From the IMG/VR virus record IMGVR_UViG_3300043467_001216: a stretch of 64,000 nt of DNA; one strand, given 5' to 3'. This stretch comes from a virus (Duplodnaviria; Heunggongvirae; Uroviricota; Caudoviricetes). The position numbers were made by a program, and so were the translations under genes. This document shows, one piece after another, positions 1 through 64,000 of this stretch (its first letter is position 1; every line of letters begins with the position of its first letter). Under the pieces are notes generated by a model. That model did not search any database. It saw nothing but the letters and a program-made list of their open reading frames with translations, and had not been told where the DNA came from.

Positions 1-104
1 GTGCTATTGGTCTTGTTTATGATTATATGATGAAAAACTATGTTAATAAAATGAGTGGTGACATTGATATTGAAATTGAATATGTTGATTCATTCTTTGA
101 ATAA
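1..104 (+). CDS. Hypothetical protein, 5'-partial (...AIGLVYDYMMKNYVNKMSGDIDIEIEYVDSFFE)
   Basis: Open frame from window edge to TAA at 102-104. Confidence 0.6.
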   Translation, partial: AIGLVYDYMMKNYVNKMSGDIDIEIEYVDSFFE

Positions 105-143
105 TTAATTGACTATAAAATTAAAATACTTAAATTTAAAAAT

Positions 144-332
144 ATGATGAACAACGAAAGTAAAGCTAGAATGTATGGTGAGTTATTAAACGAACATACA
201 AGAGTCGGTAATTTAATATCAGAAGTTAAAGCCGAGAATTTTGAAATGAATGATGAACAAAACACAAGAATACGAGTTTTGGAAAATAAGCAGATTCAAA
301 TAATGATGGCAATTAAAAAATTAATGTCATAA
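144..332 (+). CDS. Hypothetical protein
   Basis: 62 aa ORF followed by a terminator. Confidence 0.75.
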   Translation: MMNNESKARMYGELLNEHTRVGNLISEVKAENFEMNDEQNTRIRVLENKQIQIMMAIKKLMS

Positions 333-333
333 C

Positions 334-362
334 AAAAAACCACCTCATCAGGTGGTTTTTTA
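334..362 (+). terminator. Intrinsic terminator
   Basis: AAAAAACCACCT-CATC-AGGTGGTTTTTT. Confidence 0.85.
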
Positions 363-388
363 ATTTAATATTATTTATATTTTAGATT

Positions 389-772
389 ATGAGTTGTAAT
401 ATGTTTAATATGCCGGTTGAGTTAAATTCTACAATGATTTCATATAGAGTGAAATCAGGTAGGAAGATTGATACTCAGATTGGTGGTGTTTATATACACC
501 CACAATCAGTTATATCCGATTTTAACCCTGATGAATTCATTAACGACTTCACCTTATTAATTAATAAAACAATTAAAATCTATTTACGTATTGATGTTGA
601 ATATGATGAATACTATAACCGATTAAACATAACAGTTAATACAACAAAAATGATTGATTGGGATTATATGACTAAAATTGAAAAATGTGCAAATGTTTTA
701 TTAAAATTTAGAGGTAAATACAAAAGACCCCCTATGTGTTTTATTATTGAAAGTTACACACCTGTTGCTTAA
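389..772 (+). CDS. Hypothetical protein
   Basis: 127 aa ORF. Confidence 0.7.
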   Translation: MSCNMFNMPVELNSTMISYRVKSGRKIDTQIGGVYIHPQSVISDFNPDEFINDFTLLINKTIKIYLRIDVEYDEYYNRLNITVNTTKMIDWDYMTKIEKCANVLLKFRGKYKRPPMCFIIESYTPVA

Positions 773-1626
773 ATTTTAGTAGCGTCTTTTAGGATTTCTA
801 ATGCGGTTTTATAATTTTCATCAGACAATACCGATTTAAGATTAACAAAATCACCACCCGATGTTTTAGCCTCCCATTCTTTATCGTTTGTTAATCTATA
901 AGTCCACATTTTATCAGTTTTTAATTTATATTCACCAGGTTTCCAACTCTTAAAAAAATTATCAATAGATAATTTAATTTTATTGTCACTGTCTTTTTTA
1001 ACCACATCATTATTCTTCTTAATTTTCTTTTTAACAAAAGGACCCCCATCGTGAGGTTTGAATCTACTAGGGTTTGTGTATTTGTAAAAGAATTGTCTGA
1101 TGTAGATACCGGTAGGGTTTTTAAAATCAAGAACAAGGGTAAAATCTTTACCACCTGTAACTCTTCTTTTCATACCTTCAATTTGACCTTGGGCTCTTGA
1201 ATCGGCACTACCACCGGCAGACCCGACACTTGAAACCCCGATATATGCGTTACCGTCATCACTTTCATCAATGGTTGCGGACCATTTAACAGTATATGTT
1301 TTTGAATCTACTTGAATTTTTAAATTAGTTATGTCAGGATTAATACCTTCATTCCATAGTTCTTCTAACGCTTGATTAATACTTTTACCTTGATTAAACT
1401 TAATATATGGACTCCATTTAGATGGGGGATTACCGGTTAACATATAACCACCAAATCCGTCAGATATTCTACGGTTGAATGAGTGTAATGCGTCACCTTT
1501 GTTAGGTGCACTATTAGGTACGGTGTATTCACCGCTAATTTTCATTGGTAAGGACATTTTACTTTCAGTAACAATACCCATCATTGTTTTCATTCGATAT
1601 ATTTCTTCGTTTAAAGTATTTTTCAT
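769..1626 (-). CDS. Putative virion protein with LNEEIxRMK N-terminal motif
   Basis: MKNTLNEEIYRMKTMMG; TATTTAT directly upstream. Confidence 0.7.
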   Translation of the reverse strand: MKNTLNEEIYRMKTMMGIVTESKMSLPMKISGEYTVPNSAPNKGDALHSFNRRISDGFGGYMLTGNPPSKWSPYIKFNQGKSINQALEELWNEGINPDITNLKIQVDSKTYTVKWSATIDESDDGNAYIGVSSVGSAGGSADSRAQGQIEGMKRRVTGGKDFTLVLDFKNPTGIYIRQFFYKYTNPSRFKPHDGGPFVKKKIKKNNDVVKKDSDNKIKLSIDNFFKSWKPGEYKLKTDKMWTYRLTNDKEWEAKTSGGDFVNLKSVLSDENYKTALEILKDATKI

Positions 1627-1643
1627 ACTAATAAATATTACTA

Positions 1644-2009
1644 TTAGAAGTAATAATTTGTAATTATACAGTTTGGATTAATATTTGTTAGGTCAGGAAA
1701 TGTAACATTTCCGATATCATTATTGTTTATATGACTAATATGTAATTCTGTGAATAAGTGACAATATTTTTCATATGTTTTTTTACCCCCAATACACCAA
1801 TCGACAATAGTTATATACTCTTCTCTTTCATCAACGATTAGAGTTCTATCTTTGAGTGGTGGTAGTCCGTTAAAAGTTCTGAAACCGACTAATAAAATTT
1901 GATTTAGGGTAAGTTTTTTGAAGTGTTTAAGGTCTTCCGATGATTTCCATAGTAATTTATCGTCTAAACCGATAAAACCAAGGTTATTTACTGCGATTAT
2001 AGCTTTCAT
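1644..2009 (-). CDS. folA: Dihydrofolate reductase
   Basis: IIAV..GFIG...LLW.SSEDLKHFKKLT, GFRTF..LPPL.DR, IGG motifs. Confidence 0.92.
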   Translation of the reverse strand: MKAIIAVNNLGFIGLDDKLLWKSSEDLKHFKKLTLNQILLVGFRTFNGLPPLKDRTLIVDEREEYITIVDWCIGGKKTYEKYCHLFTELHISHINNNDIGNVTFPDLTNINPNCIITNYYF

Positions 2010-2037
2010 TAACCTAATTATAACATATTTATTAGAT

Positions 2038-2469
2038 ATGAAAATAATAATAACAGAAAGTCAGTATAAGAAATTTAAACACTTGTTGGAACAAGATGTT
2101 TATGATGATGAAGAGTATAGTAATGCCGGTTACGGTAATGAGGATTACGGTGTTGCCGATAAAGAAGGTATGGTTTTTAAAACTGAAATTGCTGGAATGC
2201 CGTTAAAACTAACTTACTCACATACCACACAAGTTAGTGAGAATGAATTTGAATATTACTGTGAGGTGGTATTTTATGGTGATGAGTTCTTTGGTGTGTT
2301 TGTTGCCGATAAGAGAGGTTATTTAGTAGACATTGATTTCCCTTCTGTAATTTCAGAAAATGATGAGGACGTTAGATTACAAGACGTATTAAAAGAGATG
2401 GGTAGTAAATATTACTATGAATTCGAACATTGGTTAGATAGTGAGGTAATACCTTCATTAATGGATTAA
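2038..2469 (+). CDS. Hypothetical acidic protein (start re-assigned to MKIIITESQ)
   Basis: ATG 2038 follows TATTTAT; the longer ORF-track start overlaps folA. Confidence 0.75.
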   Translation: MKIIITESQYKKFKHLLEQDVYDDEEYSNAGYGNEDYGVADKEGMVFKTEIAGMPLKLTYSHTTQVSENEFEYYCEVVFYGDEFFGVFVADKRGYLVDIDFPSVISENDEDVRLQDVLKEMGSKYYYEFEHWLDSEVIPSLMD

Positions 2470-2473
2470 GTTT

Positions 2474-3385
2474 ATGAGAGAAAAGATTTACAAAATAATT
2501 GAAAAGGTTGGTCCTTTTAAGGCTGCAAAGTATTTTGGTGGTGTTGAAAAGTTTTTGAAGTTGTTAGAAACTATACCAGGGTCAGATAGTATTAAAGAAC
2601 AATTTAAAGGTAGTTGTAGTGTATCATATGCGACATCTGCTAGTCACCCTGATGCGTATTTCGATTTTTACATATTGGATTATGATATTATAGATGATGA
2701 TTTTGTTGAATTAATTGTTGATATGAAAGTTGATTTTAGTAATCTATCAGGTGAAGAGATATATGAATTAAAAAAATGGTTTGGTGCAGTTGCCGATGAC
2801 CACGGATTTGAAATTTATGACGTTGAAAATCTACCATCACATCAAAATCTATATATTAAATCATTCAATGGTAAACCATATACTTGGCCAGGTTATGATG
2901 TTATAGATGATAATGAAGCTTTCGAATTACTTGATAAGACAGGTAAGTGGGAAGGTTTGATTAGAGAAAGTATTCACGTATTCAAAAATCCAAAAACGGA
3001 TGAAGATAGTGGTTACAAAAAAATGGTTGCGGTTATTAAACATTTAGAAAATAAACCCGGAAATCCTTATACCGACTATACCGACTTAAACCCAAGAATG
3101 AAAATTAAATTTCTAGAATCCGATGAATGGGGAATAAAGGTTTATATTGATATTGAATCTATGGGTGAGTCAGATGAAGAATTTGAGGTTTTTACAAATT
3201 ATGGTGATGAAACACGTAGACATATGAGTAATAGAAACCTTATGAAATTCTGGCATGGTTATAAATTAAATGATGATGAAGATGATACTCATCCATCCTT
3301 TAAAACAATAATTTATAATCGTTTAATTAAATTACGAAATAATATAGGTTTGAAATTTAAATTACGTGTATCAATTCTACCTTAA
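2474..3385 (+). CDS. Hypothetical protein
   Basis: 303 aa ORF. Confidence 0.75.
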   Translation: MREKIYKIIEKVGPFKAAKYFGGVEKFLKLLETIPGSDSIKEQFKGSCSVSYATSASHPDAYFDFYILDYDIIDDDFVELIVDMKVDFSNLSGEEIYELKKWFGAVADDHGFEIYDVENLPSHQNLYIKSFNGKPYTWPGYDVIDDNEAFELLDKTGKWEGLIRESIHVFKNPKTDEDSGYKKMVAVIKHLENKPGNPYTDYTDLNPRMKIKFLESDEWGIKVYIDIESMGESDEEFEVFTNYGDETRRHMSNRNLMKFWHGYKLNDDEDDTHPSFKTIIYNRLIKLRNNIGLKFKLRVSILP

Positions 3386-3387
3386 TT

Positions 3388-3810
3388 ATGAAAATATTAA
3401 TAACAGAAAATAAAGTAAAAAACGTCCTTAAACAAACCGGAGTTGGGAAAACTATTAAACTATTAGGTGGTTGGGAAAACTTTTGCGAAGTATTAAATAT
3501 TGAAACATTAATGGACTTCTTACATCTGTTTGATGATTTGGAACAAGTTAAATCTGAAAAAAAAGAAAATTGGACGTTATTTCGTTATAAAAAAGGTGAA
3601 AACTTAATGGTTTACGATAGAAAAAATGAGGTAGTTCATATCAATTATTATGAAATATGGTCATTTTTGGATGATAAATTTGGTCTTAGTTATTATGAGA
3701 CTCAAAGAATTACACAGGATTGGTTGGATGAGGTCTACAATTTAAGGGGGGTCACAACTGATTGGTCTTTTTTCTCCAATGTGTCGAGTTGGATGAGGTC
3801 TACAATTTAA
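3388..3810 (+). CDS. Tandem paralog 1 (MKILITE...MDFLHLFDDL...WLDEVYNLRGVT family)
   Basis: Clear similarity to the next two ORFs. Confidence 0.85.
   Translation: MKILITENKVKNVLKQTGVGKTIKLLGGWENFCEVLNIETLMDFLHLFDDLEQVKSEKKENWTLFRYKKGENLMVYDRKNEVVHINYYEIWSFLDDKFGLSYYETQRITQDWLDEVYNLRGVTTDWSFFSNVSSWMRSTI
3723..3810 (+). repeat. CRISPR-repeat-like 36-nt unit + 29-nt insert + partial repeat within the gene 3' end
   Basis: GTTGGATGAGGTCTACAATTTAAGGGGGGTCACAAC (3723-3758), insert 3759-3787, first 23 nt repeated exactly at 3788-3810. Confidence 0.7.
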
Positions 3811-3819
3811 AATAAGAGT

Positions 3820-4218
3820 ATGAAAATAATAATAACAGAAAATAAATTAGAGAAAGTTCTTAAACAATTAGGAAGTAAAAAAACTGTTCATATGTTAGGC
3901 GGTTGGGATAATTTTTGTGAACTATTTAATATTGAAAGTCCGATGGACTTCTTACATCTATTTGATGACTTAGAACAAGTTCAATCTGAAGAATATAAAA
4001 ATCAAACATTATTTCGTAACAAAAAAGGTTATAATTATATGGTTTACGATAGAAAAAAAAAGGTTGTTTACATCAATGGTGATGAAATATGGTCGTTTTT
4101 GGGAGGGTGGGGATTCCACCTTAACTTTAATGATATTCAATCACTTATAAAGGTGTGGTTGGATGAGGTTTACAATTTAAGGGGGGTTACAATTTTCAAC
4201 CTCTTCACAGTTAGGTGA
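3820..4218 (+). CDS. Tandem paralog 2
   Basis: MKIIITENK...PMDFLHLFDDL...WLDEVYNLRGVT. Confidence 0.85.
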   Translation: MKIIITENKLEKVLKQLGSKKTVHMLGGWDNFCELFNIESPMDFLHLFDDLEQVQSEEYKNQTLFRNKKGYNYMVYDRKKKVVYINGDEIWSFLGGWGFHLNFNDIQSLIKVWLDEVYNLRGVTIFNLFTVR

Positions 4219-4232
4219 GGTCAACAATTTAA
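4158..4232 (+). repeat. Second repeat-insert-partial repeat unit
   Basis: GTTGGATGAGGTTTACAATTTAAGGGGGGTTACAAT (4158-4193), 16-nt insert, GTTAGGTGAGGTCAACAATTTAA (4210-4232). Confidence 0.65.
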
Positions 4233-4241
4233 AATGAAATT

Positions 4242-4664
4242 ATGAAAGTATTAATAACAGAAAATAAATTAGAGAAAGTTCTTAAAAAAAATGGAACTGT
4301 TAAAGTATTTAAACTACTTGGTAATAGTGGTGAGAACTTTCGTAAAGTTTTCAATATAGAAACCCCAATGGATTTCTTACATCTATTTGATGATTTGGAT
4401 GTGGTTCAATCAGAAAAAGATGAGAATTTAACCTTATTTAGATATCAAGAAGGTGATAATTATATGGTATTAGATGAAAGTTTAGAATACAAAAGGATAT
4501 TTGTAAGTTATGCTAATTTAGTTTGGTTTTTAGAAGATACTTTTGAACTTAACTACCCAGGTCAGTGTGGTCAGGCTATTACTCAATGGTTGGAAGAATC
4601 CTATAATATAACTAATGTTACACCTATACTTTACACAACAAGACAAAATTCAAATATTCTATAA
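4242..4664 (+). CDS. Tandem paralog 3 (more diverged)
   Basis: MKVLITENK...PMDFLHLFDDL...WLEESYNITNVT. Confidence 0.85.
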   Translation: MKVLITENKLEKVLKKNGTVKVFKLLGNSGENFRKVFNIETPMDFLHLFDDLDVVQSEKDENLTLFRYQEGDNYMVLDESLEYKRIFVSYANLVWFLEDTFELNYPGQCGQAITQWLEESYNITNVTPILYTTRQNSNIL

Positions 4665-4741
4665 TATTATGGATATAAAAAATTTAACCCCAAATTATTT
4701 TTAGTTTGGGGTTTTTTGATTAATATTGTAAATAAAAACAA

Positions 4742-5044
4742 ATGAATATGAACTATAGAACACATAACGACGAATACATCAATGTTAATGGTGCATCCCA
4801 CAAAGGTGAATTAGTGACAACTTACGATAAATTAGTTGAGTTATTTGGTGAACCCGGTAAAGGAAGTGCTGATGGTAAAACCGATGTTAGTTGGAAAATA
4901 GAATTTGACAACGGTCAGGTTGGTGAAATATACAATTACAAGAACGGTGCTAAATATGGTAACCCAAATATCGAATCCATAACTGAATGGACTATCGGTG
5001 GATACAAGAGTGAAGTTGTTAAATTAATAACTGATTTATTATGA
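4742..5044 (+). CDS. Hypothetical protein
   Basis: 100 aa ORF after a terminator. Confidence 0.8.
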   Translation: MNMNYRTHNDEYINVNGASHKGELVTTYDKLVELFGEPGKGSADGKTDVSWKIEFDNGQVGEIYNYKNGAKYGNPNIESITEWTIGGYKSEVVKLITDLL

Positions 5045-5301
5045 ATGGTGGTTATATGAGTAGATATGATGCTATAGCTGGTATTATCATTATGATATTA
5101 ATGATATTAGGTGTTGTTTTTATTGTTAAACACGAAGAAAACAAATACAATCATTGTAAGTATTTAATTGTAGATTCACATAAATACCAATATCACGCAA
5201 TAGCGTATAAGGTAATTGATAATTCTTGTATTAGTATGATTAACGAAGACCATAAAAGAGTTATTATTTGTGGACAATACACAATTGAAGAAACAAAATA
5301 A
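5041..5301 (+). CDS. Hypothetical membrane protein
   Basis: N-terminal hydrophobic helix. Confidence 0.75.
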   Translation: MNGGYMSRYDAIAGIIIMILMILGVVFIVKHEENKYNHCKYLIVDSHKYQYHAIAYKVIDNSCISMINEDHKRVIICGQYTIEETK

Positions 5302-5943
5302 ATGAAGAGATTTTTTTTAGTATTATGTTTAATGGTAAGTTTACCATTATTAGGTCAATATAAAGTTGACACAACAATTATAAACGAGGCTTACACGTCT
5401 TACGTTAATAAAGAATTGGGTCAAGCCTTATATGTTAAACACAAACTATATAAAGGTGGTGGTAAGTGTCAAAGAGCCACCAATTGGGTGAACGATACAA
5501 AACTAAAATTAGTTGATGAGAATCAATATAAAGGGACTCTATACGATAAAGGACATTTGGCTAATGCCGAGGACTTTGCTTACGACTGTCATCTTGATTC
5601 TTTAACTTTTAGAGATTATAATAGATTACCACAAACAAGAAAACTTAATAGAGGGATTTGGAAAGTAACTGAAACCCAAATTAGGAAAATGTCTCAAACA
5701 GATTCATTGATTGTTTATAGTGGTGGATATTGGGGAACACCAAATGTTGTTGTAAACGGAATGAAAATCCCTTCAATTTGTTGGAAAGTAGTTTATAGTT
5801 TATCACAAAAAAAAGTGGTTATTTGTTCAATATATTATAATAACGATAAACCTGTGAAAACTGACACTAGTTTAGAAAAACTTGAAATGATGTTAGGATA
5901 TTCATTAGGTGTTTATTCTGAAACCAAAAAAAAGAAAAAATAA
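5302..5943 (+). CDS. Secreted DNA/RNA non-specific endonuclease (NucA/EndA-like)
   Basis: Signal peptide; YDKGHLA and PQTRKLNRGIWKVTE motifs. Confidence 0.85.
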   Translation: MKRFFLVLCLMVSLPLLGQYKVDTTIINEAYTSYVNKELGQALYVKHKLYKGGGKCQRATNWVNDTKLKLVDENQYKGTLYDKGHLANAEDFAYDCHLDSLTFRDYNRLPQTRKLNRGIWKVTETQIRKMSQTDSLIVYSGGYWGTPNVVVNGMKIPSICWKVVYSLSQKKVVICSIYYNNDKPVKTDTSLEKLEMMLGYSLGVYSETKKKKK

Positions 5944-5944
5944 A

Positions 5945-7180
5945 ATGAATAGTTTAGATAAACAATACACAGATTTACTTCAAACCATATTAGATTATGG
6001 GGTTGAAAAGAAAGATAGAACAGGAACGGGAACTAAATCCATTTTTGGTTATACAATCCGTCATAATATGAAAGATGGGTTTCCATTGTTAACTACTAAG
6101 AAAATGTTTTTCAAAGGAATTGTAACTGAATTGTTATGGTTCTTACGTGGTGATACAAACATCAAATTCCTTGTTGATAATGATTGTCATATTTGGGATG
6201 GTGATTGTTTTGCTAACTACATAAAACATAATCCAAACGCAGATGAACAAATGATTAGTGATGCTAGTCATATGGTAAATATAAAAGAATGGTTCATCAA
6301 CAAAATCAAAACAGATACAGAGTTTGCTAAGAAGTGGGGTGAATTAGGTCCCGTGTATGGTAAGCAATGGAGAAGATGGACTAAAAAGAAAATGTATTTA
6401 TCTACGGATGGTTCATATGAAAAAATCTTTGATGAAATGGACCAAACAGTTATTGACCAAATCTCTATCTTAATCAACGAACTTAAAACAAACCCAGACT
6501 CAAGACGATTGATGGTTAATGCGTGGAATGTAGGTGAATTGGACCAAATGACTTTACCACCTTGTCATTATGGATTTCAAGTTTATACTAGAGAGTTGAG
6601 TGATGAGGAAAGAATTAAGTTATTTGTTAAACTGCATAACCCAAAAGGATATGAAGATGAGAAAATAACTAATACAGTTCAAGAGATATTAACTATGAAC
6701 AATATTCCTAAACGAGCAATCTCTTTAATGTGGAATCAACGTTCTGTAGATACATTCTTAGGTTTACCATTCAACATTGCATCATATGGTTTATTACTTG
6801 AAATCATAGCTAAAGCTGTTAATATGGTTCCCGACCAATTAATCGGAAACTTAGGTGATACTCACTTATACTTAGACCATATTGAACAAGCCAAAGAACA
6901 GATTGGTAGAGAGTTAAGGGTTGATGAAAGAGTTTGTATGTGTTATGAAAACCATAAATTGGATTTAAGTAAATTACAAGAAGGTATGAGTGATGATGAA
7001 TTCACAAAAGTATGTGATGAGTTCGGTATCCCAACACGAACAAGAGTTCCATTTGAATTACCTAAATTGGATATTCACCCTGGTATTTTAGATTATGATT
7101 TAGATAAATTAGAAATAGATATGTTTACTATTAAAAATTACCAATCACATCCAACAATTAAAGCCCCACTGTCAAACTAA
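5945..7180 (+). CDS. thyA: Thymidylate synthase (with insertions)
   Basis: DRTGTGT, ELLWFLRG, LPPCH, QRSVD.FLGLPFNIASY, GDTHLY. Confidence 0.97.
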   Translation: MNSLDKQYTDLLQTILDYGVEKKDRTGTGTKSIFGYTIRHNMKDGFPLLTTKKMFFKGIVTELLWFLRGDTNIKFLVDNDCHIWDGDCFANYIKHNPNADEQMISDASHMVNIKEWFINKIKTDTEFAKKWGELGPVYGKQWRRWTKKKMYLSTDGSYEKIFDEMDQTVIDQISILINELKTNPDSRRLMVNAWNVGELDQMTLPPCHYGFQVYTRELSDEERIKLFVKLHNPKGYEDEKITNTVQEILTMNNIPKRAISLMWNQRSVDTFLGLPFNIASYGLLLEIIAKAVNMVPDQLIGNLGDTHLYLDHIEQAKEQIGRELRVDERVCMCYENHKLDLSKLQEGMSDDEFTKVCDEFGIPTRTRVPFELPKLDIHPGILDYDLDKLEIDMFTIKNYQSHPTIKAPLSN

Positions 7181-8011
7181 ATGAAGTTTTTAATTAACAT
7201 ATTTAAGAATAATAAATCTTCTCTACTGATAATATATGTTTATATGTTAGTAGCACATTCTATTTTTTTATGTGAACCATACATTATTGGTAAAACAATT
7301 GATGGTTTAATCCATAAAGATTATATGTGGGTATACGTGTTAATATCTGTTGAGATTTTTGCGAATTTTTTCATATACAGAAGAATGGTCTTTGATACCA
7401 AAGTTTATAGTAAAATTTATAATAATTTGGTTATTGAATATCTTGAGTCAGATAAAACATCTGACAAATCTTCAAGAAATGCAAGAACTGAAATGGCTCA
7501 AAACATAATTAATTTTATGGAGAACGATGTTCAATATATCATAATGTCATTTGTGTCAATTATTGGTTCTTTGTTTTTTATATTGTTTGAACATATATTA
7601 ACAGGGTTTATTGTTTTTTTCGCATTCATTCCGATTAGTTTTGTTGTTTATTTTTTGTATAAAAAGATTGCTCAAGGGATTAGGGTTAGTAATTCACACT
7701 ATGAACGTAAAATTGATGTTATTAATAGTGAAGATGAACAGAGTATTAATCAGTTCTTAAAACGAAGAAGAGACTTAGTTATATTCAATTCAACATTACA
7801 AGCCAAAAATTGGGTATCAATGAATGTTATTAAGGGGTCTTTTTTAATAATTTGTTTAATTGTGTTTACACATAGTAAAACGAATTTAAGTCAAGGACAA
7901 GCTATAGCAATGTTTTCATATATTAATCAATTTTTAATATCATTAATGTCTATTCCAATCGCGGTTGAAATATGTTCAAGAATAAAAGACATAATTAAAA
8001 GAATTAGTTAA
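7181..8011 (+). CDS. ABC-transporter transmembrane-domain-like protein (no ATPase)
   Basis: About 6 hydrophobic segments, PYIIGKTIDGL motif. Confidence 0.65.
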   Translation: MKFLINIFKNNKSSLLIIYVYMLVAHSIFLCEPYIIGKTIDGLIHKDYMWVYVLISVEIFANFFIYRRMVFDTKVYSKIYNNLVIEYLESDKTSDKSSRNARTEMAQNIINFMENDVQYIIMSFVSIIGSLFFILFEHILTGFIVFFAFIPISFVVYFLYKKIAQGIRVSNSHYERKIDVINSEDEQSINQFLKRRRDLVIFNSTLQAKNWVSMNVIKGSFLIICLIVFTHSKTNLSQGQAIAMFSYINQFLISLMSIPIAVEICSRIKDIIKRIS

Positions 8012-8034
8012 ATTAATTTCTTATATTTGAATAT

Positions 8035-8268
8035 ATGAAGACGAGGATTCACGTTAATCAACATCATATCAGGTCAAATAAGACAAAAGATACCGATTTA
8101 CCGGTAATAACGATAAAACAAGGACGTAAGAACACGTATTGTAATGAAGTTGAGATACTTGGTCCAAGTAAGATAATATATTGTGGTAGTGGGGATAAAA
8201 AACCCATATTAAGTTGTGGTGCAAGAGTGGTAATAGAAACAGAAAGTGAAATCAAAATAATAAGTTAA
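8035..8268 (+). CDS. Hypothetical protein
   Basis: IHVNQH..LSCGARV; TATATTTG promoter upstream. Confidence 0.75.
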   Translation: MKTRIHVNQHHIRSNKTKDTDLPVITIKQGRKNTYCNEVEILGPSKIIYCGSGDKKPILSCGARVVIETESEIKIIS

Positions 8269-8271
8269 ACT

Positions 8272-8568
8272 ATGAAGAAGAAAGAAGTAAGTTTGTTGAA
8301 AAAGAAATTCCCAAGTATTGAATTGTTGAATTCAGAGGGCCCTATTTTAAAAACGTTTAAAACACAAGATGGTTATATGATGATTGACGAACATCAAGAG
8401 TTAATAGCAATCTTAAACGACAAAAACATATACAATTATGTTAGTGGGAAACTTAGTTTAATTGATTCCGAAGGTAGAGATTTAAAATACGATATTTACC
8501 CAATTAGTATGAAACCTGAGTTAGGTAAGATATGTGAGTTTTTAGGTATTGACGGTTTAATTTTTTAA
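8272..8568 (+). CDS. Hypothetical protein
   Basis: 98 aa ORF. Confidence 0.7.
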   Translation: MKKKEVSLLKKKFPSIELLNSEGPILKTFKTQDGYMMIDEHQELIAILNDKNIYNYVSGKLSLIDSEGRDLKYDIYPISMKPELGKICEFLGIDGLIF

Positions 8569-8569
8569 T

Positions 8570-9124
8570 ATGAAGTTGTTAATTTTTTTATTGTTGATTA
8601 GTTCGACAATTTTTTCGCAAGATGTTGTGTATGAAAGATTTTATAAATACAGTTATAACGTTAATAATACTATTATAACAACTAGTGATTATGAAGTGGA
8701 ATCTGAGGAAGCTTTTGAATGTCTCCAAAATGGTAATTATATTCAAATAACAACTGATATAAATATAAATTTTTATTTGTCAGACACATTAACTAATTTA
8801 TTTGTTAAAGGTAAAAGTGTTAACAAAAAATTAGTTATGAAAACATTAAGTTATATGGTAAATAACATAACTATTGATTCTACAACTAATTTGTTTTATA
8901 AAGAAGTTGAGAACACTTGTTATAGTTGTAAACATTCAATTATTACAGAATTATTATCCGATTGTGAGTTAGTTAAACGATTTAATAATGATGGTGTTAC
9001 TAAAATTGTTGTGACATACGTTCAATTAAAAAGTAAAAGTGGACGATATGGTTGTATATATGTTGTTATCCACAAAAGATTTCGTAAGGATGAACAATTT
9101 CTTTATATTGATGATATGAAATAA
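8570..9124 (+). CDS. Hypothetical secreted protein
   Basis: Signal-peptide-like N-terminus ending FSQ. Confidence 0.7.
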   Translation: MKLLIFLLLISSTIFSQDVVYERFYKYSYNVNNTIITTSDYEVESEEAFECLQNGNYIQITTDININFYLSDTLTNLFVKGKSVNKKLVMKTLSYMVNNITIDSTTNLFYKEVENTCYSCKHSIITELLSDCELVKRFNNDGVTKIVVTYVQLKSKSGRYGCIYVVIHKRFRKDEQFLYIDDMK

Positions 9125-9135
9125 AAAAACCCCCA

Positions 9136-10245
9136 TTATTTTTGGGGGTTTGTTTTATTATATATTTTTCTTATTATATCACCTGTTTCTGAATCTTCTT
9201 TAGCGATTGAATAGAGTTTACCAATTTTTTTAATCATATAATTACCAACCCTGTTTAGATGTTTAACTTGTTGTTTAAAATATTCTGAGGGGTTATCTTG
9301 ATATTTCGTTAATTCTTCAAAATACTTCTCCATAAATTCATTGCTTTTATCATCAATACCCTGCAATTTAGATAACATTACCTCAAAAAAATCTTTTACG
9401 TAACCTGTCATAGTATCTAATTTAATTTGAGACATACTTACATAGACCCCCCTTAACACATTATTAGGGTTAATAGAGTCATCATCAAGTTCGGTGACAA
9501 TATCGTTAATAAGTTTTTCATAAGTAAATTCTCTCATCTTTTTAAATTCAATATAAGTTTCTTCTTCTAATAAAAAATTAAGAAAATTAGTTTTATTAAC
9601 ACCATCTAAAGTCATTTTAGAATAAACTTCACTTGGTTTAACTAAAAGTTCAGTTTCAGTTGCCAAGTATAACAAATGTAGAAAGTCTTGAATGGATTTA
9701 AGATTATACCTATTAGCTCTAGTAATTCCCAGATAATGAGAAAAATCTTTTAAACTTTCTTTAGGTTTAACGTAGAAATCATATGCGTGTTTTAATTCGT
9801 GAGTTAAACTTGAAATGATTTGTCTTGAATTTGAAGTATAATAACCAATGATTTTTGAAAAATAAGTAGTTTGAACATCAGCATCAGGATAACCAAATGA
9901 TAATCTAATATATAATTCTTTAGGGTCGTTATTATTAACTAAAATCCAACGTTTTCTGTCAACACTCGGACGGGGATTATAACCCGCAGACATTAGAACA
10001 ACTTTATTATGATTCAATTCAACAAAATCAAGAATTAAATTAACATCAGTTATAGTTAATTGATTATTTTCATTACCAATAACTAAATTTGTGTTAAAAT
10101 CAATCACTTCATTTATCTCATTGGTAATTTCAGTTGAGCTATCAACTTTTTGTAAACTATTTAAAATATCATAATATAATTTTTCACCGGCTTTCTCAAT
10201 GTCTTTTGGAACTCCGACTTCTTCTTTCATTACATACTTTCTCAT
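9136..10245 (-). CDS. HExxH zincin-like protein
   Basis: THELKHAYD motif. Confidence 0.65.
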   Translation of the reverse strand: MRKYVMKEEVGVPKDIEKAGEKLYYDILNSLQKVDSSTEITNEINEVIDFNTNLVIGNENNQLTITDVNLILDFVELNHNKVVLMSAGYNPRPSVDRKRWILVNNNDPKELYIRLSFGYPDADVQTTYFSKIIGYYTSNSRQIISSLTHELKHAYDFYVKPKESLKDFSHYLGITRANRYNLKSIQDFLHLLYLATETELLVKPSEVYSKMTLDGVNKTNFLNFLLEEETYIEFKKMREFTYEKLINDIVTELDDDSINPNNVLRGVYVSMSQIKLDTMTGYVKDFFEVMLSKLQGIDDKSNEFMEKYFEELTKYQDNPSEYFKQQVKHLNRVGNYMIKKIGKLYSIAKEDSETGDIIRKIYNKTNPQK

Positions 10246-11054
10246 TATGCTAAATTTAAATTAGGGTCAGTTAATACCGCGGCAACTTTTTCTTGTCTAA
10301 TTAATCCGGTATTTTTTCTATCAGCAATTGCTTGTTTTAATAATTCTTTATCAGACTTACCATCTTTAACCGCATTATTTAAACTTTTTGCGAATTTTTG
10401 GAAAAACCCAGGACCATTCCAACTTGCATATGAAAAGTGCATTAATAATCGGTCATTACTTTCAACACGTTTTTTAAGTTCAGGTGAAAAGTAATTACCC
10501 GCATTTCTATCATAACTTTGTTTCATTATCTTAGCCGCCAATGTCTTTAACTTATCTTCTAAATCACCACCTCTATAAAGCCATTTCCATTTTTTACAGA
10601 ATTTATCCATACCAAGGTCTTTTTTCTGTTTATCTATTAGTCTGAAAAATTCTTTACCTTCAGGTGTTTTTTCAATAGTACCATTGTATCTGTCAAGACC
10701 AAACATAGTTTCAGTTGAAGCTCCCATACTACCTTCAGGGTGATTAGTACAAATACCTAACTTACTTGTTTTTTTGTTATTAGGTGTTGACCCATTCCAA
10801 TAACCACCTTCAAACTTATCAATAACTTTTTTGGTTACTTTCATCCATTTAGAATCAACTGACCCTGTAGACTTTGTATCCAAATAGTCGTCATTTGATG
10901 TACTATCATCGGATGATTCATCATCTTTTTTTTCAGTAGTTTTTGATTTGTTAGCAAATAAATTCATTAACGCTTCAACGTAATTCTCATTGATATTATA
11001 TTGATTTTTTATCTGTTGTTTTTCTGATTCAGTGATTACAATTCTATTCTTCAT
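10245..11054 (-). CDS. Putative virion-associated lysozyme-like protein
   Basis: IVITESE leader; KFEGGY...ETMFGLDR, YASWNGPG. Confidence 0.6.
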   Translation of the reverse strand: MKNRIVITESEKQQIKNQYNINENYVEALMNLFANKSKTTEKKDDESSDDSTSNDDYLDTKSTGSVDSKWMKVTKKVIDKFEGGYWNGSTPNNKKTSKLGICTNHPEGSMGASTETMFGLDRYNGTIEKTPEGKEFFRLIDKQKKDLGMDKFCKKWKWLYRGGDLEDKLKTLAAKIMKQSYDRNAGNYFSPELKKRVESNDRLLMHFSYASWNGPGFFQKFAKSLNNAVKDGKSDKELLKQAIADRKNTGLIRQEKVAAVLTDPNLNLA

Positions 11055-11088
11055 TTTTATTGTATTTATATATAAATATTAAAAAACA

Positions 11089-11475
11089 ATGAAATTAACT
11101 GTAGTACATAATAATTCAGGAATTAATAAAAAAAAACATAAAATGTTTGATAAGTTTTTCAAACTACTACAAAAAAAATTCCCACTAAAAGATGATTTAA
11201 AAATTGAGTTTTTAGGTGTAAGAAAAGATAAGATGACAACAGGTAGTCGATTACCTAATTATATCAAAGTGTTATGTCAAAATAGAATGACTCGTGATAT
11301 TTTTAGAACAATTGCTCACGAATGGGTTCACGAACACCAACATAGTATTGAAAAAAGAGAAATTGGTCCTGATATCGGAGGTAAAAATGAAGATGAAGCT
11401 AACGCTTATGCTGGTCAATTAGTTAAAATGTTTGAAAAGAAATATCCCGAATACGTAGAAAATATGTATGAATAA
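11089..11475 (+). CDS. HExxH metallopeptidase-like protein
   Basis: RTIAHEWVHEHQ...EDEANAYAG. Confidence 0.7.
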   Translation: MKLTVVHNNSGINKKKHKMFDKFFKLLQKKFPLKDDLKIEFLGVRKDKMTTGSRLPNYIKVLCQNRMTRDIFRTIAHEWVHEHQHSIEKREIGPDIGGKNEDEANAYAGQLVKMFEKKYPEYVENMYE

Positions 11476-11503
11476 AAAACCCCCCAATTAAGGGGGTTTT
11501 TTT
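11475..11503. terminator. Bidirectional terminator (CCCCC-AATTAA-GGGGG family)
   Basis: Near-identical hairpins also at 15246-15271 and 33036-33059, each between convergent genes. Confidence 0.85.
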
Positions 11504-11930
11504 ATTTAATCTCAACTAATTCAAGTTCAAAAATTAAATCTTTACCAGCTAATGGGTGATTAGCGTCAACTGTAATATTGTCTTCAGTTACTTCGGTAAC
11601 AAGAACGTTAATTGGTTGACCGTTTGGTCCCATCGCTTGTAAGTGTTCACCAGCTTGAACACCTACAGGAACTTGTTCTTTAGGTACAACACTAATCAAT
11701 TGTTCCATAACTTGCCCGTAAGCGTTATCAGATTCAATTTCAACTGTTTTTTTCTCACCAACTGTCATTCCGTATAAACCATCAACAAATCCTTGGATTA
11801 ATGGGGTTTCACCTAAAACAACTTCAAGTGGTTCACGACCTTCGTTTAATGATGAATCAAAAATAGTCCCATCGTGTAATTTACCTGTGTAGTGAACCTT
11901 AATAGTATCACCTGTTTCAACTTTTTTCAT
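11502..11930 (-). CDS. slyD: FKBP-type peptidyl-prolyl isomerase (SlyD/FkpB-like)
   Basis: VHYTGKL.DGTIFDSS, DANHPLAGKDLIFELE. Confidence 0.9.
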   Translation of the reverse strand: MKKVETGDTIKVHYTGKLHDGTIFDSSLNEGREPLEVVLGETPLIQGFVDGLYGMTVGEKKTVEIESDNAYGQVMEQLISVVPKEQVPVGVQAGEHLQAMGPNGQPINVLVTEVTEDNITVDANHPLAGKDLIFELELVEIK

Positions 11931-11975
11931 ATTATTTAAGATTTTATATAAGTATAATTATAGATTTTAGAATAA

Positions 11976-12248
11976 TCAAATGTCCATTGATGATATAACC
12001 ATTATTTTTTGTTTATAACCTGTCAATCTCCAACATTTACCTAATATAAAGTCCATACCATCCCTCAATAGTTCGTTTAAGTCCTCCAAAGTGGTGTCCC
12101 CAACGATTAATTTACAGTCAATAACAAATAATTTATCATTTGTAGAATACTTAAACGAATTAATCATTACCTTTGACCCCACACCGTATAAGAGTTCAAG
12201 GTCACACTTAAATTTATGATTAATTAAATATTCTAGAAACGTAATCAT
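11976..12248 (-). CDS. Hypothetical protein
   Basis: 90 aa ORF. Confidence 0.65.
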   Translation of the reverse strand: MITFLEYLINHKFKCDLELLYGVGSKVMINSFKYSTNDKLFVIDCKLIVGDTTLEDLNELLRDGMDFILGKCWRLTGYKQKIMVISSMDI

Positions 12249-12289
12249 AATAGAATTATATTTATATTTGATATATAATAAATAGAATT

Positions 12290-12667
12290 ATGGGAAGATT
12301 AATATTAACCGAGGAAGAAAAGAAAAACATAAAAGATATGTATTCAGATGTTAAATCAAGTAACAAAGTGATGTCATATTTGAAAAGAAACTTCCAATTC
12401 TTTAGACCTGTCGATGAAATGGGGTTAAATGATGAAGAAAAGCAAAAACGTATCGAAGAATTACCATTTTTAGGGGATTTAGTAAAAATTGTGATTGACG
12501 ATAAAAGTTATATATTAACTAATCAGAAAAAATACATAAAAAAACGTATTTTTAACATGGTTGAGGATGATATTGATAGAATTGACCCTGATGCGACAAA
12601 GGTGGTTGTATTAAAGACAATAAAAGACTACATTGATAATATATTGGTGAAATATAACTTAAAATAG
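12290..12667 (+). CDS. Hypothetical protein with LILTEEE leader
   Basis: MGRLILTEEEKKNIKDMY. Confidence 0.75.
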   Translation: MGRLILTEEEKKNIKDMYSDVKSSNKVMSYLKRNFQFFRPVDEMGLNDEEKQKRIEELPFLGDLVKIVIDDKSYILTNQKKYIKKRIFNMVEDDIDRIDPDATKVVVLKTIKDYIDNILVKYNLK

Positions 12668-12691
12668 TGTTAACAATTTAAAATAAACAAA

Positions 12692-12922
12692 ATGGATAAG
12701 GTTTTCTTTAAAAGTGAGTATGATTGGGTGGTAGATGTATTATCTTCTTGTAAGACATTAGACCAAATTAAGGTATCTCGTAATTTATTTAACAGATTGG
12801 TTGAGAAGTGGAAAAAAACTGACATTTCTGTTGATTTTTCTAAAATTGAGGTATCTTATACTAAGATTGAAAAGGTTATTTTAAGTAAAACAAGAAAAAA
12901 AGTTAGCTCAATGAGTTATTGA
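12692..12922 (+). CDS. Hypothetical protein
   Basis: 76 aa ORF. Confidence 0.7.
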   Translation: MDKVFFKSEYDWVVDVLSSCKTLDQIKVSRNLFNRLVEKWKKTDISVDFSKIEVSYTKIEKVILSKTRKKVSSMSY

Positions 12923-12959
12923 AGTTGATTTTTTGAGATTTAGTGAGTATTTATTATTA

Positions 12960-13024
12960 CTATCTCTCTCATCACGAGAGCCACTATATATCTTCAAAAG
13001 GGAATTTTCGGATTCCCTTTTTTT
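12960..13024 (+). ncRNA. Candidate small RNA
   Basis: TATTTAT at 12948, hairpin CTCTC/GAGAG, UUCG-loop terminator 12996-13024; no start codon. Confidence 0.4.
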
Positions 13025-13052
13025 ATTGGAAAAAACTCTGTATATTTGTCCT

Positions 13053-13244
13053 ATGAAGATTATAAACGAATATTTGATTGTAAACCCAGTAACGGGTGAG
13101 GTTGAGAAATACGTTGAACTTGAGGGTGAGGTGTTTTTTAAGGTTAGTCTTGTTAAATACTATTGGGTGAATAAGGATACGTTTTATGAGAGATATGATG
13201 AAACTAAAAAAACTTTTGAGGAATGGAAAGAGACGATAAAATAA
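13053..13244 (+). CDS. Hypothetical protein (start re-assigned to MKIINEY)
   Basis: TATATTTG promoter at 13041-13048. Confidence 0.7.
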   Translation: MKIINEYLIVNPVTGEVEKYVELEGEVFFKVSLVKYYWVNKDTFYERYDETKKTFEEWKETIK

Positions 13245-13837
13245 CAGTATTTGAAAAAATAAGATTGTGGTGGAAATTTGATGGTAGATACTGGCACAAA
13301 AATTTCATTGAAGGAGTTAAAAACCTTTGGAAATGGTTTCCTGTGATATGGAGAGACCGTGATTGGGACCACTCTTTCATATATGAACTTATCAAAGTTA
13401 AATTAAACAACCAAGCGGATTATATTGGTGGTCACAATAGACACACAAGAGCTAAACGAGATGCTGAATTAATGAGATTAACTTCTCGTTTAATCCAACG
13501 TTGTCAAGATGACCACTACGATATGGAATATATGGACTATCACGAATCTAACTTTAATTGGTTAGACATTACTGATGAAGATGATATCCCTGAAAAATAT
13601 AAAGATTCCAAAAGATTAGAGGTTGATTTGATTTCTGAGAATTTTGACGACTACTTCAAAAAATACCCACGTCAATACAAACGTGTAATGTCAGGTGAAG
13701 TTAGTAGATTCAATAGACCTATTGAAGAAAAAGACAAACAACTAATTGCAATGGAGATTGCTCACGAGAATCAAGATAGATGTCGTAAATTAGTATTCAA
13801 AATAATGGAAAGGAGAATTGAGGGATGGTGGGATTAG
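13223..13837 (+). CDS. Hypothetical protein
   Basis: 204 aa ORF, WFPVIWRDRDWD, ends GWWD. Confidence 0.8.
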   Translation: MERDDKITVFEKIRLWWKFDGRYWHKNFIEGVKNLWKWFPVIWRDRDWDHSFIYELIKVKLNNQADYIGGHNRHTRAKRDAELMRLTSRLIQRCQDDHYDMEYMDYHESNFNWLDITDEDDIPEKYKDSKRLEVDLISENFDDYFKKYPRQYKRVMSGEVSRFNRPIEEKDKQLIAMEIAHENQDRCRKLVFKIMERRIEGWWD

Positions 13838-14016
13838 TGATAAACACACCCAATGGTGAGGGTGAACTAACAAAAATATACTTGAGTGAATTGGGTTATT
13901 TGATGGTGAAAGTTGAAAACGATAATAAAACTTTCACCACATATAATCTTGGTAAACCAAAGGATGGATTGAGTATAGATGATTTAATAATATATTTAAC
14001 TAAGAACAATGACTGA
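13825..14016 (+). CDS. Hypothetical protein
   Basis: 63 aa ORF in operon. Confidence 0.7.
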   Translation: MVGLVINTPNGEGELTKIYLSELGYLMVKVENDNKTFTTYNLGKPKDGLSIDDLIIYLTKNND

Positions 14017-14509
14017 GAAATATAACAGAATTTACAGAATGATATCATCATTCAATGATGAGGAAAGTGATTCAGGAATAAAAAATTTAACTGATGTTGA
14101 ATTAGAAAAAATTCATCAATTAGTTGATAGTGAAGTCATTATTGATTTAAAATATAACGGTAAGGTTTGTCATTGGAGAGAAGGTGATTTGAATTACAAT
14201 GTTTTATATTTAACAGAATCACAAATTGAGTTCATAAAATTAATTGATAAAAAACTTCACGAAGGTTTGAGTGGGTATACTCTAATTGACGACATTACTG
14301 AAGATGTTTTATATGATAGATTTGATACTTCAGTGTTTGGATTTTTTGAATTTGAAATGAAATTTGATTTTTTTAAATATCGTCAAGAAAATCTAACAAA
14401 AGATGATGTCTTAGATAAGATATTAAAATACGGTAAAGAAACATTATCAGAAAATGATAAATTATTATTAGAAGATAAACAAATGATATCACCGATAGAT
14501 GAAATTTGA
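14009..14509 (+). CDS. Hypothetical protein
   Basis: 166 aa ORF. Confidence 0.75.
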   Translation: MTEKYNRIYRMISSFNDEESDSGIKNLTDVELEKIHQLVDSEVIIDLKYNGKVCHWREGDLNYNVLYLTESQIEFIKLIDKKLHEGLSGYTLIDDITEDVLYDRFDTSVFGFFEFEMKFDFFKYRQENLTKDDVLDKILKYGKETLSENDKLLLEDKQMISPIDEI

Positions 14510-14533
14510 TTATATTTGTAAAAAACAAAAGAT

Positions 14534-15247
14534 ATGACTTACGATTTAACATTAATAAGCGACACACACAACAAACACAAACACGTTCACAATCCAAAGT
14601 CAGGATTAGGTGATTTAAAAGGTGGTGACATATTGTTACACGCAGGTGATATCTCATCTATGGGGTACGAACACGAAATAACTGAATTCGCATCTTGGTT
14701 TGATAAATTAGATTACGCTCACAAAATATTCATAGCTGGTAACCACGATTGGGGTTTCCAAAACAACGCTGAGAAAGTGAATGGTATATTGACAGGTTAC
14801 AAAACTATCAATTACATACAAGACGAATTAATAACTATCCAAGATGGTGATAAACCTGAAGTGAAAATATGGGGAAGTCCTTGGCAACCTGAATTCTACG
14901 ATTGGGCATTTAACTTACCAAAAAATGGACCTGGGTTAATGTCAAAATGGGAAATGATACCTGAAGATGTGGATATCTTAATCACTCACGGACCAGCTTG
15001 GGGTTTATTAGATGATGTTGAAGGTAGAAGAGGAGACCACTTAGGTTGTGAATTGTTGGCTGAAAGAATAAAATCTATCAAACCAAAAATACACGTATGT
15101 GGTCACATCCACACAGGTCACGGTCACTACTTCGACGGACACACTCACTACTTCAATGCTTCATTGTTGAATGAAAGATACTTATACTCTCAAACACCTT
15201 GGAAAGTAGAATGGAATCCTATCACTAATGAAATAGTGTTCAAATAA
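14534..15247 (+). CDS. Calcineurin-like metallophosphoesterase
   Basis: SDTH, AGD, GNHD, THGP, GHIH motifs. Confidence 0.92.
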   Translation: MTYDLTLISDTHNKHKHVHNPKSGLGDLKGGDILLHAGDISSMGYEHEITEFASWFDKLDYAHKIFIAGNHDWGFQNNAEKVNGILTGYKTINYIQDELITIQDGDKPEVKIWGSPWQPEFYDWAFNLPKNGPGLMSKWEMIPEDVDILITHGPAWGLLDDVEGRRGDHLGCELLAERIKSIKPKIHVCGHIHTGHGHYFDGHTHYFNASLLNERYLYSQTPWKVEWNPITNEIVFK

Positions 15248-15272
15248 AAAACCCCCAATTAAGGGGGTTTTA

Positions 15273-16091
15273 TTATTTCAGTAAATTATAGTATTCTTTA
15301 AATTTCTTTAGTCTATCAGCTAAACCATTAGTTCCACCATTTATTCTTTTGGTTAGTTGTTTTACAACATCGTCACTAATTCCTTTATCACAGATACTCC
15401 AAAGACCGTTAGAGTTAAAGAAATAAGCCGCAGATGCTAATGGGTATTTAGTTGATACCAAATCAGGATTACTCACACAATCTTCACCAATAAACTTAGT
15501 GAAGTTTACATAATTAGATTTACCGGTTAATTGGATATATCCTCTACCACGAAATTTAAAACCTTCCATAGTTAATTCAGAACCATTCCCCATTCTATCA
15601 CCATAAACTCGTGAAGCAATTTTTTCAGGTTTTTTAGCGTATGATTCAGATAGATTACCAGGAAAATATTTACCAAACACTTTCTTTAATCCGTCAGATG
15701 AGTAATTTAAGTTTTCCTCAACTGCTCTAAAACTACCACTTTCGTGAGCACATTGTGATAAGAAGTGAGCCAATCTTAAAGGTGATGTAATGTTGAATTT
15801 TTTAGCAACCTCATCAATTTGATTAATAACTGTTCCGGGAACAACACCAACTAACTTATCAAGTTTGAATGTTGTATTTTTAGGATTAACAACATCTTCC
15901 TTAATCATAGTTCCTAATTTTAATTTATCCCAAGATAATTGTCCGACAATACCATCATCAACTAATCCATTACTTCTTTGCCATTCTTTAACTTTTTTTT
16001 CAGTCCCTGGACCAAAAATACCGTCGGGGTTTAAACCTAACTTCGTTTGTAGTAATTTAACGTCTTCCCCTGTTGAACCAATTTTTAACAT
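15273..16091 (-). CDS. Endolysin: peptidoglycan-binding domain + GH19 chitinase-like domain
   Basis: DGIFGPGT/DGIVG PG-binding; AHFLSQCAHES, FRGRGYIQLTG, TKRINGG. Confidence 0.92.
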   Translation of the reverse strand: MLKIGSTGEDVKLLQTKLGLNPDGIFGPGTEKKVKEWQRSNGLVDDGIVGQLSWDKLKLGTMIKEDVVNPKNTTFKLDKLVGVVPGTVINQIDEVAKKFNITSPLRLAHFLSQCAHESGSFRAVEENLNYSSDGLKKVFGKYFPGNLSESYAKKPEKIASRVYGDRMGNGSELTMEGFKFRGRGYIQLTGKSNYVNFTKFIGEDCVSNPDLVSTKYPLASAAYFFNSNGLWSICDKGISDDVVKQLTKRINGGTNGLADRLKKFKEYYNLLK

Positions 16092-16163
16092 AACTTTATC
16101 GTTTTTATTATTGATAAATACTTTTGAAATGATTAATATTTGATTATAAAACTATATTAAAAT

Positions 16164-16694
16164 ATGTCTAAATTTGTTATTGATAATCTCCATTCAGAGA
16201 TTGAGTTTAAAGTGAAACATTTAATGATTTCAACCGTTACAGGTCGTTTCACAGAGTTTACCGCAGAAATTACTGCAGAAAAAGAAGATTTTACAGATGC
16301 TCAAATTAGTTTTGAAGCTGACGTAAATTCTATCACAACAAGTGTTGTAGATAGAGACAACCACCTTAAATCTCCTGATTTCTTCGACGCTGAGAGTTAC
16401 CCTAAATTAGCTTTTAAATCAACAAATGTTGTATTGGAAAATAATACATACAACGTAACAGGATTATTGAATATCCACGGTGTTGAGAAAGAAGTTACAT
16501 TGGTTGGTGAATACAATGGTAATGACACTGACTTATATGGTAACAAAAAACACGGGTTTGAATTAACAGGAACAATTAAACGTTCAGAATTTGGACTTAC
16601 ATTCAACGCAACAACCGATAAAGGTGGTTTATTAGTATCCGATGAAGTAAAATTAATTGCAAGTGTGCAATTTATTGAGGTTGTGATGGCGTAA
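16164..16694 (+). CDS. yceI: YceI family lipid/polyisoprenoid-binding protein
   Basis: HSEIEFKVKHLMISTVTGRF, RDNHLKSPDFFD. Confidence 0.92.
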   Translation: MSKFVIDNLHSEIEFKVKHLMISTVTGRFTEFTAEITAEKEDFTDAQISFEADVNSITTSVVDRDNHLKSPDFFDAESYPKLAFKSTNVVLENNTYNVTGLLNIHGVEKEVTLVGEYNGNDTDLYGNKKHGFELTGTIKRSEFGLTFNATTDKGGLLVSDEVKLIASVQFIEVVMA

Positions 16695-16780
16695 TTTGTT
16701 ATTAGTATCTTTGTTAACCCTCATCTTAATTGATGGGGGTTTTTTGTTTTATAAAATATTTATAAAGTAAATAGTTAATT

Positions 16781-18550
16781 ATGATATCACTAGAAAAAAA
16801 CACACGATACTGTTTTTACACCTCAGTAGTTGTGATGACAATGTTTTTGATAATAAAACTTTTAGTGGTGTTTAATTTTCTACCCCTATGTAATTCAGTG
16901 ATGTGGGCTGAATTTATCTGTTTTGTTTTATTTATCCCTCTTTTTTTCAAAATAATTTATGATTATGTGAAAAAAAATAAAGAATCGGTTAAATTAAACT
17001 TTTATGCTAGAAATTTAAATGAAACTTTAATATCTCAGACACACAACCATTTATTCTATGAGGGAAATGTTAATGAAGGTGCTAAATTATTAACTAAAGA
17101 AGTTACTAATAGTATATGTGCCGACAGATGTTCTATTTGGTTATATAACAAAAAAAATAACGGGATTGTTTGTGAACAATTATACGAGAAAAAAGACGAT
17201 GAATGGTTTCAAGGTGTTGAAATATTTGAGAAGGATTTTAAACCGTATTTCGAAGGGTTAAAAACTAACCCAATCATTATTGCGAATGATGTTGACTTAC
17301 ATCCTGCAACAAGTTGTTTTAAAGAAACGTATTCAGGACCCCTTGGTATTAGAGCAATGTTAGACGTTCCAATTATTTATAAGGGAGAAGTTATTGGTGT
17401 TATTTGTATTGAAAGTTATACCGTTAGAGAATGGCATAAAGTGGAAGTAAATTTCGCTGAAATGTTATCATCATTGTATTCATTCGCATATTCTGTGGAA
17501 GAAGGTAATGAACTTAAAAATGAATTATCTGAGTTCGAACATTTTGTTGATTCATCAGTATTGGTTAGTAAAGCAGATAAAAGAGGTAAAATTACATATG
17601 TGAACAAAAAATTCGAAGAGGTATCAGGATGGTCATTGGAAGAATGTTTGGGTAAAGACCATAGAATTGTTAATTCTAACATTCACGATAAGAAATATTG
17701 GTCTAATATGTATAAAACTGTGAAGTCAGGTAAAATTTGGAATGACTTGGTTATCAATAAAAATAAAGATGGTGAATTATATTGGGTTGATACATATATT
17801 AAAGCCGAATTTGATGTTGATAATGGTAAACTAAAAGGTTATACCTCAATTAGACAAGACGTAACTGAAATCCATAAAAACATTGCGGAAATTAATAAAA
17901 AGAACACGTATCTAGAACACGCCGCGAAGATTCTAAGACACGATATGCACTCAGGGATTAATACATACATCCCAAGAGGTATTAGTTCATTAGAACGAAG
18001 ATTAAAACCTGAAGATATTGAAACATTAAAATTGGAGGCCCCACTTAAAATGTTGAAGGAAGGTTTGAAACATACTCAAAAAGTTTACAAGGGAGTTTAT
18101 GAATTTACCAATTTGGTTAAGACTGATGTTGTTTTAACTAAGGAAACTCATAATCTTAAAGATGTCTTAAACGCTTACCTATCCTCAACAGCTTATTCAA
18201 GTCAAGTGGCGATAGATTGGTTACCAACAATAGAAATTAACGAATCATTATTCTGTACCGCGATTGATAATCTAATCCGTAATGGTTTAAAGTATAACGA
18301 TTCTGACGCTAAAATGGTTGCTATCTTTATGGAAAATGAAGAAAATATTGCAATACAAGATAATGGTAGAGGTATGACACAAGAAGAATTTGAACACTTG
18401 TCATTACCATATAATAGAAAAGACGGTCAAAAAGAATCAGGTACAGGTTTAGGTTTAAATATTTGTATCGCAATCCTACACGAACACGGTTTCACTATTA
18501 AATGTGAAAAAAATGAAGTGGGAACTAAATTAACAATTAAAATAAAATGA
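16781..18550 (+). CDS. Membrane GAF-PAS sensor histidine kinase
   Basis: 2 TM, GAF, PAS/PAC, LRHDMH H-box, NLIRNGLKYN, DNGRG, GTGLGL. Confidence 0.92.
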   Translation: MISLEKNTRYCFYTSVVVMTMFLIIKLLVVFNFLPLCNSVMWAEFICFVLFIPLFFKIIYDYVKKNKESVKLNFYARNLNETLISQTHNHLFYEGNVNEGAKLLTKEVTNSICADRCSIWLYNKKNNGIVCEQLYEKKDDEWFQGVEIFEKDFKPYFEGLKTNPIIIANDVDLHPATSCFKETYSGPLGIRAMLDVPIIYKGEVIGVICIESYTVREWHKVEVNFAEMLSSLYSFAYSVEEGNELKNELSEFEHFVDSSVLVSKADKRGKITYVNKKFEEVSGWSLEECLGKDHRIVNSNIHDKKYWSNMYKTVKSGKIWNDLVINKNKDGELYWVDTYIKAEFDVDNGKLKGYTSIRQDVTEIHKNIAEINKKNTYLEHAAKILRHDMHSGINTYIPRGISSLERRLKPEDIETLKLEAPLKMLKEGLKHTQKVYKGVYEFTNLVKTDVVLTKETHNLKDVLNAYLSSTAYSSQVAIDWLPTIEINESLFCTAIDNLIRNGLKYNDSDAKMVAIFMENEENIAIQDNGRGMTQEEFEHLSLPYNRKDGQKESGTGLGLNICIAILHEHGFTIKCEKNEVGTKLTIKIK

Positions 18551-19539
18551 GTAAAAAATTTAAAATACTATCAATAGATGGTGGAGGACTTAGAGGTCTA
18601 ATCCCCCTATTGATATTAAAAGAAGTTGAGAAAATAACCGGAAAGAAAATTTACGAGTTATTTGATTTAATAGTTGGAACGTCAACAGGTGGTATAATCG
18701 CTTGTGGATTAACCGCAAGTAAAGACGGTAAAACTCCGGTATTGTCAATTGACAAATTGATTGAATTATACACCACAAAAGGTAATGTGATTTTCCCATA
18801 TAAAAATAATATCTTCAATAAAATCAATTCGGTATTCAATCCTAAATTTTGTCCTGAAGGATTAGACAATGAGTTGTCAAATTACTTTCAAACATTAAAA
18901 TTGAGTAACACATTAAAACCAATTATTGTAACATCATATGATATTAGAAATAATGAAGTTGTAATGTTTAAAAGTCGTAAATCAAATGAAGTAGGTTATG
19001 ATTGTTTACTGAAAGATGTTTGTAGAGCAACATCAGCGGCACCAACTTATTTACCTTCATATGAAATGAATTATGGTGGTAAGTTAAGAACTTGTATAGA
19101 TGGTGGTGTGTTTGTAAATAACCCCTCATTGGTAGGTATATCGGATGTCGTAAGAAATACTTATGGGTTTGGTGAAATTAATGTTGAGGATATCTCATTA
19201 TTTTCTTTAGGTACAGGTATTTATACAGAAAACTTAGGAGTTAAAGAAACTAAGAGCTGGGGGTTAAAAGATTGGGTTAAACCAATCACCGATGTTATGT
19301 CACAAGCAACCTCAAAAGTTGTTGATTATGAGTGTAACGAGTTCTTAGACAATTATCTACGTGTTCAGGTAACAATAGATGATGAAAGTAAAAGTGATAT
19401 GTCAGATTCAAGAATTGAAACGACAAATTATTTGATTAGTAGAGTAAACACTCAAGTTTTAAAGAACGTTAATAAATTAAACGAAATAAAAGAATTTTTA
19501 AAAAAGTTAGGTAATGATAGAATCAATCTTATTAGTTGA
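18547..19539 (+). CDS. Patatin-like phospholipase
   Basis: DGGGLRG, GTSTG, SAAPTY, DGG. Confidence 0.93.
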   Translation: MSKKFKILSIDGGGLRGLIPLLILKEVEKITGKKIYELFDLIVGTSTGGIIACGLTASKDGKTPVLSIDKLIELYTTKGNVIFPYKNNIFNKINSVFNPKFCPEGLDNELSNYFQTLKLSNTLKPIIVTSYDIRNNEVVMFKSRKSNEVGYDCLLKDVCRATSAAPTYLPSYEMNYGGKLRTCIDGGVFVNNPSLVGISDVVRNTYGFGEINVEDISLFSLGTGIYTENLGVKETKSWGLKDWVKPITDVMSQATSKVVDYECNEFLDNYLRVQVTIDDESKSDMSDSRIETTNYLISRVNTQVLKNVNKLNEIKEFLKKLGNDRINLIS

Positions 19540-19951
19540 TGACGAGGATTTATTCCACTTAGTATTTGAGGACGCATGTTCATTATTAGATATTAGTTTA
19601 TCACTAAAATCTGTGAACAGTTCTGATGAAGCCGCAAGGATGTTTAAACAATGGTTTGATTCAGGTGACCATAAAGAAAAACCTGAATGTGTATTTGTGG
19701 ATTTAAATTTAATTGGTTCAGCATTTGATGGGATTGAATTAGTTAGAAAGATAAATTTTGAATACGGTAACCACGTTGTTATTGGAATTATTTCATCATC
19801 AAATGAACCATCAGAACAAGCGAAAGCGGTACAAGCCGGAGCACAGTTTTGGTTAGTTAAATCAGATGAAATTGAACCAAGATTAGAAGAGTTCAGAACA
19901 GATTACCCAAATTTTAAAAATAGAACACAAACATTTAAAGTTTACAAATGA
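19514..19951 (+). CDS. Stand-alone response regulator receiver
   Basis: LLVDDED, FVDLNL, DGIEL, SS, LVK. Confidence 0.9.
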   Translation: MIESILLVDDEDLFHLVFEDACSLLDISLSLKSVNSSDEAARMFKQWFDSGDHKEKPECVFVDLNLIGSAFDGIELVRKINFEYGNHVVIGIISSSNEPSEQAKAVQAGAQFWLVKSDEIEPRLEEFRTDYPNFKNRTQTFKVYK

Positions 19952-20625
19952 TAAAGTTTAGTGCAAATACTAAAAAACAATTATTAGACCTTTACAAGGC
20001 CAAGAATATTGGCCTTGAAGGTAATTTATTGAAAGTAGTTGATTCTGAAGAAGATTCTGAGTTTTCTCAATACATTAAATCCTGTATTGATAAAGATAAA
20101 GAATCAAGAAAAAAACGTTTAGATATAACTAAACAAATTCAAAACAAAAATACCGAACTTGAAAATTTAAATACCGAGAATACCCGAATATTAGAAGAAT
20201 TACAAATAACCTTAGAAAATGTCGAAACATCTAAGAAACAAATTGAATCTCAAAATACCGAACTATTATCTTGGAAAGATGAAAATGAGAGAATTCAATT
20301 AGAACTCCAAGAAGAAATGAAACGAACTGAATCTGCAAGAGAAGAGGCGGAGCACGCTAAAGCAAACGCACTTTCTGATTTAGATTTGTTACAGAAAAAA
20401 ACCCAAACAGAATTAATGGGTAATATTGTTAAAGTAGCCTTAGGTGTTATTATGTTTGTTGCAGTTATTACAACCGCAATGTATGTATTCTCAATTGTGA
20501 TGGGTAAAGAAGTTAACACAATCGGACCAGCTTGGAGTAATATGTTCGGAATCCTATTAACTAACGCATTTAGTATCGTTGGGACAATAATGGGTGTAAA
20601 ATACGCAACTAAAGATAAAGATTAA
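19948..20625 (+). CDS. Coiled-coil protein with two C-terminal TM helices
   Basis: Heptad-rich body, hydrophobic C-terminus. Confidence 0.8.
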   Translation: MIKFSANTKKQLLDLYKAKNIGLEGNLLKVVDSEEDSEFSQYIKSCIDKDKESRKKRLDITKQIQNKNTELENLNTENTRILEELQITLENVETSKKQIESQNTELLSWKDENERIQLELQEEMKRTESAREEAEHAKANALSDLDLLQKKTQTELMGNIVKVALGVIMFVAVITTAMYVFSIVMGKEVNTIGPAWSNMFGILLTNAFSIVGTIMGVKYATKDKD

Positions 20626-20783
20626 TCTTTCTTAACCACCTTTTTTACCGTTTTATATTTAACCTCAACTTCATATGGGTTAACCATACTTCTTTTACTA
20701 TCATATTTCCAAATAGTGATATAATCTTCAAACTCGTGGACTTTTTCCCACTTCTTATGTTCTATTTTTACTTCTTTCGCCAT
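20622..20783 (-). CDS. Small hypothetical protein (53 aa, MAKEVKIEHKKWEK...)
   Basis: Translated manually; TATATTTG upstream on the minus strand. Confidence 0.6.
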   Translation of the reverse strand: MAKEVKIEHKKWEKVHEFEDYITIWKYDSKRSMVNPYEVEVKYKTVKKVVKKD

Positions 20784-20786
20784 ATC

Positions 20787-20865
20787 TGTCAATTATTTTG
20801 TCAAATATAAGTATTTTTTTATTAAAAAACCTGACAAATTATTTTTTTTAACTGACAATTTGTCA
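20787..20865. promoter_or_regulatory. TGACA/TGTCA operator-like repeats upstream of dnaK
   Basis: TGTCA 20787, 20799; TGACA 20832; palindrome TGACA-ATT-TGTCA 20853-20865. Confidence 0.5.
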
Positions 20866-20931
20866 TACTTGACCTATTGGCATAGTTTTGTTATATTATC
20901 AATCAATAATAAATAAATTAATAAAAAAAGT

Positions 20932-22791
20932 ATGAGTAAAATTATTGGAATTGACTTAGGAACTACGAATTCGTGTGTTGCCGTAATGGAAGGGAATGAA
21001 CCTGTTGTAATCCCTAACAGTGAGGGAAAAAGAACAACACCATCAGTAGTTGGATTTGTTAATGAAGAAAGAAAAGTTGGTGACCCTGCTAAAAGACAAT
21101 CAGTTACTAACCCAACTAATACGGTTTATTCTGTTAAACGTTTTATGGGTTCATCATTTGATGAATGTGTGAATGAAACTACAAAAGTTCCATATTCTGT
21201 AATTAAAGGGAAAAACAATTCCCCAAGAGTAAAAATTGATAATAAAGAATTTTCACCACAAGAAATTTCAGCAACTATCTTACAAAAGATGAAAAAAACT
21301 GCGGAAGATTATTTGGGGTCAACTGTAACTGAAGCGGTTATTACTGTTCCTGCTTACTTTAATGACGCACAAAGACAAGCAACAAAAGAAGCTGGTGAAA
21401 TCGCAGGTTTAACTGTTAGACGTATTATCAACGAACCAACCGCTGCGGCATTGGCTTACGGTTTAGATAAGAAATCAAAAGACGCTGTTGTTGTTGTATT
21501 TGATTGCGGTGGGGGTACGCATGATGTTTCAATCCTTGAATTAGGTGACGGAGTATTTGAAGTAATGTCAACAGATGGGGACACTCACTTAGGTGGTGAT
21601 GACTTCGACCAAACAATTATTGATTACTTAGTAGGAATCTTCAAAGATGAAAATGGTATTGATGTTAGTAAAGACCCAATGGCGTTACAAAGATTAAAAG
21701 AGGCTGCTGAGAAAGCGAAAATTGAGTTATCATCAACCTCATCAACAGAAATTAACTTACCTTACTTAATGCCGGTTGATGGTGTTCCAAAACACTTAGT
21801 AACTTCTTTAAGTAAATCTAAATTCGAACAATTAGTTCAACCATTAGTTGACAGAACTATTAAACCGTGTGAAAGTGCGTTGAAAAGTGCGGGTATTAAA
21901 GTAACCGATATTGATGAAGTTATTTTAGTAGGTGGAACAACAAGAATTCCAGCAATTCAGGAGGCCGTTAAAAAATTCTTTGGTAAAGAACCTTCAAAAG
22001 GTGTTAACCCTGATGAGGTAGTTGCGTTAGGTGCGGCAATCCAAGGTGGTGTATTAGCTGGTGATGTAAAAGACGTGTTATTATTAGATGTTACCCCACT
22101 TTCATTAGGTATCGAAACTATGGGAGGTGTATTCACTAAATTAATTGAATCTAACACAACAATCCCAACTAAAAAATCACAAGTATTCTCTACGGCAGTT
22201 GATAACCAACCAAGTGTTGATATCCACGTATTACAAGGGGAAAGAGCGATGGCTAAGGACAACAAAACTATTGGTAAATTCCAATTGACTGATATTCCAC
22301 CATCACAAAGAGGTGTTCCGCAAATCGAAGTAACTTTTGATATTGACGCTAACGGTATCATTAATGTATCTGCGTTGGATAAAGGAACAAACAAAGTTCA
22401 ATCAATTAAAATTGAAGCGTCTTCAGGATTGTCTAAAGAAGAAATTGAAAGAATGAAATCTGAAGCTGAAGCAAATGCTGAAAACGATAACAAATTACGT
22501 GAGGAGGTTGAATTAATTAATAAAGCTGACAGTGTTGTGTTCCAATCTGAAAAATCAATTAAAGATTTGGAAGATAAAATCTCAGAAACTGATAAAACAG
22601 AATTAACTGAATTGGTTTCAAGTTTAAAAGAATCTGTTGAGAAACGAGAATTAGACGTTTTGGAGTCGAAAATTGAATCAGTCAATACTAAGTTCCAATC
22701 AGTATCTCAAAACTTGTATGATGAGTCAAATGTAACTGATGAGGTGAATGATAGTGATTTTTCTGATGTGGAATTTGACGAAGTGAAATAG
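20932..22791 (+). CDS. dnaK: Chaperone DnaK (Hsp70)
   Basis: [36 protein letters not shown]. Confidence 0.99.
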
Positions 22792-22859
22792 TCAATAGTT
22801 TTAGAAAAAATTTATCCCCAAGGTTGTTTTACTTTGGGGATTTTTTATATCTTTGAGAT

Positions 22860-23342
22860 ATGAAAACGAAAGCACCATACGAAATAACATCTAAAGCGAT
22901 TAAAGGATACGACGAGTCAAAAATCGCTAAATCTGAAACTAATGATTGTGTTGTAAGAGCATTTGCGTCATCGTTTGATATTCCATATGACAAGGCGTGG
23001 AAGATTATCTCTGAGAAATTTGGTAGACAACCAAGACAAGGAACTCGTGGTACATTCGCAACACTTAACAAATTGGCGGAAGTTCGTTATACTTGTAATT
23101 ACAAGAAAATTAAACCGATTGGTGGAACATACGGAGCATTACATTACGATGTTAAAGTAAAGGGTGAGGTTGTTAAAAGAAAAATGACTGTTGGGACATT
23201 CATTAAGAAATACCCTGAAGGAACATTCTTCATCATAGTTAAAGGACACGCATTCACAATCAAGAATGGTGTGGTTATCGGTAACTACGAAGACGCAATA
23301 AAATTGAGAAAAGAGATATATTTCGCATACCAAATTAAATAA
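22860..23342 (+). CDS. Hypothetical phage protein
   Basis: NDCVVRA...GHA; TATCTTTG just before ATG. Confidence 0.75.
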   Translation: MKTKAPYEITSKAIKGYDESKIAKSETNDCVVRAFASSFDIPYDKAWKIISEKFGRQPRQGTRGTFATLNKLAEVRYTCNYKKIKPIGGTYGALHYDVKVKGEVVKRKMTVGTFIKKYPEGTFFIIVKGHAFTIKNGVVIGNYEDAIKLRKEIYFAYQIK

Positions 23343-23345
23343 ATT

Positions 23346-23864
23346 ATGAAAGTATTATTTTTAGACCACGACGGAGTTATCTGTTTGTCGAGTAATTGGG
23401 GTGGACGTTTTAAGAAAGTGGGGTTTGATAGTAACCCTGAAACACCATTGGATATCCGAATGGATAACTTTGATGTTAAGGCGGTTAAACTATTAAACAG
23501 TATTGTTGATATTACCGGTTGTGAACTTGTTATATCATCAGATTGGAAATTACAAGGGACATTAGAACAAATGAAAAAAATGTTTGTTACCCGTGGAATT
23601 AAACCACCAATTGACTACACACCTAATTTAAAGACTTTTGATGAGGGTGCGGAACATTTATTAAAAGCGACTCTTGATTTCGAGGAAATACGAGTATTAG
23701 AAATTAAAAAGTATTTGGAAGACCATCCTGAAGTAACACATTGGGTTGCGGTTGATGATATGGACTTATCTAAATTAGAAAATTTCGTTCAAACTAAACG
23801 ACCATATAATGAAGGAATCAAACAATCCGGAGTTAAAGATAAAATTATTGATTTTCTAAAATAA
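23346..23864 (+). CDS. HAD-superfamily phosphatase (RNA-repair-associated type)
   Basis: FLDHDGV, ISSDW, WVAVDD. Confidence 0.8.
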   Translation: MKVLFLDHDGVICLSSNWGGRFKKVGFDSNPETPLDIRMDNFDVKAVKLLNSIVDITGCELVISSDWKLQGTLEQMKKMFVTRGIKPPIDYTPNLKTFDEGAEHLLKATLDFEEIRVLEIKKYLEDHPEVTHWVAVDDMDLSKLENFVQTKRPYNEGIKQSGVKDKIIDFLK

Positions 23865-23875
23865 AAAAACCCTCT

Positions 23876-24154
23876 TTATTGAGGGTTTTCTGTTTCATCA
23901 GTGTTTTCAGTATTGGTTGATTTTTCTTTTTGAATTTTACTAATCATCCATCCCGCAACTGCGAATTCGGCGGTAGCCCAAAGTAAAAATTCACCCATAC
24001 TTAATGTCGAATGTTTTTCCAATAAGAAGAAAATCATACCCCATTGTGCGATTACAAATGCGATACCTGACTCAATTCTTTTTTTAGAAAAGTAAGATGT
24101 TCTTGCTGAATACATATTCATTAATTCAGTGAATAACCATTTAATTTTTTTCAT
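23876..24154 (-). CDS. Small 2-TM membrane protein (holin-like?)
   Basis: Two hydrophobic helices; TATTTAT upstream. Confidence 0.6.
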   Translation of the reverse strand: MKKIKWLFTELMNMYSARTSYFSKKRIESGIAFVIAQWGMIFFLLEKHSTLSMGEFLLWATAEFAVAGWMISKIQKEKSTNTENTDETENPQ

Positions 24155-24184
24155 AACTGTTTTTATTGATAAATATCAGGCATT

Positions 24185-24251
24185 AAAAAAGGGGGATGGT
24201 AGCGAACCTCCCCCTAGTCAGTGTTACCGAAACGGTAACGGTCCTAACTGA
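24185..24251 (-). terminator. Structured 3' element with terminator
   Basis: Minus strand: GTTACCG-TTT-CGGTAAC hairpin, then GGGGGA-GGT-TCGCT-ACC-A-TCCCCC-T6. Confidence 0.7.
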
Positions 24252-24254
24252 AAA

Positions 24255-24782
24255 TTATTTACCTTTTAACAGGTTAAGACATTGTTTTAAATATTCTTTA
24301 GACCTAGCCGATGGTGTTAATTCATCCTCTCTACTTTGAATATTAAGAATCCTTTCAATATCTTTAACTAATTCTGTCCCGTGTTCGTGTTCTTTGTAAA
24401 GTTCAATTACTTTATCCATTGCTTTATGACAATTACCTGTAGTTTCATCATAATAATTTTTATTTCTAAATTGATTTAAGTGATTCATCATTTCGTATGA
24501 CAAATGAGCACCACCATCTTTGATATCTTTGAATAATCTGATGTTATTTAAAATACCTAAAGTATCAACGATTGAATTTACACCGTTTTGTCTTTTATAA
24601 ACACCTGGTGAATAACTAGCGGCGTCTTTAACACTACCAACAATATCATCTAAATTAATGACGTTGTTTGTCAAACATCTTGGTTTTTGTTCTTCATCTT
24701 GTTCACCATTAGAAACTTGTTCCATTATTTTTGTTCGAATAATTTTTCTAAGTTCTTTTTCGTCTATTATAATTCTTTTCAT
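24255..24782 (-). CDS. Hypothetical protein with IIIDE leader
   Basis: MKRIIIDEKEL; TATTTAT upstream. Confidence 0.75.
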   Translation of the reverse strand: MKRIIIDEKELRKIIRTKIMEQVSNGEQDEEQKPRCLTNNVINLDDIVGSVKDAASYSPGVYKRQNGVNSIVDTLGILNNIRLFKDIKDGGAHLSYEMMNHLNQFRNKNYYDETTGNCHKAMDKVIELYKEHEHGTELVKDIERILNIQSREDELTPSARSKEYLKQCLNLLKGK

Positions 24783-24881
24783 ATGTCAATATTTTATTTT
24801 TCTTTTAATAAATATTTGAATATTTATAATTAACCATCGGTTGTGCTAAAATGAGCATAAATTTTAATTTAAAATATATGG

Positions 24882-25103
24882 ATGATGAGAGTAGGAAACA
24901 AGACTTGGAAACAAATATTTATGGGAAATGTGGCAGTGAAATGTCTTGTCTTGGGAATGTTCTTCAATCCTTTTGGGTTCGATGCGGTTCAATATTATCT
25001 TTATACTCTAACAGGAAGTTTAATGAAAGCAAATTTAATTTTGTATGGTATTTCGGGGTTTTTCTTTGGTTTATATTTCTTCTTTCGAAATCGTTCTAAG
25101 TAA
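24882..25103 (+). CDS. Small membrane protein
   Basis: Two hydrophobic segments, FFNPFGFDA. Confidence 0.65.
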   Translation: MMRVGNKTWKQIFMGNVAVKCLVLGMFFNPFGFDAVQYYLYTLTGSLMKANLILYGISGFFFGLYFFFRNRSK

Positions 25104-25107
25104 AACT

Positions 25108-25512
25108 TTACAGTTTTAACTCAAAACGATTCTTCATTATTTCTAACTTATCTTCAGGAACGTTATGTTGATTAACACCACCGTGTCTATTTTCAACAAC
25201 CATTGAAAACACTGTGAATCCGAATTCTTTTGCCAATTCATAATAAACATCCATTTCCCATTCTTGGGTGAATGTATTAGCAACTGCGATTCTTGTTGGT
25301 GTCATTCCACCATTTGCGTTCTTCATAGATATTCTAACTTGGTTTTGACACCAAGCGTGAGCGTCCTTTAATTTAAGGGGGTTGAATTTATATTCATTAC
25401 CTTCCATAAAGAACATATCAGCTTCAAAATAAACAGCACCGATAGATTTTGCTAACGTTGATTTACCCGCTCCAGGTAAACCTCTCAAGAGATATAAAAT
25501 TTTTCCATTCAT
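25108..25512 (-). CDS. P-loop kinase (polynucleotide-kinase/AAA_33-like)
   Basis: LLRGLPGAGKSTLA, EADMFF, AHAWC, HNVP. Confidence 0.85.
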   Translation of the reverse strand: MNGKILYLLRGLPGAGKSTLAKSIGAVYFEADMFFMEGNEYKFNPLKLKDAHAWCQNQVRISMKNANGGMTPTRIAVANTFTQEWEMDVYYELAKEFGFTVFSMVVENRHGGVNQHNVPEDKLEIMKNRFELKL

Positions 25513-25553
25513 AAGTCAAATGTAGTGATATTTATAATATAAAACAACAAATA

Positions 25554-26948
25554 ATGGATGTTAAAAAAATAGTTCTTGATGTATTATCAGAATCAAAGAA
25601 AAAGAATAAAAAAGATGATAGATGTGTGAGATTAGCCAAACAAAAATATGATACTTGGCCGTCAGCGTATGCTTCAGGTGCGGTTGTTAAATGTCGTCAA
25701 GGAAAAATATGGAAAGAAGAAGTTGAATCACTTGATGAAGCAACTAAAACAGATTATAGTAAAGAAAATGAGTCGGGATTACACGGATGGTTTTCAAGAC
25801 AAGGTGGGAAAGGTAAATCTCAAGGTTGGGTTGATTGTAACACTTGTAGAACAGACTCAAACGGTAAAAAAACTTGTAAATCTTGTGGTAGAAGTGATGG
25901 TGAAGATAGGTCAAAATATCCGGCTTGTAGACCAACCCCATCAGCTTGTGGAACTAAAGGTAAAGGTAAAAAGTGGGGTAAAAAAACTAAAATGGGTGTG
26001 AAGGAAAATGTTAAAGTTTCAAAGGATTTACAATACCATTTAGATAACGAAATTACATTATCAGAAAACGTATTTAGAATTTATTCAGAGAAATATTTCA
26101 AATTAATTAATGAAGTTAGGTCACTTTATAATAGAGATTTAATCAGATTAAATGAAGAAGATTCTTGGATTGTTGAATCTGATTTAGGTAAAAAAGTGTT
26201 ACTTGAAAATGGTGAAGAGGTTTACTTAGACGCACCAATGTATGAAGAAGAAAATGAAGATGAAAGAGAACTTAGAGAGAAATTAAATTTAGATAAAGAC
26301 CACGTAGTAAAAATCATTAAAAAAATGGGGTCTATGAGATATTTTAGTATAACATTTGATGGTATTACTAAATTATTCTTAATGGGTAATGTTTATAACA
26401 TTTTATTTAAAACAATTATCAGACATTTTAAAGTTACCGGTGTTCCACATTTCAAAAGATTTTTAGATTTAGATTTTGATTATTTTGTCTTTATGGATAG
26501 AAATGAACCGAATTTCTATAAGAAAGATTTAGAAAAAATGGATGTCGATGCTCGCGACCCATTTGGTAGAGATAGTTTTCTTTTTGAGTATTCCCCAATT
26601 GATAAAAGAAATTTTGATTCAACAGTATTCAAACACGAAGAATTGGAGGATTCTATTAATGAAGCATTACACCGAGGTAAGAATGTAAAAATAGGTAGTC
26701 CATTCAGAACACCGGGTGGTCCTAAGAAATTTGCGGTGTATGTTAAGACAGGTAAAGGAACAGTTAAAAAGGTGACATTTGGTGACCCCAATTTAAGAGT
26801 TAAAAACGCAAATAAAGGTCGAGCAAAATCATTTAGAGCAAGACATAAGTGTGACCAAAAGAAAGATAGAACAACGGCAGGGTATTGGTCTTGTAATGTT
26901 GGTCGATACGCTAAAAAATTGGGATTAAAATCATCAAGTAGTTGGTAA
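25554..26948 (+). CDS. Multidomain basic Cys-containing phage protein
   Basis: WPSAYASG, YPACRPT, KKFAVYVK...SFRARHKC...GYWSC modules separated by xxE linkers; TATTTAT upstream. Confidence 0.75.
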   Translation: MDVKKIVLDVLSESKKKNKKDDRCVRLAKQKYDTWPSAYASGAVVKCRQGKIWKEEVESLDEATKTDYSKENESGLHGWFSRQGGKGKSQGWVDCNTCRTDSNGKKTCKSCGRSDGEDRSKYPACRPTPSACGTKGKGKKWGKKTKMGVKENVKVSKDLQYHLDNEITLSENVFRIYSEKYFKLINEVRSLYNRDLIRLNEEDSWIVESDLGKKVLLENGEEVYLDAPMYEEENEDERELREKLNLDKDHVVKIIKKMGSMRYFSITFDGITKLFLMGNVYNILFKTIIRHFKVTGVPHFKRFLDLDFDYFVFMDRNEPNFYKKDLEKMDVDARDPFGRDSFLFEYSPIDKRNFDSTVFKHEELEDSINEALHRGKNVKIGSPFRTPGGPKKFAVYVKTGKGTVKKVTFGDPNLRVKNANKGRAKSFRARHKCDQKKDRTTAGYWSCNVGRYAKKLGLKSSSSW

Positions 26949-26949
26949 T

Positions 26950-28137
26950 ATGGAAGAAAAAATTAAATTTTTATTTGACAAAATATTAGAGAAGACTGTT
27001 AAAAATTATAATCAATATAATGACAGTCGCGTTAAAATTGAATCAACTCCGACAATTGATTTAGTTAATAAAGTTAAAACACATAGAGGTTCAAAATACG
27101 AAGTTTATGTTAAAATTCCTGAATTAAAAGTTTTTGCCGATTTTACACATATATTTCATAAGGTATGGAAAACAATGGGTTTACATAAGACATTAGAAAC
27201 TAATTTGTTTATTAATACAATAATTCCCAGAAACTTTGATACTTTAAAATATAAAGCAAACCAATACAAAAAAGAATTACAAGAAGAGGTTGATAAATAT
27301 GTTAAAAGACAACGTGTTGTTGGTAATGAAATTAGTATTAATATTGATGATGTTGAAGTTATTAACAATAATTGGGTTGGTGGATATAGAATGAGTTTTA
27401 GTGTATATGCAACCTGTATAAACAATGGAAATCAAGAAGAAATCCTAAGAGTTGATAACCCTATAATCGAAAGAGAATTAAATTATATTTGCACTGAACT
27501 ACTTGGACACGAATATATGGATGGTATTATTCAAGGTTACGGTTTAACTGTTGATTTTGTTAAAAACGAACCAAGTGAAATCAATGAGGGTAAAATGGAT
27601 GATATTAAAGATTTCATTAAGAAAAACACTGATAAAATAAAAACCACATTTAAAGAAGAATTAAAAAATTCTAGTGATGATGCTAAAACAGCTTTCAAAC
27701 ATTTAATCACAAAGAAAAAAGATTTAACAAAAGAAGAACGTGAAGAAATTTCAAAAGAATTAAAACAAGTATTCAAGAGAACGGCTAAACGTTTAGGTAT
27801 GGCTAGTTTGTTTATTTTACCGGGTGGAACTATATTAGTTATCTTACTTAATTTATTTACTAAGAAAAAAGAAGTTCCATACGATGAAACGATAAGTGAA
27901 GGTAAAAAAGTTAGGTTATTTACTGAAAGTATTGATAATCACGAATTGAAGTGGCATAGAGACCGTGAGGATAGATTAGTTGAAGTTATTGAAGGTGAAG
28001 GTTGGCAATTACAATTTGATGATGAATTACCGTTTAATTTAGAAAAAGGGATGAGTGTTATCATCCCCGAAGGTGTGTATCATAGAGTTATTAAAGGAAG
28101 TGGAAATCTAAAAGTATCAATTACTGTATTAGACTAA
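26950..28137 (+). CDS. Multidomain protein with C-terminal cupin-like domain
   Basis: WHRDREDR...IPEGVYHRVIKG. Confidence 0.7.
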   Translation: MEEKIKFLFDKILEKTVKNYNQYNDSRVKIESTPTIDLVNKVKTHRGSKYEVYVKIPELKVFADFTHIFHKVWKTMGLHKTLETNLFINTIIPRNFDTLKYKANQYKKELQEEVDKYVKRQRVVGNEISINIDDVEVINNNWVGGYRMSFSVYATCINNGNQEEILRVDNPIIERELNYICTELLGHEYMDGIIQGYGLTVDFVKNEPSEINEGKMDDIKDFIKKNTDKIKTTFKEELKNSSDDAKTAFKHLITKKKDLTKEEREEISKELKQVFKRTAKRLGMASLFILPGGTILVILLNLFTKKKEVPYDETISEGKKVRLFTESIDNHELKWHRDREDRLVEVIEGEGWQLQFDDELPFNLEKGMSVIIPEGVYHRVIKGSGNLKVSITVLD

Positions 28138-28542
28138 TTCAACTTTCTCTTCAAAAATCTTATTGATTTTATTTTTCACTCTTTCACTTATTGGAATTGG
28201 AGAACCCCCATCGTCGATTCTAACAAACGTAATGTTAGTTTTCAATACAAGTTCTTGTTTACCTGTATAAACGTTGTGAGACCTCGCCTCCATATAGATT
28301 GTTATGGAAGTATTACCAATTTTAGACGGAAAACCATAGATTTTCAATAATTGATTTTCTTTAGCGGGTTTTTCAAAATTACACTTATCTATTGAGACTG
28401 TAACCATTCTTGGGGTATCACATAATTGCATCGCGTAACCCGCTGCCGCTGAGTCAATCCATTTAAGTAACGAACCACCAAATAAATTACCGTGAAATCC
28501 TAAATCGGACTTTTTGATTGGATGACTAGAAATTAATTCCAT
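28129..28542 (-). CDS. Acyl-CoA thioesterase (hotdog fold, YciA-like)
   Basis: DLGFHGNLFGGSLLKWID, MVTVSID, GNTSI. Confidence 0.9.
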   Translation of the reverse strand: MELISSHPIKKSDLGFHGNLFGGSLLKWIDSAAAGYAMQLCDTPRMVTVSIDKCNFEKPAKENQLLKIYGFPSKIGNTSITIYMEARSHNVYTGKQELVLKTNITFVRIDDGGSPIPISERVKNKINKIFEEKVELV

Positions 28543-28606
28543 AAAAATAAAATAGAGTTTACATTTAATACCTTTTCGGTATTTATAAGTATATTAATAT
28601 GGTAAT

Positions 28607-29830
28607 ATGAGCAACGAAACTTACATAAAAAAAATAAATAATTTACTGTCAAAAAAAACTTATCATTATGAGTCAGAAATATATTCATTTGACTATATTC
28701 TTGAGTTAACAGGTGAGATAAAACCATTGATTAGTATTGGTGAATGGAAAGACTTTTATTTATTGAATTTCAAGATTTTTAATCTTAATGATACCGCAAA
28801 AAGAATAATATCATTTCTTATAAAAGAACATCCTGAATATAAAACTGAAGATAAAGAAATTTATGATGTAAAAAAACCATTACGTCAATTAGGAATTGAA
28901 AGAAGTTTAGGTGGTATGGCCAGAAAAATGTTGAGAGCACTTAATATTAAAGAGACAATTACTAAAGAAGTTTTAGTATCTTTGTCAGAACTTGAGGGGG
29001 ATTATGAAGAAATTAAGTTAAATATTGATGAATCAAGTACAAGTATTTCGTCAGGTGAATATACCGGACCATTAGAATTGGGGTTAATAAAATGGAAAAA
29101 TAAAACACTATCACCATTTAGTGAGTTTGTTGATACTAAATTTAACCATAAGAAAAAACAAAAAACAGTTAAAAACAATGTGAAACGTGTTGTTGGGGTT
29201 TGGGAAAAAAATCCTGATGGTTCATATAAAACAAATCAACACGATGTACACACAATTAATGAAGGTATGATTGATAGATTAGCCATTAGAACAGTTGTTA
29301 AAGACATTGTAAGTATAATTAAACAAAATGAAGAAGGTGGATTTTATTTACCTGAAGATATTAATGGAGAACTTCAATATAAGTTAACAAATAAAAAGAT
29401 ATTATTTAGTGTTGAATTAACTTTACGATTTAATGACATTATTGGTGGGTTTGGTGTTAATGGTGCCTACTCACACGAGGAAGATGTTATAGAAATGGTT
29501 GTCGAATATAATCCAAAAACTATTAATCAACAATTATATGATTTAATTGGTGAGATTAACGAGGTATTGACTCACGAAATGGTTCACCTTAAACAAAATT
29601 ATAGGGGCGAATTAAACTATGAGGATGTTGAAGGTAGTAATTTAGAATATTACTCAAGAAATCATGAAATACCGGCACAATATTATGGGTTTAAACGTTT
29701 ATCAAAATTAAGGAAATTACCTTTAGAGGATGTTGTTAGAGAATGGTTCGACACTCATAAAAAAACCCATATGTTAAATCCTGATGAGGTGAAAATCGTA
29801 ATAGAAAAAATACTTAATTATAAAGCATAA
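28607..29830 (+). CDS. HExxH-containing protein
   Basis: THEMVHLKQ...HEIPA; TATTTAT upstream. Confidence 0.7.
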   Translation: MSNETYIKKINNLLSKKTYHYESEIYSFDYILELTGEIKPLISIGEWKDFYLLNFKIFNLNDTAKRIISFLIKEHPEYKTEDKEIYDVKKPLRQLGIERSLGGMARKMLRALNIKETITKEVLVSLSELEGDYEEIKLNIDESSTSISSGEYTGPLELGLIKWKNKTLSPFSEFVDTKFNHKKKQKTVKNNVKRVVGVWEKNPDGSYKTNQHDVHTINEGMIDRLAIRTVVKDIVSIIKQNEEGGFYLPEDINGELQYKLTNKKILFSVELTLRFNDIIGGFGVNGAYSHEEDVIEMVVEYNPKTINQQLYDLIGEINEVLTHEMVHLKQNYRGELNYEDVEGSNLEYYSRNHEIPAQYYGFKRLSKLRKLPLEDVVREWFDTHKKTHMLNPDEVKIVIEKILNYKA

Positions 29831-29874
29831 AAAAAGGTCATCAATTGATGACCTTTTTTATTAATTAACAAATC

Positions 29875-30477
29875 TTATTTGTTTTTCAATTTACTAATTT
29901 TATCTCTATACTTGATAGCGTCTTCGTAATTTTGAGAATTAATCGCCTTGTTTAACAAAGTTGTTAAATCATTGATTTGTGAGTTGTTTTTTTCATAATC
30001 TCTGATTTCGTCTCTCAATCTGATAGCTTCTTCATAGTTTTGAGTATTAATCGCTTTGTTTAATGAAATTTTTAACTCAGTAACAGGAGAATTTGTTGTT
30101 GGTGTTGTTGTTTTTCTTTTTGGTGAGTATGTCGGCCACTCGTTAGTTGGGAAAAATGAAGACCACTCATTTTTAGTTAACCAATCTTTAGTTGGGAAAA
30201 GTGAATCCCAATTAGTTGGGTAATTGTAGTTAGATGGCCACTCGTTAGTTGGGTAATTAGAACTAACATAAACTGATTGTGTGTAATTTCCATCTTTAGT
30301 AGTATAAGTGTTTTTATACCATTTTGAACCATCTTCATTGTAACCTGTTTCAGTTTTAGTTTCACCTACAGGTTCACTAATTTTTTTTAGTTCATTATAA
30401 AAATTATCAAACAACGTAGTGTCGTTGAAAAAATTGTCTAAGCCACCATAAAATGGTTGATTTCTTTTTGAAAACAT
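29875..30477 (-). CDS. Protein with PTNEW repeats and two C-terminal UVR (UvrB/UvrC) motifs
   Basis: LNKAINTQNYEEAIRLRDEI and LNKAINSQNYEDAIKYRDKI. Confidence 0.8.
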   Translation of the reverse strand: MFSKRNQPFYGGLDNFFNDTTLFDNFYNELKKISEPVGETKTETGYNEDGSKWYKNTYTTKDGNYTQSVYVSSNYPTNEWPSNYNYPTNWDSLFPTKDWLTKNEWSSFFPTNEWPTYSPKRKTTTPTTNSPVTELKISLNKAINTQNYEEAIRLRDEIRDYEKNNSQINDLTTLLNKAINSQNYEDAIKYRDKISKLKNK

Positions 30478-30547
30478 AAATTTATTATTTTTGATTTATT
30501 TTATTAACAGAACTAATAATATACAACGTTTTCTTAAAAGTCAAATA

Positions 30548-31174
30548 TTATTTTCTAAAACGTTTAACAATTAAACCTAATAGTTCTTTTAAAGAAATAC
30601 CCCCAACATTAAGTGCAACAAACCCTGATAGTCTTTTAATAACCTCATAGATTTGATTTTCATTAAAATCCCCACTTGTAGATATTTGGTATATCAACGG
30701 TACTAAAGGTATTAAAAATGTGTAACCGATTATGTTTGAAGTTTTTTTTACACTAACACCTAAACTTTCAACAAAAGATAAGAAAGAATCTTTTAATAAT
30801 TCGGCTTTCTGAAGTCCGGCTTTATAAGTCTCATATAAACCTTTCTCTTTGATTTTTGAAATTAATAATCTTAATGGTTTTTTATTATCAATAATATACT
30901 GAAAGGCGATACCTGCCAATATTAAACTTCTTTCCATAGGAGAGACGGTTGGATATTCCCCCGATAAAAACTGTTCAACAGGACCCATTAGACCCCCAAT
31001 AGACATACTAAATGTTGCTAATATTGATAGGTCAAATTTAATTTGGTCCGAGGCCTCTTTAGTAATACGTTTCATTAAATTGTCATTTTCACCAATTGTT
31101 TTATCCATTTCTTCATTGGCCATTTCTCGTAAAATAACTCTCCTTTGTTGTTCAGTGATTATTATTGTTCTCAT
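30548..31174 (-). CDS. Membrane protein with IIITE leader (start re-assigned to MRTIIITE)
   Basis: TATTTATTAGTATG on the minus strand. Confidence 0.75.
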   Translation of the reverse strand: MRTIIITEQQRRVILREMANEEMDKTIGENDNLMKRITKEASDQIKFDLSILATFSMSIGGLMGPVEQFLSGEYPTVSPMERSLILAGIAFQYIIDNKKPLRLLISKIKEKGLYETYKAGLQKAELLKDSFLSFVESLGVSVKKTSNIIGYTFLIPLVPLIYQISTSGDFNENQIYEVIKRLSGFVALNVGGISLKELLGLIVKRFRK

Positions 31175-31221
31175 ACTAATAAATACTTTATTATATATAT
31201 TTATTATTAAAACAAAAAAAA

Positions 31222-32067
31222 ATGAGTCATTCAAGATTATTAGATAGACATTTAAATAACAATATTTGTCCCGATTTAAAAAAAGGGGATAGAATCGTAT
31301 TAATCAGAATGTCTGACCCAATTAGTCCTATACCACCAAAATCGAGAGGGACAGTATTAAAAGATGGGGTTAACTTTGTTGATGAAACAATTTATTCAAT
31401 TAGATGGGATAAATCAGGGTCATTAAACATTATTTCAAACATTGACACTCTTAAAGATTTAGATAATATGATTAATAATTCAAATAATGAATCTCAAATT
31501 GAGAACCATATGAAAACTATTAAAAATATTGAAAGTGACCACGATGTTTGGATGTTTGAAGAGGATTTTGATAATTTAAAAAACAAAGTTAAATCAATAA
31601 CTGAGGGAGCCAAAGATGTTGTTAACATACTAAAAAAGAGTAAAGATAAGTTTAAGAATTACGAGGTTTCTAAATTGATAAAGTATTTAACCGCAGTTAG
31701 AGATGCTAGTTTTACCAATATGTTACAAGCTTCGTATTTTTTAATTTGTGGTGAGGAAAGAGCCGAACACGAAACAAGATACACTAATAAGACCAATAAA
31801 AAAGCATATCAATATGTTTTGGATAATGCGGGCGAAGTTAGAGATATTATGATACGTGGGGCTATGAAGAGTCTTGAAGAGACTAATAAAGAAATCACAC
31901 CTGAATCTGTTGAGAGACTTATGAGGAGGGATGCACAACAGTTCTTGTTATTATATATGACATTACCTATTAAACAACAAGATTACCCGGAATACGATGA
32001 TATTGAGGATGATGAAGATTACTACGAAGATGGGTATGAAGATGATGAGGACGAAGATGATTATTAA
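31222..32067 (+). CDS. Hypothetical protein with acidic tail
   Basis: GDRIVLIRMSDP...GTV N-domain; D/E-rich C-terminus. Confidence 0.75.
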   Translation: MSHSRLLDRHLNNNICPDLKKGDRIVLIRMSDPISPIPPKSRGTVLKDGVNFVDETIYSIRWDKSGSLNIISNIDTLKDLDNMINNSNNESQIENHMKTIKNIESDHDVWMFEEDFDNLKNKVKSITEGAKDVVNILKKSKDKFKNYEVSKLIKYLTAVRDASFTNMLQASYFLICGEERAEHETRYTNKTNKKAYQYVLDNAGEVRDIMIRGAMKSLEETNKEITPESVERLMRRDAQQFLLLYMTLPIKQQDYPEYDDIEDDEDYYEDGYEDDEDEDDY

Positions 32068-32100
32068 TCAATAAACGATATTTATAAGAAAACAAAAATT

Positions 32101-32664
32101 ATGAACCAATATTTTTTTAAAGTAACAAACGAAGAACGTGAAAATATTTTAGATAAACATAAAACAATCTACGATGGTTATGTTACTGAATACGGACAAG
32201 GTAATACATACCCAATTACAGTTCAAGACCTGGCAAATGATAAACAAGGTATAACCGTTAACAGTAGAGGTGAAGTTAGTGGGTATAAAAACTTTGGAAT
32301 TAATGAGTCAATCAATGAAATGAGACATGATGGTAAATCAACAGGTTTATTTCAAGAAGAAGAAAACAACTATATGAGTGTGGGAGCACCTTTGGATATG
32401 ATTGCCGATAGACAAGATGATGTTAAACACGGAACTGTAGATTTTGAAGATGATATCGAATTTTTTGATTTAGGTGATGTGTTACCGTTTGAGGATGAAG
32501 ATTATGAGGGTAGTTTTGATATTTATTTTCCTGAAGATGAAAATGACGATGAAGAAGTTGTATTACATTTAGATAGTGATTTTGATGAAGATTTAATTGA
32601 ACCTTTACAGGAACAATTAGATAAAACTCGTGAAATGTTCTTACGTTTTAATAAATATAATTAA
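32101..32664 (+). CDS. Acidic hypothetical protein
   Basis: TATTTAT upstream. Confidence 0.75.
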   Translation: MNQYFFKVTNEERENILDKHKTIYDGYVTEYGQGNTYPITVQDLANDKQGITVNSRGEVSGYKNFGINESINEMRHDGKSTGLFQEEENNYMSVGAPLDMIADRQDDVKHGTVDFEDDIEFFDLGDVLPFEDEDYEGSFDIYFPEDENDDEEVVLHLDSDFDEDLIEPLQEQLDKTREMFLRFNKYN

Positions 32665-32717
32665 TTGTTTTCTTAACTTTTAATTGATATTGTTATATAT
32701 ATGTTATAAAATAACTT

Positions 32718-33032
32718 ATGGAAATTAAAGAACTCGTAGGATATTATGTAAATGACACAAGTCAAACATTAGATGTGACGTTTAGACTTATTACAGATAA
32801 TGAAGATATCATAAGAACAGACCAAATTGATTTAGATGAAGCAGAATCGTTTGGTTTAGGTTTAGAAAACAATAATACAGACCCATTTGATTCTGATGAC
32901 GATGATTATTTTGCGGAAATGATTAGAAGTTATGAAAGTGATTTAGAAGTCGATGAGGATGAGGTTATCAGTTTTTTAAATGAATATTATATGGTAAACC
33001 CTAAAAGACTACCAAAACCTGAATTATTTTAA
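32718..33032 (+). CDS. Acidic hypothetical protein
   Basis: 104 aa ORF. Confidence 0.75.
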   Translation: MEIKELVGYYVNDTSQTLDVTFRLITDNEDIIRTDQIDLDEAESFGLGLENNNTDPFDSDDDDYFAEMIRSYESDLEVDEDEVISFLNEYYMVNPKRLPKPELF

Positions 33033-33066
33033 ATTAAAAACCCCCAATTAAGGGGGTTTATTTTTT

Positions 33067-33408
33067 TTACCATTTTCGTTTGTCAATTAGATGACCTTCA
33101 TCATCCCATTGTTTACCCTTTCTTTTTTCACCGTTGATATAAAGGACTTCAAAGACTTTTCTACCATTGTCATTATAACAATACCAATAACCATTTTTAA
33201 CTCCATGTGAATAAGAACCTTCACCAACGACTTTTCCTGATTCATTGTATTGAGTCCATATCGAATCCTTTTTACCGTTTTGGTCTAAATAACCAACTTG
33301 TTCAATTGTGTTATTATCATATTTTAACACAACCATTGTTATTTCTTCTTGTGCCAATAAAACATAACTGATTAGAAGAAACATTACTGAGATAATATAT
33401 TTTTTCAT
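33067..33408 (-). CDS. Secreted MORN-variant repeat protein
   Basis: Signal peptide; GKKDSIWTQYNESG / GVKNGYWYCYNDNG repeats. Confidence 0.8.
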   Translation of the reverse strand: MKKYIISVMFLLISYVLLAQEEITMVVLKYDNNTIEQVGYLDQNGKKDSIWTQYNESGKVVGEGSYSHGVKNGYWYCYNDNGRKVFEVLYINGEKRKGKQWDDEGHLIDKRKW

Positions 33409-33495
33409 AATGCTACTTTATTATTAAATATATTAATAAAACGTTAACAAATCAAATTTAACCTTATTTGAGTAAAATTTAATATACGTATTGAT

Positions 33496-33732
33496 ATGAA
33501 AACAGTATTATTTGCGTTGATGATTAAAATTTGGTTTTTAGATGTTCAAACCAAAGAAACTTTACCAGCCGTTAAAGTAACCACAGATAAAAAAGTTTAC
33601 TACTCAAATTTTGATGGTTATGTTACCATTCCAAATGATGAGAAAGTGTTGAAGGTAACTTATAACACCTATAAGACGGTAGAGAATGTTAATGTTGGTA
33701 ACGACACAACAATTATGTTGGTTCAACACTAA
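33496..33732 (+). CDS. Small carboxypeptidase-regulatory-like domain protein
   Basis: D.QTKETLPAV.V...YSNFDG. Confidence 0.6.
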   Translation: MKTVLFALMIKIWFLDVQTKETLPAVKVTTDKKVYYSNFDGYVTIPNDEKVLKVTYNTYKTVENVNVGNDTTIMLVQH

Positions 33733-33737
33733 TAAAT

Positions 33738-34247
33738 TCACGGACCTATTCTTGTTAAATAAATGGTTGCGGATTGAGCGGGACCTGAACCACCGTAGAC
33801 ACCCCAATTATTAGTAGTTCTTAATACTAAACTTTCAACACCATCGTCAATAATTTTAAAGATACGTCTTCCACCATTATCCATAGTAATATCTATATAA
33901 CCTAAATCGTAGTTAGTGTAGTGATTAATCACCGAATAAACGTATCTATCACCCCATATCACAGTTCCACTTGGTAATATATTAGGATTAAAAGAAATGA
34001 CACTATAATCTAAATGCCATCTAGTAAATCCAATTGCAATACTATCCATTGGGAATGATTCATTTGGGTTTATAAAAATATCCCCACTATAATAAACCTG
34101 TTCGTTAGGGTTTGAATTTTCAATGTTAGAATAGGTTATCTTATCTATAATATACTCACCACTTAATGATAATGTCTTTGGTTGTGAGTATTGTTTATAA
34201 CAAGATGTTAAAATAAGTAATAATGGAATTATTAATAGATGTCTCAT
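33738..34247 (-). CDS. Lipoprotein
   Basis: Lipobox LTSC. Confidence 0.75.
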   Translation of the reverse strand: MRHLLIIPLLLILTSCYKQYSQPKTLSLSGEYIIDKITYSNIENSNPNEQVYYSGDIFINPNESFPMDSIAIGFTRWHLDYSVISFNPNILPSGTVIWGDRYVYSVINHYTNYDLGYIDITMDNGGRRIFKIIDDGVESLVLRTTNNWGVYGGSGPAQSATIYLTRIGP

Positions 34248-34309
34248 AATTTTATTGTTTACACAAAAATATGAAAATTTTCGAATATTTATAAATAAAG
34301 TCTTCGGAT

Positions 34310-34570
34310 ATGAATAAAATTGATAAAATCATAGATATATTAAATTCCCATACATTTTTTAATGACGAATCTGATTATGATGAATTAGGGGAACAGGAGG
34401 AAGCTGCGGCCGCCCCCTCTAGTTCAAGTGGTGGTGGAGGTAAACCACCGTACCCAACAGTTACTAAATGGGAGTCAGGTGTGACAAGAGGACCTGCAAA
34501 TCAAATAGGGTTAACTAAATGGGCCGACATTGTTAAAATAAATAGAGGTAAAGCCAACACTTTATTATAA
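34310..34570 (+). CDS. Hypothetical late protein
   Basis: TATTTAT upstream; WESGVTRGPAN / INRGKAN repeat. Confidence 0.75.
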   Translation: MNKIDKIIDILNSHTFFNDESDYDELGEQEEAAAAPSSSSGGGGKPPYPTVTKWESGVTRGPANQIGLTKWADIVKINRGKANTLL

Positions 34571-34609
34571 TTTTTTTGTTTTTACTAATATTTATTTATA
34601 AAAATTCAG

Positions 34610-35824
34610 ATGGGTAAATTATTAATTACAGAATCGGAAAAGAAAAATATTTTATCATTATATAATAACCAAATTATAGATGAAAGTATCGTGTTTACCG
34701 ATTGGTTATCACCTGACGAAAAATACGCAATCTTTCTTGACGAACTTTACGATATTGAAACTAAAACTAAATTAGGTAATATTTGGGAAAACTTTGATAA
34801 TTTTAAATTATTCCTTAAACATTCATTTGACGTATCTAACTTACCAAAACAAATTAAAGAAGATTTTAACCTGTCTTTTGATAAAGTATTAATTACCGAG
34901 AACATTCAAAACATTATTGAATTAAAAAATGATTTTAAACAATTAATGACTGAAGGGTTATGGAGTAGTTTTAAAAATTGGGCGGTAGAAACAGGTAAAT
35001 CAAGTTGGGAAGGGTTTAAAGAATTTGGGAAAAGTGTTTATAAAGGAACTGGTGATTTTTTTGATAAAATCTCTAAAGGTCAATGGAAAGAAGCGTTTTC
35101 AATTATAGGTAAGGGTGTTCTTTATTTAGCCAGAAAATTGAGAAGTGCAATGTATAACCCAATAGGTATGATTTTAGACGCTATATTAATAGCATCTCAA
35201 ATTGGTATTGGTGTTCAAAAAGTGGTTTGGGGTATTATTGTAGCATTAGATGTTTATGAAATAATTACAGGTAATTACGAAGAACAATTACCAATATGGC
35301 AAAGACTTTTATTTTTAGGTGTCGATATCTTAGGACTAGTATTTGCAGGTGCCGCAGCAAAATCAGCTAAAGCACCACTTAAAACCGCCCTTCAAGGTTT
35401 AGAAACCACCGAACAAGTTGCGGTTGCCGTAACTAAAAATTCTTGGTTAAAGAATCTTTTATTAAAAATTAAAAGTGGTTTAGATAGTGTTCCAGGTTTG
35501 TTGAAACAAGCCTCAGAATATTTATCAAAAAAGTTTAAACCGGCAGCCAAATTTATTGACGGAATCCTTAATGGTCTTGGTAATGTTATTAAACAAATGA
35601 CTGATTTTTTAGCGAAAGTGTTTGGTTCAACTTCTAAACTCGCTAAAGGAACTAGAGCTGGTGTTGGTACTGCCGCATTAGTTGGTGGAATTGGTACTTA
35701 TGATGAATATAATAAAGAAAAAGTTACTAACACAAAAATTCAACTCGCTGATAAAATTGTTAGTAATCCTAATCTAGCTAATAGTATAAATAACAATTTA
35801 TTACAACAATTAAATAACGTATAA
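34610..35824 (+). CDS. Putative internal virion protein with hydrophobic helices
   Basis: LLITESE leader, amphipathic and TM segments. Confidence 0.7.
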   Translation: MGKLLITESEKKNILSLYNNQIIDESIVFTDWLSPDEKYAIFLDELYDIETKTKLGNIWENFDNFKLFLKHSFDVSNLPKQIKEDFNLSFDKVLITENIQNIIELKNDFKQLMTEGLWSSFKNWAVETGKSSWEGFKEFGKSVYKGTGDFFDKISKGQWKEAFSIIGKGVLYLARKLRSAMYNPIGMILDAILIASQIGIGVQKVVWGIIVALDVYEIITGNYEEQLPIWQRLLFLGVDILGLVFAGAAAKSAKAPLKTALQGLETTEQVAVAVTKNSWLKNLLLKIKSGLDSVPGLLKQASEYLSKKFKPAAKFIDGILNGLGNVIKQMTDFLAKVFGSTSKLAKGTRAGVGTAALVGGIGTYDEYNKEKVTNTKIQLADKIVSNPNLANSINNNLLQQLNNV

Positions 35825-35825
35825 T

Positions 35826-37016
35826 ATGAAAAATAATGAATTTATAACCAACTTTAAACTTTTAAGTGGTTATCAACCAAATAAAACTTTAACTGAAAAT
35901 ATTGAATCAATATTAGTTGTTGAAGGTATGGCGGAAACTGCAATGTCAGTTGCCCAAACTTTTAAAGACATTTTATCAAGTGAGAAAGGTTTATTTTCAC
36001 AATTTAAAAATGATATACCTGCATTTAGTAGATTTAAGAATGCTGATGAATTACTAAAAGCTCTTGAGACAGTAGGTAAAGATGGTTCAGTATTAAAAAA
36101 TACTGATATGATTAATATCGCAGCAAAGTTAAAAACAATTTCACCTGAAATTGCTTCGAAATTAAAAGGTATGATTGGTAAGTCAGATGCTATTTTAGAT
36201 ATTGCTAAAAAAGTATATCCAAATGGTGCGGTTATGGGTGCCGAAGCTAAATCATTAGAAATCGCCCAAAGATATTATAAAAAATTTGGAATTGAAGCTA
36301 AAGAAGTTGAACAAATGTTAAAGGATTCACTTCAAAAAAGTCGTGATATTAAAATAAACCCAAAAATAAATATTAAAGCAACTGAAGAAATTGTTGCAGC
36401 ATCAGGAAAGTCGGAAAAAGAAATTAAACAATTAATTAAACAAGATTCTTTCTTCGCTAAAAAGAAAAAATACTTCACTGATTTATACAGTAGATTAAAA
36501 AGTGGTGGTATCTCAAAAGAAACACTTCAACGATGGAAACAAAAAGGGTTTTTAAATAGTGCGGGAAAAATTTCTTGGAAAAAAGTTGCACTTTGGGCGG
36601 TAGCTATTGGTGTTGGATATAACGTTTTAAAAGATTTGTTAAATAAAAATGGAGTACCAATTGATAATACTGACACAGGTGGTGGAACAGGAGGTTCTGG
36701 AGGTGGAACAGGAGGTTCTGGAGGTGGAACAGGAGGTTCTGCTTTTAAAGAATGTACTGATTTCCCATATAAAAAAGGATGTAGTAGTTCTGTAGTCTCT
36801 GAAGTTCAAAAATGTTTAGGTTTAAGTGCTGATGGTAAATTCGGTTCAAAAACAGAACAAGCATTAACTGCTGGTGGATACGGTACTGAAATAACTAAAG
36901 AAGTTTACGATAAAATAAAAGAAAAATGTGGTACAGGTGGTACAACCACGACAACAACAGTACCAGCTCCTGAATTCCAACAATTGGACGTTAGAGCGAA
37001 TGAAATAACTTGGTAA
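35826..37016 (+). CDS. Putative internal virion protein; TM, Gly linker, PG-binding-like motif
   Basis: VQKCLGLSADGKFGSKT after the GGTGGSG linker. Confidence 0.7.
   Translation: MKNNEFITNFKLLSGYQPNKTLTENIESILVVEGMAETAMSVAQTFKDILSSEKGLFSQFKNDIPAFSRFKNADELLKALETVGKDGSVLKNTDMINIAAKLKTISPEIASKLKGMIGKSDAILDIAKKVYPNGAVMGAEAKSLEIAQRYYKKFGIEAKEVEQMLKDSLQKSRDIKINPKINIKATEEIVAASGKSEKEIKQLIKQDSFFAKKKKYFTDLYSRLKSGGISKETLQRWKQKGFLNSAGKISWKKVALWAVAIGVGYNVLKDLLNKNGVPIDNTDTGGGTGGSGGGTGGSGGGTGGSAFKECTDFPYKKGCSSSVVSEVQKCLGLSADGKFGSKTEQALTAGGYGTEITKEVYDKIKEKCGTGGTTTTTTVPAPEFQQLDVRANEITW
36681..36741 (+). repeat. 21-bp tandem repeat x3 (Gly-rich linker)
   Basis: GGTGGAACAGGAGGTTCTGGA. Confidence 0.9.
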
Positions 37017-37027
37017 TAAAAAAAAAT

Positions 37028-38713
37028 ATGAGAAAAATAATTTTAAAAGAAACCACAGACGTAGGTGGTACTCCAGTAACAGCTTCAGGTGATTTGAAAT
37101 CATTTTTAAGTTTATGTCCTGAAGATGCACAAGGATTATCCTTTGTATCTATGAATGGACAAGAAGTCTTAAAAAAAGAATTTCCTGGTCAAGGTTATAT
37201 GATAATCAAACCTGATTTTACTTTTGTTAAATATAACTTACCTGATAACACCGAGAAAAAAGAAAACGGTAGAGGTAGATTAGCAAAATGTCAAGCATTT
37301 ACTGAGAAAGTAACCGCACCTATGGGTCCCGATATGGCAGCTGCGGTTAATGGTTTAATTGCTAAAGACAAAACTTTAATGAGAATTGAAGATAAGGGTG
37401 TTAGAGAAGGTATTGTAACCGGTACATTTGTACCTGTTGATTTGAATACTTTGAATGCCGAAAGTAAAAAAATATTTACTGTACCAAACAAATACTTTTT
37501 ATATAGACAAAAAGGTATTGGAGGTGTTGTAGCAAATGTTAGTCCTCAAATCGCAAATTGGTTATCGGATAATAATTTTACATTAGACGAACCAACAGGT
37601 GAAAAAAAGGATGATATTGAAAGATGGAAAACTCAACAACCTTTAGTTGTTGCATTACAAAATGTACCGGGTAGTGCCGCATTTATTCCAAAAATTGAAG
37701 GTGAGTTAGGTAAAAAGAGAAGTGAGATTAATGTATATAACATCAAACTTCAAAATTTAGGAGGTATAAAACCTTTGGATAAGTTTAATAAACTTGCGGG
37801 TGAATTAGATTCTCAAAAAATTGAAAGACAAACGTGTAGAAGTGTTGTTAAGTCTTTGTCCGAAATGTCACAGTTATTTAGAAAAAATCCTGTTTTAGTA
37901 CAAAACATTAATTCAACATTATTAAATAAAATGACAGATTATGCAATGAATTGTGATTTGAAAAAGTTTTTAACAGGGGCTTTAGGTGTTGGAGATGAGA
38001 TTGCTAGATTGAAACGTGATTCTTCACCGTTTGGTTTATTAAATAAAGTTAATACGGCTCAAAATCAAGGAAATATGAACGAATCAGTTGATGATTATTT
38101 AAAATCCGTGTTACGAAAAAAATTATTTGTCTTATCTGAGAGTAAAAAAAAAAGCGTAATAACAACTAAAGAATTTAAAAATTATATAAGAACAATTGAT
38201 GAGGCGTTTGAATCATTAAATTCAGGTAAAAAAAGAATTAATGAAGATGGTCTTAAAGATATGTTATCAGGAGCGTTAGGTTATGGGGGTGAAGGTATTA
38301 TAAGTTATTTTAAAGAAAAATTAGTTAAAAGTATTATTGACAAATTTGTCCCTGGTGGTTCAAAAACTTGGTTAGGTGGTGTTGTATCAACAACAATAGG
38401 TAACATTAAAATAGGGGATTTTTTAAATGGTAACGTTTTAAAATGTGAATTTTTAGTTCCTGAATTAGCAAAAGGTATTGGTGAAAATGCTATCAACCAA
38501 TTTGCAGATAAAAAAGGATTAACAGGTGGGTTTTACGACGTATTGAGAAATTCAGTGATTGAAGTTGTTGATGACGTTCCATTTGTTGATAGTATTCAAA
38601 ATGGGTTATCAACTGTTTTATGTCCGACATTAGGTAAACTTAAAGGTGCTTTAGGAGGACTTTTTGGTAGTTTAGGTTCTGAACTTAAACAAGAAATAAT
38701 ACCAAGTAAATAA
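37028..38713 (+). CDS. Putative internal virion protein (start MRKIILKE)
   Basis: Long ORF with internal MNE/LSE/INE motifs. Confidence 0.75.
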   Translation: MRKIILKETTDVGGTPVTASGDLKSFLSLCPEDAQGLSFVSMNGQEVLKKEFPGQGYMIIKPDFTFVKYNLPDNTEKKENGRGRLAKCQAFTEKVTAPMGPDMAAAVNGLIAKDKTLMRIEDKGVREGIVTGTFVPVDLNTLNAESKKIFTVPNKYFLYRQKGIGGVVANVSPQIANWLSDNNFTLDEPTGEKKDDIERWKTQQPLVVALQNVPGSAAFIPKIEGELGKKRSEINVYNIKLQNLGGIKPLDKFNKLAGELDSQKIERQTCRSVVKSLSEMSQLFRKNPVLVQNINSTLLNKMTDYAMNCDLKKFLTGALGVGDEIARLKRDSSPFGLLNKVNTAQNQGNMNESVDDYLKSVLRKKLFVLSESKKKSVITTKEFKNYIRTIDEAFESLNSGKKRINEDGLKDMLSGALGYGGEGIISYFKEKLVKSIIDKFVPGGSKTWLGGVVSTTIGNIKIGDFLNGNVLKCEFLVPELAKGIGENAINQFADKKGLTGGFYDVLRNSVIEVVDDVPFVDSIQNGLSTVLCPTLGKLKGALGGLFGSLGSELKQEIIPSK

Positions 38714-38773
38714 AAATCTTTTAGATTTGTCTAAAAGGCTTAACACTTCAAAAGAAAGGAGAGCAAATCTAAC

Positions 38774-38802
38774 AAAAGGGTGTCGTGAGACACCTTTTTG
38801 TT
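38774..38802. terminator. Bidirectional terminator
   Basis: AAAAGGGTGTC-GTGA-GACACCTTTT. Confidence 0.85.
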
Positions 38803-39294
38803 TTAATAGAAAGTTTTTTGAAATTCAACCCAAATTTCTTCAATATTAGGATTAATTACATTAGAAAATATTGATGGTTCAAATGGTTTAATTAATAATT
38901 TCATACCCGCTTCATCAGGTGTTTTATTATCCTTAACTCGATTACAACTTTTACAACAAGTAACTAAATTACTCCAAGTATTTCCCCCACCTCTTGATTT
39001 AGGTAATACGTGGTCAATGGTTAAGTTTTTAGAACTACCACAATACGCACATTTATGATTATCACGTCTAAAGACCCTGTGTCTATTTATTTTTAAAGTC
39101 CGTACTCTAAATCTAACATAAGATAATAATCTAATTATCAAAGGTCTAACAAGAGTAGTTGACCCGGCAATAATAGGTGATTCACCTGATTTCAATATTT
39201 CGGCTTTACCTTTAGTAACTAAATTAAAACCTCGTATTGTTGTAGTTACATTAATCGGTGTGTAATCAGCATTTAATACTAATACTTTGTCCAT
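38803..39294 (-). CDS. HNH endonuclease (McrA-like)
   Basis: [16 protein letters not shown]...[22 protein letters not shown]. Confidence 0.92.
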
Positions 39295-39402
39295 TCTAAA
39301 TAATTTTACAACTAATATAGACAAAAAAAAATAAAACTCAAATTTTGTTTTTATGTGGATTTATATTTATGTTTGTCCTATAACTTTTTAAAACAAAAAA
39401 AT

Positions 39403-39579
39403 ATGTACGTAATAATTAAGAATGTAAAGAACAAAAAAGGAATCTCAATTCCTGTTATTATTTTGAATTCAGACCACGAAGTTTGGGAATTTGATACTTA
39501 CGAAGCAGCCGAAAAAATGAAAGATATTTTCGAAACTAACTCAGATTCAGGTCATACATATTTAGTTAAAAAAATCTAA
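39403..39579 (+). CDS. Hypothetical protein
   Basis: ATG after TATGTTTG promoter. Confidence 0.7.
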   Translation: MYVIIKNVKNKKGISIPVIILNSDHEVWEFDTYEAAEKMKDIFETNSDSGHTYLVKKI

Positions 39580-39580
39580 G

Positions 39581-39778
39581 ATGGGAAGTTTTCACGAAAT
39601 GTTAGAAGAAGAACACAGAAAATTCTGTAATTCATTAGATGGTCAATCATATATGAATATGATGAGTGAAATTAATGATTCGGAAGAATATGTTTCAGTT
39701 CCTAAAAAATTTATTGAGGACCTAAAAGATTTTGATTATTGGAAAGAATGGAAAAATAGTGATAACAATTTGGTGTGA
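39581..39778 (+). CDS. Hypothetical protein
   Basis: 65 aa ORF. Confidence 0.65.
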   Translation: MGSFHEMLEEEHRKFCNSLDGQSYMNMMSEINDSEEYVSVPKKFIEDLKDFDYWKEWKNSDNNLV

Positions 39779-39822
39779 TTGAATTATAATTAGTATCTTC
39801 GTTAAAATTAAAAAAAAGAGAT

Positions 39823-40371
39823 ATGAAAAAATTATTAATGTTTGGTTTGATTGGTTTATCGTTATTTAGTTGTGAAAATAATTCATCTAATTTAGATGTG
39901 TTTGATATGAAATGTATGAGTGATGGGGACACAATTGTAATACAAGGTTTGGGTGATTTCAATCAATTAGAGGTGTTAAGAATTAAAGACATTCTTGAAA
40001 GAAGATGTCACATCCCAACTAAAATTGGTGAACCACTCGAATTAACACCTGACAAATGTTATGAAGGTAAACTTAATATTGAAAAGTCTTTAATGGATTT
40101 TGACGATAACACAAATAAAATTTTGGTAACCAACACCAAGTGTTATTCAACGGTAGAAAAAAGACCTGTTGGTGGTGTTGGTGAATTGGGTGGTAATCTT
40201 ATTATAATTGGTAAAAACCCAGCTAACACAACTGAACGAGTATTAATACACGAAATGGGTCACTGTTATGGTCTTGACCACTGTGAAAACCCAACGTGTG
40301 TTATGTCACAAACTCGTGAAAATGATAACTTAAAATTAAATTTTTGTGACGATTGTCAAAAAAAGTTTTAA
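39823..40371 (+). CDS. Archaemetzincin-like Zn metalloprotease lipoprotein
   Basis: LFSC lipobox; HEMGHCYGLDHC..CVM...FC..C. Confidence 0.85.
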   Translation: MKKLLMFGLIGLSLFSCENNSSNLDVFDMKCMSDGDTIVIQGLGDFNQLEVLRIKDILERRCHIPTKIGEPLELTPDKCYEGKLNIEKSLMDFDDNTNKILVTNTKCYSTVEKRPVGGVGELGGNLIIIGKNPANTTERVLIHEMGHCYGLDHCENPTCVMSQTRENDNLKLNFCDDCQKKF

Positions 40372-40433
40372 AAAAACTTGACTACTAAAGAACTTTTACT
40401 AAATTTGTTGATATATATTAAAAGAATTAAAAA

Positions 40434-40553
40434 ATGAGAACAACTGAACAACATATTAAACAAGTAAGTCAATCGAAACAGATTCGCGTGTGTAGCGTAT
40501 CGTATCCGATGTGGTTTATCACGTCATATGGTTCAGAAAACATATTAAGTTAG
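40434..40553 (+). CDS. Leader peptide 1 (39 aa, MRTTEQHIKQVSQSKQIRVCSVSYPMWFITSYGSENILS)
   Basis: Codons 6-29 are all cognate to tRNAs of the downstream block; antiterminator near the stop. Confidence 0.8.
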   Translation: MRTTEQHIKQVSQSKQIRVCSVSYPMWFITSYGSENILS

Positions 40554-40612
40554 TTATAAACGTATAACAATTTGATAAGACCCCTGAACCAAAAGTTCGG
40601 GGGTTTTTTTTT
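40529..40612 (+). promoter_or_regulatory. Attenuator 1 (antiterminator/terminator)
   Basis: TGGTTCAG 40529-40536 complementary to CTGAACCA 40584-40591 in terminator AGACCCCTGAAC-CAAAA-GTTCGGGGG-T9. Confidence 0.8.
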
Positions 40613-40621
40613 GAAATAAAA

Positions 40622-40688
40622 TTTGGAAGTTACGAAATGAAATTCGTACCTTTGACAACAGAAAAGTTCATTGACATATTGGTTTAGA
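40622..40688 (+). promoter_or_regulatory. Bacteroidota-type promoter + boxA-like leader
   Basis: TTTG 40622, TACCTTTG 40647-40654, GTTCATTGACATATTGGTTTAGA 40666-40688. Confidence 0.75.
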
Positions 40689-40695
40689 TAAATAA

Positions 40696-40782
40696 GGAGA
40701 GTATCTGGCAGGATGAAGAGCTACTCTTGAAAAGTAGTAAGACGTGTAATGGGTCTTGTGGGTTCGAGTCCCACACTCTCCT
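40696..40782 (+). tRNA. tRNA-Ser(UGA)
   Basis: GGAGAGT/ACTCTCC acceptor, CTACT-CTTGAAA-AGTAG, long variable arm, T-arm. Confidence 0.85.
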
Positions 40783-40797
40783 CAAAAAAATAGAGTT

Positions 40798-40923
40798 ATG
40801 GTAAAAAGAGAAGTATTGACGGGAACATTTGAGTCAAGTAAAAGATTTTTAAGACAAGAGCCTAAAGAGGTTAAACTAAAATTCAGATTAATTAGAAAAT
40901 TAATCAAAAGGTTACATAAGTAA
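40798..40923 (+). CDS. Small basic protein (41 aa, MVKREVLTGTF...)
   Basis: Translated manually, between tRNAs. Confidence 0.5.
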   Translation: MVKREVLTGTFESSKRFLRQEPKEVKLKFRLIRKLIKRLHK

Positions 40924-40930
40924 CCATTAT

Positions 40931-41005
40931 TGTCCTGTAGGCGACGTTGGCAGAGCCACCACACTTTGAATGTGGATATCGCAGGTTCGATTCCTGCCGG
41001 GACAA
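40931..41005 (+). tRNA. tRNA-Gln(UUG)
   Basis: CCACA-CTTTGAA-TGTGG, full cloverleaf. Confidence 0.9.
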
Positions 41006-41088
41006 CAATAAAACAATTAGTTATTTCACGTTAAAAGATGGTCTTATAGGCTCACGAAGGCCGTGTCAACATCAATAACTAATAAATT

Positions 41089-41161
41089 GGGTCAGTTGCC
41101 AAGTTGGTCAAGGCACTTGTCTGAAGAACAAGCAATGGGGGTTCGATTCCCTCCTGTCCCA
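41089..41161 (+). tRNA. tRNA-Phe(GAA)
   Basis: CTTGT-CTGAAGA-ACAAG. Confidence 0.9.
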
Positions 41162-41241
41162 CGAGGTCCTGAATTAACAGGATACCCCCACCTCCGATAT
41201 GGCAGTCAGTCCGTTAAGCTGATGAAGTGGGGTTTTTATAT

Positions 41242-41316
41242 GGTGGCTATAGTGTTAGTGGTCGAGCACGTAAGTTTGTGGTTCTTATAGGTTGGGTTCG
41301 AATCCCAATAGTCACC
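41242..41316 (+). tRNA. tRNA-His(GUG)
   Basis: G-1:C73, TAAGT-TTGTGGT-TCTTA. Confidence 0.9.
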
Positions 41317-41572
41317 CAATTAATTTTTAAAACTTAGAAATCACAGAGACAGAAAAAACATTTATCAGTTCCGACTTAGAAAATGGTCGATGGTTATCTC
41401 CAATCGTAAGTGAAAGGAAATGGCAAGAAGAAAAATTAGTTGAGATATTCGGTCATTATCCGAACGCAAGTCCTAAATGGCTATATCTCAATGGTTTGAT
41501 ACACATTGCATTAGATTACATTAAACAAAATGAAGAAAAAATTTGACAAGTTGTAGGTTAAAAACCACAACT

Positions 41573-41770
41573 ATGAGTACAAACATCAACAGAGCAAAAC
41601 TGAACAAAGCACAAAATGGTAGAGAATACCGAAATAGATTGATAAATGACTTTTATCCAATTTATTGGGATGACGGAATTACTTTCTACGGAAACAAAAT
41701 GAGTTATCAAGTTAGAATGTATAAGACTTGGAAACACTACAGAAAAACTCAATATAAGGTAATAACCTAA
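41573..41770 (+). CDS. Small basic hypothetical protein
   Basis: MSTNINRAKL...YKTWKHYRKTQYK. Confidence 0.7.
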   Translation: MSTNINRAKLNKAQNGREYRNRLINDFYPIYWDDGITFYGNKMSYQVRMYKTWKHYRKTQYKVIT

Positions 41771-41860
41771 TAATGGGTGAATATTAGGTTAAAACCTAAT
41801 AATTGATGAATATAAGGCTGGAACCTTATAATGGTCGATTATAAGTCTCCAACCTTATTA
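41764..41860. repeat. 29-bp-period tandem palindromic repeat (3 units + partial)
   Basis: AACCTAATA-N9-TATTAGGTT-type units at 41764, 41793, 41822, 41851. Confidence 0.75.
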
Positions 41861-41863
41861 TTT

Positions 41864-41935
41864 GGTTCCTTGGTGTAATGGATAGCACCTATCGCTACGG
41901 ACGATAATGTCAAGGTTCGAGTCCTTGGGGGACTA
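41864..41935 (+). tRNA. tRNA-Arg(ACG)
   Basis: TATCG-CTACGGA-CGATA. Confidence 0.9.
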
Positions 41936-41975
41936 CGTATCCGATGTGTGATACCGAGCTAGGTCGGTGTAATTT

Positions 41976-42063
41976 GGAAGATTACCCAAGTTGGTGAAGG
42001 GGTCACATTGCTAACGTGATAGGTCTGAAATATGACGCGTGGGTTCGAGCCCCACATCTTCCG
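41976..42063 (+). tRNA. tRNA-Ser(GCU)
   Basis: TCACA-TTGCTAA-CGTGA, long variable arm. Confidence 0.9.
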
Positions 42064-42070
42064 CAGAAAC

Positions 42071-42140
42071 ACCGAGGCTTAGAGGAAAAGAACTATCTCT
42101 CATAAGGATGGTCAAGTGGGTTCGAAACCCATACTCGGTA
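42071..42140 (+). tRNA. Atypical tRNA(CAU) with shortened D region
   Basis: ACCGAG/CTCGGT, TATCT-CTCATAA-GGATG, GTGGG-TTCGAAA-CCCAT. Confidence 0.6.
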
Positions 42141-42184
42141 CAAAAAAATATTACAAAGGTATTGTGAGAATGGAAATGATTACT

Positions 42185-42230
42185 TATCTTTGTTAGACAA
42201 AAGAAAAGGTCTTTGACATATTGGTTTAGA
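42185..42230 (+). promoter_or_regulatory. Promoter + boxA-like leader
   Basis: TATCTTTG 42185-42192; GGTCTTTGACATATTGGTTTAGA 42208-42230. Confidence 0.75.
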
Positions 42231-42239
42231 AAGAAATAA

Positions 42240-42314
42240 CGGGGTGTAGTCTTGGGGTGAGACGCTTGGTTTGGGACCAAGAGGCGGCAGGTTCGACACC
42301 TGCCACCCCGACCA
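42240..42314 (+). tRNA. tRNA-Pro(UGG)
   Basis: CTTGG-TTTGGGA-CCAAG, encoded CCA. Confidence 0.92.
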
Positions 42315-42322
42315 AAAATTAA

Positions 42323-42396
42323 CGGAATGTAGCTCAGCTGGTAAGAGCATTCGCCTGATACGTGAAAGGTCGTAGGTTCGAACCCTACCATTCCGA
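42323..42396 (+). tRNA. tRNA-Ile(GAU)
   Basis: TTCGC-CTGATAC-GTGAA. Confidence 0.9.
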
Positions 42397-42522
42397 CTAC
42401 TTAATACCGAATCGGGTTTGTCAGTAAAGTGGGACCCTGCGACTATGACACTTAGGTGTAATTAGAGAAAATGACATTAAATAACCCACCACGGAAGGTG
42501 TTATCGGTGACCTTCTATTTTT

Positions 42523-42597
42523 GACTTCGTAGCTCAGTTGGTTTAGAGCAGTACACTTTTAATGTACGGGTCGTGAGTTCGATTCTCACCGGGGTCA
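42523..42597 (+). tRNA. tRNA-Lys(UUU)
   Basis: GTACA-CTTTTAA-TGTAC. Confidence 0.93.
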
Positions 42598-42605
42598 CAA
42601 TAATT

Positions 42606-42677
42606 AGCCCTTTAGCTTAAAGGTGAAGTACTTGTTTTACATACAAGATAGTGTAGGTTCGAGTCCTACAGGGGCTA
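42606..42677 (+). tRNA. tRNA-Val(UAC)
   Basis: CTTGT-TTTACAT-ACAAG. Confidence 0.9.
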
Positions 42678-42787
42678 CAAAATGTTAAGTTGGGTTTCCT
42701 AGTGGTAACGGTATGAACTATAGTAAGTAAGCCACAAGATTCTAGTAATAAGCGACAGATGGATTACTCGCGACTTAATATTTAATT

Positions 42788-42861
42788 GGACAGATGCCTG
42801 AGTGGTTTAAAGGGGTGGACTGCAAATCCACTATCCGGGGGTTCGAATCCCTCTCTGTCCT
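42788..42861 (+). tRNA. tRNA-Cys(GCA)
   Basis: GTGGA-CTGCAAA-TCCAC, U73. Confidence 0.93.
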
Positions 42862-42887
42862 CAATGAAATATATTGTTTCATTATTT

Positions 42888-42959
42888 GCATCATTGGTGT
42901 AATGGCTAGCATAAATGGTTCCAACCCATTTGGTCAGGGTTCGAGTCCTTGGTGGTGCG
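42888..42959 (+). tRNA. tRNA-Trp(CCA)
   Basis: AATGG-TTCCAAC-CCATT, G73. Confidence 0.88.
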
Positions 42960-43030
42960 CAAATATCGTAGGAGAGTTGATTAAGTTCAAACCCGCCGTT
43001 AAATTGTGAAGGACAATCTACGATATATTC

Positions 43031-43113
<83 letters not shown>

Positions 43114-43191
43114 CAATAAAAAAAAATTTAAACCAATTGTTGACACTTTTCAAAACTTTGATATATTTAATTAGTAAAGAATAACAAAATT

Positions 43192-43266
43192 ATGCAAAAC
43201 TTGAATAACATACTAATAGCGAGAACGGAGGGAGACAATCCTTGTGTATCGGAGAAGGTGTGTTAA
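43192..43266 (+). CDS. Leader peptide 2 (24 aa, MQNLNNILIARTEGDNPCVSEKVC)
   Basis: Codons 3-16 are all cognate to tRNAs of the downstream block; antiterminator just before the stop. Confidence 0.8.
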   Translation: MQNLNNILIARTEGDNPCVSEKVC

Positions 43267-43322
43267 TTCATTAAACATAAAATTTAAATGAAACCCTTCT
43301 CCAAAAGAGAGGGGTTTTTTTT
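43251..43322 (+). promoter_or_regulatory. Attenuator 2 (antiterminator/terminator)
   Basis: GGAGAAGG 43251-43258 complementary to CCTTCTCC 43295-43302 in terminator AAACCCTTCTC-CAAAA-GAGAGGGG-T8. Confidence 0.8.
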
Positions 43323-43332
43323 GTTACCTACG

Positions 43333-43404
43333 TTTGGTAAATCAAAATAAAAGCATTAGATTTGTCAGACAAAAGAAAAAAGTTCTTTGACATATTGGTT
43401 TAGA
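43333..43404 (+). promoter_or_regulatory. Promoter + boxA-like leader
   Basis: TTTG 43333, TAGATTTG 43357-43364, GTTCTTTGACATATTGGTTTAGA 43382-43404. Confidence 0.75.
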
Positions 43405-43411
43405 AGTTAAT

Positions 43412-43484
43412 ATCCTCGTGACGGAAAGGTATACGTCCTTGTCTTAGAAACAAGGTTTTGTGGGTTCGAATCCCACCGAGGATA
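43412..43484 (+). tRNA. tRNA-Leu(UAG), short variable region
   Basis: CTTGT-CTTAGAA-ACAAG; variable region only GTTTT. Confidence 0.85.
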
Positions 43485-43490
43485 CATAAT

Positions 43491-43564
43491 GGTTCAGTAG
43501 CTCAACAGGTGAGAGCAGGACGCTTATATCGTCAAGGTTGGGGGTTCAAATCCCTCCTGAACTA
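43491..43564 (+). tRNA. tRNA-Ile(UAU)
   Basis: GACG-CTTATAT-CGTC, A73. Confidence 0.8.
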
Positions 43565-43595
43565 CTGAAAAAATAAAAAATAAAAAATAAAAATT

Positions 43596-44111
43596 ATGTC
43601 AATATATAGTGTTGGTAGAAAAACTTACGGTTCTGAAAATATTAAAATTTACGAATGGGGTGAAGGTAAAACAATTAAAATAGGGTCTTTTTGTTCAATA
43701 GCAACAAATATTCAAATTTTTATTGGGGGTAATCATAGACCTGATTGGATTACAACATTCCCATTTCCACATTCGTTTAGTGTGGGTCATCCGTCATCTA
43801 ATGGTGATGTTATAATTGGTAATGATGTTTGGATTGGTGCTAATGCAACAATAATGTCAGGTGTTATTATTGGTGATGGTGCCGTTATTGCAAATAATTC
43901 TCACGTAGTAAAAAATGTTGAACCTTACACTATTGTTGGAGGTAATCCAGCTAAACCTATCCGTAAAAGATTTGATGATGAAACAATTCAAAAACTTTTA
44001 AAATTAAAATGGTGGGATTTTAATGATGATGAGATAAATAGAATAACCCCAATTTTATGTTCTAGTAATATAAACGAATTGTTTGAATTATATAAGGATA
44101 AATTACTTTAA
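43596..44111 (+). CDS. CatB/Vat-like hexapeptide-repeat acetyltransferase
   Basis: IGSFCSIA..GGNH, IGNDVWIG, IGDGAVIA, GGNPAK.IRKRF, WWD. Confidence 0.92.
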   Translation: MSIYSVGRKTYGSENIKIYEWGEGKTIKIGSFCSIATNIQIFIGGNHRPDWITTFPFPHSFSVGHPSSNGDVIIGNDVWIGANATIMSGVIIGDGAVIANNSHVVKNVEPYTIVGGNPAKPIRKRFDDETIQKLLKLKWWDFNDDEINRITPILCSSNINELFELYKDKLL

Positions 44112-44142
44112 AAAAAGTCTTGTATAATCAAAAGTAAATACT

Positions 44143-44193
44143 TAGATTTGTAAGACAAAAGAAAACAAAAGGTCTTTGACATATCGGAATAGA
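44143..44193 (+). promoter_or_regulatory. Promoter + boxA-like leader
   Basis: TAGATTTG 44143-44150; GGTCTTTGACATATCGGAATAGA 44171-44193. Confidence 0.75.
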
Positions 44194-44204
44194 AAAAATA
44201 AAAT

Positions 44205-44278
44205 GTCGCGTTAGACGAGTGGTTTAAGTCGTCACCCTTTCAAGGTGAAAATCACGGGTTCGAATCCCGTACGCGATA
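44205..44278 (+). tRNA. tRNA-Glu(UUC)
   Basis: TCACC-CTTTCAA-GGTGA. Confidence 0.92.
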
Positions 44279-44283
44279 CATAT

Positions 44284-44355
44284 CGCGGGATGGGGGAGTG
44301 GTCACCCCGCTGGGCTCATAACCCTGAGACACAGGTTCGAATCCTGTTCCCGCTA
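44284..44355 (+). tRNA. Initiator tRNA-fMet(CAU)
   Basis: C1 mismatch, GGG-CTCATAA-CCC. Confidence 0.88.
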
Positions 44356-44361
44356 CTAAAT

Positions 44362-44546
44362 AAAACAAGTGAGGACGGTGAGTAAACCCTCACTGTCTAT
44401 AAATCCCAAGACGGTACTTGATTCGCGGTAGTAAAGTTATTGAGGGTAGAATTACTATAAGTCTGGGATTAGCTACCCAAATGACGAAAATGTAATCACC
44501 GAGTAAAATTGGTTATGATGTGTAATGGTCACGAAAAACTTGTTTT
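44362..44546 (+). ncRNA. Unknown pseudoknotted structured RNA (~185 nt)
   Basis: Closing stem AAAACAAGT/ACTTGTTTT, several inner helices, GGGTAG/CTACCC pseudoknot. Confidence 0.6.
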
Positions 44547-44554
44547 TTTAAAAT

Positions 44555-44626
44555 GGTCTATTAGTGTAGTGGCTAACATACATCCCTGTCACGGATGTGC
44601 CGCGAGTTCGATTCTCGCATAGACCG
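44555..44626 (+). tRNA. tRNA-Asp(GUC)
   Basis: CATCC-CTGTCAC-GGATG, G73. Confidence 0.92.
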
Positions 44627-44847
44627 CGGGAGTGTACACAGTAGAGTTCTGTTTGAGAGAGGATTGTAACACGCACTTTAAAATGAGGTTACAAGGTATC
44701 AAACCGTTTATTCAGTTTTGACCGATAAAAACTGACGATTTTTTGAGAAATTTTAAGTCGATATAAAATTTCTTCGTGATATTAGTAGGTTTGGCCGCCT
44801 CATCACGTTAATGTGATGAAACATACCCAATGGAGTAATCACAACTT

Positions 44848-44920
44848 GCGGTAGTCGTATAATGGTTTATTATATAACCTTGCCAAGGTTAGGACGGAGG
44901 TTCGATTCCTCTCTACCGCT
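44848..44920 (+). tRNA. tRNA-Gly(GCC)
   Basis: TAACC-TTGCCAA-GGTTA, U73. Confidence 0.9.
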
Positions 44921-44970
44921 CAAAATAAAGGAGTTATAACCCTTTATATGGATGGTTCGAAACATCCGAT

Positions 44971-45042
44971 TGAGTATGGTGTACGGTGCACGGATGATGG
45001 TAATACGGATTCAAGATTAAGGTTCAATTCCTTATTATTCAG
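44971..45042 (+). pseudogene. Degenerate tRNA-like element (possibly Thr GGU)
   Basis: Acceptor, D and T arms present; anticodon stem does not pair. Confidence 0.45.
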
Positions 45043-45066
45043 CAAAGAGAAATAACACTCTTAATT

Positions 45067-45139
45067 GGTCTCTTAGTATAATGGCTTATTATTCTGGCTT
45101 TGTAACCCAGAGATAACGGTTCGAATCCGTTAGGGACCT
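45067..45139 (+). tRNA. tRNA-Thr(UGU)
   Basis: CTGGC-TTTGTAA-CCCAG. Confidence 0.88.
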
Positions 45140-45145
45140 CACAAT

Positions 45146-45217
45146 GGACTATTAGCTCAGCGGTAGAGCAATCGGCTGTTAACCGATAGGTCGTAGGTTC
45201 GAATCCTTCATGGTCCG
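45146..45217 (+). tRNA. tRNA-Asn(GUU)
   Basis: ATCGG-CTGTTAA-CCGAT, G73. Confidence 0.92.
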
Positions 45218-45276
45218 CAAAAAAGAGGAAAAACTTGTGTAGGTGCCTCAAGGGACTGCTGCCCTACTACACTCAA

Positions 45277-45356
45277 GGACCTGTGGTGAAATTGGTATAC
45301 ACGCTTTCTTTAAGCGGAAGTTCTTAGGATTGTGGGTTCGACTCCCACCAGGTTCA
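45277..45356 (+). tRNA. tRNA-Leu(UAA)
   Basis: CTTTC-TTTAAGC-GGAAG, extended variable arm. Confidence 0.88.
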
Positions 45357-45442
45357 CAATAGTGTCTCAGAACGCTCTGATAAGGTAACTTATTAACGAT
45401 GAGGTCTCGGTAGACAGAACGCGTCTGATTCTACCCAAATTA

Positions 45443-45515
45443 GCGGGTGTCGTATAGTGGATTATTATATTAGACTTCCAATTTAAAGACGAGGGTTCGA
45501 TTCCCTCCACCCGCT
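45443..45515 (+). tRNA. tRNA-Gly(UCC)
   Basis: TTAGA-CTTCCAA-TTTAA, U73. Confidence 0.9.
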
Positions 45516-45521
45516 CAAAAT

Positions 45522-45621
45522 AGACAACAAACTCTTCACCGAGGAAAACCTTTAAAACAGATTCACAACTATAAAGGTCGTTGAGTTGGGTAATAATAAA
45601 TGTGAGTATTACCTGTTGTCT
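45522..45621 (+). ncRNA. Unknown kissing-loop structured RNA (~100 nt)
   Basis: AGACAACA/TGTTGTCT closing stem; loops ATTCACA and TGTGAGT are complementary. Confidence 0.55.
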
Positions 45622-45630
45622 TTTTATTAT

Positions 45631-45706
45631 GGGGGTATCGTATAATGGCTTATTACGGTAGATTTGCAATTTACAAATCTGGTTTCGATTACCAGTACCT
45701 CCACCA
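45631..45706 (+). tRNA. tRNA-Ala(UGC)
   Basis: G3:U70, GTAGA-TTTGCAA-TTTAC, encoded CCA. Confidence 0.92.
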
Positions 45707-45712
45707 TATTTT

Positions 45713-45785
45713 GGTCCTATGATGTAACTGAATAGCATAAGCCCCTTCTAAGGGTTTCGTTGGGGTTTGAATCCCTGTAGGACTA
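45713..45785 (+). tRNA. tRNA-Arg(UCU)
   Basis: AGCCC-CTTCTAA-GGGTT. Confidence 0.88.
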
Positions 45786-46145
45786 CTCGTTGTGATGACG
45801 GATACGATGACAATTTGAACAAAGTAAATCACATTTATCAAGTTCTTTAATTATTTTATCCCAAGAACGTTTTCGTAAGTGAGTCCATTCAACATCTTTT
45901 TGTGATGGGTCACGATGATGAAAATCAAAAATAACATATGGTGATTTAGGGTATGAATTAGAACAATCTAAACATTTACCACCTTTATACTCAATAGCTT
46001 TTATTTTTGTTTTAATCCAACGTTCAGAACAATATTTATTGAAGCAGACTTTACATTTTGATTGTTTTGAAGGTCTATCGTTTTGTTGATAGAATTCAGT
46101 TACTGATTTTTCTTCATTACACGAAGTACAAATTTTAGTTTCCAT
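45783..46145 (-). CDS. Free-standing HNH homing-endonuclease-like protein (start METKIC)
   Basis: CxxC pairs, FDFHHRDP, CDLLCSNCHRIRH; TATTTAT upstream. Confidence 0.88.
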   Translation of the reverse strand: METKICTSCNEEKSVTEFYQQNDRPSKQSKCKVCFNKYCSERWIKTKIKAIEYKGGKCLDCSNSYPKSPYVIFDFHHRDPSQKDVEWTHLRKRSWDKIIKELDKCDLLCSNCHRIRHHNE

Positions 46146-46191
46146 AACAATAAATATGTGGATAGTATCAAAAAGACTAATTCCATAATCA

Positions 46192-46213
46192 GGGTTTGAA
46201 TCCCTGTGGGGCA
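46192..46213 (+). repeat. Duplicated tRNA 3' end (T-arm remnant)
   Basis: GGGTTTGAATCCCTGT identical to 45763-45778 of tRNA-Arg(UCU). Confidence 0.75.
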
Positions 46214-46217
46214 ACAA

Positions 46218-46419
46218 TGAGTTCGAGAAACTCAATGGGTTTTTAAGAGTCCCTCAAAACTTAACGGAACTGATACCATCCACGTTACGGGGTATTCATT
46301 GGGAATCGGAAGGAAGACTCTCCTATCCCCCAAGTAAGAGTTGATTTTTAAGCGGTAAGACGCGTTGGGTTTTGCATAAGAAAACTGTGAATATCTACTC
46401 TCCGTAATCTCAGGAGGGG
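46218..46419 (+). ncRNA. Unknown structured RNA (~200 nt) ending in a UAAUCUCA-loop hairpin
   Basis: Multiple hairpins; TAATCTCAG shared with the 3' end of the large ncRNA at 57914. Confidence 0.5.
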
Positions 46420-46421
46420 TT

Positions 46422-46528
46422 TATTTATTGACCGAGTGGTTTAAGGTTGAGCATACATAAAGTCTGGGAATGTGGTATGTATGATACCTATACACGGGGA
46501 CTCACAGGTTCGAATCCTGTATTGATAA
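46422..46528 (+). ncRNA. tRNA-like RNA with enlarged anticodon arm
   Basis: Canonical D and T arms; CATACATA/TATGTATG stem with 16-nt loop containing CTGGGAA. Confidence 0.6.
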
Positions 46529-46592
46529 CGTAATTCTAAACCAATATGTTTTTTTTTTCATTTAAGAATATTTATTAATAAACAATTTTAAG

Positions 46593-47861
46593 ATGAAAAA
46601 AACAATTCGTTTAAAAGAAACAGATTTAATAAATGTTGTTAATTCAATAATCAAAGAAAATAACTATCTTTTTGAAGATTCTGTTGAACAAATATTTGAC
46701 AATATTGATAGAAAATACGATTACAAAATATCAAATAACACTTGGTACGCTAAACTAAAAAATGGAACTGAATGGGTGGATTTATCAGGATATCCTAAAG
46801 CCATAACTATATTAAATAATAAAACAGGTATTAATGTTGTACCTGATGTTGAACCTACTCCAAAACCTATTCCTGACCCAAGACCTATTCCTGACCCAAA
46901 ACCAAAACCTATTCCTGAGCCAAAACCAAAACCAAAACCAAAACCTATTCCTGAGCCAAAACCAAAACCTGAAGATGACACTAAATTAACCCCACAACAA
47001 AAATTAATGAGAGCGAAATCTTGTGGGTTCAATTCTTGGATTGAATATAAATCAAGTGGGTTTAAATGTGGTGAAAAACCTGTTCCAAATCCAATTGATA
47101 AATCAGACACTATTGTTAGTAAAACAACTAATCCTAATTTTTTATCAAAAATAGTTAAAGTTGGTCCTAAAATTAGTACGGGTAAATCAACACCTGTCTT
47201 TGGTGCGGGTCAACGTGAATGTGCTCAGTTTGTTAACGATTTTGATACTAAACTTGAATCCGTTGGGGATGCTTGGTTAGCTCATAGTAAAGACCAAATA
47301 GGTCCACGTATTTTTACGTCATTTAGAGGTTTATCACCTGATGATGTTAAAAGAATCACTGATTTATGGGTTAAAATAGATAAATCAGGTGGTGCTAAAG
47401 GTAATTATATTAATGATGCTAGAAATTTAGTAAGAAGTTTGATTAAATCAGCACCGCCTAAATTACAACTTAATGATGTTGTTGGTATATACTACCCAAC
47501 TTCAGAAAATCACGAAAAAGCTTTTTATCTTGGGGGTAAAAACGCCATATCAGGTAATAAACCATATATTCTAAAAAATAATGGTAAATACGTTCCAGGT
47601 AATACTCTTAAATCAGGTAATGCTTGGGGTATGAATACTCACGTAGGTATAGTAGGTGCGATTAAAGATGGTGTTCCAATTATATTCCATAACGTTCACG
47701 GACAAGTTTATGCCGACCCTTATAATAGGTTATTAGATGGTGGTAAAATTGCTTGGGTTAGACGTGCGGGTAACTCATCACCAATAGCTTTAAATAAAGT
47801 TAAAGGTCCTGGGTCAATTACTGAAGAAATCACAAACAGTGGATTAAAAAAAAAACTTTAG
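46593..47861 (+). CDS. Putative virion amidase/peptidase (NlpC/CHAP-like) with Pro-Lys linker
   Basis: IRLKETDL leader; ECAQFVN...GDAW, THVGIV...IFHN. Confidence 0.7.
   Translation: MKKTIRLKETDLINVVNSIIKENNYLFEDSVEQIFDNIDRKYDYKISNNTWYAKLKNGTEWVDLSGYPKAITILNNKTGINVVPDVEPTPKPIPDPRPIPDPKPKPIPEPKPKPKPKPIPEPKPKPEDDTKLTPQQKLMRAKSCGFNSWIEYKSSGFKCGEKPVPNPIDKSDTIVSKTTNPNFLSKIVKVGPKISTGKSTPVFGAGQRECAQFVNDFDTKLESVGDAWLAHSKDQIGPRIFTSFRGLSPDDVKRITDLWVKIDKSGGAKGNYINDARNLVRSLIKSAPPKLQLNDVVGIYYPTSENHEKAFYLGGKNAISGNKPYILKNNGKYVPGNTLKSGNAWGMNTHVGIVGAIKDGVPIIFHNVHGQVYADPYNRLLDGGKIAWVRRAGNSSPIALNKVKGPGSITEEITNSGLKKKL
46853..46970 (+). repeat. Pro-rich coding tandem repeat (PKPIPE/D)
   Basis: CCAAAA and CCTATTCCTGA units. 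Confidence 0.85.
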
Positions 47862-47881
47862 TTGAACAGAACGACAATTTA

Positions 47882-48640
47882 ATGCCGGGACAAAGTGATA
47901 ACTATTATAACATATATAAAAACGCTCAAGAAGAAAACATAAAATATAAACAATATTCTTGTGTTCCTAACGGATTTAAACCATCAATATCTCAATTAAT
48001 TAAAAAAGGTTATAACCCTTTATTATTAAAGGCGGCATTGGGTATGATTGGTCGTGAAACATCATACGGTAATAGTCTTCGTTATAAAATATTATCACCT
48101 TTAAAAAATATAGGTGCTTACTTAGGGTTTGATACTTCTGCAGGATTAGCACAAATGAAAAATAGTACTAAGGAAAGTCTTAACATTAAAGAAGATATTA
48201 ATACGGTTACAGGTGCGTTAATTGCGATATATAAGTTTTTGGACCGAAGTTACAAAAAGGCAATTCAAGAAGGTTATTCAACATCACAACCTTCAACAAC
48301 CCCAAAAACAAGTACAGGTAACGCAGCTTTAGATATTTCAATTGCGTCATATAATATTGGATTTGGTAGGATTGTTAAATATTGTAAAACTGATGACCCT
48401 AATATTAAAAGACCTTGTTCTAAGGCAGGAAAAATCGTAGAACAATCAGTAGTCGGAGCACCAAATATGGGGGTTACCGGACAAAAAAGTAACCCCAATG
48501 ATAATGTTAAAAAAACTAAGTTTAAAGTTTCAAATCAATTAGTTAAAAACTATTTACCAAATATTCCGATTAATAAATTAACAACTTACGGATATGTTGA
48601 TGAGGTTGCTAACAGAATAAAAGGGTTTAATTGTTTTTAA
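47882..48640 (+). CDS. Lytic-transglycosylase/lysozyme-like protein
   Basis: IGRETSYG, SAGLAQM, IASYNIG, GYVDEV. Confidence 0.65.
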   Translation: MPGQSDNYYNIYKNAQEENIKYKQYSCVPNGFKPSISQLIKKGYNPLLLKAALGMIGRETSYGNSLRYKILSPLKNIGAYLGFDTSAGLAQMKNSTKESLNIKEDINTVTGALIAIYKFLDRSYKKAIQEGYSTSQPSTTPKTSTGNAALDISIASYNIGFGRIVKYCKTDDPNIKRPCSKAGKIVEQSVVGAPNMGVTGQKSNPNDNVKKTKFKVSNQLVKNYLPNIPINKLTTYGYVDEVANRIKGFNCF

Positions 48641-49334
48641 AGTTACCGTAGATATAAGTTGTTGGTTGATTAATATCCATTGCTGATTTAACAATGTCAG
48701 GAACTGATTGAAAAACTATTTCATCAGAATCATCTGAGAATTTATAATCAACTGACGACCCACCATCTAATAATATACCTTCAACCATACCTTGATTTTC
48801 GGCAAACTCAACAATTTCTCTAATAGTAACTAAACCAACTCTATTAGATGATATAATCATAATGTCCCCGTCACGATTTTCACCCATAATTGTTCTATAT
48901 GCGGTTTCATTAGCGTGTCTTGTATTAAGTAAACCTTCATTTTTAATACCGTTATCAATCGCCCAAAGAATACTTTGTGATGCGTAATCGGTCATTAAAG
49001 GACAAAACCCTGACGCTACGTGAGGTATGCCATTAACAACATAAAAATAACCACCACCACGTTGTCTTTTACTATGTCTTAAACGATTAATAACTACAAG
49101 ACCAATTGAGGTATTACTTTTAGTGAAAAAATTACTGTTAACATAAAAATCAGCATCACTTGGTTTTTCAGTTGAAACTCCAAAAGACATCTCATCTTTT
49201 TTAAGAATTAAAACGTTATAATTCTCATTTGATTGAATTTGAGACATATGAATTGATTTGGGTAATCCACATCCGACAATACTCATAATTAATAATCCTA
49301 CAATTACTAAAGAAAATTTATTTACATTTTTCAT
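48627..49334 (-). CDS. Phosphodiester glycosidase (NAGPA-like) lipoprotein
   Basis: IVGC lipobox, NSNFF, RTIMG, LLDGGSS. Confidence 0.75.
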   Translation of the reverse strand: MKNVNKFSLVIVGLLIMSIVGCGLPKSIHMSQIQSNENYNVLILKKDEMSFGVSTEKPSDADFYVNSNFFTKSNTSIGLVVINRLRHSKRQRGGGYFYVVNGIPHVASGFCPLMTDYASQSILWAIDNGIKNEGLLNTRHANETAYRTIMGENRDGDIMIISSNRVGLVTIREIVEFAENQGMVEGILLDGGSSVDYKFSDDSDEIVFQSVPDIVKSAMDINQPTTYIYGNFKNN

Positions 49335-49403
49335 AACACCAATATTTCTTACAAAGATAAATAAAGATTTGACAATACAAAAACCATTTATTATTATTTT
49401 TTT

Positions 49404-49748
49404 ATGAAAACAATTATAGCTGGAGGTAGAGATTTTGAAGATTATAATCTACTACGAGAAAAGTGTGATAAGTTGATTAATTCAAACCTAACAGAAATTG
49501 TTAGTGGTCGTGCTAAAGGTGCTGACACATTAGGTGAGAGATATGCCAAAGAACGAGGATTTGACGTTAAGTTGTTTCCTGCGGATTGGAAAACTCACGG
49601 AAGAAAAGCGGGGCATATTAGAAATAAACAAATGGCCGATTATGGTGAAATGTTGATAGCATTTTGGGATGGTAAAAGTAGTGGTACTAAAAATATGATT
49701 GAGAATGCCAATAAATTAGGATTAATAGTTCATATTGTTAATTACTAG
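49404..49748 (+). CDS. SLOG/YspA-like nucleotide-binding protein
   Basis: IIAGGRDF, SGRAKGAD, AGHIRN, FWDGKSSGT. Confidence 0.85.
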   Translation: MKTIIAGGRDFEDYNLLREKCDKLINSNLTEIVSGRAKGADTLGERYAKERGFDVKLFPADWKTHGRKAGHIRNKQMADYGEMLIAFWDGKSSGTKNMIENANKLGLIVHIVNY

Positions 49749-49760
49749 ATATTTATTAAT

Positions 49761-50066
49761 ATGATTAACGAAGAAATTGATAAAATTAAATATTTGTTCG
49801 GTTATAAACCCGGTGTGGTTATTAGTGAACAAACAACAGGTACAACAACACCCACGACGGGTACGACTACACCAGCAACAACACCACCTGCTGAGACTAA
49901 AATAACACAAAAAGACCTTGACAAATTAAGAGATTGTGCCGACTATAATTCAACAGGTTCTAAATCAACAAACAAACTTACTAAAGGTGAAGAAACTAAA
50001 GAATTTCTAGTCTTTAAAGGAAGTGACGGTAAACCGGCGTGTAAGAAACCTAAAGAGAAAAAATAA
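49761..50066 (+). CDS. Late protein with INEEI leader, Thr-rich
   Basis: TATTTATTAATATG. Confidence 0.75.
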   Translation: MINEEIDKIKYLFGYKPGVVISEQTTGTTTPTTGTTTPATTPPAETKITQKDLDKLRDCADYNSTGSKSTNKLTKGEETKEFLVFKGSDGKPACKKPKEKK

Positions 50067-50128
50067 AATTTAATAGATAATAAGTTAAGAGGGGTTTTTA
50101 AATCCCTCTTTTTTTTTATATTTGTGGT

Positions 50129-50587
50129 ATGGAAAAAGTAAGAATATATTTAGATGATGTGAGAACACCGGTTGATAAAGATTGGTTAGTTGTTAGAAAT
50201 TTTCACGAGTTTATTAATTTGGTAAATAAAGTTGGTTTAACTAATATATCATTAATCTCATTGGACCACGATTTAGGTGATACTGCGATGAAAGAATACT
50301 TCAATAACGTATCTAAAAATTATAAATTAGATTATGAAAATATTGAGGAAAAAACCGGATATGATGCTGCTAAATGGTTAGTAACAGAATTTTACGAGAT
50401 AAACGAAAACCGTATTAATATGTCAAGATTTGATAAGAAACAAAAACCTATCAAATTTCCTGATGTTGTAGTTCACTCGGCAAATCCGATTGGGTCAGCA
50501 AACATTATGGGTTATATCAATAACTTCCTAATGAATGAGGGACAAGAACAAACTTGCGTTAGAGTTAAAATAGAACACACTGTTTAA
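50129..50587 (+). CDS. Cyclic-phosphate-processing receiver-like phosphatase
   Basis: YLDDVRTP, SLDHDLG, KTGYD, VHSANPIG. Confidence 0.75.
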   Translation: MEKVRIYLDDVRTPVDKDWLVVRNFHEFINLVNKVGLTNISLISLDHDLGDTAMKEYFNNVSKNYKLDYENIEEKTGYDAAKWLVTEFYEINENRINMSRFDKKQKPIKFPDVVVHSANPIGSANIMGYINNFLMNEGQEQTCVRVKIEHTV

Positions 50588-50609
50588 TTTTTTTTTATAT
50601 ATTAGCCTT

Positions 50610-51092
50610 ATGAACGTTTTTATATTAGATTTCGATGTTAAGAAATGTGCTGAATATCATTGTGATAAGCACGTAGTTAAAATGATACTTGAGACTGCAC
50701 AACTTTTATGTGGTGTTCATCACGTAATTGAGACTCAAACTGAGATACCTTATAGGTTATCTCATAAGAACCACCCAAGTGCGATATGGTCGAGAGAGTC
50801 GTTATCTAATTATCTATATTTGTGTGAGTTAGGTTTAGAGTTATGTTATGAATACACATACAGATATGGTAAACGTCATAAATCACAAGATGTTATTGAG
50901 TGGTGTTTAGATAAAAAACCAAATATCGTTGACAAAGGATTTACTGAACCCCCAAAGGCAATGCCTGACGAATATAAAGTTGACAGTGTTGTCGATTCGT
51001 ATAGAAATTATTATAAAGGAGCCAAATCAGGATTTGCGGTATGGAAAAACAGAGAAGTTCCTGAATGGTATAAAGAATTAGAATTAGTATGA
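50610..51092 (+). CDS. Pyrimidine-dimer DNA glycosylase-like protein
   Basis: MNVFILD...HCDKHVVKMILETAQLL, HKNHPS, YRNYY. Confidence 0.8.
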   Translation: MNVFILDFDVKKCAEYHCDKHVVKMILETAQLLCGVHHVIETQTEIPYRLSHKNHPSAIWSRESLSNYLYLCELGLELCYEYTYRYGKRHKSQDVIEWCLDKKPNIVDKGFTEPPKAMPDEYKVDSVVDSYRNYYKGAKSGFAVWKNREVPEWYKELELV

Positions 51093-51757
51093 TAAAAATT
51101 GAAAAAGATAGAAAAGGAAATTTACCTGATGTTTGGATAACATCAGATACTCACTACAATCACTCAAACATTTGTCGTGGGACTACTAATTGGAGAAAAC
51201 CTGATGGTTCAGTTCCAATCAAAGAAACTCGTGACTTCAAATCGTTGGATATAATGAACGATATGATTGTGGATAATATAAACCAATATGTTAAACAAGA
51301 TGATGTGTTAATTCACTTGGGTGATTGGTCATTTGGTGGTTTTGAATTCATTAGAAAATTCAGAGAAAGAATTATATGTAAAAACATACACTTAATTTTG
51401 GGTAACCACGACCACCACATTGAGAATAACAAAGAAAACATTCAATCGTTATTCTCAAGTGTTTCACAATATAACACATTGGTATTGGGTAAAATTAATA
51501 TTAGATTGTTTCACTACCCGATTGATTCTTGGAATGGATTGAATAAAGGTGAAATACATCTACACGGTCACTGTCACTTACCTAATGATATTAAATTAGG
51601 GAAAGGAAAACGAATGGATGTTGGTATGGACGGACATCCTGAATTTAGACCATACCACATTGTTGATGACATTCTACCAATAATGTCAAAACAACCAATT
51701 CATTCACATTTGGAACACGACCACCATACAGAAGAAATGTTAAACGTAGTAGGATAA
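51089..51757 (+). CDS. Calcineurin-like metallophosphoesterase
   Basis: SDTHYNH, HLGDW, GNHD, FHYP, HGHCH, DVGMD. Confidence 0.9.
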   Translation: MIKIEKDRKGNLPDVWITSDTHYNHSNICRGTTNWRKPDGSVPIKETRDFKSLDIMNDMIVDNINQYVKQDDVLIHLGDWSFGGFEFIRKFRERIICKNIHLILGNHDHHIENNKENIQSLFSSVSQYNTLVLGKINIRLFHYPIDSWNGLNKGEIHLHGHCHLPNDIKLGKGKRMDVGMDGHPEFRPYHIVDDILPIMSKQPIHSHLEHDHHTEEMLNVVG

Positions 51758-51763
51758 AAGATT

Positions 51764-52114
51764 ATGGAAGATTACGACAAAAGAGATTTATTTTTAGAGT
51801 CTATCAAAATGTTAGAAGAACTAAGAAAAATACAAGAAGAAAACAAAGACAATAGAGTCAAAGAAATTGGTGATAGAGTTATTGTTTGGGATGGTAGTTA
51901 TAACATAGATAAAAACACCTCAAAACATCGTAGTGGTATTGATAAATTATTTCAAAACCCCGGTATTGTTATTCAAACAAACTGTGATATAAACCATTTT
52001 GAACCATTGATTGAAAAATTAGTGATTCTTGATTTATTGATTAGATTTGAAACGGGTGAAGAAGTATACACTAGTTCAGATATGGTTAAACGAATTGATA
52101 AAGATAATGTATGA
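51764..52114 (+). CDS. Hypothetical protein
   Basis: 116 aa ORF. Confidence 0.7.
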   Translation: MEDYDKRDLFLESIKMLEELRKIQEENKDNRVKEIGDRVIVWDGSYNIDKNTSKHRSGIDKLFQNPGIVIQTNCDINHFEPLIEKLVILDLLIRFETGEEVYTSSDMVKRIDKDNV

Positions 52115-52311
52115 AAAAATTTAATTACAAAAAATATCAGTTATTAGATTGTTTAGATGAAATATCATCAACACAAAAAATGATTGATTTACATAGTGAT
52201 AATTCAGATAGAATTAGTAATTTTATGATGTCTCAATATAGAGATATGAGAAAACAAAGTATTATAGAATTTAATAAAATATCATATGGAAAGAAAATTA
52301 GCAACGATTAG
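52111..52311 (+). CDS. Hypothetical protein
   Basis: 66 aa ORF in operon. Confidence 0.6.
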   Translation: MKKFNYKKYQLLDCLDEISSTQKMIDLHSDNSDRISNFMMSQYRDMRKQSIIEFNKISYGKKISND

Positions 52312-53320
52312 ACAAATTGACAACATCCAACCAATCGAAGGTGCGGATATGATTGAATTAGCAACCGTTGGGGGGTGGAAAGTCGTAGTTGCAAAAAATG
52401 TTAACCACAAAGTTGGGGATTTAGTTGTTTACTGTGAGATTGACTCTTTTTTACCAATCGAACCTGAGTTTGAATTTTTACGTAAAAGTTCTTACAAGAA
52501 AATGGCCGACGGTACTGAAGGTTTCAGATTAAAAACTATTAAATTAAGAGGACAAGTTTCTCAAGGTTTAATTTTACCATTAAAAGATGCTTACGAAGTT
52601 TTCAAAAGAAACACTCCCAATATAGATATGGATTGGTTTGAAGGTTTAGAAGTAACTGAAATGTTAAACATTGTAAAATACGAACCACCTGTTCCTGCAC
52701 AATTATCAGGACAAGTTAAAGGTATGTTCCCATCTTTTTTAAAGAAAACTGATGAGGAAAGAATTCAAAACTTGACAAGAGAGTTTGAAGGGTACAAGAA
52801 CGAAGTGTTTTATGTGACTGAAAAGTTAGATGGTTCTAGTGTAACTTACTACGTTAAAGACGGTGTGTTTGGTGTATGTTCTCGTAACTTAGATTTAGTT
52901 GAGAGTGAAGGTAACTCAATGTGGAAATTTGCAATCACAAGTGGATTAAAAGAACGTTTACTAGCGTTAGATAGAAACATTGCGGTCCAAGGGGAAATCA
53001 TTGGTGAGGGTATTCAAGGTAACCCATATAAAATCATCGGACAAACTGTTAGATTGTTTAATGGTTTTGATATTGATAAGTATGAATATTTATCTTTGGA
53101 TGATTTACTTAAATTATCTAAATGGTTAGAGGTAAAAACAGTTCCAATCTTAGATTTAGAATTTAGATTACCTGACACAATTGATGAGTTATTATCTTAT
53201 GCCGATAGTAAATCAGTATTGAATGAAAAGTTCGATAGAGAAGGAATTGTAATTCGTTCTCACGATAGAAAAATCAGTTTTAAGGTGATTTCTAATAAAT
53301 TTTTATTAAATGAAAAATGA
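52286..53320 (+). CDS. RNA ligase (DRB0094/Rnl2-like family)
   Basis: PIEGAD.IE, EIDS, LRGQVSQG, KTDEERIQN, EKLDGSS, QGE, EGIV, FKVISN. Confidence 0.9.
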   Translation: MERKLATIRQIDNIQPIEGADMIELATVGGWKVVVAKNVNHKVGDLVVYCEIDSFLPIEPEFEFLRKSSYKKMADGTEGFRLKTIKLRGQVSQGLILPLKDAYEVFKRNTPNIDMDWFEGLEVTEMLNIVKYEPPVPAQLSGQVKGMFPSFLKKTDEERIQNLTREFEGYKNEVFYVTEKLDGSSVTYYVKDGVFGVCSRNLDLVESEGNSMWKFAITSGLKERLLALDRNIAVQGEIIGEGIQGNPYKIIGQTVRLFNGFDIDKYEYLSLDDLLKLSKWLEVKTVPILDLEFRLPDTIDELLSYADSKSVLNEKFDREGIVIRSHDRKISFKVISNKFLLNEK

Positions 53321-54258
53321 AATTTTTAATATTTTTATTAATGTTATGTTTGTCTGTGGTTGTTCACGGGCAAACATATCTTGTTGACCAACACTTTTCA
53401 AATGTATCACCAACAGGGTGGTCGTCAACCTCTAATGTGTGGGTGTTTAACCGAAATGAGACGGCCACAGGTAATTATCGAGGTGTGTTTGACGCGACAA
53501 AATATTCGGCAAGATTTTCATCGGCAGCTAATGGTAATTCAATTTATATTTACATACCTATTAATTTTGTTAATAGTAATAGTTACACAATTACTTTTTA
53601 CACTAAAAGAGCCTGCTCAGTTACGGTTAACACTAATGAATTACCAAATCAAACAACATTATTAACAACTGATACTCAAACTAACTCAAACTGTAATTCA
53701 AATTGGAACACCTGGTATAAATGGTCATTTACTGTAGTTCCATCTTATACAGGTTCAGGTTATTTTCAAATATGGATTAAAACTGTGTATGGTGGTCCAA
53801 CATCGGTATATTTAGATGATTTATCAATATATGAGTCACCACCGGTATCCTTACCGATTGATTTGTTATACTTTAAAGGTAAACAAACTGAAGAAGGTAA
53901 TTTACTTGAATGGGCAACTGCAACTGAAACTAATAATCAATATTTTACAATCTATAAAACGTATTATCCAATTAATTGGAAAGAAATTGCTAAAGTTGAT
54001 GGTGTTGGAACTTCACCATTTCAACATTATTACAAGTATTTAGAAAGAGATTATTTTAATGACATTTCATATTATTATTTAACTCAAACCGATTTTGACG
54101 GTAAAACTAAAAATTTTGAAATTATATCTATAGACAATCGTAACATCACACCAGTATTAATTAAGATAACAAATCTTTTAGGTCAAGAAGTTACATTAGA
54201 TTCACCCGGTGTTAAATTTTTTCACTATTCAGACGGTACTATTATAAAAAGAATTTAG
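53317..54258 (+). CDS. Secreted protein with Bacteroidota-type C-terminal module
   Basis: Signal peptide; LPIDLLYFKG...W.TATETNN..F...YY.L.QTDFDG. Confidence 0.75.
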   Translation: MKFLIFLLMLCLSVVVHGQTYLVDQHFSNVSPTGWSSTSNVWVFNRNETATGNYRGVFDATKYSARFSSAANGNSIYIYIPINFVNSNSYTITFYTKRACSVTVNTNELPNQTTLLTTDTQTNSNCNSNWNTWYKWSFTVVPSYTGSGYFQIWIKTVYGGPTSVYLDDLSIYESPPVSLPIDLLYFKGKQTEEGNLLEWATATETNNQYFTIYKTYYPINWKEIAKVDGVGTSPFQHYYKYLERDYFNDISYYYLTQTDFDGKTKNFEIISIDNRNITPVLIKITNLLGQEVTLDSPGVKFFHYSDGTIIKRI

Positions 54259-54270
54259 TATATTTGTTGT

Positions 54271-55326
54271 ATGAAAGCAACGTTAGAAAAATATTACAAC
54301 GATGGATTATTGTACAAACAAGTACATTCAACTTTACCATTAACTATATGGAATTACACTGAGAAAGTTCAGTTTGAAGACTTATGGGATGAGGTAACCT
54401 TGATGTGCCGTGGTTTAGTAACTGACGATAACGGTAATATAGTTGCAAGACCATTCAGAAAATTCTTCAATATGGAAGAAGGGAAACATACTTCAACTGA
54501 TGAATTCAAAGTCTATGAAAAAATGGATGGTTCATTGGGTATATTTTTCCACTATGAAGGTGAATGGGTGATGGCAACTCGTGGGTCATTTACTTCTGAC
54601 CAATCGGTAAAAGGTATGGAAATGTTATCTAAATACGACTACAACAAATTACATAAAGATTTCACTTACTTATTTGAAATAATATATTCTGACAACAGAA
54701 TAGTTTGTTCTTATGATTTTGAAGATGTTGTTTTACTTGGTGCGGTAAACACTAAAGACGATTACGAAGTTAGTTTACACGGTGACTCAGATATAAGAAT
54801 ACAAAACTTAGTGAAAAACATAGGTCTTAATGTAGTTAAACGTTATGATGGTATATCAGACTATTCAGTGTTAAAAGAGATGGTTAGAGACGATGCTGAG
54901 GGGTTTATAGTTCACTTCTCAAATGGTAATAGAATGAAAGTTAAAGGTGTTGAATACTTACGTCTACACAAAATAATGACTAACGTATCAACTACTGGTA
55001 TATGGGAATGTTTAAAAAATGGTGATGATGTTTTAGAATTGATGAAAGAAGTTCCTGACGAATTCTACAAAAAAATAAAATCTTACGTTAAAGACTTGAG
55101 ATACGCTCACTACTCAATATCCGAATACTGTGGTAAAATGCACGACGGATTTAGATACGGAAAATATGGTGACGTTGACCCTGAACCATCTAAGAAAGAA
55201 TACGCAGAGTTTGTTATGAAAAACATAAAAGAAGGTCTTAGAGGTGTAATGTTTCAGATGTGGGATAAAAAAGATTACGATGAAACTATATGGAAACTAA
55301 TAAGACCGGAATTCAAAAAGTTATAA
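54271..55326 (+). CDS. rnlA: T4 Rnl1-like RNA ligase
   Basis: CRGLV, ARPFRKFFN, EKMDGSL, TRGSF, FEII, EGFIV, MKVK..EY. Confidence 0.9.
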   Translation: MKATLEKYYNDGLLYKQVHSTLPLTIWNYTEKVQFEDLWDEVTLMCRGLVTDDNGNIVARPFRKFFNMEEGKHTSTDEFKVYEKMDGSLGIFFHYEGEWVMATRGSFTSDQSVKGMEMLSKYDYNKLHKDFTYLFEIIYSDNRIVCSYDFEDVVLLGAVNTKDDYEVSLHGDSDIRIQNLVKNIGLNVVKRYDGISDYSVLKEMVRDDAEGFIVHFSNGNRMKVKGVEYLRLHKIMTNVSTTGIWECLKNGDDVLELMKEVPDEFYKKIKSYVKDLRYAHYSISEYCGKMHDGFRYGKYGDVDPEPSKKEYAEFVMKNIKEGLRGVMFQMWDKKDYDETIWKLIRPEFKKL

Positions 55327-55384
55327 AAGTGGGGAAACCCACTTTTTTTTATAACCTAACTATTTATATGATATAGAAAATCAT

Positions 55385-56038
55385 ATGAAATTAGAATTTC
55401 CATTAGAAAAAAAATTCCCATTAGGTTCAGGTTTTGGTCCGAGAGGTTCTTTAGCCGGTGGTCGTATAAAAGCTCACAATCATAAGGGGCAAGATATTGC
55501 AGCACCGACAGGAACTAAAGTTAAATCAGTTGATGATGGTGTGGTTGTTAGGTCATCACCTGTTGCTCAAGGTGGTGGGTATGGTAATTTTATTGTTATT
55601 AAACATAAAGATTTTTATAGTGCCTATGGTCACTTATCAAAAAGAGAAGTTAATAAAGGTGATACGGTTAAAAAAGGTCAATTAATTGGTTTAGTTGGTA
55701 GCACAGGTTTATCAACAGGTCCACATTTACATTTTGAAATACGTAAATCTGAAAATGGGTCTCAAATAGACCCAAAACCATATTTGACAGGTAGCGAACT
55801 TTCATCAACCATTTTAGGGAAAGAAACTAATGATGAAAAAACTGACGGTGAAAAACCTGATGATGAAAAACCTGATGATGAAAAAACTAACAGTGAAATA
55901 GAAAAACCTGAAGAACCTGAAGACTACGGATTAATGGGTCAATTATTAAAAATGGTAGGGTTTAAAGAAAATTACACAACAGAAAATCAAAATACCATTA
56001 TGGAAGATATTAAACGTATTAAACAATTACTAAAATGA
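55385..56038 (+). CDS. M23 family peptidase
   Basis: HKGQD, YGHL, GSTGLSTGPHLHFE. Confidence 0.92.
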   Translation: MKLEFPLEKKFPLGSGFGPRGSLAGGRIKAHNHKGQDIAAPTGTKVKSVDDGVVVRSSPVAQGGGYGNFIVIKHKDFYSAYGHLSKREVNKGDTVKKGQLIGLVGSTGLSTGPHLHFEIRKSENGSQIDPKPYLTGSELSSTILGKETNDEKTDGEKPDDEKPDDEKTNSEIEKPEEPEDYGLMGQLLKMVGFKENYTTENQNTIMEDIKRIKQLLK

Positions 56039-56727
56039 TAAAGTTCGATAACTTAACCAATAGTTCAAACCCTAATGGTGATTATTCACTTAAAACTAAA
56101 AAATCGGTAATTCAATCAAAAAGTATGGGTAAATTATTTTGTCCGTATGATGGTGTTGTTATTGGTACGTACAGTACTAATTGTTCCGGATATTTGTTAA
56201 TTGGTCATAAAATTAATAACGATATGTATTATTCAGAATTTTGTGGTATTCCAAAAGTATTTGTTGGTAAAAATGATACGATTAGAAAAGGTCAAACTAT
56301 TGGATATTTTTTAAATGATACTGATAATGTTGAATACACATTATATAGTTTAAATCATAATAAACTTGACCCAAGACCATTTTTTAAAGGATTTAGTGTT
56401 AAAAATACAACACCAAATAACACCACATCAAATAACACACCTAACTATTCTACACCTAAAAAACAGTCAAAAGAAAAAAAATCATCAAATGATGATAAGG
56501 ATGATTATAAAGAAAGAAATGTTGTACCAGCCGATAATAATCTATTTTTGAGTTTAGCGTTATCACCATTTGACTTTATTAGTAAACAAACAAAAAAAAT
56601 AGCCAAAAATGCTGGTAAAGAAATTAAAAAATCAGCAAAAGGTATTTTCGATTTTAAAACCACTAAGAATAAAGAAGATGAAGAAACTCTTAACGAAGAT
56701 ATTAAAAGAATCAAAAAATTATTGTAA
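56035..56727 (+). CDS. Degenerate M23-like protein
   Basis: PYDGVV, KGQTIG but no Zn ligands; C-terminal LNEDIKRIKKLL. Confidence 0.65.
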   Translation: MIKFDNLTNSSNPNGDYSLKTKKSVIQSKSMGKLFCPYDGVVIGTYSTNCSGYLLIGHKINNDMYYSEFCGIPKVFVGKNDTIRKGQTIGYFLNDTDNVEYTLYSLNHNKLDPRPFFKGFSVKNTTPNNTTSNNTPNYSTPKKQSKEKKSSNDDKDDYKERNVVPADNNLFLSLALSPFDFISKQTKKIAKNAGKEIKKSAKGIFDFKTTKNKEDEETLNEDIKRIKKLL

Positions 56728-56786
56728 CCACCTGTTGACTGTTCAAGATTAAATATTTAGATTTGTAGAGTAATTAAAATTTAAAT

Positions 56787-56954
56787 ATGGAAAACGAAAC
56801 AAACCCAATTGAATTAATCTATTCTTATAAGAATAACAAAGGTGGTGTATTATTCACACCTAACGCTAAATTAGCTGAGGCTAGAGCGTATTACTTCGGA
56901 ACTGACGATGTTTACGCACACAAAGTAGATACATTGTTATCTGAAAACAACTAA
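56787..56954 (+). CDS. Small hypothetical protein (55 aa)
   Basis: Translated manually; TAGATTTG promoter upstream. Confidence 0.6.
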   Translation: MENETNPIELIYSYKNNKGGVLFTPNAKLAEARAYYFGTDDVYAHKVDTLLSENN

Positions 56955-56995
56955 AAAAGTTTTAAAAAAGACTTGACAAATCAAAAAGAAAGTCT

Positions 56996-57040
56996 TAAAT
57001 TTGTAAAACAAAATCGGAAAAGTCCGAAAGAGTTCTTTGA
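56996..57040 (+). promoter_or_regulatory. Promoter + boxA-like element for the large ncRNA
   Basis: TAAATTTG 56996-57003; GTTCTTTGA 57032-57040. Confidence 0.65.
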
Positions 57041-57049
57041 AAAATTGAA

Positions 57050-57925
57050 TTATCCGTTCAGAATGTTTGATGATGAGACCCTTGTGGTTGATTTTGAGTA
57101 ACAAACTGATAAAGATATTTGGCCGTGTATGGTCATTAAATAAACTACGAAAGTAGGATAAAGTGGACCCCCAAGTGTAACGGGTCTGCGTCTTGGGAAA
57201 CTGAGGTCGAGTACACAAGCGGGATACCGTATAACCTTTAGTATCGAGGTCAACGATGTAGAGAAAGTGGTTATATGATTTGGTGATGTGGGTCATCAAA
57301 TTGAGGTGGGAACACCAATAGGAATAACTCGTAGGAATTATGTGAGAAATAGTGTTATCCGATATTATTATTACGAGTTCCAATATAAGAGGTGACTTAA
57401 AACCGAAAGGTATGAAAACAAACAGGTGGTGCTGACATTTTCCTTGATTATTCTTTACCAAAAGAATTTTCTCGAAGTAATCTTAAAATATTGAGGTAGG
57501 GATACTTCACAGAGTAGTTTGGTATTTCGTTGTTCAAAAGACGACGAATCTAAAAGACGGACCACTACTTTGATTCATCCACAACACAAAAACTTTAATT
57601 TACAAGGTTAATGTAAAAATTAAATTATAAATTTAAGCAAAAGTGTTCGTCAGGTAATAGTGAAAGGTGACTACATAGTAATGAGCAGTTCATTGCCTAG
57701 GAAGACCGCAAGTCGACCTAAATTCTTACCAAAAACCTCTAATCTCGCAAGGATTAATTGGGAAGGCATTCTCGAAGAGAGTTGAGTAATGAGAGAGTAA
57801 CTATTATCTCAAGGAGTGGTTCACCTAAAAAACCGTCACTGAGGAATACTTCTCAAAAGGAAGTGGATAAGAAGGGAAACAATAATCCTTCAAAAGGTTC
57901 TCAATAATACGTATAATCTCAGCGT
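57050..57925 (+). ncRNA. Large structured ncRNA, GOLLD-like
   Basis: ~0.9 kb with no credible ORF, raised GC, many GNRA hairpins, own promoter, tRNA immediately downstream; boundaries approximate. Confidence 0.7.
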
Positions 57926-57937
57926 TTTTTTATATAT

Positions 57938-58010
57938 AGCAGGGGGGAGGTAAGGTATCTCATCGGTCTCATAAGCCGACCCAAGCTGGTTCGATTCCGG
58001 TCCGTTGCTA
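57938..58010 (+). tRNA. tRNA-Met(CAU) (imperfect acceptor stem)
   Basis: TCGGT-CTCATAA-GCCGA, GCTGG-TTCGATT-CCGGT. Confidence 0.75.
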
Positions 58011-58073
58011 CGATACAATAAGGGAAAGTTATCTTTCCCTTTTTTTGTTTCATAAACTTTTAATCTTAAAAAT

Positions 58074-58334
58074 ATGGAAACAGTTTATTTTGGTTTAGGG
58101 GCTCTAACGGTGATGGTTGTAATATTAATTACAGTTGTTGTTATAGGTGCAATTAGGTTAAAGAATGTTCTACAAGATTTACGTGAAGAACGTGAAGTTA
58201 GGAGACATGTTAATGATGATTTTAGACGTGATATTGAGAATATCTATAGAAACATCCAAGATGAGGTCTCAGGGTTAAATCGACAAATAGATAGTCGATA
58301 CGACCAATTAAGAAATTACGTTGATAAGAAGTAA
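58074..58334 (+). CDS. Membrane-anchored coiled-coil protein
   Basis: N-terminal TM helix. Confidence 0.75.
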   Translation: METVYFGLGALTVMVVILITVVVIGAIRLKNVLQDLREEREVRRHVNDDFRRDIENIYRNIQDEVSGLNRQIDSRYDQLRNYVDKK

Positions 58335-58398
58335 TTAAAACCACCATAATTGGTGGTTTTTTTTTTTCTATAACATATTTATTAATAAAATTAAATTT

Positions 58399-59085
58399 AT
58401 GAAAAAAGTAATAAGATTAACAGAATCGGATTTGGTTCGTATAGTTAAAAGAGTTATTAGAGAACAAGAAGGTGGACTTGACCCTCAAGACCCATCAACA
58501 CATTTTGATACAGTTATAAAGGCCTTAACACCTAAAGGTTTTAAAAAAGATACTAGTATGACAAAATCAATGGGTGTTATACAATTAACTAAAGGTGATG
58601 TTGATAGTCATAAAGGTATTCTTGTTCGTTATAATAGTCCTATGCACCAATTAAGTAATAAAAAAAATGTGGTGGAATTAATTGTTAACAACAAACTTGT
58701 TAAATCGTGGAGCCCATCTAACGCTAATATGTATGACGTTATTAAAAGTGTTGAGAAATATTTTAATAGGGTCGTGATGAATGAACAAGATAATACCAAA
58801 AACATACCCCAATTAAAAGTTGGTATGAGTATTGATGTTATTAATCAAGAACGTAGAACCGGATTTATGCCGGTAAATGACCCAAGTGAAGTTGTTACAT
58901 TTTATGGGACCGTTTGTAAAATAGGTAGATTCATCACAATTAAAAATTCTAAAAATGAATGCGTGGAAGTTCTTAATGACCCTAAAAAATTCTATAAAGC
59001 GGGTAGTAATACTTTAGGTGTTGTTTCTTTTTCATTAGATAAAAGTCAGATACAAAAATGTAGTTCTTTTTCTTGTCAAAAATAA
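58399..59085 (+). CDS. Late protein with IRLTESDL leader
   Basis: MKKVIRLTESDLVRIVKRVIREQ; TATTTAT upstream. Confidence 0.8.
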   Translation: MKKVIRLTESDLVRIVKRVIREQEGGLDPQDPSTHFDTVIKALTPKGFKKDTSMTKSMGVIQLTKGDVDSHKGILVRYNSPMHQLSNKKNVVELIVNNKLVKSWSPSNANMYDVIKSVEKYFNRVVMNEQDNTKNIPQLKVGMSIDVINQERRTGFMPVNDPSEVVTFYGTVCKIGRFITIKNSKNECVEVLNDPKKFYKAGSNTLGVVSFSLDKSQIQKCSSFSCQK

Positions 59086-59130
59086 TATAAATAAAAAAAC
59101 CCCATTCCTAAAAAGGTGGGGTTTTTTATT

Positions 59131-59519
59131 TGGTGGAGATAGAGGGACTCGAACCCTCGTGTCGTACATTTTAAGTATTAAGGACTACACGCTTAGGTCA
59201 ACATTTTCTAATGTTCCGAAAATAGTTATTTTTGTTCTTCACCATCGTAAAAATAACAACCAATGGACGATTCGATTTACGGACTCAATCGTTTTTCCGT
59301 CTTTTTAAAGACTTCTGTTCCTGGGTTATATGTCCATCGACCCGCGTCGTCGTAACTTCTTAAGCTACAACAACTTCTTCTTCACGGATTAATCCGATTT
59401 TAGAAAGAGTATTTAAAACGTTGCCGTTTGTACTTCGATACCATAGATTTAAGTGATAGATATCGTCTCACTGCGTGCCCCGAATAGTTAACCATGTCGG
59501 TCAATTCCAAGTTATCCCC
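59131..59519 (-). ncRNA. ssrA: tmRNA
   Basis: 5' GGGGAUA / UAUCUCC-ACCA 3' with G3:U70, T-arm GAGGG-UUCGAGU-CCCUC, internal tag ORF 59360-59425. Confidence 0.93.
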
Positions 59520-59616
59520 ATAAATCAAAGAACTTTGTTTGTTTCTCTATACAAATATAGAATAAATATTGATATATATCAAGAAGGTCTAATATTTATA
59601 ATAAAAGTTTTTAGAA

Positions 59617-60972
59617 ATGAGTGAAATCCTATATCAAGATGACCTATCAAAAGTTATATTAGTAGATAACGTAGAAGATATTAAACAATACACAGATGTT
59701 GAATTTGTTGATAATGTAGTTGAGTACTTTGAGGATTATAAAGATGATGGTGATTTGTATTTAATACATAAGAATCGACAACATCAATATTACATTTTCC
59801 AACAATCAATCTCTAATATGGATTACTTTGATGAAGAATTTAATAAGGTAAGTGTGGTTGATTTCAAGACAAATTTGAAAGATGCTGGATTTACAGGTGC
59901 TCTTAGATATATCAATGAGAATATAGGTAGTGATAATACTGATATTTATGATGCCGTTTTAAAACTATCTAAAAACATACCTATTAATAAAAGTTATCTG
60001 AGACTGTATAACGATAACATTAGTGATGTTAAAATATCTGAAAAAAATCCTAGTAGGTCTATTTTTGTGTTAAAATTTGACGATGACGAATACTTTCAGA
60101 TATTAAATTTAGATGAGGATGAAAGATATTTTTTAAATAGTGTTTATTCTTATTACGGGTATCAATGGTCCGAATCTGCGGATTTACAATCTGAATGGGA
60201 TGAGGGTTATATAATGGGAGGTTTAAATGTTGAAAATTTGAATAAGATTAAAACGGTATTAATAAATAATGGTGAAGAAGAATTATCACAATTAATTGAT
60301 GACGATGCGGTTCGTAAAGCTGTTAGAATGTTGGAGGATTTATATCCTGATGAGGTCGATAGGATTATTCGTGAATATGGTTATGCTATGGATGAGGAGT
60401 CCGATAAGGAGGCTAAAGCAGATATTAATAAGTATTATTGTAATCCATTATTTAGATACGGTATTATTATGTCTAGTTGTATGAGTAAATATCTTGTATC
60501 AGTAACTAAATTGAAACAAATATATGATGAGGTTGGTATCCCTGAATTATCACTTCCTGAAGTATTACAAAAATATTTTGAAGACCGTGGTGTTAGTTTT
60601 GACCAAAATCTTCAAGAATATAGATACGAATATCAACAGGTTGATACCGAACAATTTAACCGTAATGCTAGTTCGGAATTAGATAAAATGGTTTCGGATT
60701 CTGAATCTGAAATGGATGAAAATTCTGGAAAAATTAAAGAAATTATTAAAAAATACGGAGTAAGAAAGAATGTTAAAACACCAAAAGGTGCGTTCCGTAT
60801 TAATAGTTATGATTTAAATAATGGAACTATTGATTACACTTTTAGTAAAGGGGAAGACTATGTTGGGTATAGACCCGAAAGAAGACGAGCAACATTGGAT
60901 GATTTTAACACATTCTTAAATAACTACGAATTATTCGAAAATAAAATAATTCAATTATTGAAACGATTATAA
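59617..60972 (+). CDS. Acidic hypothetical protein
   Basis: 451 aa ORF; TATTTAT upstream. Confidence 0.8.
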   Translation: MSEILYQDDLSKVILVDNVEDIKQYTDVEFVDNVVEYFEDYKDDGDLYLIHKNRQHQYYIFQQSISNMDYFDEEFNKVSVVDFKTNLKDAGFTGALRYINENIGSDNTDIYDAVLKLSKNIPINKSYLRLYNDNISDVKISEKNPSRSIFVLKFDDDEYFQILNLDEDERYFLNSVYSYYGYQWSESADLQSEWDEGYIMGGLNVENLNKIKTVLINNGEEELSQLIDDDAVRKAVRMLEDLYPDEVDRIIREYGYAMDEESDKEAKADINKYYCNPLFRYGIIMSSCMSKYLVSVTKLKQIYDEVGIPELSLPEVLQKYFEDRGVSFDQNLQEYRYEYQQVDTEQFNRNASSELDKMVSDSESEMDENSGKIKEIIKKYGVRKNVKTPKGAFRINSYDLNNGTIDYTFSKGEDYVGYRPERRRATLDDFNTFLNNYELFENKIIQLLKRL

Positions 60973-60995
60973 AAAAGTTTTCATACATTTACAGT

Positions 60996-61781
60996 ATGGA
61001 AACAAATTTTTTAAAATCAGTATTGTCAGTTCCGACAAAAACATATCAGGAAAAACTTATGATTGAGTTTTTGGTTAATTATTTAACTGAAAAACAATAT
61101 GACTTTTATCTTGATGAACATCAAAATATCTACATCACAAAACAAACTGATGAAGTGAAATATTTCCCCTGTGTAGTCGCACATACTGATACTGTCCATA
61201 ATTTGGATATAATCAATATTCGTGAAGAAATGTTACCTAACGAACAAGATGAACTCAAACTATCATTAAAAGCCTACAATAACGATGGTAAACCAACAGG
61301 TATTGGTGGTGATGATAAATGTGGGGTATTCGCTTGTTTGACATTATTAGAGGAATTACCGAACTTAAAAGTTGCGTTCTTTGTGTCGGAAGAAACAGGT
61401 TGTCACGGTTCATTAAAAGCTGACCCTAAATTTTTTGAAAACGTCGGTTACGTAATTCAATTTGATGCACCTGGTAACTCAATGGTTACTGAATATTGTT
61501 GGGGAACTCAATTATTCAAAAAGAATAGTAAATTCTTTAAAACTTGTGATAAAGTATTAACTGAGAGTTTTAATGGTAGAAATCATTATGAATCACACCC
61601 TTATACTGACGTATACGCATTAAAGAAACAGTTTGATTTTTCTTGTATCAATTTCGCAATTGGTTATTATGATTATCACACTAAAAATGAGTATGTCGTG
61701 ATAGAAGATGTGTTTAACGGTATTAATGCGGGTAGAAGGATTATCGAATCATTAGGTTGTGATTTGTACAAAACAAAATAA
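60996..61781 (+). CDS. M28/M20-like Zn peptidase
   Basis: AHTDTVH, GGDDKCG, SEETG, QFD, GYYDYHT. Confidence 0.85.
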   Translation: METNFLKSVLSVPTKTYQEKLMIEFLVNYLTEKQYDFYLDEHQNIYITKQTDEVKYFPCVVAHTDTVHNLDIINIREEMLPNEQDELKLSLKAYNNDGKPTGIGGDDKCGVFACLTLLEELPNLKVAFFVSEETGCHGSLKADPKFFENVGYVIQFDAPGNSMVTEYCWGTQLFKKNSKFFKTCDKVLTESFNGRNHYESHPYTDVYALKKQFDFSCINFAIGYYDYHTKNEYVVIEDVFNGINAGRRIIESLGCDLYKTK

Positions 61782-61807
61782 TAATATATTTATTAAAAAA
61801 AAATATT

Positions 61808-62209
61808 ATGAATCCAAAGATTAATAAAATTAAACATATACAAGAATCTAATAAACTATTAGAAAAACGATTAATTAACGAAAAAGAAGAAGTTGATGAA
61901 GGGTTATTTAGCAGTGTTAGGGACGCATACAACGGATTAAAAGGTGTATGGAGAGGTTATGGTTATGATTTCTCAAAACATGCTAGTACATTACGTGGTT
62001 TAGTAAGAAGATTACGTAAATTAGATGAACCTAACGCTGGTATTATGACTGAATTATCCGTATTAAGAACTAAAGTTCAATCGTCTTCAATGCCACCTGA
62101 TAGAAAAAAAGAATTAATAGATAATATTGACGGAGCAATCTATAACTTCAATACCTATTCAAGTTATATAGTCAACATAGAAAATATCACTAACAATATT
62201 TTAAGTTAA
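61808..62209 (+). CDS. Late hypothetical protein
   Basis: IQESN..LE...INE; TATTTAT upstream. Confidence 0.75.
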   Translation: MNPKINKIKHIQESNKLLEKRLINEKEEVDEGLFSSVRDAYNGLKGVWRGYGYDFSKHASTLRGLVRRLRKLDEPNAGIMTELSVLRTKVQSSSMPPDRKKELIDNIDGAIYNFNTYSSYIVNIENITNNILS

Positions 62210-62221
62210 AAAAAAAAGGGG

Positions 62222-64000
62222 TTATTCAACCCCTTTTTTCTTTCTACCTCTTTTAGGTTTTTCTTCAATTACATCAATTGTTTCAATCTTCACCTCTTTA
62301 TCCACCGCAATTAATTTATATGGTGTATTCTCAGATAAAGAACCTTTAAGAACTTCTTCAGATATAAAATCTTCAATTTTATCTTGTATTGCTCTTTTTA
62401 ATGGTCTAGCACCATATAATTCATCATAACCCACTTCTGAAATTAATTCAATTACTGAATCATCAAATGTGAAATCATATTTAAGACCTGACAATCTTGT
62501 TTTTAATCTATCAATTTCAAGATTAACAATTTTCTTAACGTTTTCTCTACCTAATGTTTTGAAGACAATCACCTCATCAATACGGTTTAAGAACTCAGGT
62601 GCGAAAAACTTTTGAAGTTCTTTTTTCAACATATCTCGTTTTTGTTCTTCTTCAACATAGGATTTTGCCGTTGTTCCAAATCCAATACCAGTTCCAAAGT
62701 CTTGTAGTTTTCTAACCCCAATATTAGATGTCATAATAATGATACAGTTTTTGAAGTTAATTTTTCTACCTAAACTATCTGTAAGATGTCCGTCATCCAA
62801 CACTTGAAGTAATGTTGAGAAAATGTCTTTATTCGCTTTTTCAACCTCATCAAATAATATAACAGAATATGGTTTGTTTTTAACTTGTTCAGTTAATTGA
62901 CCACCTTCTTCGTGACCAACATACCCCGGAGGTGAACCGATTAATCTTGAGATATTATGTTTCTCTTGATATTCAGACATATCAATTCTAATTAACGCAT
63001 CTTCAGTACCAAATATTTGTTTAGCCAATTGTTTTGCCAAGTGTGTTTTACCAATACCTGTAGAACCTAAGAATATAAACGAACCAATTGGTTTGTTAGG
63101 GTCTTTAATACCTAAACGATTACGTCTAATTGATTTAGCAATTTTTGAAACAGCTTCTTCTTGACCAATAACTTTTTCATTTAAGTTCCCCTCCATTTCA
63201 CTCAATGATTTTGTTTCATCAGCGTTTAATTTGGAGATTGGAATTTTTGTCATATTTGACACTACATCGTAAACAAGTTCGATATTAATTTCTTTACGTT
63301 GAGAGTTTAATGATTCTTCAAATTTCTTTTTCTCTTGTTCAAGTTTATTAAGTACTCGTTTTTCTTTATCACGTAAATTAGCAGCCTCTTCATAATCTTG
63401 TTTTTTAACAACTTCAAGTTTATCTAATTTAATTTGTTGAGCCTCAGCTTTTAAAGTTTCTATTTCTTCGGGGATTTTAACATCCACTTGACTACGAGCA
63501 CCTACCTCATCAATAATGTCAAATGCTTTATCAGGAAATTCTCTATCTGTAATATATCGTTCCGCTAAATCAACACATAGATTTAGTACTTCTTCTGAGT
63601 ATATAACTTTATGGAAATTTTCGTATCTATCTTTTGCGTTTTTAAGGATTTGTAATGTTTCATCTTTAGTTGCAGAATCAACTATCACTTTTTGGAAACG
63701 TCTTTCTAACGCTCCATCTTTCTCAAAGTTTTTACGGTATTCATCTAATGTTGTTGCTCCGACACATTGAATCTCACCTCTTGCTAATGCGGGTTTAAAG
63801 ATGTTAGACGCATCCATAGAACCTGATGAGTTACCAGCACCAACAATTGTGTGGATTTCATCAATGAATACGATGATATTGGAGTTGTTTTGTAATTCTT
63901 CGATAATTACCTTCATTCTCTCCTCAAACTGTCCTCTATATTTAGTGCCGGCAACAATTGATGTCATATCTAATGATACTATTCTTTTATCCATTAAATT
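62222..64000 (-). CDS. clpC: ClpC/ClpA-type AAA+ ATPase, 5'-partial
   Basis: GTKYRGQFEER, FIDEIH, UVR motif, GSTGIGKT, GSPPGYVG, LQVLDDG, GARPL. Confidence 0.95.
   Translation of the reverse strand, partial: NLMDKRIVSLDMTSIVAGTKYRGQFEERMKVIIEELQNNSNIIVFIDEIHTIVGAGNSSGSMDASNIFKPALARGEIQCVGATTLDEYRKNFEKDGALERRFQKVIVDSATKDETLQILKNAKDRYENFHKVIYSEEVLNLCVDLAERYITDREFPDKAFDIIDEVGARSQVDVKIPEEIETLKAEAQQIKLDKLEVVKKQDYEEAANLRDKEKRVLNKLEQEKKKFEESLNSQRKEINIELVYDVVSNMTKIPISKLNADETKSLSEMEGNLNEKVIGQEEAVSKIAKSIRRNRLGIKDPNKPIGSFIFLGSTGIGKTHLAKQLAKQIFGTEDALIRIDMSEYQEKHNISRLIGSPPGYVGHEEGGQLTEQVKNKPYSVILFDEVEKANKDIFSTLLQVLDDGHLTDSLGRKINFKNCIIIMTSNIGVRKLQDFGTGIGFGTTAKSYVEEEQKRDMLKKELQKFFAPEFLNRIDEVIVFKTLGRENVKKIVNLEIDRLKTRLSGLKYDFTFDDSVIELISEVGYDELYGARPLKRAIQDKIEDFISEEVLKGSLSENTPYKLIAVDKEVKIETIDVIEEKPKRGRKKKGVE

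Follow-up and report, generated by a model that had tools for sequence, protein, structure and literature searches.

CRISPR arrays are not confined to cellular genomes that encode their own Cas proteins. Compact arrays without cas genes have been described in huge phages (Al-Shayeb et al. 2020, PMC7162821), and in Flavobacterium columnare the Cas1-Cas2 proteins of a type II-C system fill type VI-B arrays in trans (Hoikkala et al. 2021, PMC8092290). Solitary repeat units are also known as RNA anti-CRISPRs, or Racr (PMC10651486). In type VI-B systems, an extraneous crRNA made of leader or upstream sequence and the first repeat sequesters Cas13b, whose binding requires the repeat hairpin (PMC13187072). 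Here, we analyzed a stretch of 64,000 nucleotides (the window) belonging to the 126-kb record of an uncultured giant lake phage, in which the 3′ ends of tandem genes resemble such arrays. We consider it probable, at roughly three chances in four, that these gene ends are cas-less CRISPR-type mini-arrays written by a Cas1-Cas2-type mechanism.

Three tandem paralogous genes had been proposed at this locus in an initial annotation of the window, and three were found, encoding proteins of 140 aa (3388..3810), 132 aa (3820..4218), and 140 aa (4242..4664), all on the plus strand. Their description as late genes finds no support in the neighboring genes, which code for DHFR, thymidylate synthase, and an endonuclease. 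Between positions 2400 and 4800, the only terminator-like site is a hairpin after paralog 3, at the end of the three-gene block (4686..4713, plus strand). The three genes are therefore probably co-transcribed, and the repeats described below probably sit inside a polycistronic mRNA. No DNA match to the locus was found in cultured phages. The paralog 1 family comprises 1430 metagenomic homologs, and neither Pfam nor PHROGs returned a match for the three paralogs. The AlphaFold2 model of paralog 1 (pLDDT 86) led to no interpretable fold, the best hits being at E 0.3 with Foldseek against the PDB and at Z 3.6 in a wide VIA-align search.

The final 29 codons of paralog 1, a gene that occupies the leader position of the mini-array, consist of a repeat, a spacer, and a terminal repeat. 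The full 36-nt repeat, GTTGGATGAGGTCTACAATTTAAGGGGGGTCACAAC (3723..3758, plus strand), encodes (W)LDEVYNLRGVT, so that the 12 last conserved codons double as a type VI-B-like repeat; it differs from the family consensus repeat by 2 mismatches. It is followed by a 29-nt spacer (3759..3787, plus strand) and by a truncated terminal repeat (3788..3810, plus strand), an exact copy of the first 23 nt of the repeat, from which the stop codon of the gene comes. In paralog 2, the repeat (4158..4193, plus strand) has 3 mismatches to that of paralog 1 and 1 mismatch within its first 23 nt, and it precedes a 16-nt spacer remnant (4194..4209, plus strand) and a degenerate terminal repeat with 3 mismatches (4210..4232, plus strand). 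Both layouts had been recognized in the initial annotation. The decayed version that it saw in paralog 3 is less firm: within its first 23 nt, the unit at 4589..4624 (plus strand) carries 6 mismatches, and it has lost the AAGGGG motif, whereas the possible fossil terminal repeat around position 4656 (4645..4669, plus strand) weakly matches the paralog 3 unit, at 15/25 positions (shuffle p about 0.1). Across the window, the 23-mer GTTGGATGAGGTCTACAATTTAA is matched 4 times, where 100 shuffles predict 0.00. In neither gene is the second copy in frame with the first, the spacing being 65 nt in paralog 1 and 52 nt in paralog 2. It should be noted that the unit actually repeated within the window is 23-25 nt, and that its 36-nt length is confirmed only by related phages, which carry full second repeats. 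Read in this way, the array appears intact in paralog 1, decaying in paralog 2, and a fixed fossil in paralog 3.

Related phage contigs carry longer arrays that begin in this same gene end, with WLDEVYNLRGVT as their first 36-nt repeat, and that contain up to 6 repeats of 36 nt at a period of 64-69 nt. Spacers are 28-33 nt in length with a mode of 29-31 (the 61 distinct ones are mostly 29-31 nt), and the terminal repeat is truncated as in the window in 31 of 41 arrays. These contigs thus show the regular repeats and unique spacers of similar length of a generic CRISPR array; in the window, there is one full and one truncated repeat per gene. A noncoding AT-rich leader is absent, as the upstream sequence and the first repeat together form the conserved coding 3′ end of the 140-aa gene.

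The gene-proximal spacer of these arrays is replaced, and the adjacent repeat is duplicated with it. Contigs L007 and L010 are 99.47% identical across 6.4 kb (100% over the upstream 1 kb), and only spacer 1 differs between them (31 vs 33 nt), spacers 2-5 being common to both. The same polarity toward the leader end is seen when L007 is compared with L010 and L012, and L029 with L044: spacer 1 differs and the later spacers are common. Duplication is specific to each locus, with variant repeats that co-vary with their own downstream copies, e.g., GTTGTCTAGTG... in L047 and L043. At the window locus itself, four syntenic orthologs (L121, L122, L123, and L124) match the window at 273-290/300 positions in the upstream 300 nt, 33-36/36 in the repeat, and 22-23/23 in the terminal repeat, whereas their inserts (29-31 nt) are unrelated to that of the window (5-9/29). 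The 100 nt downstream are identical in L121 and L122 (100/100) and match at 67-69/100 in L123 and L124, where the neighboring gene is a different one. The initial annotation had asked whether inserts vary between conserved flanks and cluster near 30 nt in length, and they do both. At the paralog 2 site, ortholog L121 has a full 30-nt spacer, and the 16-nt remnant is common to the window and L122. The paralog 3 tail shows no spacer turnover and is identical across three orthologs save 2 nt.

The spacers derive from other DNA, as do those of a generic CRISPR array, and this includes the window's own spacer, which matches a bacterial MAG contig at 28/29 positions within a 690-aa ORF adjoining valS, thiolase, and hemB genes. 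Five further spacers match housekeeping genes of lake Bacteroidota: L036 S1 (29/29, within an ABC-F gene found in three Crocinitomicaceae MAGs from Lake Mendota), L035 S1 (28/29, in hemE), and L007 S1, S3, and S5 (29/31, 28/32, and 29/31). All six mapped protospacers lie in ordinary chromosomal genes of bacteria sampled from lakes, and two of them belong to MAGs that share their lake of origin with the phage contigs. The chromosome that supplied the spacer is presumably that of the host. The core idea of the initial annotation, a CRISPR-repeat-like unit next to a spacer-sized foreign insert, is thus borne out. Since the intact array holds a 29-base piece of a bacterial chromosome with no cas genes nearby, CRISPR-style capture would have written into a phage coding sequence. 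The search for protospacers and PAMs that had been suggested succeeded in its first part, and no shared PAM emerges among the six protospacers. Exact scans of viral contigs with the window spacer, L007 S1, and L026 S3 gave self matches only or none. No match resulted from a metagenome scan with L007 S1, a genome scan with the paralog 1 spacer of L121, or blastn of two arrays against cultured phages, and five candidate host MAGs, compared with the L121 arrays by blastn, gave nothing significant. Spacers did not match the phages' own genomes, save for L026 S3, with a partial match (20/20, 23/31) in a 789-aa ORF of the complete relative G002. Likewise, the spacers of a type II-C array in the bacterial genome G404 had no match in the phage sequences of this analysis.

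Mini-CRISPR arrays of archaeal viruses, which Medvedeva and colleagues are said to have described in 2019, reportedly have spacers that target related viruses and repeats that closely match host arrays. The phage arrays resemble them in their one or two spacers, in a viral genome devoid of cas genes, and in a presumed reliance on host Cas proteins. Unlike in the archaeal viruses, all six mapped spacers are bacterial chromosomal, with one weak partial match to a related phage.

When the repeat was compared with known CRISPR repeats, as had been proposed, it was found to be significantly similar to those of type VI-B. VI-B (Cas13b) repeats that are located beside cas13b or belong to VI-B-type arrays match it in register at 19-22/36 positions (shuffle p<5e-5; interior positions, p 0.0015-0.03). 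For the window repeat, three Flavobacteriales VI-B repeats, two of them next to cas13b, match at 20-22/36 (p<5e-5; interior positions, p 0.004-0.03), and a Crocinitomicaceae VI-B repeat matches at 22/36. The 36-nt repeat, GTTG...CAAC ends, spacers of about 30 nt, and sequence similarity of a type VI-B array are all present, the family consensus repeat having CACACC at its end in place of CACAAC. A 36-nt type II-C repeat showed no significant similarity; the 47-nt II-C repeat of G404 gives 21/36 when aligned by eye with an 11-nt gap. The predicted fold is weak, with an MFE of -5.0 kcal/mol (z -0.45) for the window repeat and -2.1 kcal/mol (z +1.75) for the consensus, neither of which improves on shuffled sequences; host VI-B repeats reach -9.5 and -11.8 kcal/mol (z -1.6 and -3.4). 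In folds read by eye, 3/5 inner-stem pairs of the VI-B hairpin are kept in register, short of the canonical structure. Rfam CRISPR-DR models gave no match for the window or the related arrays, nor did they for the positive controls, which were genuine host VI-B arrays. The repeat core is absent among sequenced prokaryotes, the single match being a phage-like contig binned in a MAG. Paralogs that lack arrays retain the protein motif W-L-x-E-x-Y-N-L as well, so the repeat could stem from coding sequence and not from a captured array.

That the window contains no cas gene had been stated initially, and this extends further: Cas1 (PF01867) and Cas13b (NF038190) were found neither in the whole 126-kb record nor in the complete 296-kb relative G002, so that cas genes are lacking from both the locus and the genome. 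The longest ORF of the 126-kb record is not above 683 aa. Eight G002 ORFs of 850-1107 aa were scanned, of which six correspond to portal, tail sheath, DNA polymerase B, LRR, or similar proteins and two have no Pfam match. Among candidate hosts, none of the five genomes that donated a protospacer yielded Cas13b, and of 151 Crocinitomicaceae genomes, also MAGs, one did. Cas1 was present in one of four donors tested, and cas9-cas1-cas2 was detected in one protospacer-donor MAG from the same sample as G002. CRISPR loci are often missing from MAGs, so that a failure to find cas genes in the donor genomes is weak evidence.

We infer that the arrays are written by Cas1-Cas2, which the initial annotation had already suggested, and used by Cas13b, which was detected in none of the five donors. 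In the mechanism that we propose, a host type II-C Cas1-Cas2 would act in trans during infection, fragments of host DNA would integrate at the gene-repeat junction, and recombination between repeats would trim the array back to one unit. Each transcript would then carry a Cas13b-type repeat preceded by harmless coding sequence, and the spacer, together with its translation into a short disordered tail, would be a by-product.

The Flavobacteriales VI-B arrays (PMC8092290) share with these loci the 36-nt repeat, the spacers of about 30 nt, the GTTG...CACAAC ends, and the TTT-AAGGG core, as well as acquisition at the end where transcription of the array begins, the lack of cas1 and cas2 at the locus, and spacers taken from either DNA strand, host chromosome included. 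They differ in that the present arrays belong to a phage without cas13b, have mostly lost the inner hairpin (3/5 pairs), end in CACACC in the consensus, and have coding sequence in place of an AT-rich leader. With the arrays of huge phages (PMC7162821), they have in common a giant phage genome, short arrays without adaptation or interference genes, repeats resembling the CRISPR repeats of the host lineage, and spacers matching bacterial chromosomes from the same samples. In contrast to those arrays, the leader position and first repeat are protein-coding here, as the conserved C-terminus of a multi-copy gene family; at least 8 scattered sites occur per genome, most of which hold a single spacer closed by a truncated terminal repeat; and the resemblance of the repeat to known host repeats is about 60%.

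As to function, the mini-array or decoy proposal of the initial annotation, as a candidate role, fits better than its alternative, the diversification of protein tails. By analogy with Racr and extraneous crRNAs (PMC10651486, PMC13187072), a viral copy of the repeat without a useful guide could occupy the effector, and we tentatively suggest that the arrays may act as decoys of either kind, possibly also as a sink for the host integrase. Unlike Racr, the repeat lies within the coding region of an mRNA, not in a small non-coding RNA, and carries real spacers that turn over; what the sequence shows is mimicry of the repeat, through which it would act as a decoy. More speculatively, the conserved domain of about 125 aa and the repeat encoded with it might constitute a phage-specific module that displays many leader-repeat look-alikes to the CRISPR machinery of the host. 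Such a two-layer RNA/DNA anti-CRISPR would soak up Cas1-Cas2 integration events, which would explain why the spacers are host-derived, and would flood Cas13b with transcripts akin to extraneous crRNAs; or the domain might recruit the integrase, with phage genes being deliberately rewritten with host DNA.

It is unlikely that these are working guide arrays, through which the phage would direct Cas13b or another host effector against host genes or competitors. The bacterial chromosomal origin of all six mapped spacers, two from the same lake, would suit this reading, as would the published precedent of huge phages whose compact arrays come without cas genes, their repeats being host-like and their spacers matching host chromosomes (PMC7162821), and a full repeat follows 41 of the 72 spacers in related arrays. 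However, a VI-B crRNA consists of guide and repeat (PMC13187072), and neither the window array nor 21 of the 41 arrays has any spacer with a full repeat after it. The protospacers are on the sense strand in four cases and antisense in two, and thus give no sign of selection for mRNA targeting. Moreover, the repeat is about 60% like host repeats with a weak hairpin, and a collateral RNase set off by host transcripts would harm the phage too.

We also regard as improbable that the arrays are a neutral by-product, inserted ectopically by host Cas1-Cas2 at a gene end whose resemblance to a leader-repeat junction is fortuitous, and of no advantage to the phage. The spacers do resemble unselected host DNA, coming from housekeeping genes and from either strand with no evident PAM, and the arrays stay tiny, many of them decaying, e.g., in paralogs 2 and 3. 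Against this stands the conservation of the repeat at synonymous sites while the gene bodies diverge to 45-60% identity, along with its rare codons (GTC, 4.8%, twice; AGG, 7%; GGG, 12.5%); the repeat is under nucleotide-level constraint. In addition, arrays occur on 8 of the 16 paralogs of the complete 296-kb relative, the family has more than 1000 members, and another gene of the same phage contains an array of 16 units, built on a related repeat.

That last array is open in frame throughout, with no stops, and would fit a selected role of the insertions as a source of new C-terminal peptides for each gene copy, a reading that we nevertheless hold to be very unlikely. The inserts are indeed all translated as C-terminal tails, as the initial annotation stated, tails differ among orthologs, and one subfamily keeps a conserved tail, RIYANGxxVIGxIE. 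However, the period of the first unit modulo 3 is distributed 19:15:7 over 41 arrays, with the in-frame class the rarest, and the tails stop within the spacer or at two out-of-frame stops built into the next repeat. The tails have 5-20 residues of effectively random sequence, and in paralog 1 the corresponding residues 130-140 are predicted to be disordered (pLDDT<50). Translation of the tail thus looks incidental.

A simple terminal duplication that later diverged in the ordinary way or underwent gene conversion, the fallback named in the initial annotation for fixed inserts of random length without protospacers, would account for the 23-nt direct repeat that the window alone shows and for the second W-x-[DE]-[VI] motif that distant family members carry in frame, about 20 residues downstream, but it is scarcely credible given the wholesale spacer replacement between genomes with 96-100% identical flanks, the matches to bacterial chromosomes, and the multi-repeat arrays with full 36-nt repeats in related phages. 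Four other candidates were rejected: a diversity-generating retroelement, as the two copies do not differ specifically at adenines and no reverse transcriptase was noticed; a transposon target-site duplication, given a repeat too long for it (23 nt) and too short an insert; ribosomal bypass that would lead from the first copy to the second, which would not need such identity and would merely shorten the product; and a promoter or start-site element of the downstream gene, as other genes starting with MKIIITE lack the 23-mer upstream.

If the arrays arose as we propose, CRISPR-type spacer capture works on the genome of a virus without cas genes, and within protein-coding sequence, where the repeat doubles as the conserved C-terminus of proteins in a family of more than 1000 genes. 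Adaptation machinery could thereby alter open reading frames. The locus would offer a natural setting in which to examine how type II-C Cas1-Cas2 carries out adaptation in trans on repeats foreign to it, and it may represent a new decoy form of anti-CRISPR. Since each spacer is a piece of a bacterial chromosome, such arrays also offer direct virus-host links for uncultured giant lake phages.

The three tandem family genes occupy positions 3388-3810 (paralog 1), 3820-4218 (paralog 2) and 4242-4664 (paralog 3). The 23-mer GTTGGATGAGGTCTACAATTTAA is found exactly at 3723 and 3788, with one mismatch at 4158 and with three mismatches at 4210, against a chance expectation of 0.00. In each pair, (W)LDEVYNL is encoded by the first copy. 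The second, which is not in frame, follows at a spacing of 65 or 52 nt and stops 9-12 nt short of the next start codon. Paralog 3 carries only a decayed version of the pair. Two further paralogs are located ~10 kb upstream of the window, one of them with the same repeat pair at a spacing of 56 nt. The record containing the window, which is its minus strand, is 126,190 nt long (GC 30.7%; CheckV completeness estimate, 42%). A near-identical start of 21-30 nt (ATGAAAATAATAATAACAGAA..., MKIIITE[N/E]) is also common to ten of this genome's genes, which belong to different families and lie at 2038, 3388, 3820 and 4242 in the window and at six sites upstream of it; this may be a shared module of the start region, with the potential to favour shuffling of genes.

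The paralog family has 1430 metagenomic homologues and matched no Pfam family. In 80 related viral loci that were fetched, repeat-spacer arrays begin with a first repeat formed by the same gene end as in the window, and their 36-nt consensus repeat is GTTGGATGAGGTCTACAATTTAAGGGGAGTCACACC. These arrays have a period of 64-69 nt, at most six repeats, and a total of 61 distinct spacers, mostly of 29-31 nt. Single-spacer arrays account for 25 of the 41 non-redundant arrays, and the terminal repeat is cut to its first 23 nt in 31/41, exactly as in the window. The complete 296-kb relative, G002, encodes T4-like structural genes and 16 family genes, eight of which end in arrays. Its T4-like portal protein (L112:2873-5965; G002:162873-165968) contains an intein splicing domain (PF14890, E 2.4e-16). 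An uncultured Flavobacterium MAG includes a 1.8-kb contig (L086, CAZSZH010000129.1) that is phage sequence and carries a two-spacer array as well as one structural and one family gene. Its presence there seems to be an artefact of binning and is at best a weak hint at the host.

The spacers turn over while their surroundings are maintained. Phage loci L007 and L010 share 99.47% identity across 6.4 kb, and 100% in the upstream 1 kb. In their arrays, only the gene-proximal spacer differs (31 vs 33 nt, unrelated); spacers 2-5 are common to both. Four orthologous loci syntenic with that of the window (L121-L124) preserve the order of DHFR, a 143/144-aa gene, a 303-aa gene, the family paralogs (three in most, with paralog 2 missing from L124), small genes and an endonuclease. 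These are followed by thymidylate synthase in the window and in L122; the genes downstream in L121 are different. Compared with the window, these orthologues match at 273-290/300 upstream positions, 33-36/36 repeat positions and 22-23/23 terminal repeat positions, and at 5-9/29 spacer positions, which is the chance level. At paralog 2, the 16-nt remnant in the window corresponds to a full 30-nt spacer in L121. The hallmarks of the repeat are gone from paralog 3, and the orthologues share a fixed tail there. This copy acts as an internal control, lacking both an intact repeat and turnover. Repeat variants co-vary with their own downstream copies, the outcome expected if integration duplicates the repeat and repeats then recombine with one another. 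In L124 (2821-2930, compared with window 3723-4241), the paralog 1 array joins directly the terminal repeat and downstream sequence that trail paralog 2 in the window; this junction at the repeats suggests that paralog 2 was lost by deletion through recombination between repeats.

The six spacers that could be mapped all match ordinary bacterial genes. The window paralog 1 spacer (28/29, antisense) matches a 690-aa ORF that neighbours valS, thiolase and hemB in a contig from a Bacteroidota MAG; ~2e-5 exact 28-nt matches were expected by chance in the collection scanned. Among the related phage loci, L036 S1 (spacers are numbered from the gene-proximal end) matches an ABC-F ATPase gene in three Lake Mendota Crocinitomicaceae MAGs (29/29, sense) and L035 S1 matches hemE in metagenome contigs (28/29, antisense). 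L007 S1, S3 and S5 match, all in sense, Crocinitomicaceae genes for a glutamine cyclotransferase (29/31), a photolyase-related protein (28/32) and PurC (29/31). Four protospacers are thus sense and two antisense, and no PAM was evident from the six. The GC content of the spacers is 36%, that of the phage 30% and that of the donor loci 33-37%. With one partial exception, no spacer matched the phages' own genomes: L026 spacer 3 aligns to G002:19913-19943, within a 789-aa ORF, at 20/20 positions before diverging (23/31), in frame and with TNYQLD kept. Its source may be a homologous gene of another phage.

The AF2 model of the paralog 1 protein is confident (pLDDT 86, pTM 0.80), with a helix at 102-117 that spans WLDEVYNL, then a short strand, and a disordered segment at residues 130-140, encoded by the spacer and terminal repeat. 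Structure searches found no structural relative. The period of the first array unit modulo 3 is distributed 19:15:7, the in-frame class being the rarest, and the stops that end translation lie in the spacer or are carried by the next repeat in its two other frames. A 440-aa ORF elsewhere in this genome (G000:C1:114215-115537, minus strand, ~20.8 to 19.5 kb before the window start) contains ~16 units, each with a related 36-nt repeat, GGTGGAAGATACCCTAAATTGTAAGGTAGACACAAC, encoding VEDTLNCKVD(S/T)T, and 30 variable nt. Its 66-nt period and open frame were confirmed, all units are in frame without a stop, and its repeat matches VI-B repeats at 21-23/36.

The window repeat was compared with three repeats of the VI-B (Cas13b) type: two adjoin cas13b (L100, Flavobacterium; G473, Crocinitomicaceae), and the third belongs to an array of 17 repeats in Flavobacterium (G067), whose contig shows no cas13b ORF within the 6 kb examined. 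In register, 20-22/36 positions match (shuffle p <5e-5 overall, 0.004-0.03 at positions 5-32); similarity to a 36-nt type II-C repeat was not significant. The phage repeat core was found in no prokaryote genome of the collection searched. Codons rare in this genome lie within the repeat (GTC, 4.8%, twice; AGG, 7%; GGG, 12.5%; TTG, 13.6%; GAG, 19.5%), which points to selection on the nucleotide sequence. In the Crocinitomicaceae VI-B locus, a solitary full repeat (L138:7692-7727) sits between cas13b, which ends 125 nt before it, and the 11-repeat array, which starts 119 nt further on.

Judged from sequence, the array structure, turnover polarity, repeat duplication and foreign 28-33-nt inserts are a signature of Cas1-Cas2-type integration. 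No cas genes were found in the 126,190-nt phage record or in G002, so the integration enzymes would have to be supplied by the host. There is a precedent in Flavobacterium columnare, where type II-C Cas1 fills VI-B arrays in trans, drawing spacers from the DNA of both phage and host (PMC8092290). The sample that yielded G002 also yielded one spacer-donor MAG that encodes cas9-cas1-cas2 with an array of 24 47-nt repeats. This locus (L130:381-7786) comprises a compact cas9 (966 aa), a 110-aa gene that is PemK-like by eye only, cas1 and cas2; its spacers are 29-30 nt, and its terminal repeat stops after 31 nt, a truncation similar to that at the ends of the phage arrays.

As to function, the guides themselves might have a role, or the arrays might have none. 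A lone spacer could not mature in the VI-B guide-repeat configuration because the repeat after it is truncated, and the spacers look unselected; for these reasons, we favour a role for the repeat itself over both alternatives. The repeat could be a decoy, of the extraneous-crRNA or Racr-like kind (cf. PMC13187072; PMC10651486), or a sink for the integrase. Any Cas13b-based role faces real objections: the weak hairpin (window repeat, -5.0 kcal/mol; consensus, -2.1; neither better than shuffles, against -9.5 and -11.8 for host repeats) and the finding of Cas13b in 0/5 spacer-donor MAGs; it is encoded by 1/151 Crocinitomicaceae genomes. Compact arrays without cas genes and with host-chromosome spacers were already known in huge phages (PMC7162821). 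What is new here is that conserved coding sequence provides the leader position and first repeat, that the arrays are dispersed along with a multi-copy gene family, and that most carry one spacer unable to mature in that configuration.

Follow-up and report, generated by a model that had tools for sequence, protein, structure and literature searches.

Leader reading frames before two phage tRNA blocks are candidate attenuators matched to the codons of the tRNAs behind them

The purpose of phage tRNA arrays has been debated for decades, with codon compensation set against the replacement of destroyed host tRNAs. A large, uncultured freshwater phage (genome record of 126 kb, about 42% complete) raises the question of whether such an array might be regulated by the supply of the tRNAs it encodes. 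We analyzed a 64,000-nucleotide stretch of this record, here called the window, in which ARAGORN identifies 25 tRNAs at 40696-45786. The initial annotation had divided the array into two blocks of complementary content, each preceded by a short open reading frame (ORF), an 8-nt antiterminator, an AT-rich hairpin and a terminator with a CAAAA loop. Both the split with its listed tRNAs and the shared architecture were borne out, the Met-like CAU tRNA of block 1 (42071-42140) being found separately by a weak Rfam match (23 bits) and recovered in relatives by homology. The features of the locus are as follows.

40377..40407, plus strand: putative Bacteroidota-type promoter of leader 1 by consensus (-33 TTG, 19-nt spacer, -7 TAAATTTG)
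40434..40553, plus strand: leader ORF 1, 39 aa; sensor codons 6/7-28/29 (about 40449-40520)
40529..40536, plus strand: antiterminator strand 1, pairing with the 5' arm of terminator 1
40542..40577, plus strand: AT-rich hairpin across the leader-1 stop (predicted fold), candidate pause or organising hairpin
40577..40613, plus strand: intrinsic terminator 1, CAAAA-loop hairpin (40577-40607) and U tract
40623..40682, plus strand: internal host-type promoter (-7 box 40647-40654) and rrn-type boxA (40665-40682)
40696..43114, plus strand: tRNA block 1 (Ser-UGA, Gln, Phe, His, Arg-ACG, Ser-GCU, Met-like CAU, Pro, Ile-GAU, Lys, Val, Cys, Trp, Tyr)
42185-42224, plus strand: second internal promoter and boxA, inside block 1
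43140..43169, plus strand: putative phage-type promoter motif of leader 2 (TTGAC...TATATTTA)
43192..43266, plus strand: leader ORF 2, 24 aa; sensor codons 3/7-16 (about 43198-43239)
43251..43258, plus strand: antiterminator strand 2, pairing with the 5' arm of terminator 2
43290..43324, plus strand: intrinsic terminator 2, CAAAA-loop hairpin (43290-43318) and U tract
43333..43398, plus strand: internal host-type promoter (-7 box 43357-43364) and rrn-type boxA
43412..45786, plus strand: tRNA block 2 (Leu-UAG, Ile-UAU, Glu, fMet, Asp, Gly-GCC, Thr, Asn, Leu-UAA, Gly-UCC, Ala, Arg-UCU)
43596-44111: acetyltransferase gene, an insertion in block 2
44143-44186, plus strand: further promoter and boxA, inside block 2

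In block 2, a low-scoring ARAGORN prediction of "Arg-ACG" near 44970 was left uncounted, its anticodon loop varying among relatives, and a tRNA-like RNA at 46422 was rejected as a Pro-GGG tRNA reading leader-2 codon 17, the loop being GGA in L003 and L014. Two RNA ligases are encoded 6-9 kb downstream, a tRNA-repair context. Searches found no cultured relative of the phage, and its marker protein has no relative among GTDB genomes; promoters and rrn-type boxA elements suggest that the host probably belongs to the Bacteroidota.

The sensor codons of leader 1 sample all 14 decoding classes of block 1, and those of leader 2 all 10 classes of block 2, the two Gly tRNAs forming one class. Leader 1 has only block-1 classes at codons 6-29 and leader 2 only block-2 classes at codons 3-16, as originally read, and the match extends to isoacceptors (ATT/ATC versus ATA, CGC versus AGA). 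About 0.50 of all codons in the genome are read by each block, and the longest own-block-class runs found among its 32,715 codons measure 14 and 13. For the window leaders, random 14/10 class splits fit equally well with P of 5e-7 to 5e-6; the 5' boundary of the sensors was picked post hoc, after data inspection, which we count against an attenuation reading. In tests free of that boundary, own-block codons make up 37/42 in the stretch that starts at codon 2 and stops 13 nt short of the antiterminator (exact P 4.6e-6), and 43/61 over the whole ORFs (P 1e-3). Each tRNA class is usually represented by one or two sensor codons in varying order, and the first 5-6 codons are skipped, perhaps because very early stalls would end in peptidyl-tRNA drop-off. 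Units of leader, antiterminator and terminator occur only at these two positions in the 126-kb record.

In both leaders, 27 nt separate the end of the ORF from the intrinsic terminator, and predicted folds make antiterminator and terminator mutually exclusive. Naked leader RNA is predicted by folding to be mostly antiterminated, so that a total collapse of translation would switch the block on. A conserved 1:2 protector (anti-antiterminator) helix was sought in the leaders and none was found, with a 6-bp candidate in clade-A leader 1 only. The AT-rich hairpin at the leader stop may be a pause site. Rfam matches over leader 1 (rnk leader, Rev39, BTnc005) lie far below gathering scores and reflect the terminator. 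No T-box matched in Rfam at E<=1 in 38000-49000, and a stem I specifier loop with T-box bulge was not found.

Whether leader codons co-vary with the tRNAs encoded downstream, a check named beforehand, was analyzed in 77 leaders from related phages (20-39 codons, ATG start, open frame; leader end about 24-43 nt from the terminator). Antiterminator positions were set by conserved motifs; automatic picking misplaced some clade-B leaders. The co-variation holds across six array configurations at isoacceptor resolution: own-block and other-block sensor codons number 965:2 and 299:11, 556/569 tRNA classes of a block are found in its own leader, and the 21 leaders of clades A/A2 contain no other-block sensor codon. 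In both families the match stops 4-5 codons before the antiterminator, which approximates the leading edge of a ribosome. Sensor codons switch leader when the Asn, Thr, Leu-UAG or Arg-UCU tRNA changes block, and wherever a configuration carries the Asn, Thr or Leu-UAG tRNA, the codons for it lie in the leader that heads its block. Between the sister lineages L048 and L167/L217 the Asn placement differs and both leaders are swapped to match; two separate Asn moves are unproven (p-AU 0.078). Arg-UCU requires three changes on the tree (B+C monophyly rejected, p-AU 0.0006), and AGA tracks it within clade B (9/10 versus 1/10; sign test on 4 pairs only, p 0.125). Sensor composition is kept between clades while the order changes, and leader 1 and block 1 were lost together in two relatives. 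Counted against an attenuation reading are the small number of independent block moves (about 6-7 on the tree), the codons for lost tRNAs retained in leaders of L027, L020 and L202, where leaders lag tRNA loss, and L205, which has a full block 1 without leader.

The alternative helices co-vary as well. Pairing in the antiterminator helix reaches 94.6%, with 12 double changes and one position co-varying over all three strands, and the type-2 antiterminator and terminator helices were each matched by 0/500 shuffles. Variants of the type-1 antiterminator helix were seen, and the clade-B leader-1 duplex is weak (core about -5 kcal/mol); this weakness and the lack of a conserved protector helix also count against an attenuation reading.

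Collectively, these sequence comparisons indicate that each leader is very probably a ribosome-dependent transcription attenuator reading the supply of the tRNAs encoded behind it; co-variation of codons and of helices supports the multi-input attenuator originally proposed, its trigger apart. Judging from promoter motifs, RNA polymerase would initiate ahead of the leader, which a ribosome would translate. Upon quick decoding of all sensor codons, the leader geometry places the ribosome over the antiterminator; the terminator would then fold in time and transcription would presumably end before the tRNAs. At any slow sensor codon, the ribosome would be held 12-14 nt or more short of the antiterminator, which would pair with the terminator 5' arm, and the polymerase would enter the tRNA block, where the rrn-type boxA presumably recruits Nus-dependent antitermination. 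New tRNAs would relieve the stall, so that the circuit would act as an OR gate with many inputs and feed back negatively. The phage would thus probably raise its output of a tRNA set whenever the codons read by that set slow ribosomes down.

Given this mechanism, we somewhat favor host tRNA loss during infection, by defence nucleases or general RNA decay, as the likeliest natural trigger, host tRNA nucleases being a candidate cause. It is less likely, but conceivable, that the same attenuators were selected by amino-acid starvation, under-charging or general elongation stress, as uncharged and missing tRNAs are indistinguishable to a stalled ribosome, the leaders are built like amino-acid attenuators, and the sensors are enriched in G-ending rare codons (8/18 versus 1.9 expected, P 2e-4). 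However, the split follows isoacceptors (ATA versus ATY, AGR versus CGN, CTN versus TTR) and tRNA gene moves, a shortage of amino acids is not cured by extra tRNA, and the downstream RNA ligases point to tRNA repair.

The promoters bear on how much the attenuators contribute in this phage. The initial annotation had noted TTGATATAT before both leaders as a possible late-type promoter. This sequence is present at both, but the conserved element differs: TAnnTTTG, the Bacteroidota -7 box, lies upstream of 46/55 type-1 leaders in relatives, and the phage-type motif TATTTA upstream of 27/31 type-2 leaders. TATTTA[TA] precedes 48/127 genome ORFs versus about 5 expected. The late-type assignment is only partly right, leader 1 also having a putative host-type promoter; a search for sigma70 region 2 in the 42%-complete record found none. 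Within the array there are four TAnnTTTG and boxA units. The boxA 18-mer is exact at 43381-43398 and has 1-2 mismatches at the other sub-blocks; in Bacteroidota genomes it sits between the spacer tRNA-Ile/Ala and 23S rRNA (motif/ARAGORN script), whereas the phage boxA follows the attenuator or internal promoter of a tRNA block. The stretch from terminator to first tRNA contains a host-type promoter in 12/12 and 7/7 clade-A loci and in most type-2 units, which we count against attenuation. The earlier caveat about downstream host promoters accordingly holds in this phage's clade but not behind leader 1 in the six other configurations, A2-E, where such a promoter is absent before the first tRNA in 42/42 relatives; in clade B the first tRNA starts 9-22 nt past the leader-1 terminator.

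In this phage's clade attenuation may therefore only top up tRNA supply, the attenuators probably adding read-through atop internal promoters. The four internal units and the promoters at all clade-A loci would also suit a phage whose host-type promoters make most tRNA, with leaders that are minor or vestigial inheritance. We regard this as unlikely: the perfectly matched clade A/A2 sensors, together with preserved frames, antiterminators and stop-terminator spacing, argue for continuing selection, and leader 2 apparently has a different, phage-type promoter, which could take over once host promoters are silent. That the ORFs are functional small or arrest peptides, or chance ORFs before ordinary terminators, with an incidental codon match, is highly improbable, for although peptides are conserved inside clades and the terminators could just insulate tRNA promoters from upstream genes, the exact P is 5e-7 to 1e-3 depending on the codon range chosen, residue order is shuffled between clades with class composition retained, synonymous isoacceptor choice follows tRNA position, the antiterminator in the coding region co-varies with the terminator, and the record holds just two such units.

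The candidate attenuators resemble several known systems. Classical leader-peptide attenuators include E. coli trp, his and pheA, the multivalent thr and ilvGMEDA, and pheM-pheST. They share with the phage leaders a short ORF, control codons ahead of an antiterminator in competition with an intrinsic terminator, and an output that relieves the stall. Unlike them, the phage leaders regulate tRNAs rather than biosynthetic enzymes or synthetases, sample 10-18 classes, usually at one or two codons per class, have none of the tandem control-codon runs that serve 1-3 amino acids in the classical leaders, are isoacceptor-resolved, lack a conserved 1:2 protector and are predicted to be on by default when untranslated. 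A leader-peptide attenuator of this classical kind is pheL (PMC3082878). T-box riboswitches likewise answer tRNA status by a terminator/antiterminator switch, but bind one uncharged tRNA directly and without translation. The Anabaena trn operon, a normally silent 26-gene tRNA array, is also induced by translational stress (PMC10272220); its regulator TrcR, however, is an RHH DNA-binding repressor acting at initiation without codon specificity, in a chromosomal or plasmid host system. Replacement of host tRNAs destroyed by defence has been hypothesized for phage tRNAs (PMC10264068), and tRNA regions of T5-like phages rescue from retron-Eco7, PrrC and PARIS (PMC11555353, PMC11464382); these regions are described as strong-promoter-driven with no sensing step, and "attenuat-" and "leader" are absent from the text of PMC11555353. 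Literature searches, covering few subscription papers, found no description of attenuator-controlled tRNA genes.

If the attenuation reading is true, it would extend attenuation to stable-RNA genes, with 10-18 inputs per leader, and the phage would treat tRNA shortage as an unpredictable event to sense, so that the debated purpose of tRNA arrays could be tested with simple reporters. It suggests an inducible counter-defence against tRNA-cleaving immunity, and the leaders could be used as they stand in Bacteroidota as multi-codon biosensors of tRNA depletion. We lean slightly towards a picture in which a family of large Bacteroidota phages keeps the whole tRNA pool under codon-resolved surveillance, with tRNA genes sorted into blocks and each block gated by a leader sampling all of its isoacceptors, such that attack by a defence nuclease on any host tRNA would turn on the replacement block, with leaders rewritten at each tRNA move.

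The initial annotation divided the tRNA genes into two blocks, each headed by a short leader ORF, and ARAGORN and Rfam confirmed the blocks:

40434-40553, leader 1, ORF heading block 1
43192-43266, leader 2, ORF heading block 2

The 8-nt antiterminator described in each leader was borne out: in both, a strong terminator lies 27 nt beyond the stop codon and its 5' arm is complementary to the antiterminator. The antiterminator and terminator folds are mutually exclusive. Each block decodes about 0.50 of the genome's codons, as had been assumed, and the claimed runs of exclusively own-block codons hold at 24 (leader 1) and 14 (leader 2), compared with longest genome-wide runs of 14 and 13 (32,715 ORF codons). 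Scored over the interval starting at codon 7 and ending 13 nt short of the antiterminator, the sensor codons of leader 1 are all own-block (22/22) and cover 14/14 decoding classes, while leader 2 reaches 10/10 and 9/10, its missing class, Leu-UAA, being found at codon 4. A single one of the 1.96 million possible 14/10 divisions of the 24 classes suits both leaders; as the 5' limit of this interval is a post-hoc choice, the match was also evaluated without it (P = 4.6e-6) and over whole leader ORFs (P = 1e-3).

The source record (126 kb, linear, about 42% complete, 31% GC) contains a T4-like Gp23 capsid gene, and its promoter boxes and boxA-like motifs, described below, indicate a host that is probably a member of the Bacteroidota. 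A search among cultured phages found no match; the relatives, contigs from uncultured large phages, reach about 300 kb. Queries based on a boxA motif, on that of the terminator and on a neighboring 58-aa protein recovered 151 tRNA-array loci, together with 77 leader sets, in six two-block configurations. Their tRNA calls were refined via homology, with CAU tRNAs sorted into initiator, Ile2 and elongator-like. Scored against each locus's own configuration, sensor codons decoded by the own and the other block number 965:2 in type-1 leaders (homologs of leader 1) and 299:11 in type-2 leaders. The match is lost 4-5 codons before the antiterminator and within the first 5-6 codons; the latter may stem from peptidyl-tRNAs dropping off early at hungry codons, although a study of such drop-off reports it up to codon 16 (PMC10192219). 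Among tRNA classes present in a block, 556/569 are represented in its leader, and rare G-ending codons are favored in sensors (8/18 vs 1.9 expected), which may increase sensitivity. Two loci, L163 and L188, have lost both block 1 and leader 1, L205 retains block 1 with the leader absent, and codons of recently lost tRNAs often persist. In the distant relative L092, a small Glu/Arg-UCU/Thr/Cys/Tyr block lies behind a leader with abundant Thr, Tyr, Arg and Glu. Another phage harbors a different leader-terminator unit upstream, at a distance, of a Leu-UAA/Leu-UAG pair (L047:4405-4570, reverse-strand numbering).

Co-variation, proposed initially as a check, was found across configurations, with leader codons tracking tRNA block position. 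Where tRNA-Asn lies in block 2 (clades A, which includes the window phage, and A2), Asn codons occur in leader 2 and never in leader 1; where it lies in block 1 (A3, B, C, D) the reverse holds, both with zero exceptions. Thr and Leu-UAG codons obey the same rule except in two and one to two clade-B leaders, respectively, and Leu-UAA codons remain in leader 2. Between the sister lineages L048 and L167/L217 (support 97/91), tRNA-Asn has a different position and both leaders differ to match. A tree built from non-mobile tRNAs requires 2 changes for Asn, 1 for Thr, 1 for Leu-UAG and 3 for Arg-UCU; B+C as a single clade is rejected (p-AU 0.0006), A+A2 is not (p-AU 0.078). Within clade B, AGA codons occur in 9/10 loci with block-1 Arg-UCU vs 1/10 without, comprising four independent pairs and zero in the opposite direction (sign test p 0.125).

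Pairing is likewise maintained. Among 30 type-2 units, pairing stands at 94.6% in the antiterminator helix, where 12 double changes occur, and at 96.7% in the terminator helix, where there are 13; none of 500 shuffles equals either value, and slid registers pair at 42-67%. One terminator-arm position is A, U or C, and both partners change to match. In type-1 units, helix variants with matching partners occur in clades A, A2, A3, C, D and E; clade B has a longer, weaker duplex. Folding of transcripts that stop at the terminator loop, on which a ribosome was taken to cover 12 nt, predicted antitermination with a ribosome stalled almost anywhere upstream, and likewise for naked RNA in most units; as the assumed footprint sets the 3' boundary, folding tests competing structures and is no proof of that boundary.

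TAnnTTTG boxes, the Bacteroidota-type -7 promoter element, lie upstream of leader 1 and of four tRNA sub-blocks. The earlier caveat that host-type promoters follow each terminator is real in clade A, where 12/12 and 7/7 loci have one separating the terminator from the first tRNA. None lies behind leader 1 in A2, A3, B, C, D and E (42/42 loci): the U-tract directly precedes the first tRNA or boxA, and in clade B tRNA-Thr begins 9-22 nt past it. Of the two controls, therefore, the attenuator is conserved and the internal promoter varies. Upstream of leader 2 lies a phage-type motif found before 48/127 genome ORFs (about 5 expected), which may have a middle or late role. One motif resembling the rrn-spacer boxA follows the TAnnTTTG boxes and precedes each sub-block, even at loci without internal promoter:

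40665-40682, boxA-like motif
42208-42224, boxA-like motif
43381-43398, boxA-like motif
44171-44186, boxA-like motif

Matches to an 18-mer that fits this motif lie mostly in Bacteroidota genomes (Chitinophagia, Sphingobacteriia, others), 46/121 with a recognizable 23S start downstream and many 3' of spacer tRNA-Ile/Ala, where boxA sits in rrn operons. The motif's persistence before the sub-blocks suggests that Nus antitermination is borrowed from the host.

Collectively, these data establish attenuator anatomy, codon match, co-variation and geometry. Ribosomes would translate the leaders, a stall would permit read-through into the tRNA block, and boxA would support antitermination across it. 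The putative trigger is tRNA loss; amino-acid starvation as the selected signal is less favored because the leaders resolve isoacceptors and the regulated product is tRNA itself. Phage tRNAs are known to overcome tRNA-cleaving defenses (PMC11555353, PMC11464382), and the array has two RNA ligase genes in its vicinity. That the ORFs encode functional peptides is argued against by conservation of codon-class composition, not peptide order. A T-box identity was rejected, as Rfam returned no T-box match at E<=1 in 38000-49000.

Further elements lie in and beside the array:

43491-43565, tRNA-Ile with UAU anticodon
43596-44111, hexapeptide-repeat acetyltransferase gene inserted in block 2, DNA resembling vat-family genes
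44970-45046, degenerate tRNA-like element in the Gly-GCC/Thr interval, anticodon loop differing between relatives
45783-46235, minus strand, HNH endonuclease gene inserted in block 2 of the window phage
46422-46530, tRNA-like RNA showing motifs of the D and T arms, anticodon arm long
49404-49748, YAcAr SLOG protein
50129-50587, cREC_REC receiver
51089-51757, metallophosphoesterase
52286-53320, RNA ligase (PF09414 with OB fold)
54271-55326, RNA ligase (PF09511, T4 Rnl1 type)

The two ligases and the three genes near them possibly form an RNA-repair neighborhood adjoining the array. The tRNA-Ile, a lysidine-independent AUA reader, sits where close relatives (L005, L144, L212) have an Ile2-type CAU tRNA; an ATA codon is present in all type-2 leaders. 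The tRNA-like RNA is 93-98% conserved in 7 clade-A relatives, with a variable GGG loop. Structured intergenic segments (41165-41240, 41938-41975, 42682-42785, 44630-44845, 46190-46420), kept across several configurations, had no match in Rfam. Low-score ARAGORN calls with stop-codon anticodons (TTA, CTA) in several clade-B arrays (L027, L020, L188, L228) are possibly suppressor-like or mis-called.

The phage units resemble a classical multivalent attenuator in all testable defining features but one, the tandem control-codon runs, which are missing here. They differ from the Anabaena trn array, which is under TrcR repression (PMC10272220), and a literature search for attenuator-controlled tRNA genes found none. 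We conclude that the leader system is real and puts an established mechanism, in variant form, to work on a new target, tRNA genes.

Follow-up and report, generated by a model that had tools for sequence, protein, structure and literature searches.

The stretch of DNA analysed here (the window, 64,000 nucleotides) raises the question of what a short reading frame that ends just before an intrinsic terminator, in front of a long array of tRNA genes, does for the phage that carries it. The window is part of a 126-kb linear fragment of an uncultured virus (CheckV completeness 42%), and its genome is about 31% GC and has 27 tRNA genes. Because it encodes a bS21 protein beside its portal, terminase, protease and capsid genes, we place this phage with the freshwater bS21 jumbo phages, which are predicted to infect Bacteroidetes (PMC9723584). 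The passages of that paper that concern tRNAs give 5–25 per genome for the bS21-encoding phages, and those passages say nothing about how the tRNAs are controlled. No close cultured relative was found by blastn against isolated phages, the only matches being to single tRNAs and an acetyltransferase gene. A TATTTAT motif lies 11–50 nt upstream of 52 of the 154 ORFs in the whole genome (vs. 1% in coding DNA), among them the portal, terminase and protease head genes, and is likely a phage late promoter.

The reading frame, which we call leader 1, and the tRNA genes behind it are as follows:

40434..40553, forward strand: leader 1 ORF, 39 codons (39 amino acids and TAG)
40449..40520, forward strand: control region, codons 6–29, every codon read by block-1 tRNAs and all 14 of these represented
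40696-45786, forward strand: tRNA array, 25 tRNAs called by ARAGORN and one atypical CAU tRNA
40696..43114, forward strand: tRNA block 1, 14 tRNAs (13 from ARAGORN and the Rfam-scored atypical CAU tRNA)
42071-42143, forward strand: atypical CAU tRNA, found by Rfam only (23 bits, below the cut-off) and missed by ARAGORN

A terminator at 43290 divides the array into two blocks with complementary anticodon sets. Block 1 runs Ser-UGA, Gln, Phe, His, Arg-ACG, Ser-GCU, atypical CAU, Pro, Ile-GAU, Lys, Val, Cys, Trp, Tyr. The atypical CAU tRNA has normal acceptor, anticodon and T arms and a poor D arm, is conserved in two related arrays (L001 and L141), and is probably the elongator tRNA-Met that is matched by the ATG codon of leader 1. 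The leader start lies in an A-rich context with no Shine-Dalgarno sequence, as is usual in Bacteroidota.

Re-reading of the ORF gave codons 6–29 exactly as listed in the initial annotation, and the claim made there, that these 24 consecutive codons all match block-1 tRNAs, holds under strict wobble rules with 14 of 14 anticodons represented. Its extent needs a small correction: codons 28–29 sit at or past the switch boundary described below, which leaves about codons 6–28 as the part that does the controlling. The block-1-readable set comprises 27 codons, or 43% of codon use in the phage proteome, and with proteome codon frequencies the probability of a 24-codon in-set run is 1.4e-9 per position; given 24 in-set codons, coverage of all 14 anticodons carries a further p of 0.002–0.02. 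The run is the longest of its kind in the six frames of the 126-kb genome (the next is 17), and within real ORFs such runs reach at most 14. The codons of leader 1 are also unusual in themselves, with a GC3 of 0.42 vs. 0.21 and an Arg codon, CGC, that makes up 0.3% of Arg codons in the proteome. It had been noted that the run is rich in G- and C-ending codons, and suggested that wobble-read codons increase sensitivity to stalling, as they may. Over all the leaders collected below, enrichment is seen for G, since where a U34 tRNA is the only one to serve a box the G-ending codon is used 60 times vs. 23 expected; it is not seen for C, since C-ending codons number 30 vs. 33 expected. General GC enrichment was rejected as the source of the odd codons because only the G-ending ones are enriched. 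At the sequence level this fits selection of slow or rare codons, which theory ties to attenuator sensitivity (PMC1183508).

The RNA of leader 1 is predicted to form three structures, and a second, shorter leader with a similar arrangement precedes the second block:

40500..40531, forward strand: candidate 1:2 (pause or anti-antiterminator) hairpin, -10.7 kcal/mol
40529..40591, forward strand: antiterminator, with an outer helix (40529-40536 with 40584-40591) and an inner helix (40543-40577)
40577..40612, forward strand: intrinsic terminator, 13-pair stem and U tract, about -19 kcal/mol, z -4.0
43192..43266, forward strand: leader 2 ORF, 24 codons
43251-43258 with 43295-43302, forward strand: antiterminator 2, from folding
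43290-43323, forward strand: terminator 2 (antiterminator 2 and terminator 2 together span 43251..43323)
43412..45786, forward strand: tRNA block 2, from ARAGORN, with its own -7 boxes and boxA

The ORF of leader 1 ends 27 nt before the terminator, which stands between it and the first tRNA gene. Folding bears out the outer-helix pairing proposed earlier, and shows that the 5' arm of the terminator can pair alternatively with the tail of the ORF; the two structures are mutually exclusive, and the 5' strand of the antiterminator lies inside the ORF. The small hairpin at 40553-40568, which had been taken to bridge the gap, is likewise real and forms the tip of the 15-bp helix 40543-40577. Before the 3' arm of the terminator is made, the whole antiterminator has an energy of -20.7 kcal/mol (z -4.9). 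The candidate pause hairpin overlaps the first bases of the antiterminator strand, resembling the trp 1:2 hairpin, and is retained at -8.9 to -11.4 kcal/mol in 15 of 17 relatives (it is shorter in the other two). When ribosome occlusion was modelled by masking the RNA to 15 nt beyond each A-site codon, the antiterminator of leader 1 survived up to and including codon 28, was weakened at 29 and was lost at 30, and that of leader 2 held through codon 16 and failed at 17. The switch boundary thus coincides with the end of the cognate run in both leaders (codons 28/29 and 16/17), and in this model a stall on the regulatory codons would free the antiterminator and passage of the ribosome would block it. 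At equilibrium with a stalled ribosome the terminator fold is still favoured (-27.1 vs. -20.3 kcal/mol), so the switch would need co-transcriptional kinetic trapping, on which known attenuators likewise depend.

Codons 3–16 of leader 2 are all readable by block 2 and represent 10 of its 11 elongator anticodons (p about 1e-5 per site). Block 2 runs Leu-UAG, Ile-UAU, Glu, initiator-like CAU, Asp, Gly-GCC, Thr, Asn, Leu-UAA, Gly-UCC, Ala, Arg-UCU, and the two leaders divide isoacceptors as the blocks do: leader 1 has CGC with Arg-ACG and ATT/ATC with Ile-GAU in block 1, and leader 2 has AGA with Arg-UCU and ATA with Ile-UAU in block 2. At the position of tRNA-Ile(UAU) (43491-43565) a CAU tRNA is found in the relatives L002, L125 and L144, and both pair with ATA in leader 2. 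Block 2 also contains an inserted gene for a Vat-like hexapeptide-repeat acetyltransferase (43596-44111), followed by a fresh promoter and boxA, which is absent from L001. Four conserved, structured non-tRNA spacers lie in the array (41160-41235, 42400-42515, 44360-44545 and 44970-45030) and match nothing in Rfam; with ARAGORN at a low threshold, the last of them comes out as a pseudo Arg tRNA. Beyond the array there is a tRNA-like element at 46422-46528, also present in L001, with normal D and T arms and an oversized anticodon region. A reverse-strand ORF (45783-46235), for which no Pfam match was found, abuts tRNA-Arg(UCU); it has a TATTTAT motif of its own and, near 46195, a second copy of a tRNA 3' end.

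Relatives of leader 1 were found with a gapped sequence pattern, which gave 18 distinct variants. All preserve the frame, start and stop, and the peptide is conserved within the family; the control codons are 90–99% identical, and the 430 nt of DNA upstream are 19–87% identical. The rare codons TCG, CAG and CCG are invariant, and 12 of the 13 variant codons at positions 6–29 stay within the block-1 set, the exception being codon 29. In the inner helix there are two-sided compensatory changes at three pairs and G-U shifts at others; changes in the outer helix are mostly to G-U.

More distant phages were reached by a scan for the boxA motif (below) that is blind to codons, which gave about 50 tRNA clusters and was then extended. 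The leader was defined by a fixed rule, also codon-blind, as the longest ATG ORF of 14–60 codons that ends 15–60 nt before a terminator preceding a tRNA. Transfer RNAs were called with ARAGORN at a lowered threshold, and some blocks are cut by contig ends; for this window the atypical CAU tRNA was added and one sub-threshold call removed. The rule gave 45 leader/block pairs. Permutation tests used 25 of these from Bacteroidota phages, one per family, which are lineages not fully independent of one another and include two leaders (L158 and L163) with weak antiterminators that may be false. Control-region codons are read by the leader's own block at a fraction of 0.79 vs. 0.45 for permuted blocks, and block anticodons are present in their own leader at 0.75 vs. 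0.44 (0 of 100,000 permutations in each case); for the tail codons past the boundary the values are 0.49 and 0.43. Pairing between a leader tail and the terminator arm that belongs to it has an energy of -13.1 kcal/mol vs. -7.4 when arms are swapped (0 of 100,000), and the leader's own arm was the best of 32 in 20 cases. The arrays are split differently among these phages and the leaders are mostly unrelated, and their codons track their own block. For example, four Gln tRNAs in L010 are preceded by a leader with four Gln codons, and the 15 tRNAs of L156, of Ser, Lys, His, Phe and Trp kinds only, lie behind a leader of those residues; the L173 leader has Asn/Glu/Asp/Tyr/Ile/Cys/Met, that of L150 has His/Ser/Ile/Thr-ACC, and L149 and L170 each have two complementary leader/block pairs. 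L156 and L173 belong to a 308-kb record classed as a provirus (G011), which has many duplicate tRNAs, each block behind a matching leader. No leader was detectable at arrays L157, L161, L165 and L171 or in crAss001.

The same arrangement is present in phages that are in culture. Cellulophaga phage phi4:1 (KC821632) has three leader-terminator-block units and Caulobacter phage phiCbK (JX100813) has two, each leader matching its own block; the middle phi4:1 leader starts with GTG. At phiCbK 49790-52580 (L299) ARAGORN calls Thr, His, Ala and Arg tRNAs, and the leaders contain those residues; the 2012 phiCbK genome paper states that these four tRNAs are absent, and it does not mention attenuation.

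The ORF and its codon match, the alternative folds and the position of the switch boundary, the conservation and compensatory changes among relatives, and the co-variation of leader and antiterminator with the block in unrelated phages all support the attenuator reading put forward in the initial annotation. Judged from sequence and folding models, leader 1 is very probably a ribosome-mediated transcription attenuator, with the supply of working tRNAs as its input and the genes for those same tRNAs as its output. RNA polymerase would start near 40412, with a ribosome translating the leader behind it. When all block-1 codons are read quickly, the ribosome would already sit on 40529-40536 by the time the terminator arm is synthesized, so that the terminator would form and end transcription near 40610. 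A shortage of any one of the 14 tRNAs, whether it has been cut, degraded, left unmodified or uncharged, or diluted, would hold the ribosome on its codon at or before codon 28, and the antiterminator would then form, polymerase would read through and gain boxA antitermination, and block 1 would be transcribed. Fresh tRNA would relieve the stall, giving negative feedback through an OR gate over 14 inputs, and leader 2 would be the same switch for the complementary block 2. With a single codon per tRNA for several species, the sensitivity predicted per input is modest (PMC1183508). Leader-peptide attenuation has been reported as likely in a flavobacterium (PMC9723704).

The likeliest natural trigger would be loss of tRNA to host defence or to infection, and rescue from anticodon nucleases by phage tRNAs is known (PMC11555353). 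An RNA-repair cluster 4–10 kb downstream, at 49404-55326, has genes for SLOG, a cREC receiver, a metallophosphoesterase and two RNA ligases, and an RNA-repair HAD gene lies apart from it at 23346-23864; the ligases, phosphoesterase and HAD gene suggest pressure from tRNA damage. The same switch might instead respond to amino-acid starvation or a general slowing of ribosomes, as any uncharged tRNA or slow ribosome stalls the leader in classical attenuators (PMC1183508), and leaders 1 and 2 jointly cover nearly all amino acids. We think this unlikely, as the match is at the level of the isoacceptor: where a block has only one of the codon boxes for Arg, Ile, Leu or Ser, the leaders choose the matching box in 23 of 27 cases over all leaders (12.4 expected, p 2e-6). 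A general sensor would need no block-specific codons, and extra tRNA presumably could not cure a lack of amino acids.

Whether the leader is the only way into block 1 depends on the promoters, which were called with the Bacteroidota sigma-A consensus (PMC9723704). The initial annotation missed a promoter and boxA between terminator 1 and the first tRNA:

40378..40407, forward strand: predicted leader promoter, Bacteroidota sigma-A type (-33 TTGA, -7 box TAAATTTG)
40622..40654, forward strand: predicted internal sigma-A-type promoter (TTTG, 21 nt, TACCTTTG), 3' of terminator 1
40662..40682, forward strand: boxA antitermination motif of the rRNA-operon type (21-mer match)

The predicted leader promoter, with a start near 40412, is retained in 15 of 15 close relatives and overlaps a sequence close to the phage TATTTAT motif. 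An arrangement in which this late-type motif drives the leaders and the internal promoters are early was considered; the two leader sites score 6.7 and 2.2, both under the training minimum of 7.2. The predicted internal promoter is retained in 14 of 15. The boxA 21-mer lies directly before 23S rRNA in 84 of 120 bacterial genome matches, nearly all of them titled Bacteroidota. The boxA motif occurs four times in the tRNA array, and units of a -7 box and boxA are also found ahead of Pro (about 42185-42225), Leu (about 43357) and Glu (about 44143). A GOLLD RNA (Rfam RF02032, 314 bits for 57510-57925) in the region 57050-58009 also lies behind a -7 box and a boxA-like site, and has a CAU tRNA and then a terminator downstream. 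Block 1 would thus have a second, unattenuated route of transcription from the predicted internal promoter, which with its boxA could supply most of the tRNA. A conserved sigma-A-type promoter with boxA is predicted 3' of terminator 2 as well as of terminator 1 in this family. Since the conserved promoter and boxA lie 3' of the terminator, the leader would act here as a booster and not as the sole on-switch, and in this phage family read-through most likely adds to a basal supply from the predicted internal promoters. Among 29 leader families the first tRNA lies less than 60 nt from the terminator, with no -7 box, in 15, and a -7 box is present in 8; read-through thus looks like the sole route to the tRNAs in those 15.

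The internal promoter and boxA kept in 14 of 15 relatives, and the conservation of the peptide within the family, would also suit a leader and terminator that merely insulate an array expressed constitutively from internal promoters, the leader being vestigial or a small protein that acts elsewhere. We regard this as very improbable: rare synonymous codons are fixed, unrelated peptides in other families match their own blocks, each with its own antiterminator, and half of the families leave no room for an internal promoter. Chance, by which an AT-rich small ORF ahead of a terminator happens to fit a large tRNA set, is helped by a block that reads 43% of codons and by how common short complementary stretches are (the outer-helix octamer has 8 copies in the window), but is ruled out for practical purposes by the permutation tests, by a p of about 1e-9 per site and by its repetition in leader 2 and more than 20 unrelated leaders.

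The preferred reading, attenuation by tRNA supply, has clear antecedents in the leader-peptide attenuators of amino-acid operons, such as those of E. coli thr and ilvGMEDA (which are multivalent) and trpL, hisL, leuL and pheL. Leader 1 shares with them a short leader ORF with regulatory codons, a candidate 1:2 hairpin, an antiterminator over the ORF tail, an intrinsic terminator, and stalling that would give read-through (PMC1183508). It shows every sequence-testable feature of ribosome-mediated attenuation, including a short ORF ahead of the genes that it would control (39 codons, kept in 18 variants) and codons cognate to what the operon supplies (in leader 1, the 25 pairs and the isoacceptor boxes), and it would work like the multivalent thr and ilv attenuators. 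It differs in that the genes under the phage leaders are tRNA genes, not genes for biosynthetic enzymes or synthetases; that leader 1 has 14 inputs, its codons indexing isoacceptors, where the operons have 1–3; that the product would itself be the molecule sensed; and that the leader is encoded by a phage and is followed by boxA and a predicted internal promoter. No Rfam leader family scored above its cut-off, with only weak, terminator-driven matches far below it. The pheM leader of the E. coli pheST operon, which encodes Phe-tRNA synthetase, is attenuated by the level of charged tRNA. It is thus also a case of leader-peptide attenuation of a part of the translation machinery, but with one amino acid, a protein product and a location on the host chromosome. 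T-box riboswitches similarly let the status of tRNA decide between terminator and antiterminator, but they do so by binding the uncharged tRNA itself and lack a leader ORF; Rfam gave no match to a T-box (stem I with specifier loop, antiterminator bulge) at E values up to 1. Leader 1 is a member of neither the amino-acid-operon families nor the T-boxes. In phage T5, tRNA-Tyr counters retron-Eco7 and tRNA-Lys counters PrrC, the phage tRNAs replacing host tRNAs cut by defence nucleases (PMC11555353). The present genes may likewise replace lost host tRNAs. Those of the T5 work differ in that the tRNA is overproduced from a strong promoter, and that paper makes no mention of attenuation (PMC11555353). 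Attenuation of tRNA genes is not described in the literature searched, which excluded most subscription papers.

On balance we favour the view that large phages of Bacteroidota and Caulobacter share a widespread, rewritable feedback sensor, in which tRNA blocks are codon-indexed by their leaders and induced upon depletion by defence nucleases or infection. It has long been asked whether phage tRNA genes support codon usage or replace destroyed tRNAs; tRNA genes that are switched on only by slow reading of their own codons would argue for on-demand replacement, and the question becomes testable with this design in the cultured phages phiCbK and phi4:1, one of whose hosts is genetically tractable. 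Attenuation, familiar from enzyme genes, would then also apply to tRNA genes, here with 14 inputs and a product that feeds back directly, and the leader design would be a compact sensor of tRNA damage. If this is true, the leaders are an inducible counter-defence and a readable record of the tRNAs that each phage expects to lose.

Follow-up and report, generated by a model that had tools for sequence, protein, structure and literature searches.

A probable leader-peptide attenuator matched in its codons to the tRNA gene block that it precedes in a phage

The 64,000 nt stretch of DNA analysed here, referred to as the window, belongs to a 126-kb phage contig of 30.7% GC, and all 26 tRNA genes of the contig lie inside it. 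Block 1 contains tRNA genes for Ser-UGA, Gln, Phe, His, Arg-ACG, Ser-GCU, Pro, Ile-GAU, Lys, Val, Cys, Trp and Tyr; block 2 contains those for Leu-UAG, Ile-UAU, Glu, Met, Asp, Gly-GCC, Thr, Asn, Leu-UAA, Gly-UCC, Ala and Arg-UCU. Directly before each block stands a leader with a short ORF and, 23–26 nt after the ORF in both cases, a strong intrinsic terminator. The features of leader 2 and of the block that follows it are these:

43140–43169, plus strand: leader 2 promoter, with TTG(ACA) at 43140 and a −7 box, TAtaTTTA, at 43162–43169
43192–43266, plus strand: leader ORF 2 (MQNLNNILIARTEGDNPCVSEKVC), 24 codons
43198–43239, plus strand: sensor segment, codons 3–16, every codon read by a block-2 tRNA
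43202–43270, plus strand: predicted protector ‘1:2’, 43202–43214 paired with 43257–43270 around an inner hairpin, from minimum free energy (MFE) folds
43251–43302, plus strand: predicted antiterminator ‘2:3’, GGAGAAGG (43251–43258) paired with CCTTCTCC (43295–43302), and TTCATT (43267–43272) with AATGAA (43287–43292)
43290–43322, plus strand: intrinsic terminator ‘3:4’, 12-bp stem, CAAAA loop and T8 tract, −16.8 kcal/mol
43329–43336 (TACGTTTG) and 43357–43364 (TAGATTTG), plus strand: promoter-like TAnnTTTG boxes, read from the sequence
43382–43398, plus strand: boxA-like element GTTCTTTGACATATTGG, 14 nt before the first block-2 tRNA
43412–45786, plus strand: tRNA block 2, 12 tRNAs
43596–44111: acetyltransferase-like ORF inside block 2

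A check of the sequence places the ATG of leader ORF 2 at 43192 and its stop codon at 43264–43266. The ORF lacks a Shine–Dalgarno sequence and has an A-rich 5′ UTR, a combination that is usual for Bacteroidota. The original prediction had listed codons 3–16 of this ORF as a run matching 10 of the 11 elongator tRNAs of block 2, and the listing proved exact. Strict wobble rules assign each of these codons to a block-2 tRNA, and the species sampled are Asn-GUU, Leu-UAA, Ile-UAU, Leu-UAG, Ala-UGC, Arg-UCU, Thr-UGU, Glu-UUC, Gly-UCC and Asp-GUC, which leaves Gly-GCC as the sole unsampled elongator. This is the longest run of block-2 codons in the six frames of the 64-kb window (14 codons; the runner-up has 11). 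In this phage's genes, block-2 codons make up 44.5% of all codons. With codon frequencies taken from 97 long ORFs of the same genome, the probability of a run of at least 14 within 23 codons is 6e-5; given block membership, coverage of 10 of the 11 tRNAs by 14 codons has P = 0.014. The leaders also use codons that are rare in phage genes (relative use: CGC 0.00, AGC 0.01, TCG 0.06, ACG 0.06, CTA 0.07).

One extension of the codon match is unsupported. Codon 17, CCT, had been proposed to be read by the GGG loop of a tRNA-like RNA at 46422, where neither ARAGORN nor Rfam calls a tRNA (46400–46530); at very relaxed settings, ARAGORN returns merely an intron-bearing Ile-UAU in this interval. The stretch 46400–46530 is tRNA-like in having a good T-arm (GGTTCGAATCC) and a D-arm-like start.

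The −7 box of the leader 2 promoter fits the TAnnTTTG type of Bacteroidota at seven of eight positions, and the promoter as a whole matches the sigma-70 consensus at 11 of 12, with a predicted start near 43176. The block GATATATTTAAT is kept in all relatives, with variable flanks. Compared with shuffled sequences, the fold of the whole leader has z = −6.3. The protector (about −24 kcal/mol) is predicted to sequester the antiterminator strand when no ribosome is present, and the antiterminator is predicted at −15.8 kcal/mol, against −16.8 kcal/mol for the terminator. The pairing of GGAGAAGG, which ends 5 nt before the stop codon, with CCTTCTCC in the terminator had been proposed before, together with the bridging TTCATT/AATGAA helix; the coordinates of both are right, and the bridging helix is part of the predicted antiterminator. 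No Rfam family, and specifically no T-box fold, matches 43174–43322 at E ≤ 1.

We then folded the leader with a masked ribosome, extending from 15 nt upstream of the first A-site base to 14 nt downstream of it, and modelled the co-transcriptional situation by omitting the 3′ arm of the terminator. With no ribosome, the protector helix ties up the GGAGAAGG region. When the A site is on codons 3–16, and at no other position, the antiterminator forms (3′ arm omitted). It is lost when the A site is at codon 17 or later, the stop codon included, and the terminator forms from A-site codon 17 onward. Because the antiterminator is limited to A-site codons 3–16, the productive stall window is the matched codon run. 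Where relatives have a run longer by one codon, the same kind of folding puts the limit for the antiterminator at codon 17. In full-length masked folds, the terminator is thermodynamically preferred in nearly all states, with the antiterminator as the MFE structure for A-site codon 11; the switch must therefore be kinetic. The choice between folds is likewise kinetic in classical attenuators. In three relatives (L003, L004 and L018), the predicted ribosome-free fold is the antiterminator, unlike the protector predicted for the window.

The sister element ahead of block 1 has the following parts:

40399–40612, plus strand: leader 1 sister element, with promoter, ORF, antiterminator and terminator
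40399–40406, plus strand: leader 1 promoter, TAaaTTTG
40434–40553, plus strand: leader ORF 1, 39 codons
40529–40536 (UGGUUCAG) paired with 40584–40591 (CUGAACCA), plus strand: predicted leader 1 antiterminator, around a hairpin at 40543–40577
40577–40612, plus strand: leader 1 intrinsic terminator
40696–43114, plus strand: tRNA block 1, 13 tRNAs

Codons 6–25 and 27–29 of leader 1 are read by block-1 tRNAs, with all 13 represented. Its run of 20 is the longest run of block-1 codons in the six frames of the window (the runner-up has 14); with the codon usage of the phage, the probability of a run of at least 20 within 38 codons is 5e-7, and coverage of all 13 tRNAs has P = 0.004, block membership given. 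The leader 1 antiterminator (predicted at −20.3 kcal/mol) can form with the A site up to codon 28 but no longer from codons 29–30 on, and the matched run ends at codon 29. Rfam gave sub-threshold matches alone on leader 1, driven by the terminator. Taken jointly, the two leaders cover all 20 amino acids. We found no terminator between block 1 and leader 2, so that block-1 transcripts should run into leader 2. Within block 1, a weak Rfam tRNA match (23 bits, below threshold) lies at 42071–42140, where two relatives (L004 and L006) have a Met-CAU tRNA; this stretch may be the partner of the ATG codon 26 inside the leader 1 matched run.

Syntenic arrays were collected by motif and pattern scans of IMG/VR and of lake and river metagenomes. 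About 20 distinct metagenomic variants of leader 2 keep the ORF in frame, also across a 3-nt indel. Some changes affect the third codon position only (GGA/GGG/GGT, GAC/GAT, AAC/AAT and TTG/TTA). Replacements in the sensor segment are often radical (L>R, L>T, N>A/D) and stay mostly within the block-2 amino-acid set, the exception being N>I (ATT) in L029. The nine versions of leader 1 show the replacements Q<>P, I<>S and S>C, all three within the block-1 set, and synonymous changes at Val and Ser. Across these nine variants, the pairing of both the antiterminator and the terminator is 100% maintained, with three compensatory base pairs in the hairpin; a C>U change can still pair with G in the antiterminator as in the terminator. 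The leader 2 terminator is identical across 29 loci. In one subgroup, an A>T change in GGAGAAGG (AAG>TAG) creates both an earlier stop codon and a mismatch in the helix.

Among close relatives, the codons of the leaders did not covary with the tRNA genes present (GCA/GCG with Ala, GGT with Gly-GCC, TGT with Cys). GCG is retained without tRNA-Ala in L003 and L006, and TGT is retained in leader 1 of L007 without tRNA-Cys. We attribute this result to the closeness of the relatives, some of which keep codons for absent tRNAs.

One relative, L028, has lost the ORF and kept the terminator and the tRNAs. In this ENA marine metagenome contig (L028:1-700, as oriented), unrelated sequence replaces the leader-2 ORF up to about 25 nt before the terminator, as in a natural recombinant that has retained block 2 along with the terminator, promoter and boxA; it is a possible natural ‘leaderless’ control. 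In L012 and L020, the identical 28-nt terminator closes the tRNA array of another phage (at about 420 of the segment), and the N-terminus of the next gene resembles that of the window ORF at 46593–47861; the leader 2 terminator seems to move around as a module. Different protein genes are inserted among relatives between tRNA-Tyr and leader 2, which makes the position immediately ahead of the leader 2 promoter a hotspot for insertion:

L001:2434-3100: inserted methyltransferase-like ORF
L004:11988-12450: inserted GatB/YqeY-like ORF, also present in L006

A megablast search of 40000–46500 against isolate phages returned nothing beyond one 41-nt tRNA match, and a search for the locus by its upstream 182-aa metzincin-like ORF gave one close relative and no more. 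A search of metatranscriptome runs found small word shares in freshwater, riverine and marine RNA runs. Elsewhere in the window, the phage encodes a DnaK homologue (20932–22791), 60–65% identical to its counterparts in huge uncultured phages, as well as an FtsH-like ATP-dependent protease (62222–63994, minus strand); a putative tmRNA at about 59525 (minus strand) came from the initial reading of the sequence. DnaK, the FtsH-like protease, the putative tmRNA and the tRNAs would make up an unusually complete translation and proteostasis kit.

The stretch between the leader 2 terminator and block 2 carries a further element. A 17-nt boxA-like sequence, GTTCWTTGACATATTGG, occurs in four copies:

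40666–40682: boxA-like element ahead of block 1
42208–42224: boxA-like element inside block 1
43382–43398: boxA-like element ahead of block 2
44171–44187: boxA-like element inside block 2

It stands 14–18 nt ahead of the first tRNA in each block, and every tRNA sub-block has the order TAnnTTTG promoter, GTTCWTTGACATATTGG, tRNAs. Weaker copies lie at 57032 and 59517–59533 (minus strand). The identical 17-mer is widespread in Bacteroidota genomes and is found in the 16S–23S spacer of rRNA operons of Pedobacter, Flavihumibacter and Niabella. It is in this spacer that rRNA operons carry boxA. As GTTCWTTGACATATTGG is identical to the Bacteroidota rRNA spacer element, the host is very probably a member of Bacteroidota. 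Placed downstream of the attenuator, GTTCWTTGACATATTGG looks like a borrowed rRNA boxA antitermination signal. TTGACATATTGG had been considered as a sigma-70 −35/−10 promoter; this assignment was dropped in favour of TAnnTTTG promoters and a transcribed boxA.

The boxes at 43329–43336 and 43357–43364 stand between the leader 2 terminator and the boxA and tRNAs, and TAnnTTTG boxes follow the terminator of leader 1 too. The two boxes after the leader 2 terminator would provide an attenuator-independent route into block 2. Because there are promoter boxes between terminator and boxA, and promoters inside the blocks, read-through should not be required for tRNA expression here; in the window, the leader promoter is not the sole promoter on which the tRNA genes could depend.

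The same arrangement was looked for in other phages, and over 115 IMG/VR loci were reached through the boxA-like motif. The survey set consisted of the collected motif sites directly before tRNAs that have a short ORF (22–51 codons) and a terminator upstream; 55 such sites gave 22 non-redundant leader peptides that have no sequence likeness to one another. An MK- start is found in 15 of the 22. When the leaders of 20 informative pairs were each compared with their own downstream block by binomial tests, the Fisher-combined p was 2e-12, and in permutations of leaders and blocks over these pairs, none of 20,000 reached the observed match. Sampling of blocks by leaders is near-complete (13/13, 10/10, 11/11, 7/7 and 8/8). 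The first 18 residues of the L102 leader, for example, consist of just K, T, Y, Q, P, E and G, and the array behind it encodes Pro, Gln, Tyr, Glu, Lys, Gly and Thr tRNAs; the L042 leader samples 10 of 10 downstream tRNAs, and the 47 residues of the L034 leader, which has 22 tRNAs downstream, contain all 20 amino acids. The match is also positional, the share of cognate codons being 0.60 before the last eight codons vs 0.40 within them (p = 3.5e-5). In most leaders, a partner of the terminator 5′ arm lies 1–26 nt before the stop codon, and the energies of these partners are below those of shuffled sequences (mean z = −2.2, p = 1e-5).

The leaders are biased in their codons as well. For U34 tRNAs, G-ending codons make up 41% in leaders vs 17% in long ORFs (p = 3e-14); for G34 tRNAs, T-ending codons make up 85% vs 74% (p = 0.003). 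These two shifts run in opposite GC directions, and so neither composition nor stem stability explains the bias towards wobble-read codons; tuning for sensitivity, as judged from these codon statistics, does explain it.

TAnnTTTG boxes downstream of the terminator are absent in several other members of the family. In L132, L035, L040, L053, L036 and L102, the terminator is 2–15 nt from boxA, so that the leader promoter is the only visible promoter in those six loci; on this layout, they are attenuators in the strict sense. Judged by the shared predicted features of the surveyed loci, the leader design is widespread among phage tRNA arrays.

We consider it quite probable that leader 2 is a transcription attenuator of the trp/ilv type that acts through the ribosome, with sensing codons matched to the downstream tRNA genes. 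Transcription would begin near 43176 and a ribosome would load at 43192. Scarcity of any of the ten tRNA species, early in infection or because the host tRNA pool is degraded or cleaved, would then cause the ribosome to pause within codons 3–16. The paused ribosome would break the protector helix (43202–43214 with 43257–43270), freeing GGAGAAGG to pair with the 5′ arm of the terminator, and RNA polymerase would continue past boxA into block 2. If decoding is fast, a ribosome at codon 17 or later would cover GGAGAAGG, the terminator would form and transcription would stop at about 43322. The outcome would be negative feedback on the tRNA supply of the phage: the leader probably lets the phage raise the block tRNAs only when their codons are read slowly. 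Leader 1 would exert equivalent control over block 1. Wobble-read codons in the leaders should make pausing more sensitive to the tRNA level, and the attenuator may respond to the loss of host tRNAs. In this phage, it would add to basal transcription from the promoters after the terminator, and leader 2 would also gate read-through from block 1. Translation of the leader ORF, pausing and regulated read-through are what we infer from the sequence; what the analysis shows directly is the features of the sequence, with their statistics and conservation, and the alternative folds predicted for them. Of the original attenuator proposal, the codon match, the folds, their conservation and the recurrence of the design in 22 leaders speak in favour; the link between CCT and the tRNA-like RNA is unsupported, and the attenuator is not the sole route into block 2. 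Points that speak against the reading are the promoter boxes behind the terminator, the preference of full-length folds for the terminator, the ribosome-free antiterminator predicted in some relatives, leader codons that fail to follow losses of tRNA genes among close relatives, the lost ORF of L028 and the subgroup with A>T in GGAGAAGG.

Other explanations of leader 2 have to be weighed against this one. We regard it as unlikely that the leader senses translation with a different logic or output, such as transcript loss through Rho or RNase, early–late timing, or amino-acid starvation reported by uncharged tRNA. Ribosome pausing does report aminoacyl-tRNA and not the tRNA genes themselves, an antiterminator is predicted even without a ribosome in some relatives, and the adjacent downstream boxA suggests interplay with Nus-factor antitermination. 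Yet the productive-stall window coincides with the matched codons in both leaders, a sensor of tRNA concentration would require just such a bias towards wobble codons, and no sequence feature calls for Rho. It is quite unlikely that the ORF and terminator form an independent small gene or sRNA, with the terminator ending the block-1 operon and the likeness to the tRNA set devoid of regulatory meaning. In 20 independent leader–block pairs, the codons match the downstream block specifically, and the match is stronger upstream of the last eight codons; radical replacements are tolerated if they fall inside the amino-acid set of the block, and several loci have the terminator inside the operon leader with no second promoter. 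In favour of an independent gene, the unit has its own promoter and terminator with more promoters after it, L012 and L020 have the same terminator at the end of a tRNA array in an unrelated setting, and L028 has no ORF.

The position before tRNA-related genes and the presence of a terminator/antiterminator pair would also suit a T-box-like element, in which the leader RNA binds tRNAs directly and the codons act as specifier triplets without ribosomes. We hold this to be highly improbable: neither a T-box nor any other Rfam family matches 43174–43322, fourteen different ‘specifiers’ in series have no precedent, and the conserved frame, the in-frame indel, the third-position changes and the MK- starts (15 of 22) point to translation. 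The probability that chance or composition produced the codon match is practically negligible. Short runs of block-2 codons are indeed common in a phage in which these codons make up 44.5% of the total, but the run probabilities are 6e-5 and 5e-7, each leader immediately precedes its own block, codons avoided by phage genes occur in the leaders, and the permutation across 20 leaders (0 of 20,000) refutes this reading statistically.

The attenuator reading of leader 2 has counterparts among known systems. Multivalent attenuators of amino-acid operons in enterobacteria include those of ilvGMEDA (Ile/Leu/Val) and thr (Thr/Ile), alongside those of trp, his, pheA and leu, the last with the rare codon CUA. 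The ilv and thr leaders, with leu for its rare codons, appear to be the closest to leader 2. As in ilv and thr, there is a short leader ORF with codons tied to the operon product (here by sequence), an intrinsic terminator opposed to a mutually exclusive antiterminator (here predicted), and a block on the antiterminator by a ribosome at the end of the ORF (here in silico); as in the leu leader, poorly read codons would sharpen the response. Unlike in the enterobacterial attenuators, tRNA genes and not biosynthetic enzymes would be regulated, and one or two codons for each of 10–13 tRNAs (up to about 20 elsewhere) replace a run for one to three amino acids. The setting differs too, being phage-borne, in Bacteroidota and without a Shine–Dalgarno sequence, with an rRNA-type boxA following and, in this phage, extra promoters downstream.

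Like T-box riboswitches, leader 2 would sense the tRNA pool through a terminator and an antiterminator placed before translation-related genes. T-boxes, however, bind one uncharged tRNA directly, without a ribosome and by a conserved fold, whereas there is no Rfam match here and the ORF is conserved as coding sequence. With Nus-factor boxA antitermination in rRNA operons, the shared point is the 17-mer that follows the terminator, which has the same sequence as the boxA region of the Bacteroidota 16S–23S spacer; this separate downstream module accounts for neither the ORF nor the codon match nor the terminator. In drug-sensing leaders (ermC, cat, msrD, topAI), too, the RNA downstream is remodelled by a ribosome that has stalled in a short upstream ORF, but there stalling comes from drug and nascent peptide and not from tRNA supply, and codons are not matched to the product.

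The reason for, and the control of, phage tRNA arrays have been debated for decades. A full-text literature search turned up no earlier report of phage tRNA genes controlled by leader-peptide attenuation. We are fairly confident that leader 2 is a multi-tRNA-sensing leader-peptide attenuator, a classical mechanism in an apparently new use for tRNA genes. Roles proposed for phage tRNA arrays include compensation for codon usage, replacement of host tRNAs once their pool is degraded, and evasion of defences that cleave tRNA (for example PMC10264068, PMC11555353, PMC11464382). The codon content of leaders may offer an annotation rule for block boundaries in such arrays, and the leader element is a possible natural part for a multi-tRNA biosensor.

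If our reading is true, the tRNA supply of the phage would be regulated by demand, the principle of attenuation would extend from amino-acid enzymes to tRNAs themselves, and the leader sequence would predict which tRNAs are limiting in the infected cell. On balance, we also think it likely that phages of Bacteroidota run their tRNA arrays as self-tuning operons behind ‘sampler’ leaders, with about one wobble-biased codon for each tRNA. A shortage of any single tRNA, caused by codon demand, host breakdown or host anticodon nucleases, would then open the terminator, and in the window the two leaders would share out the 20 amino acids between them. If so, these phages would carry a built-in sensor of the tRNA pool and of defences that target tRNA.
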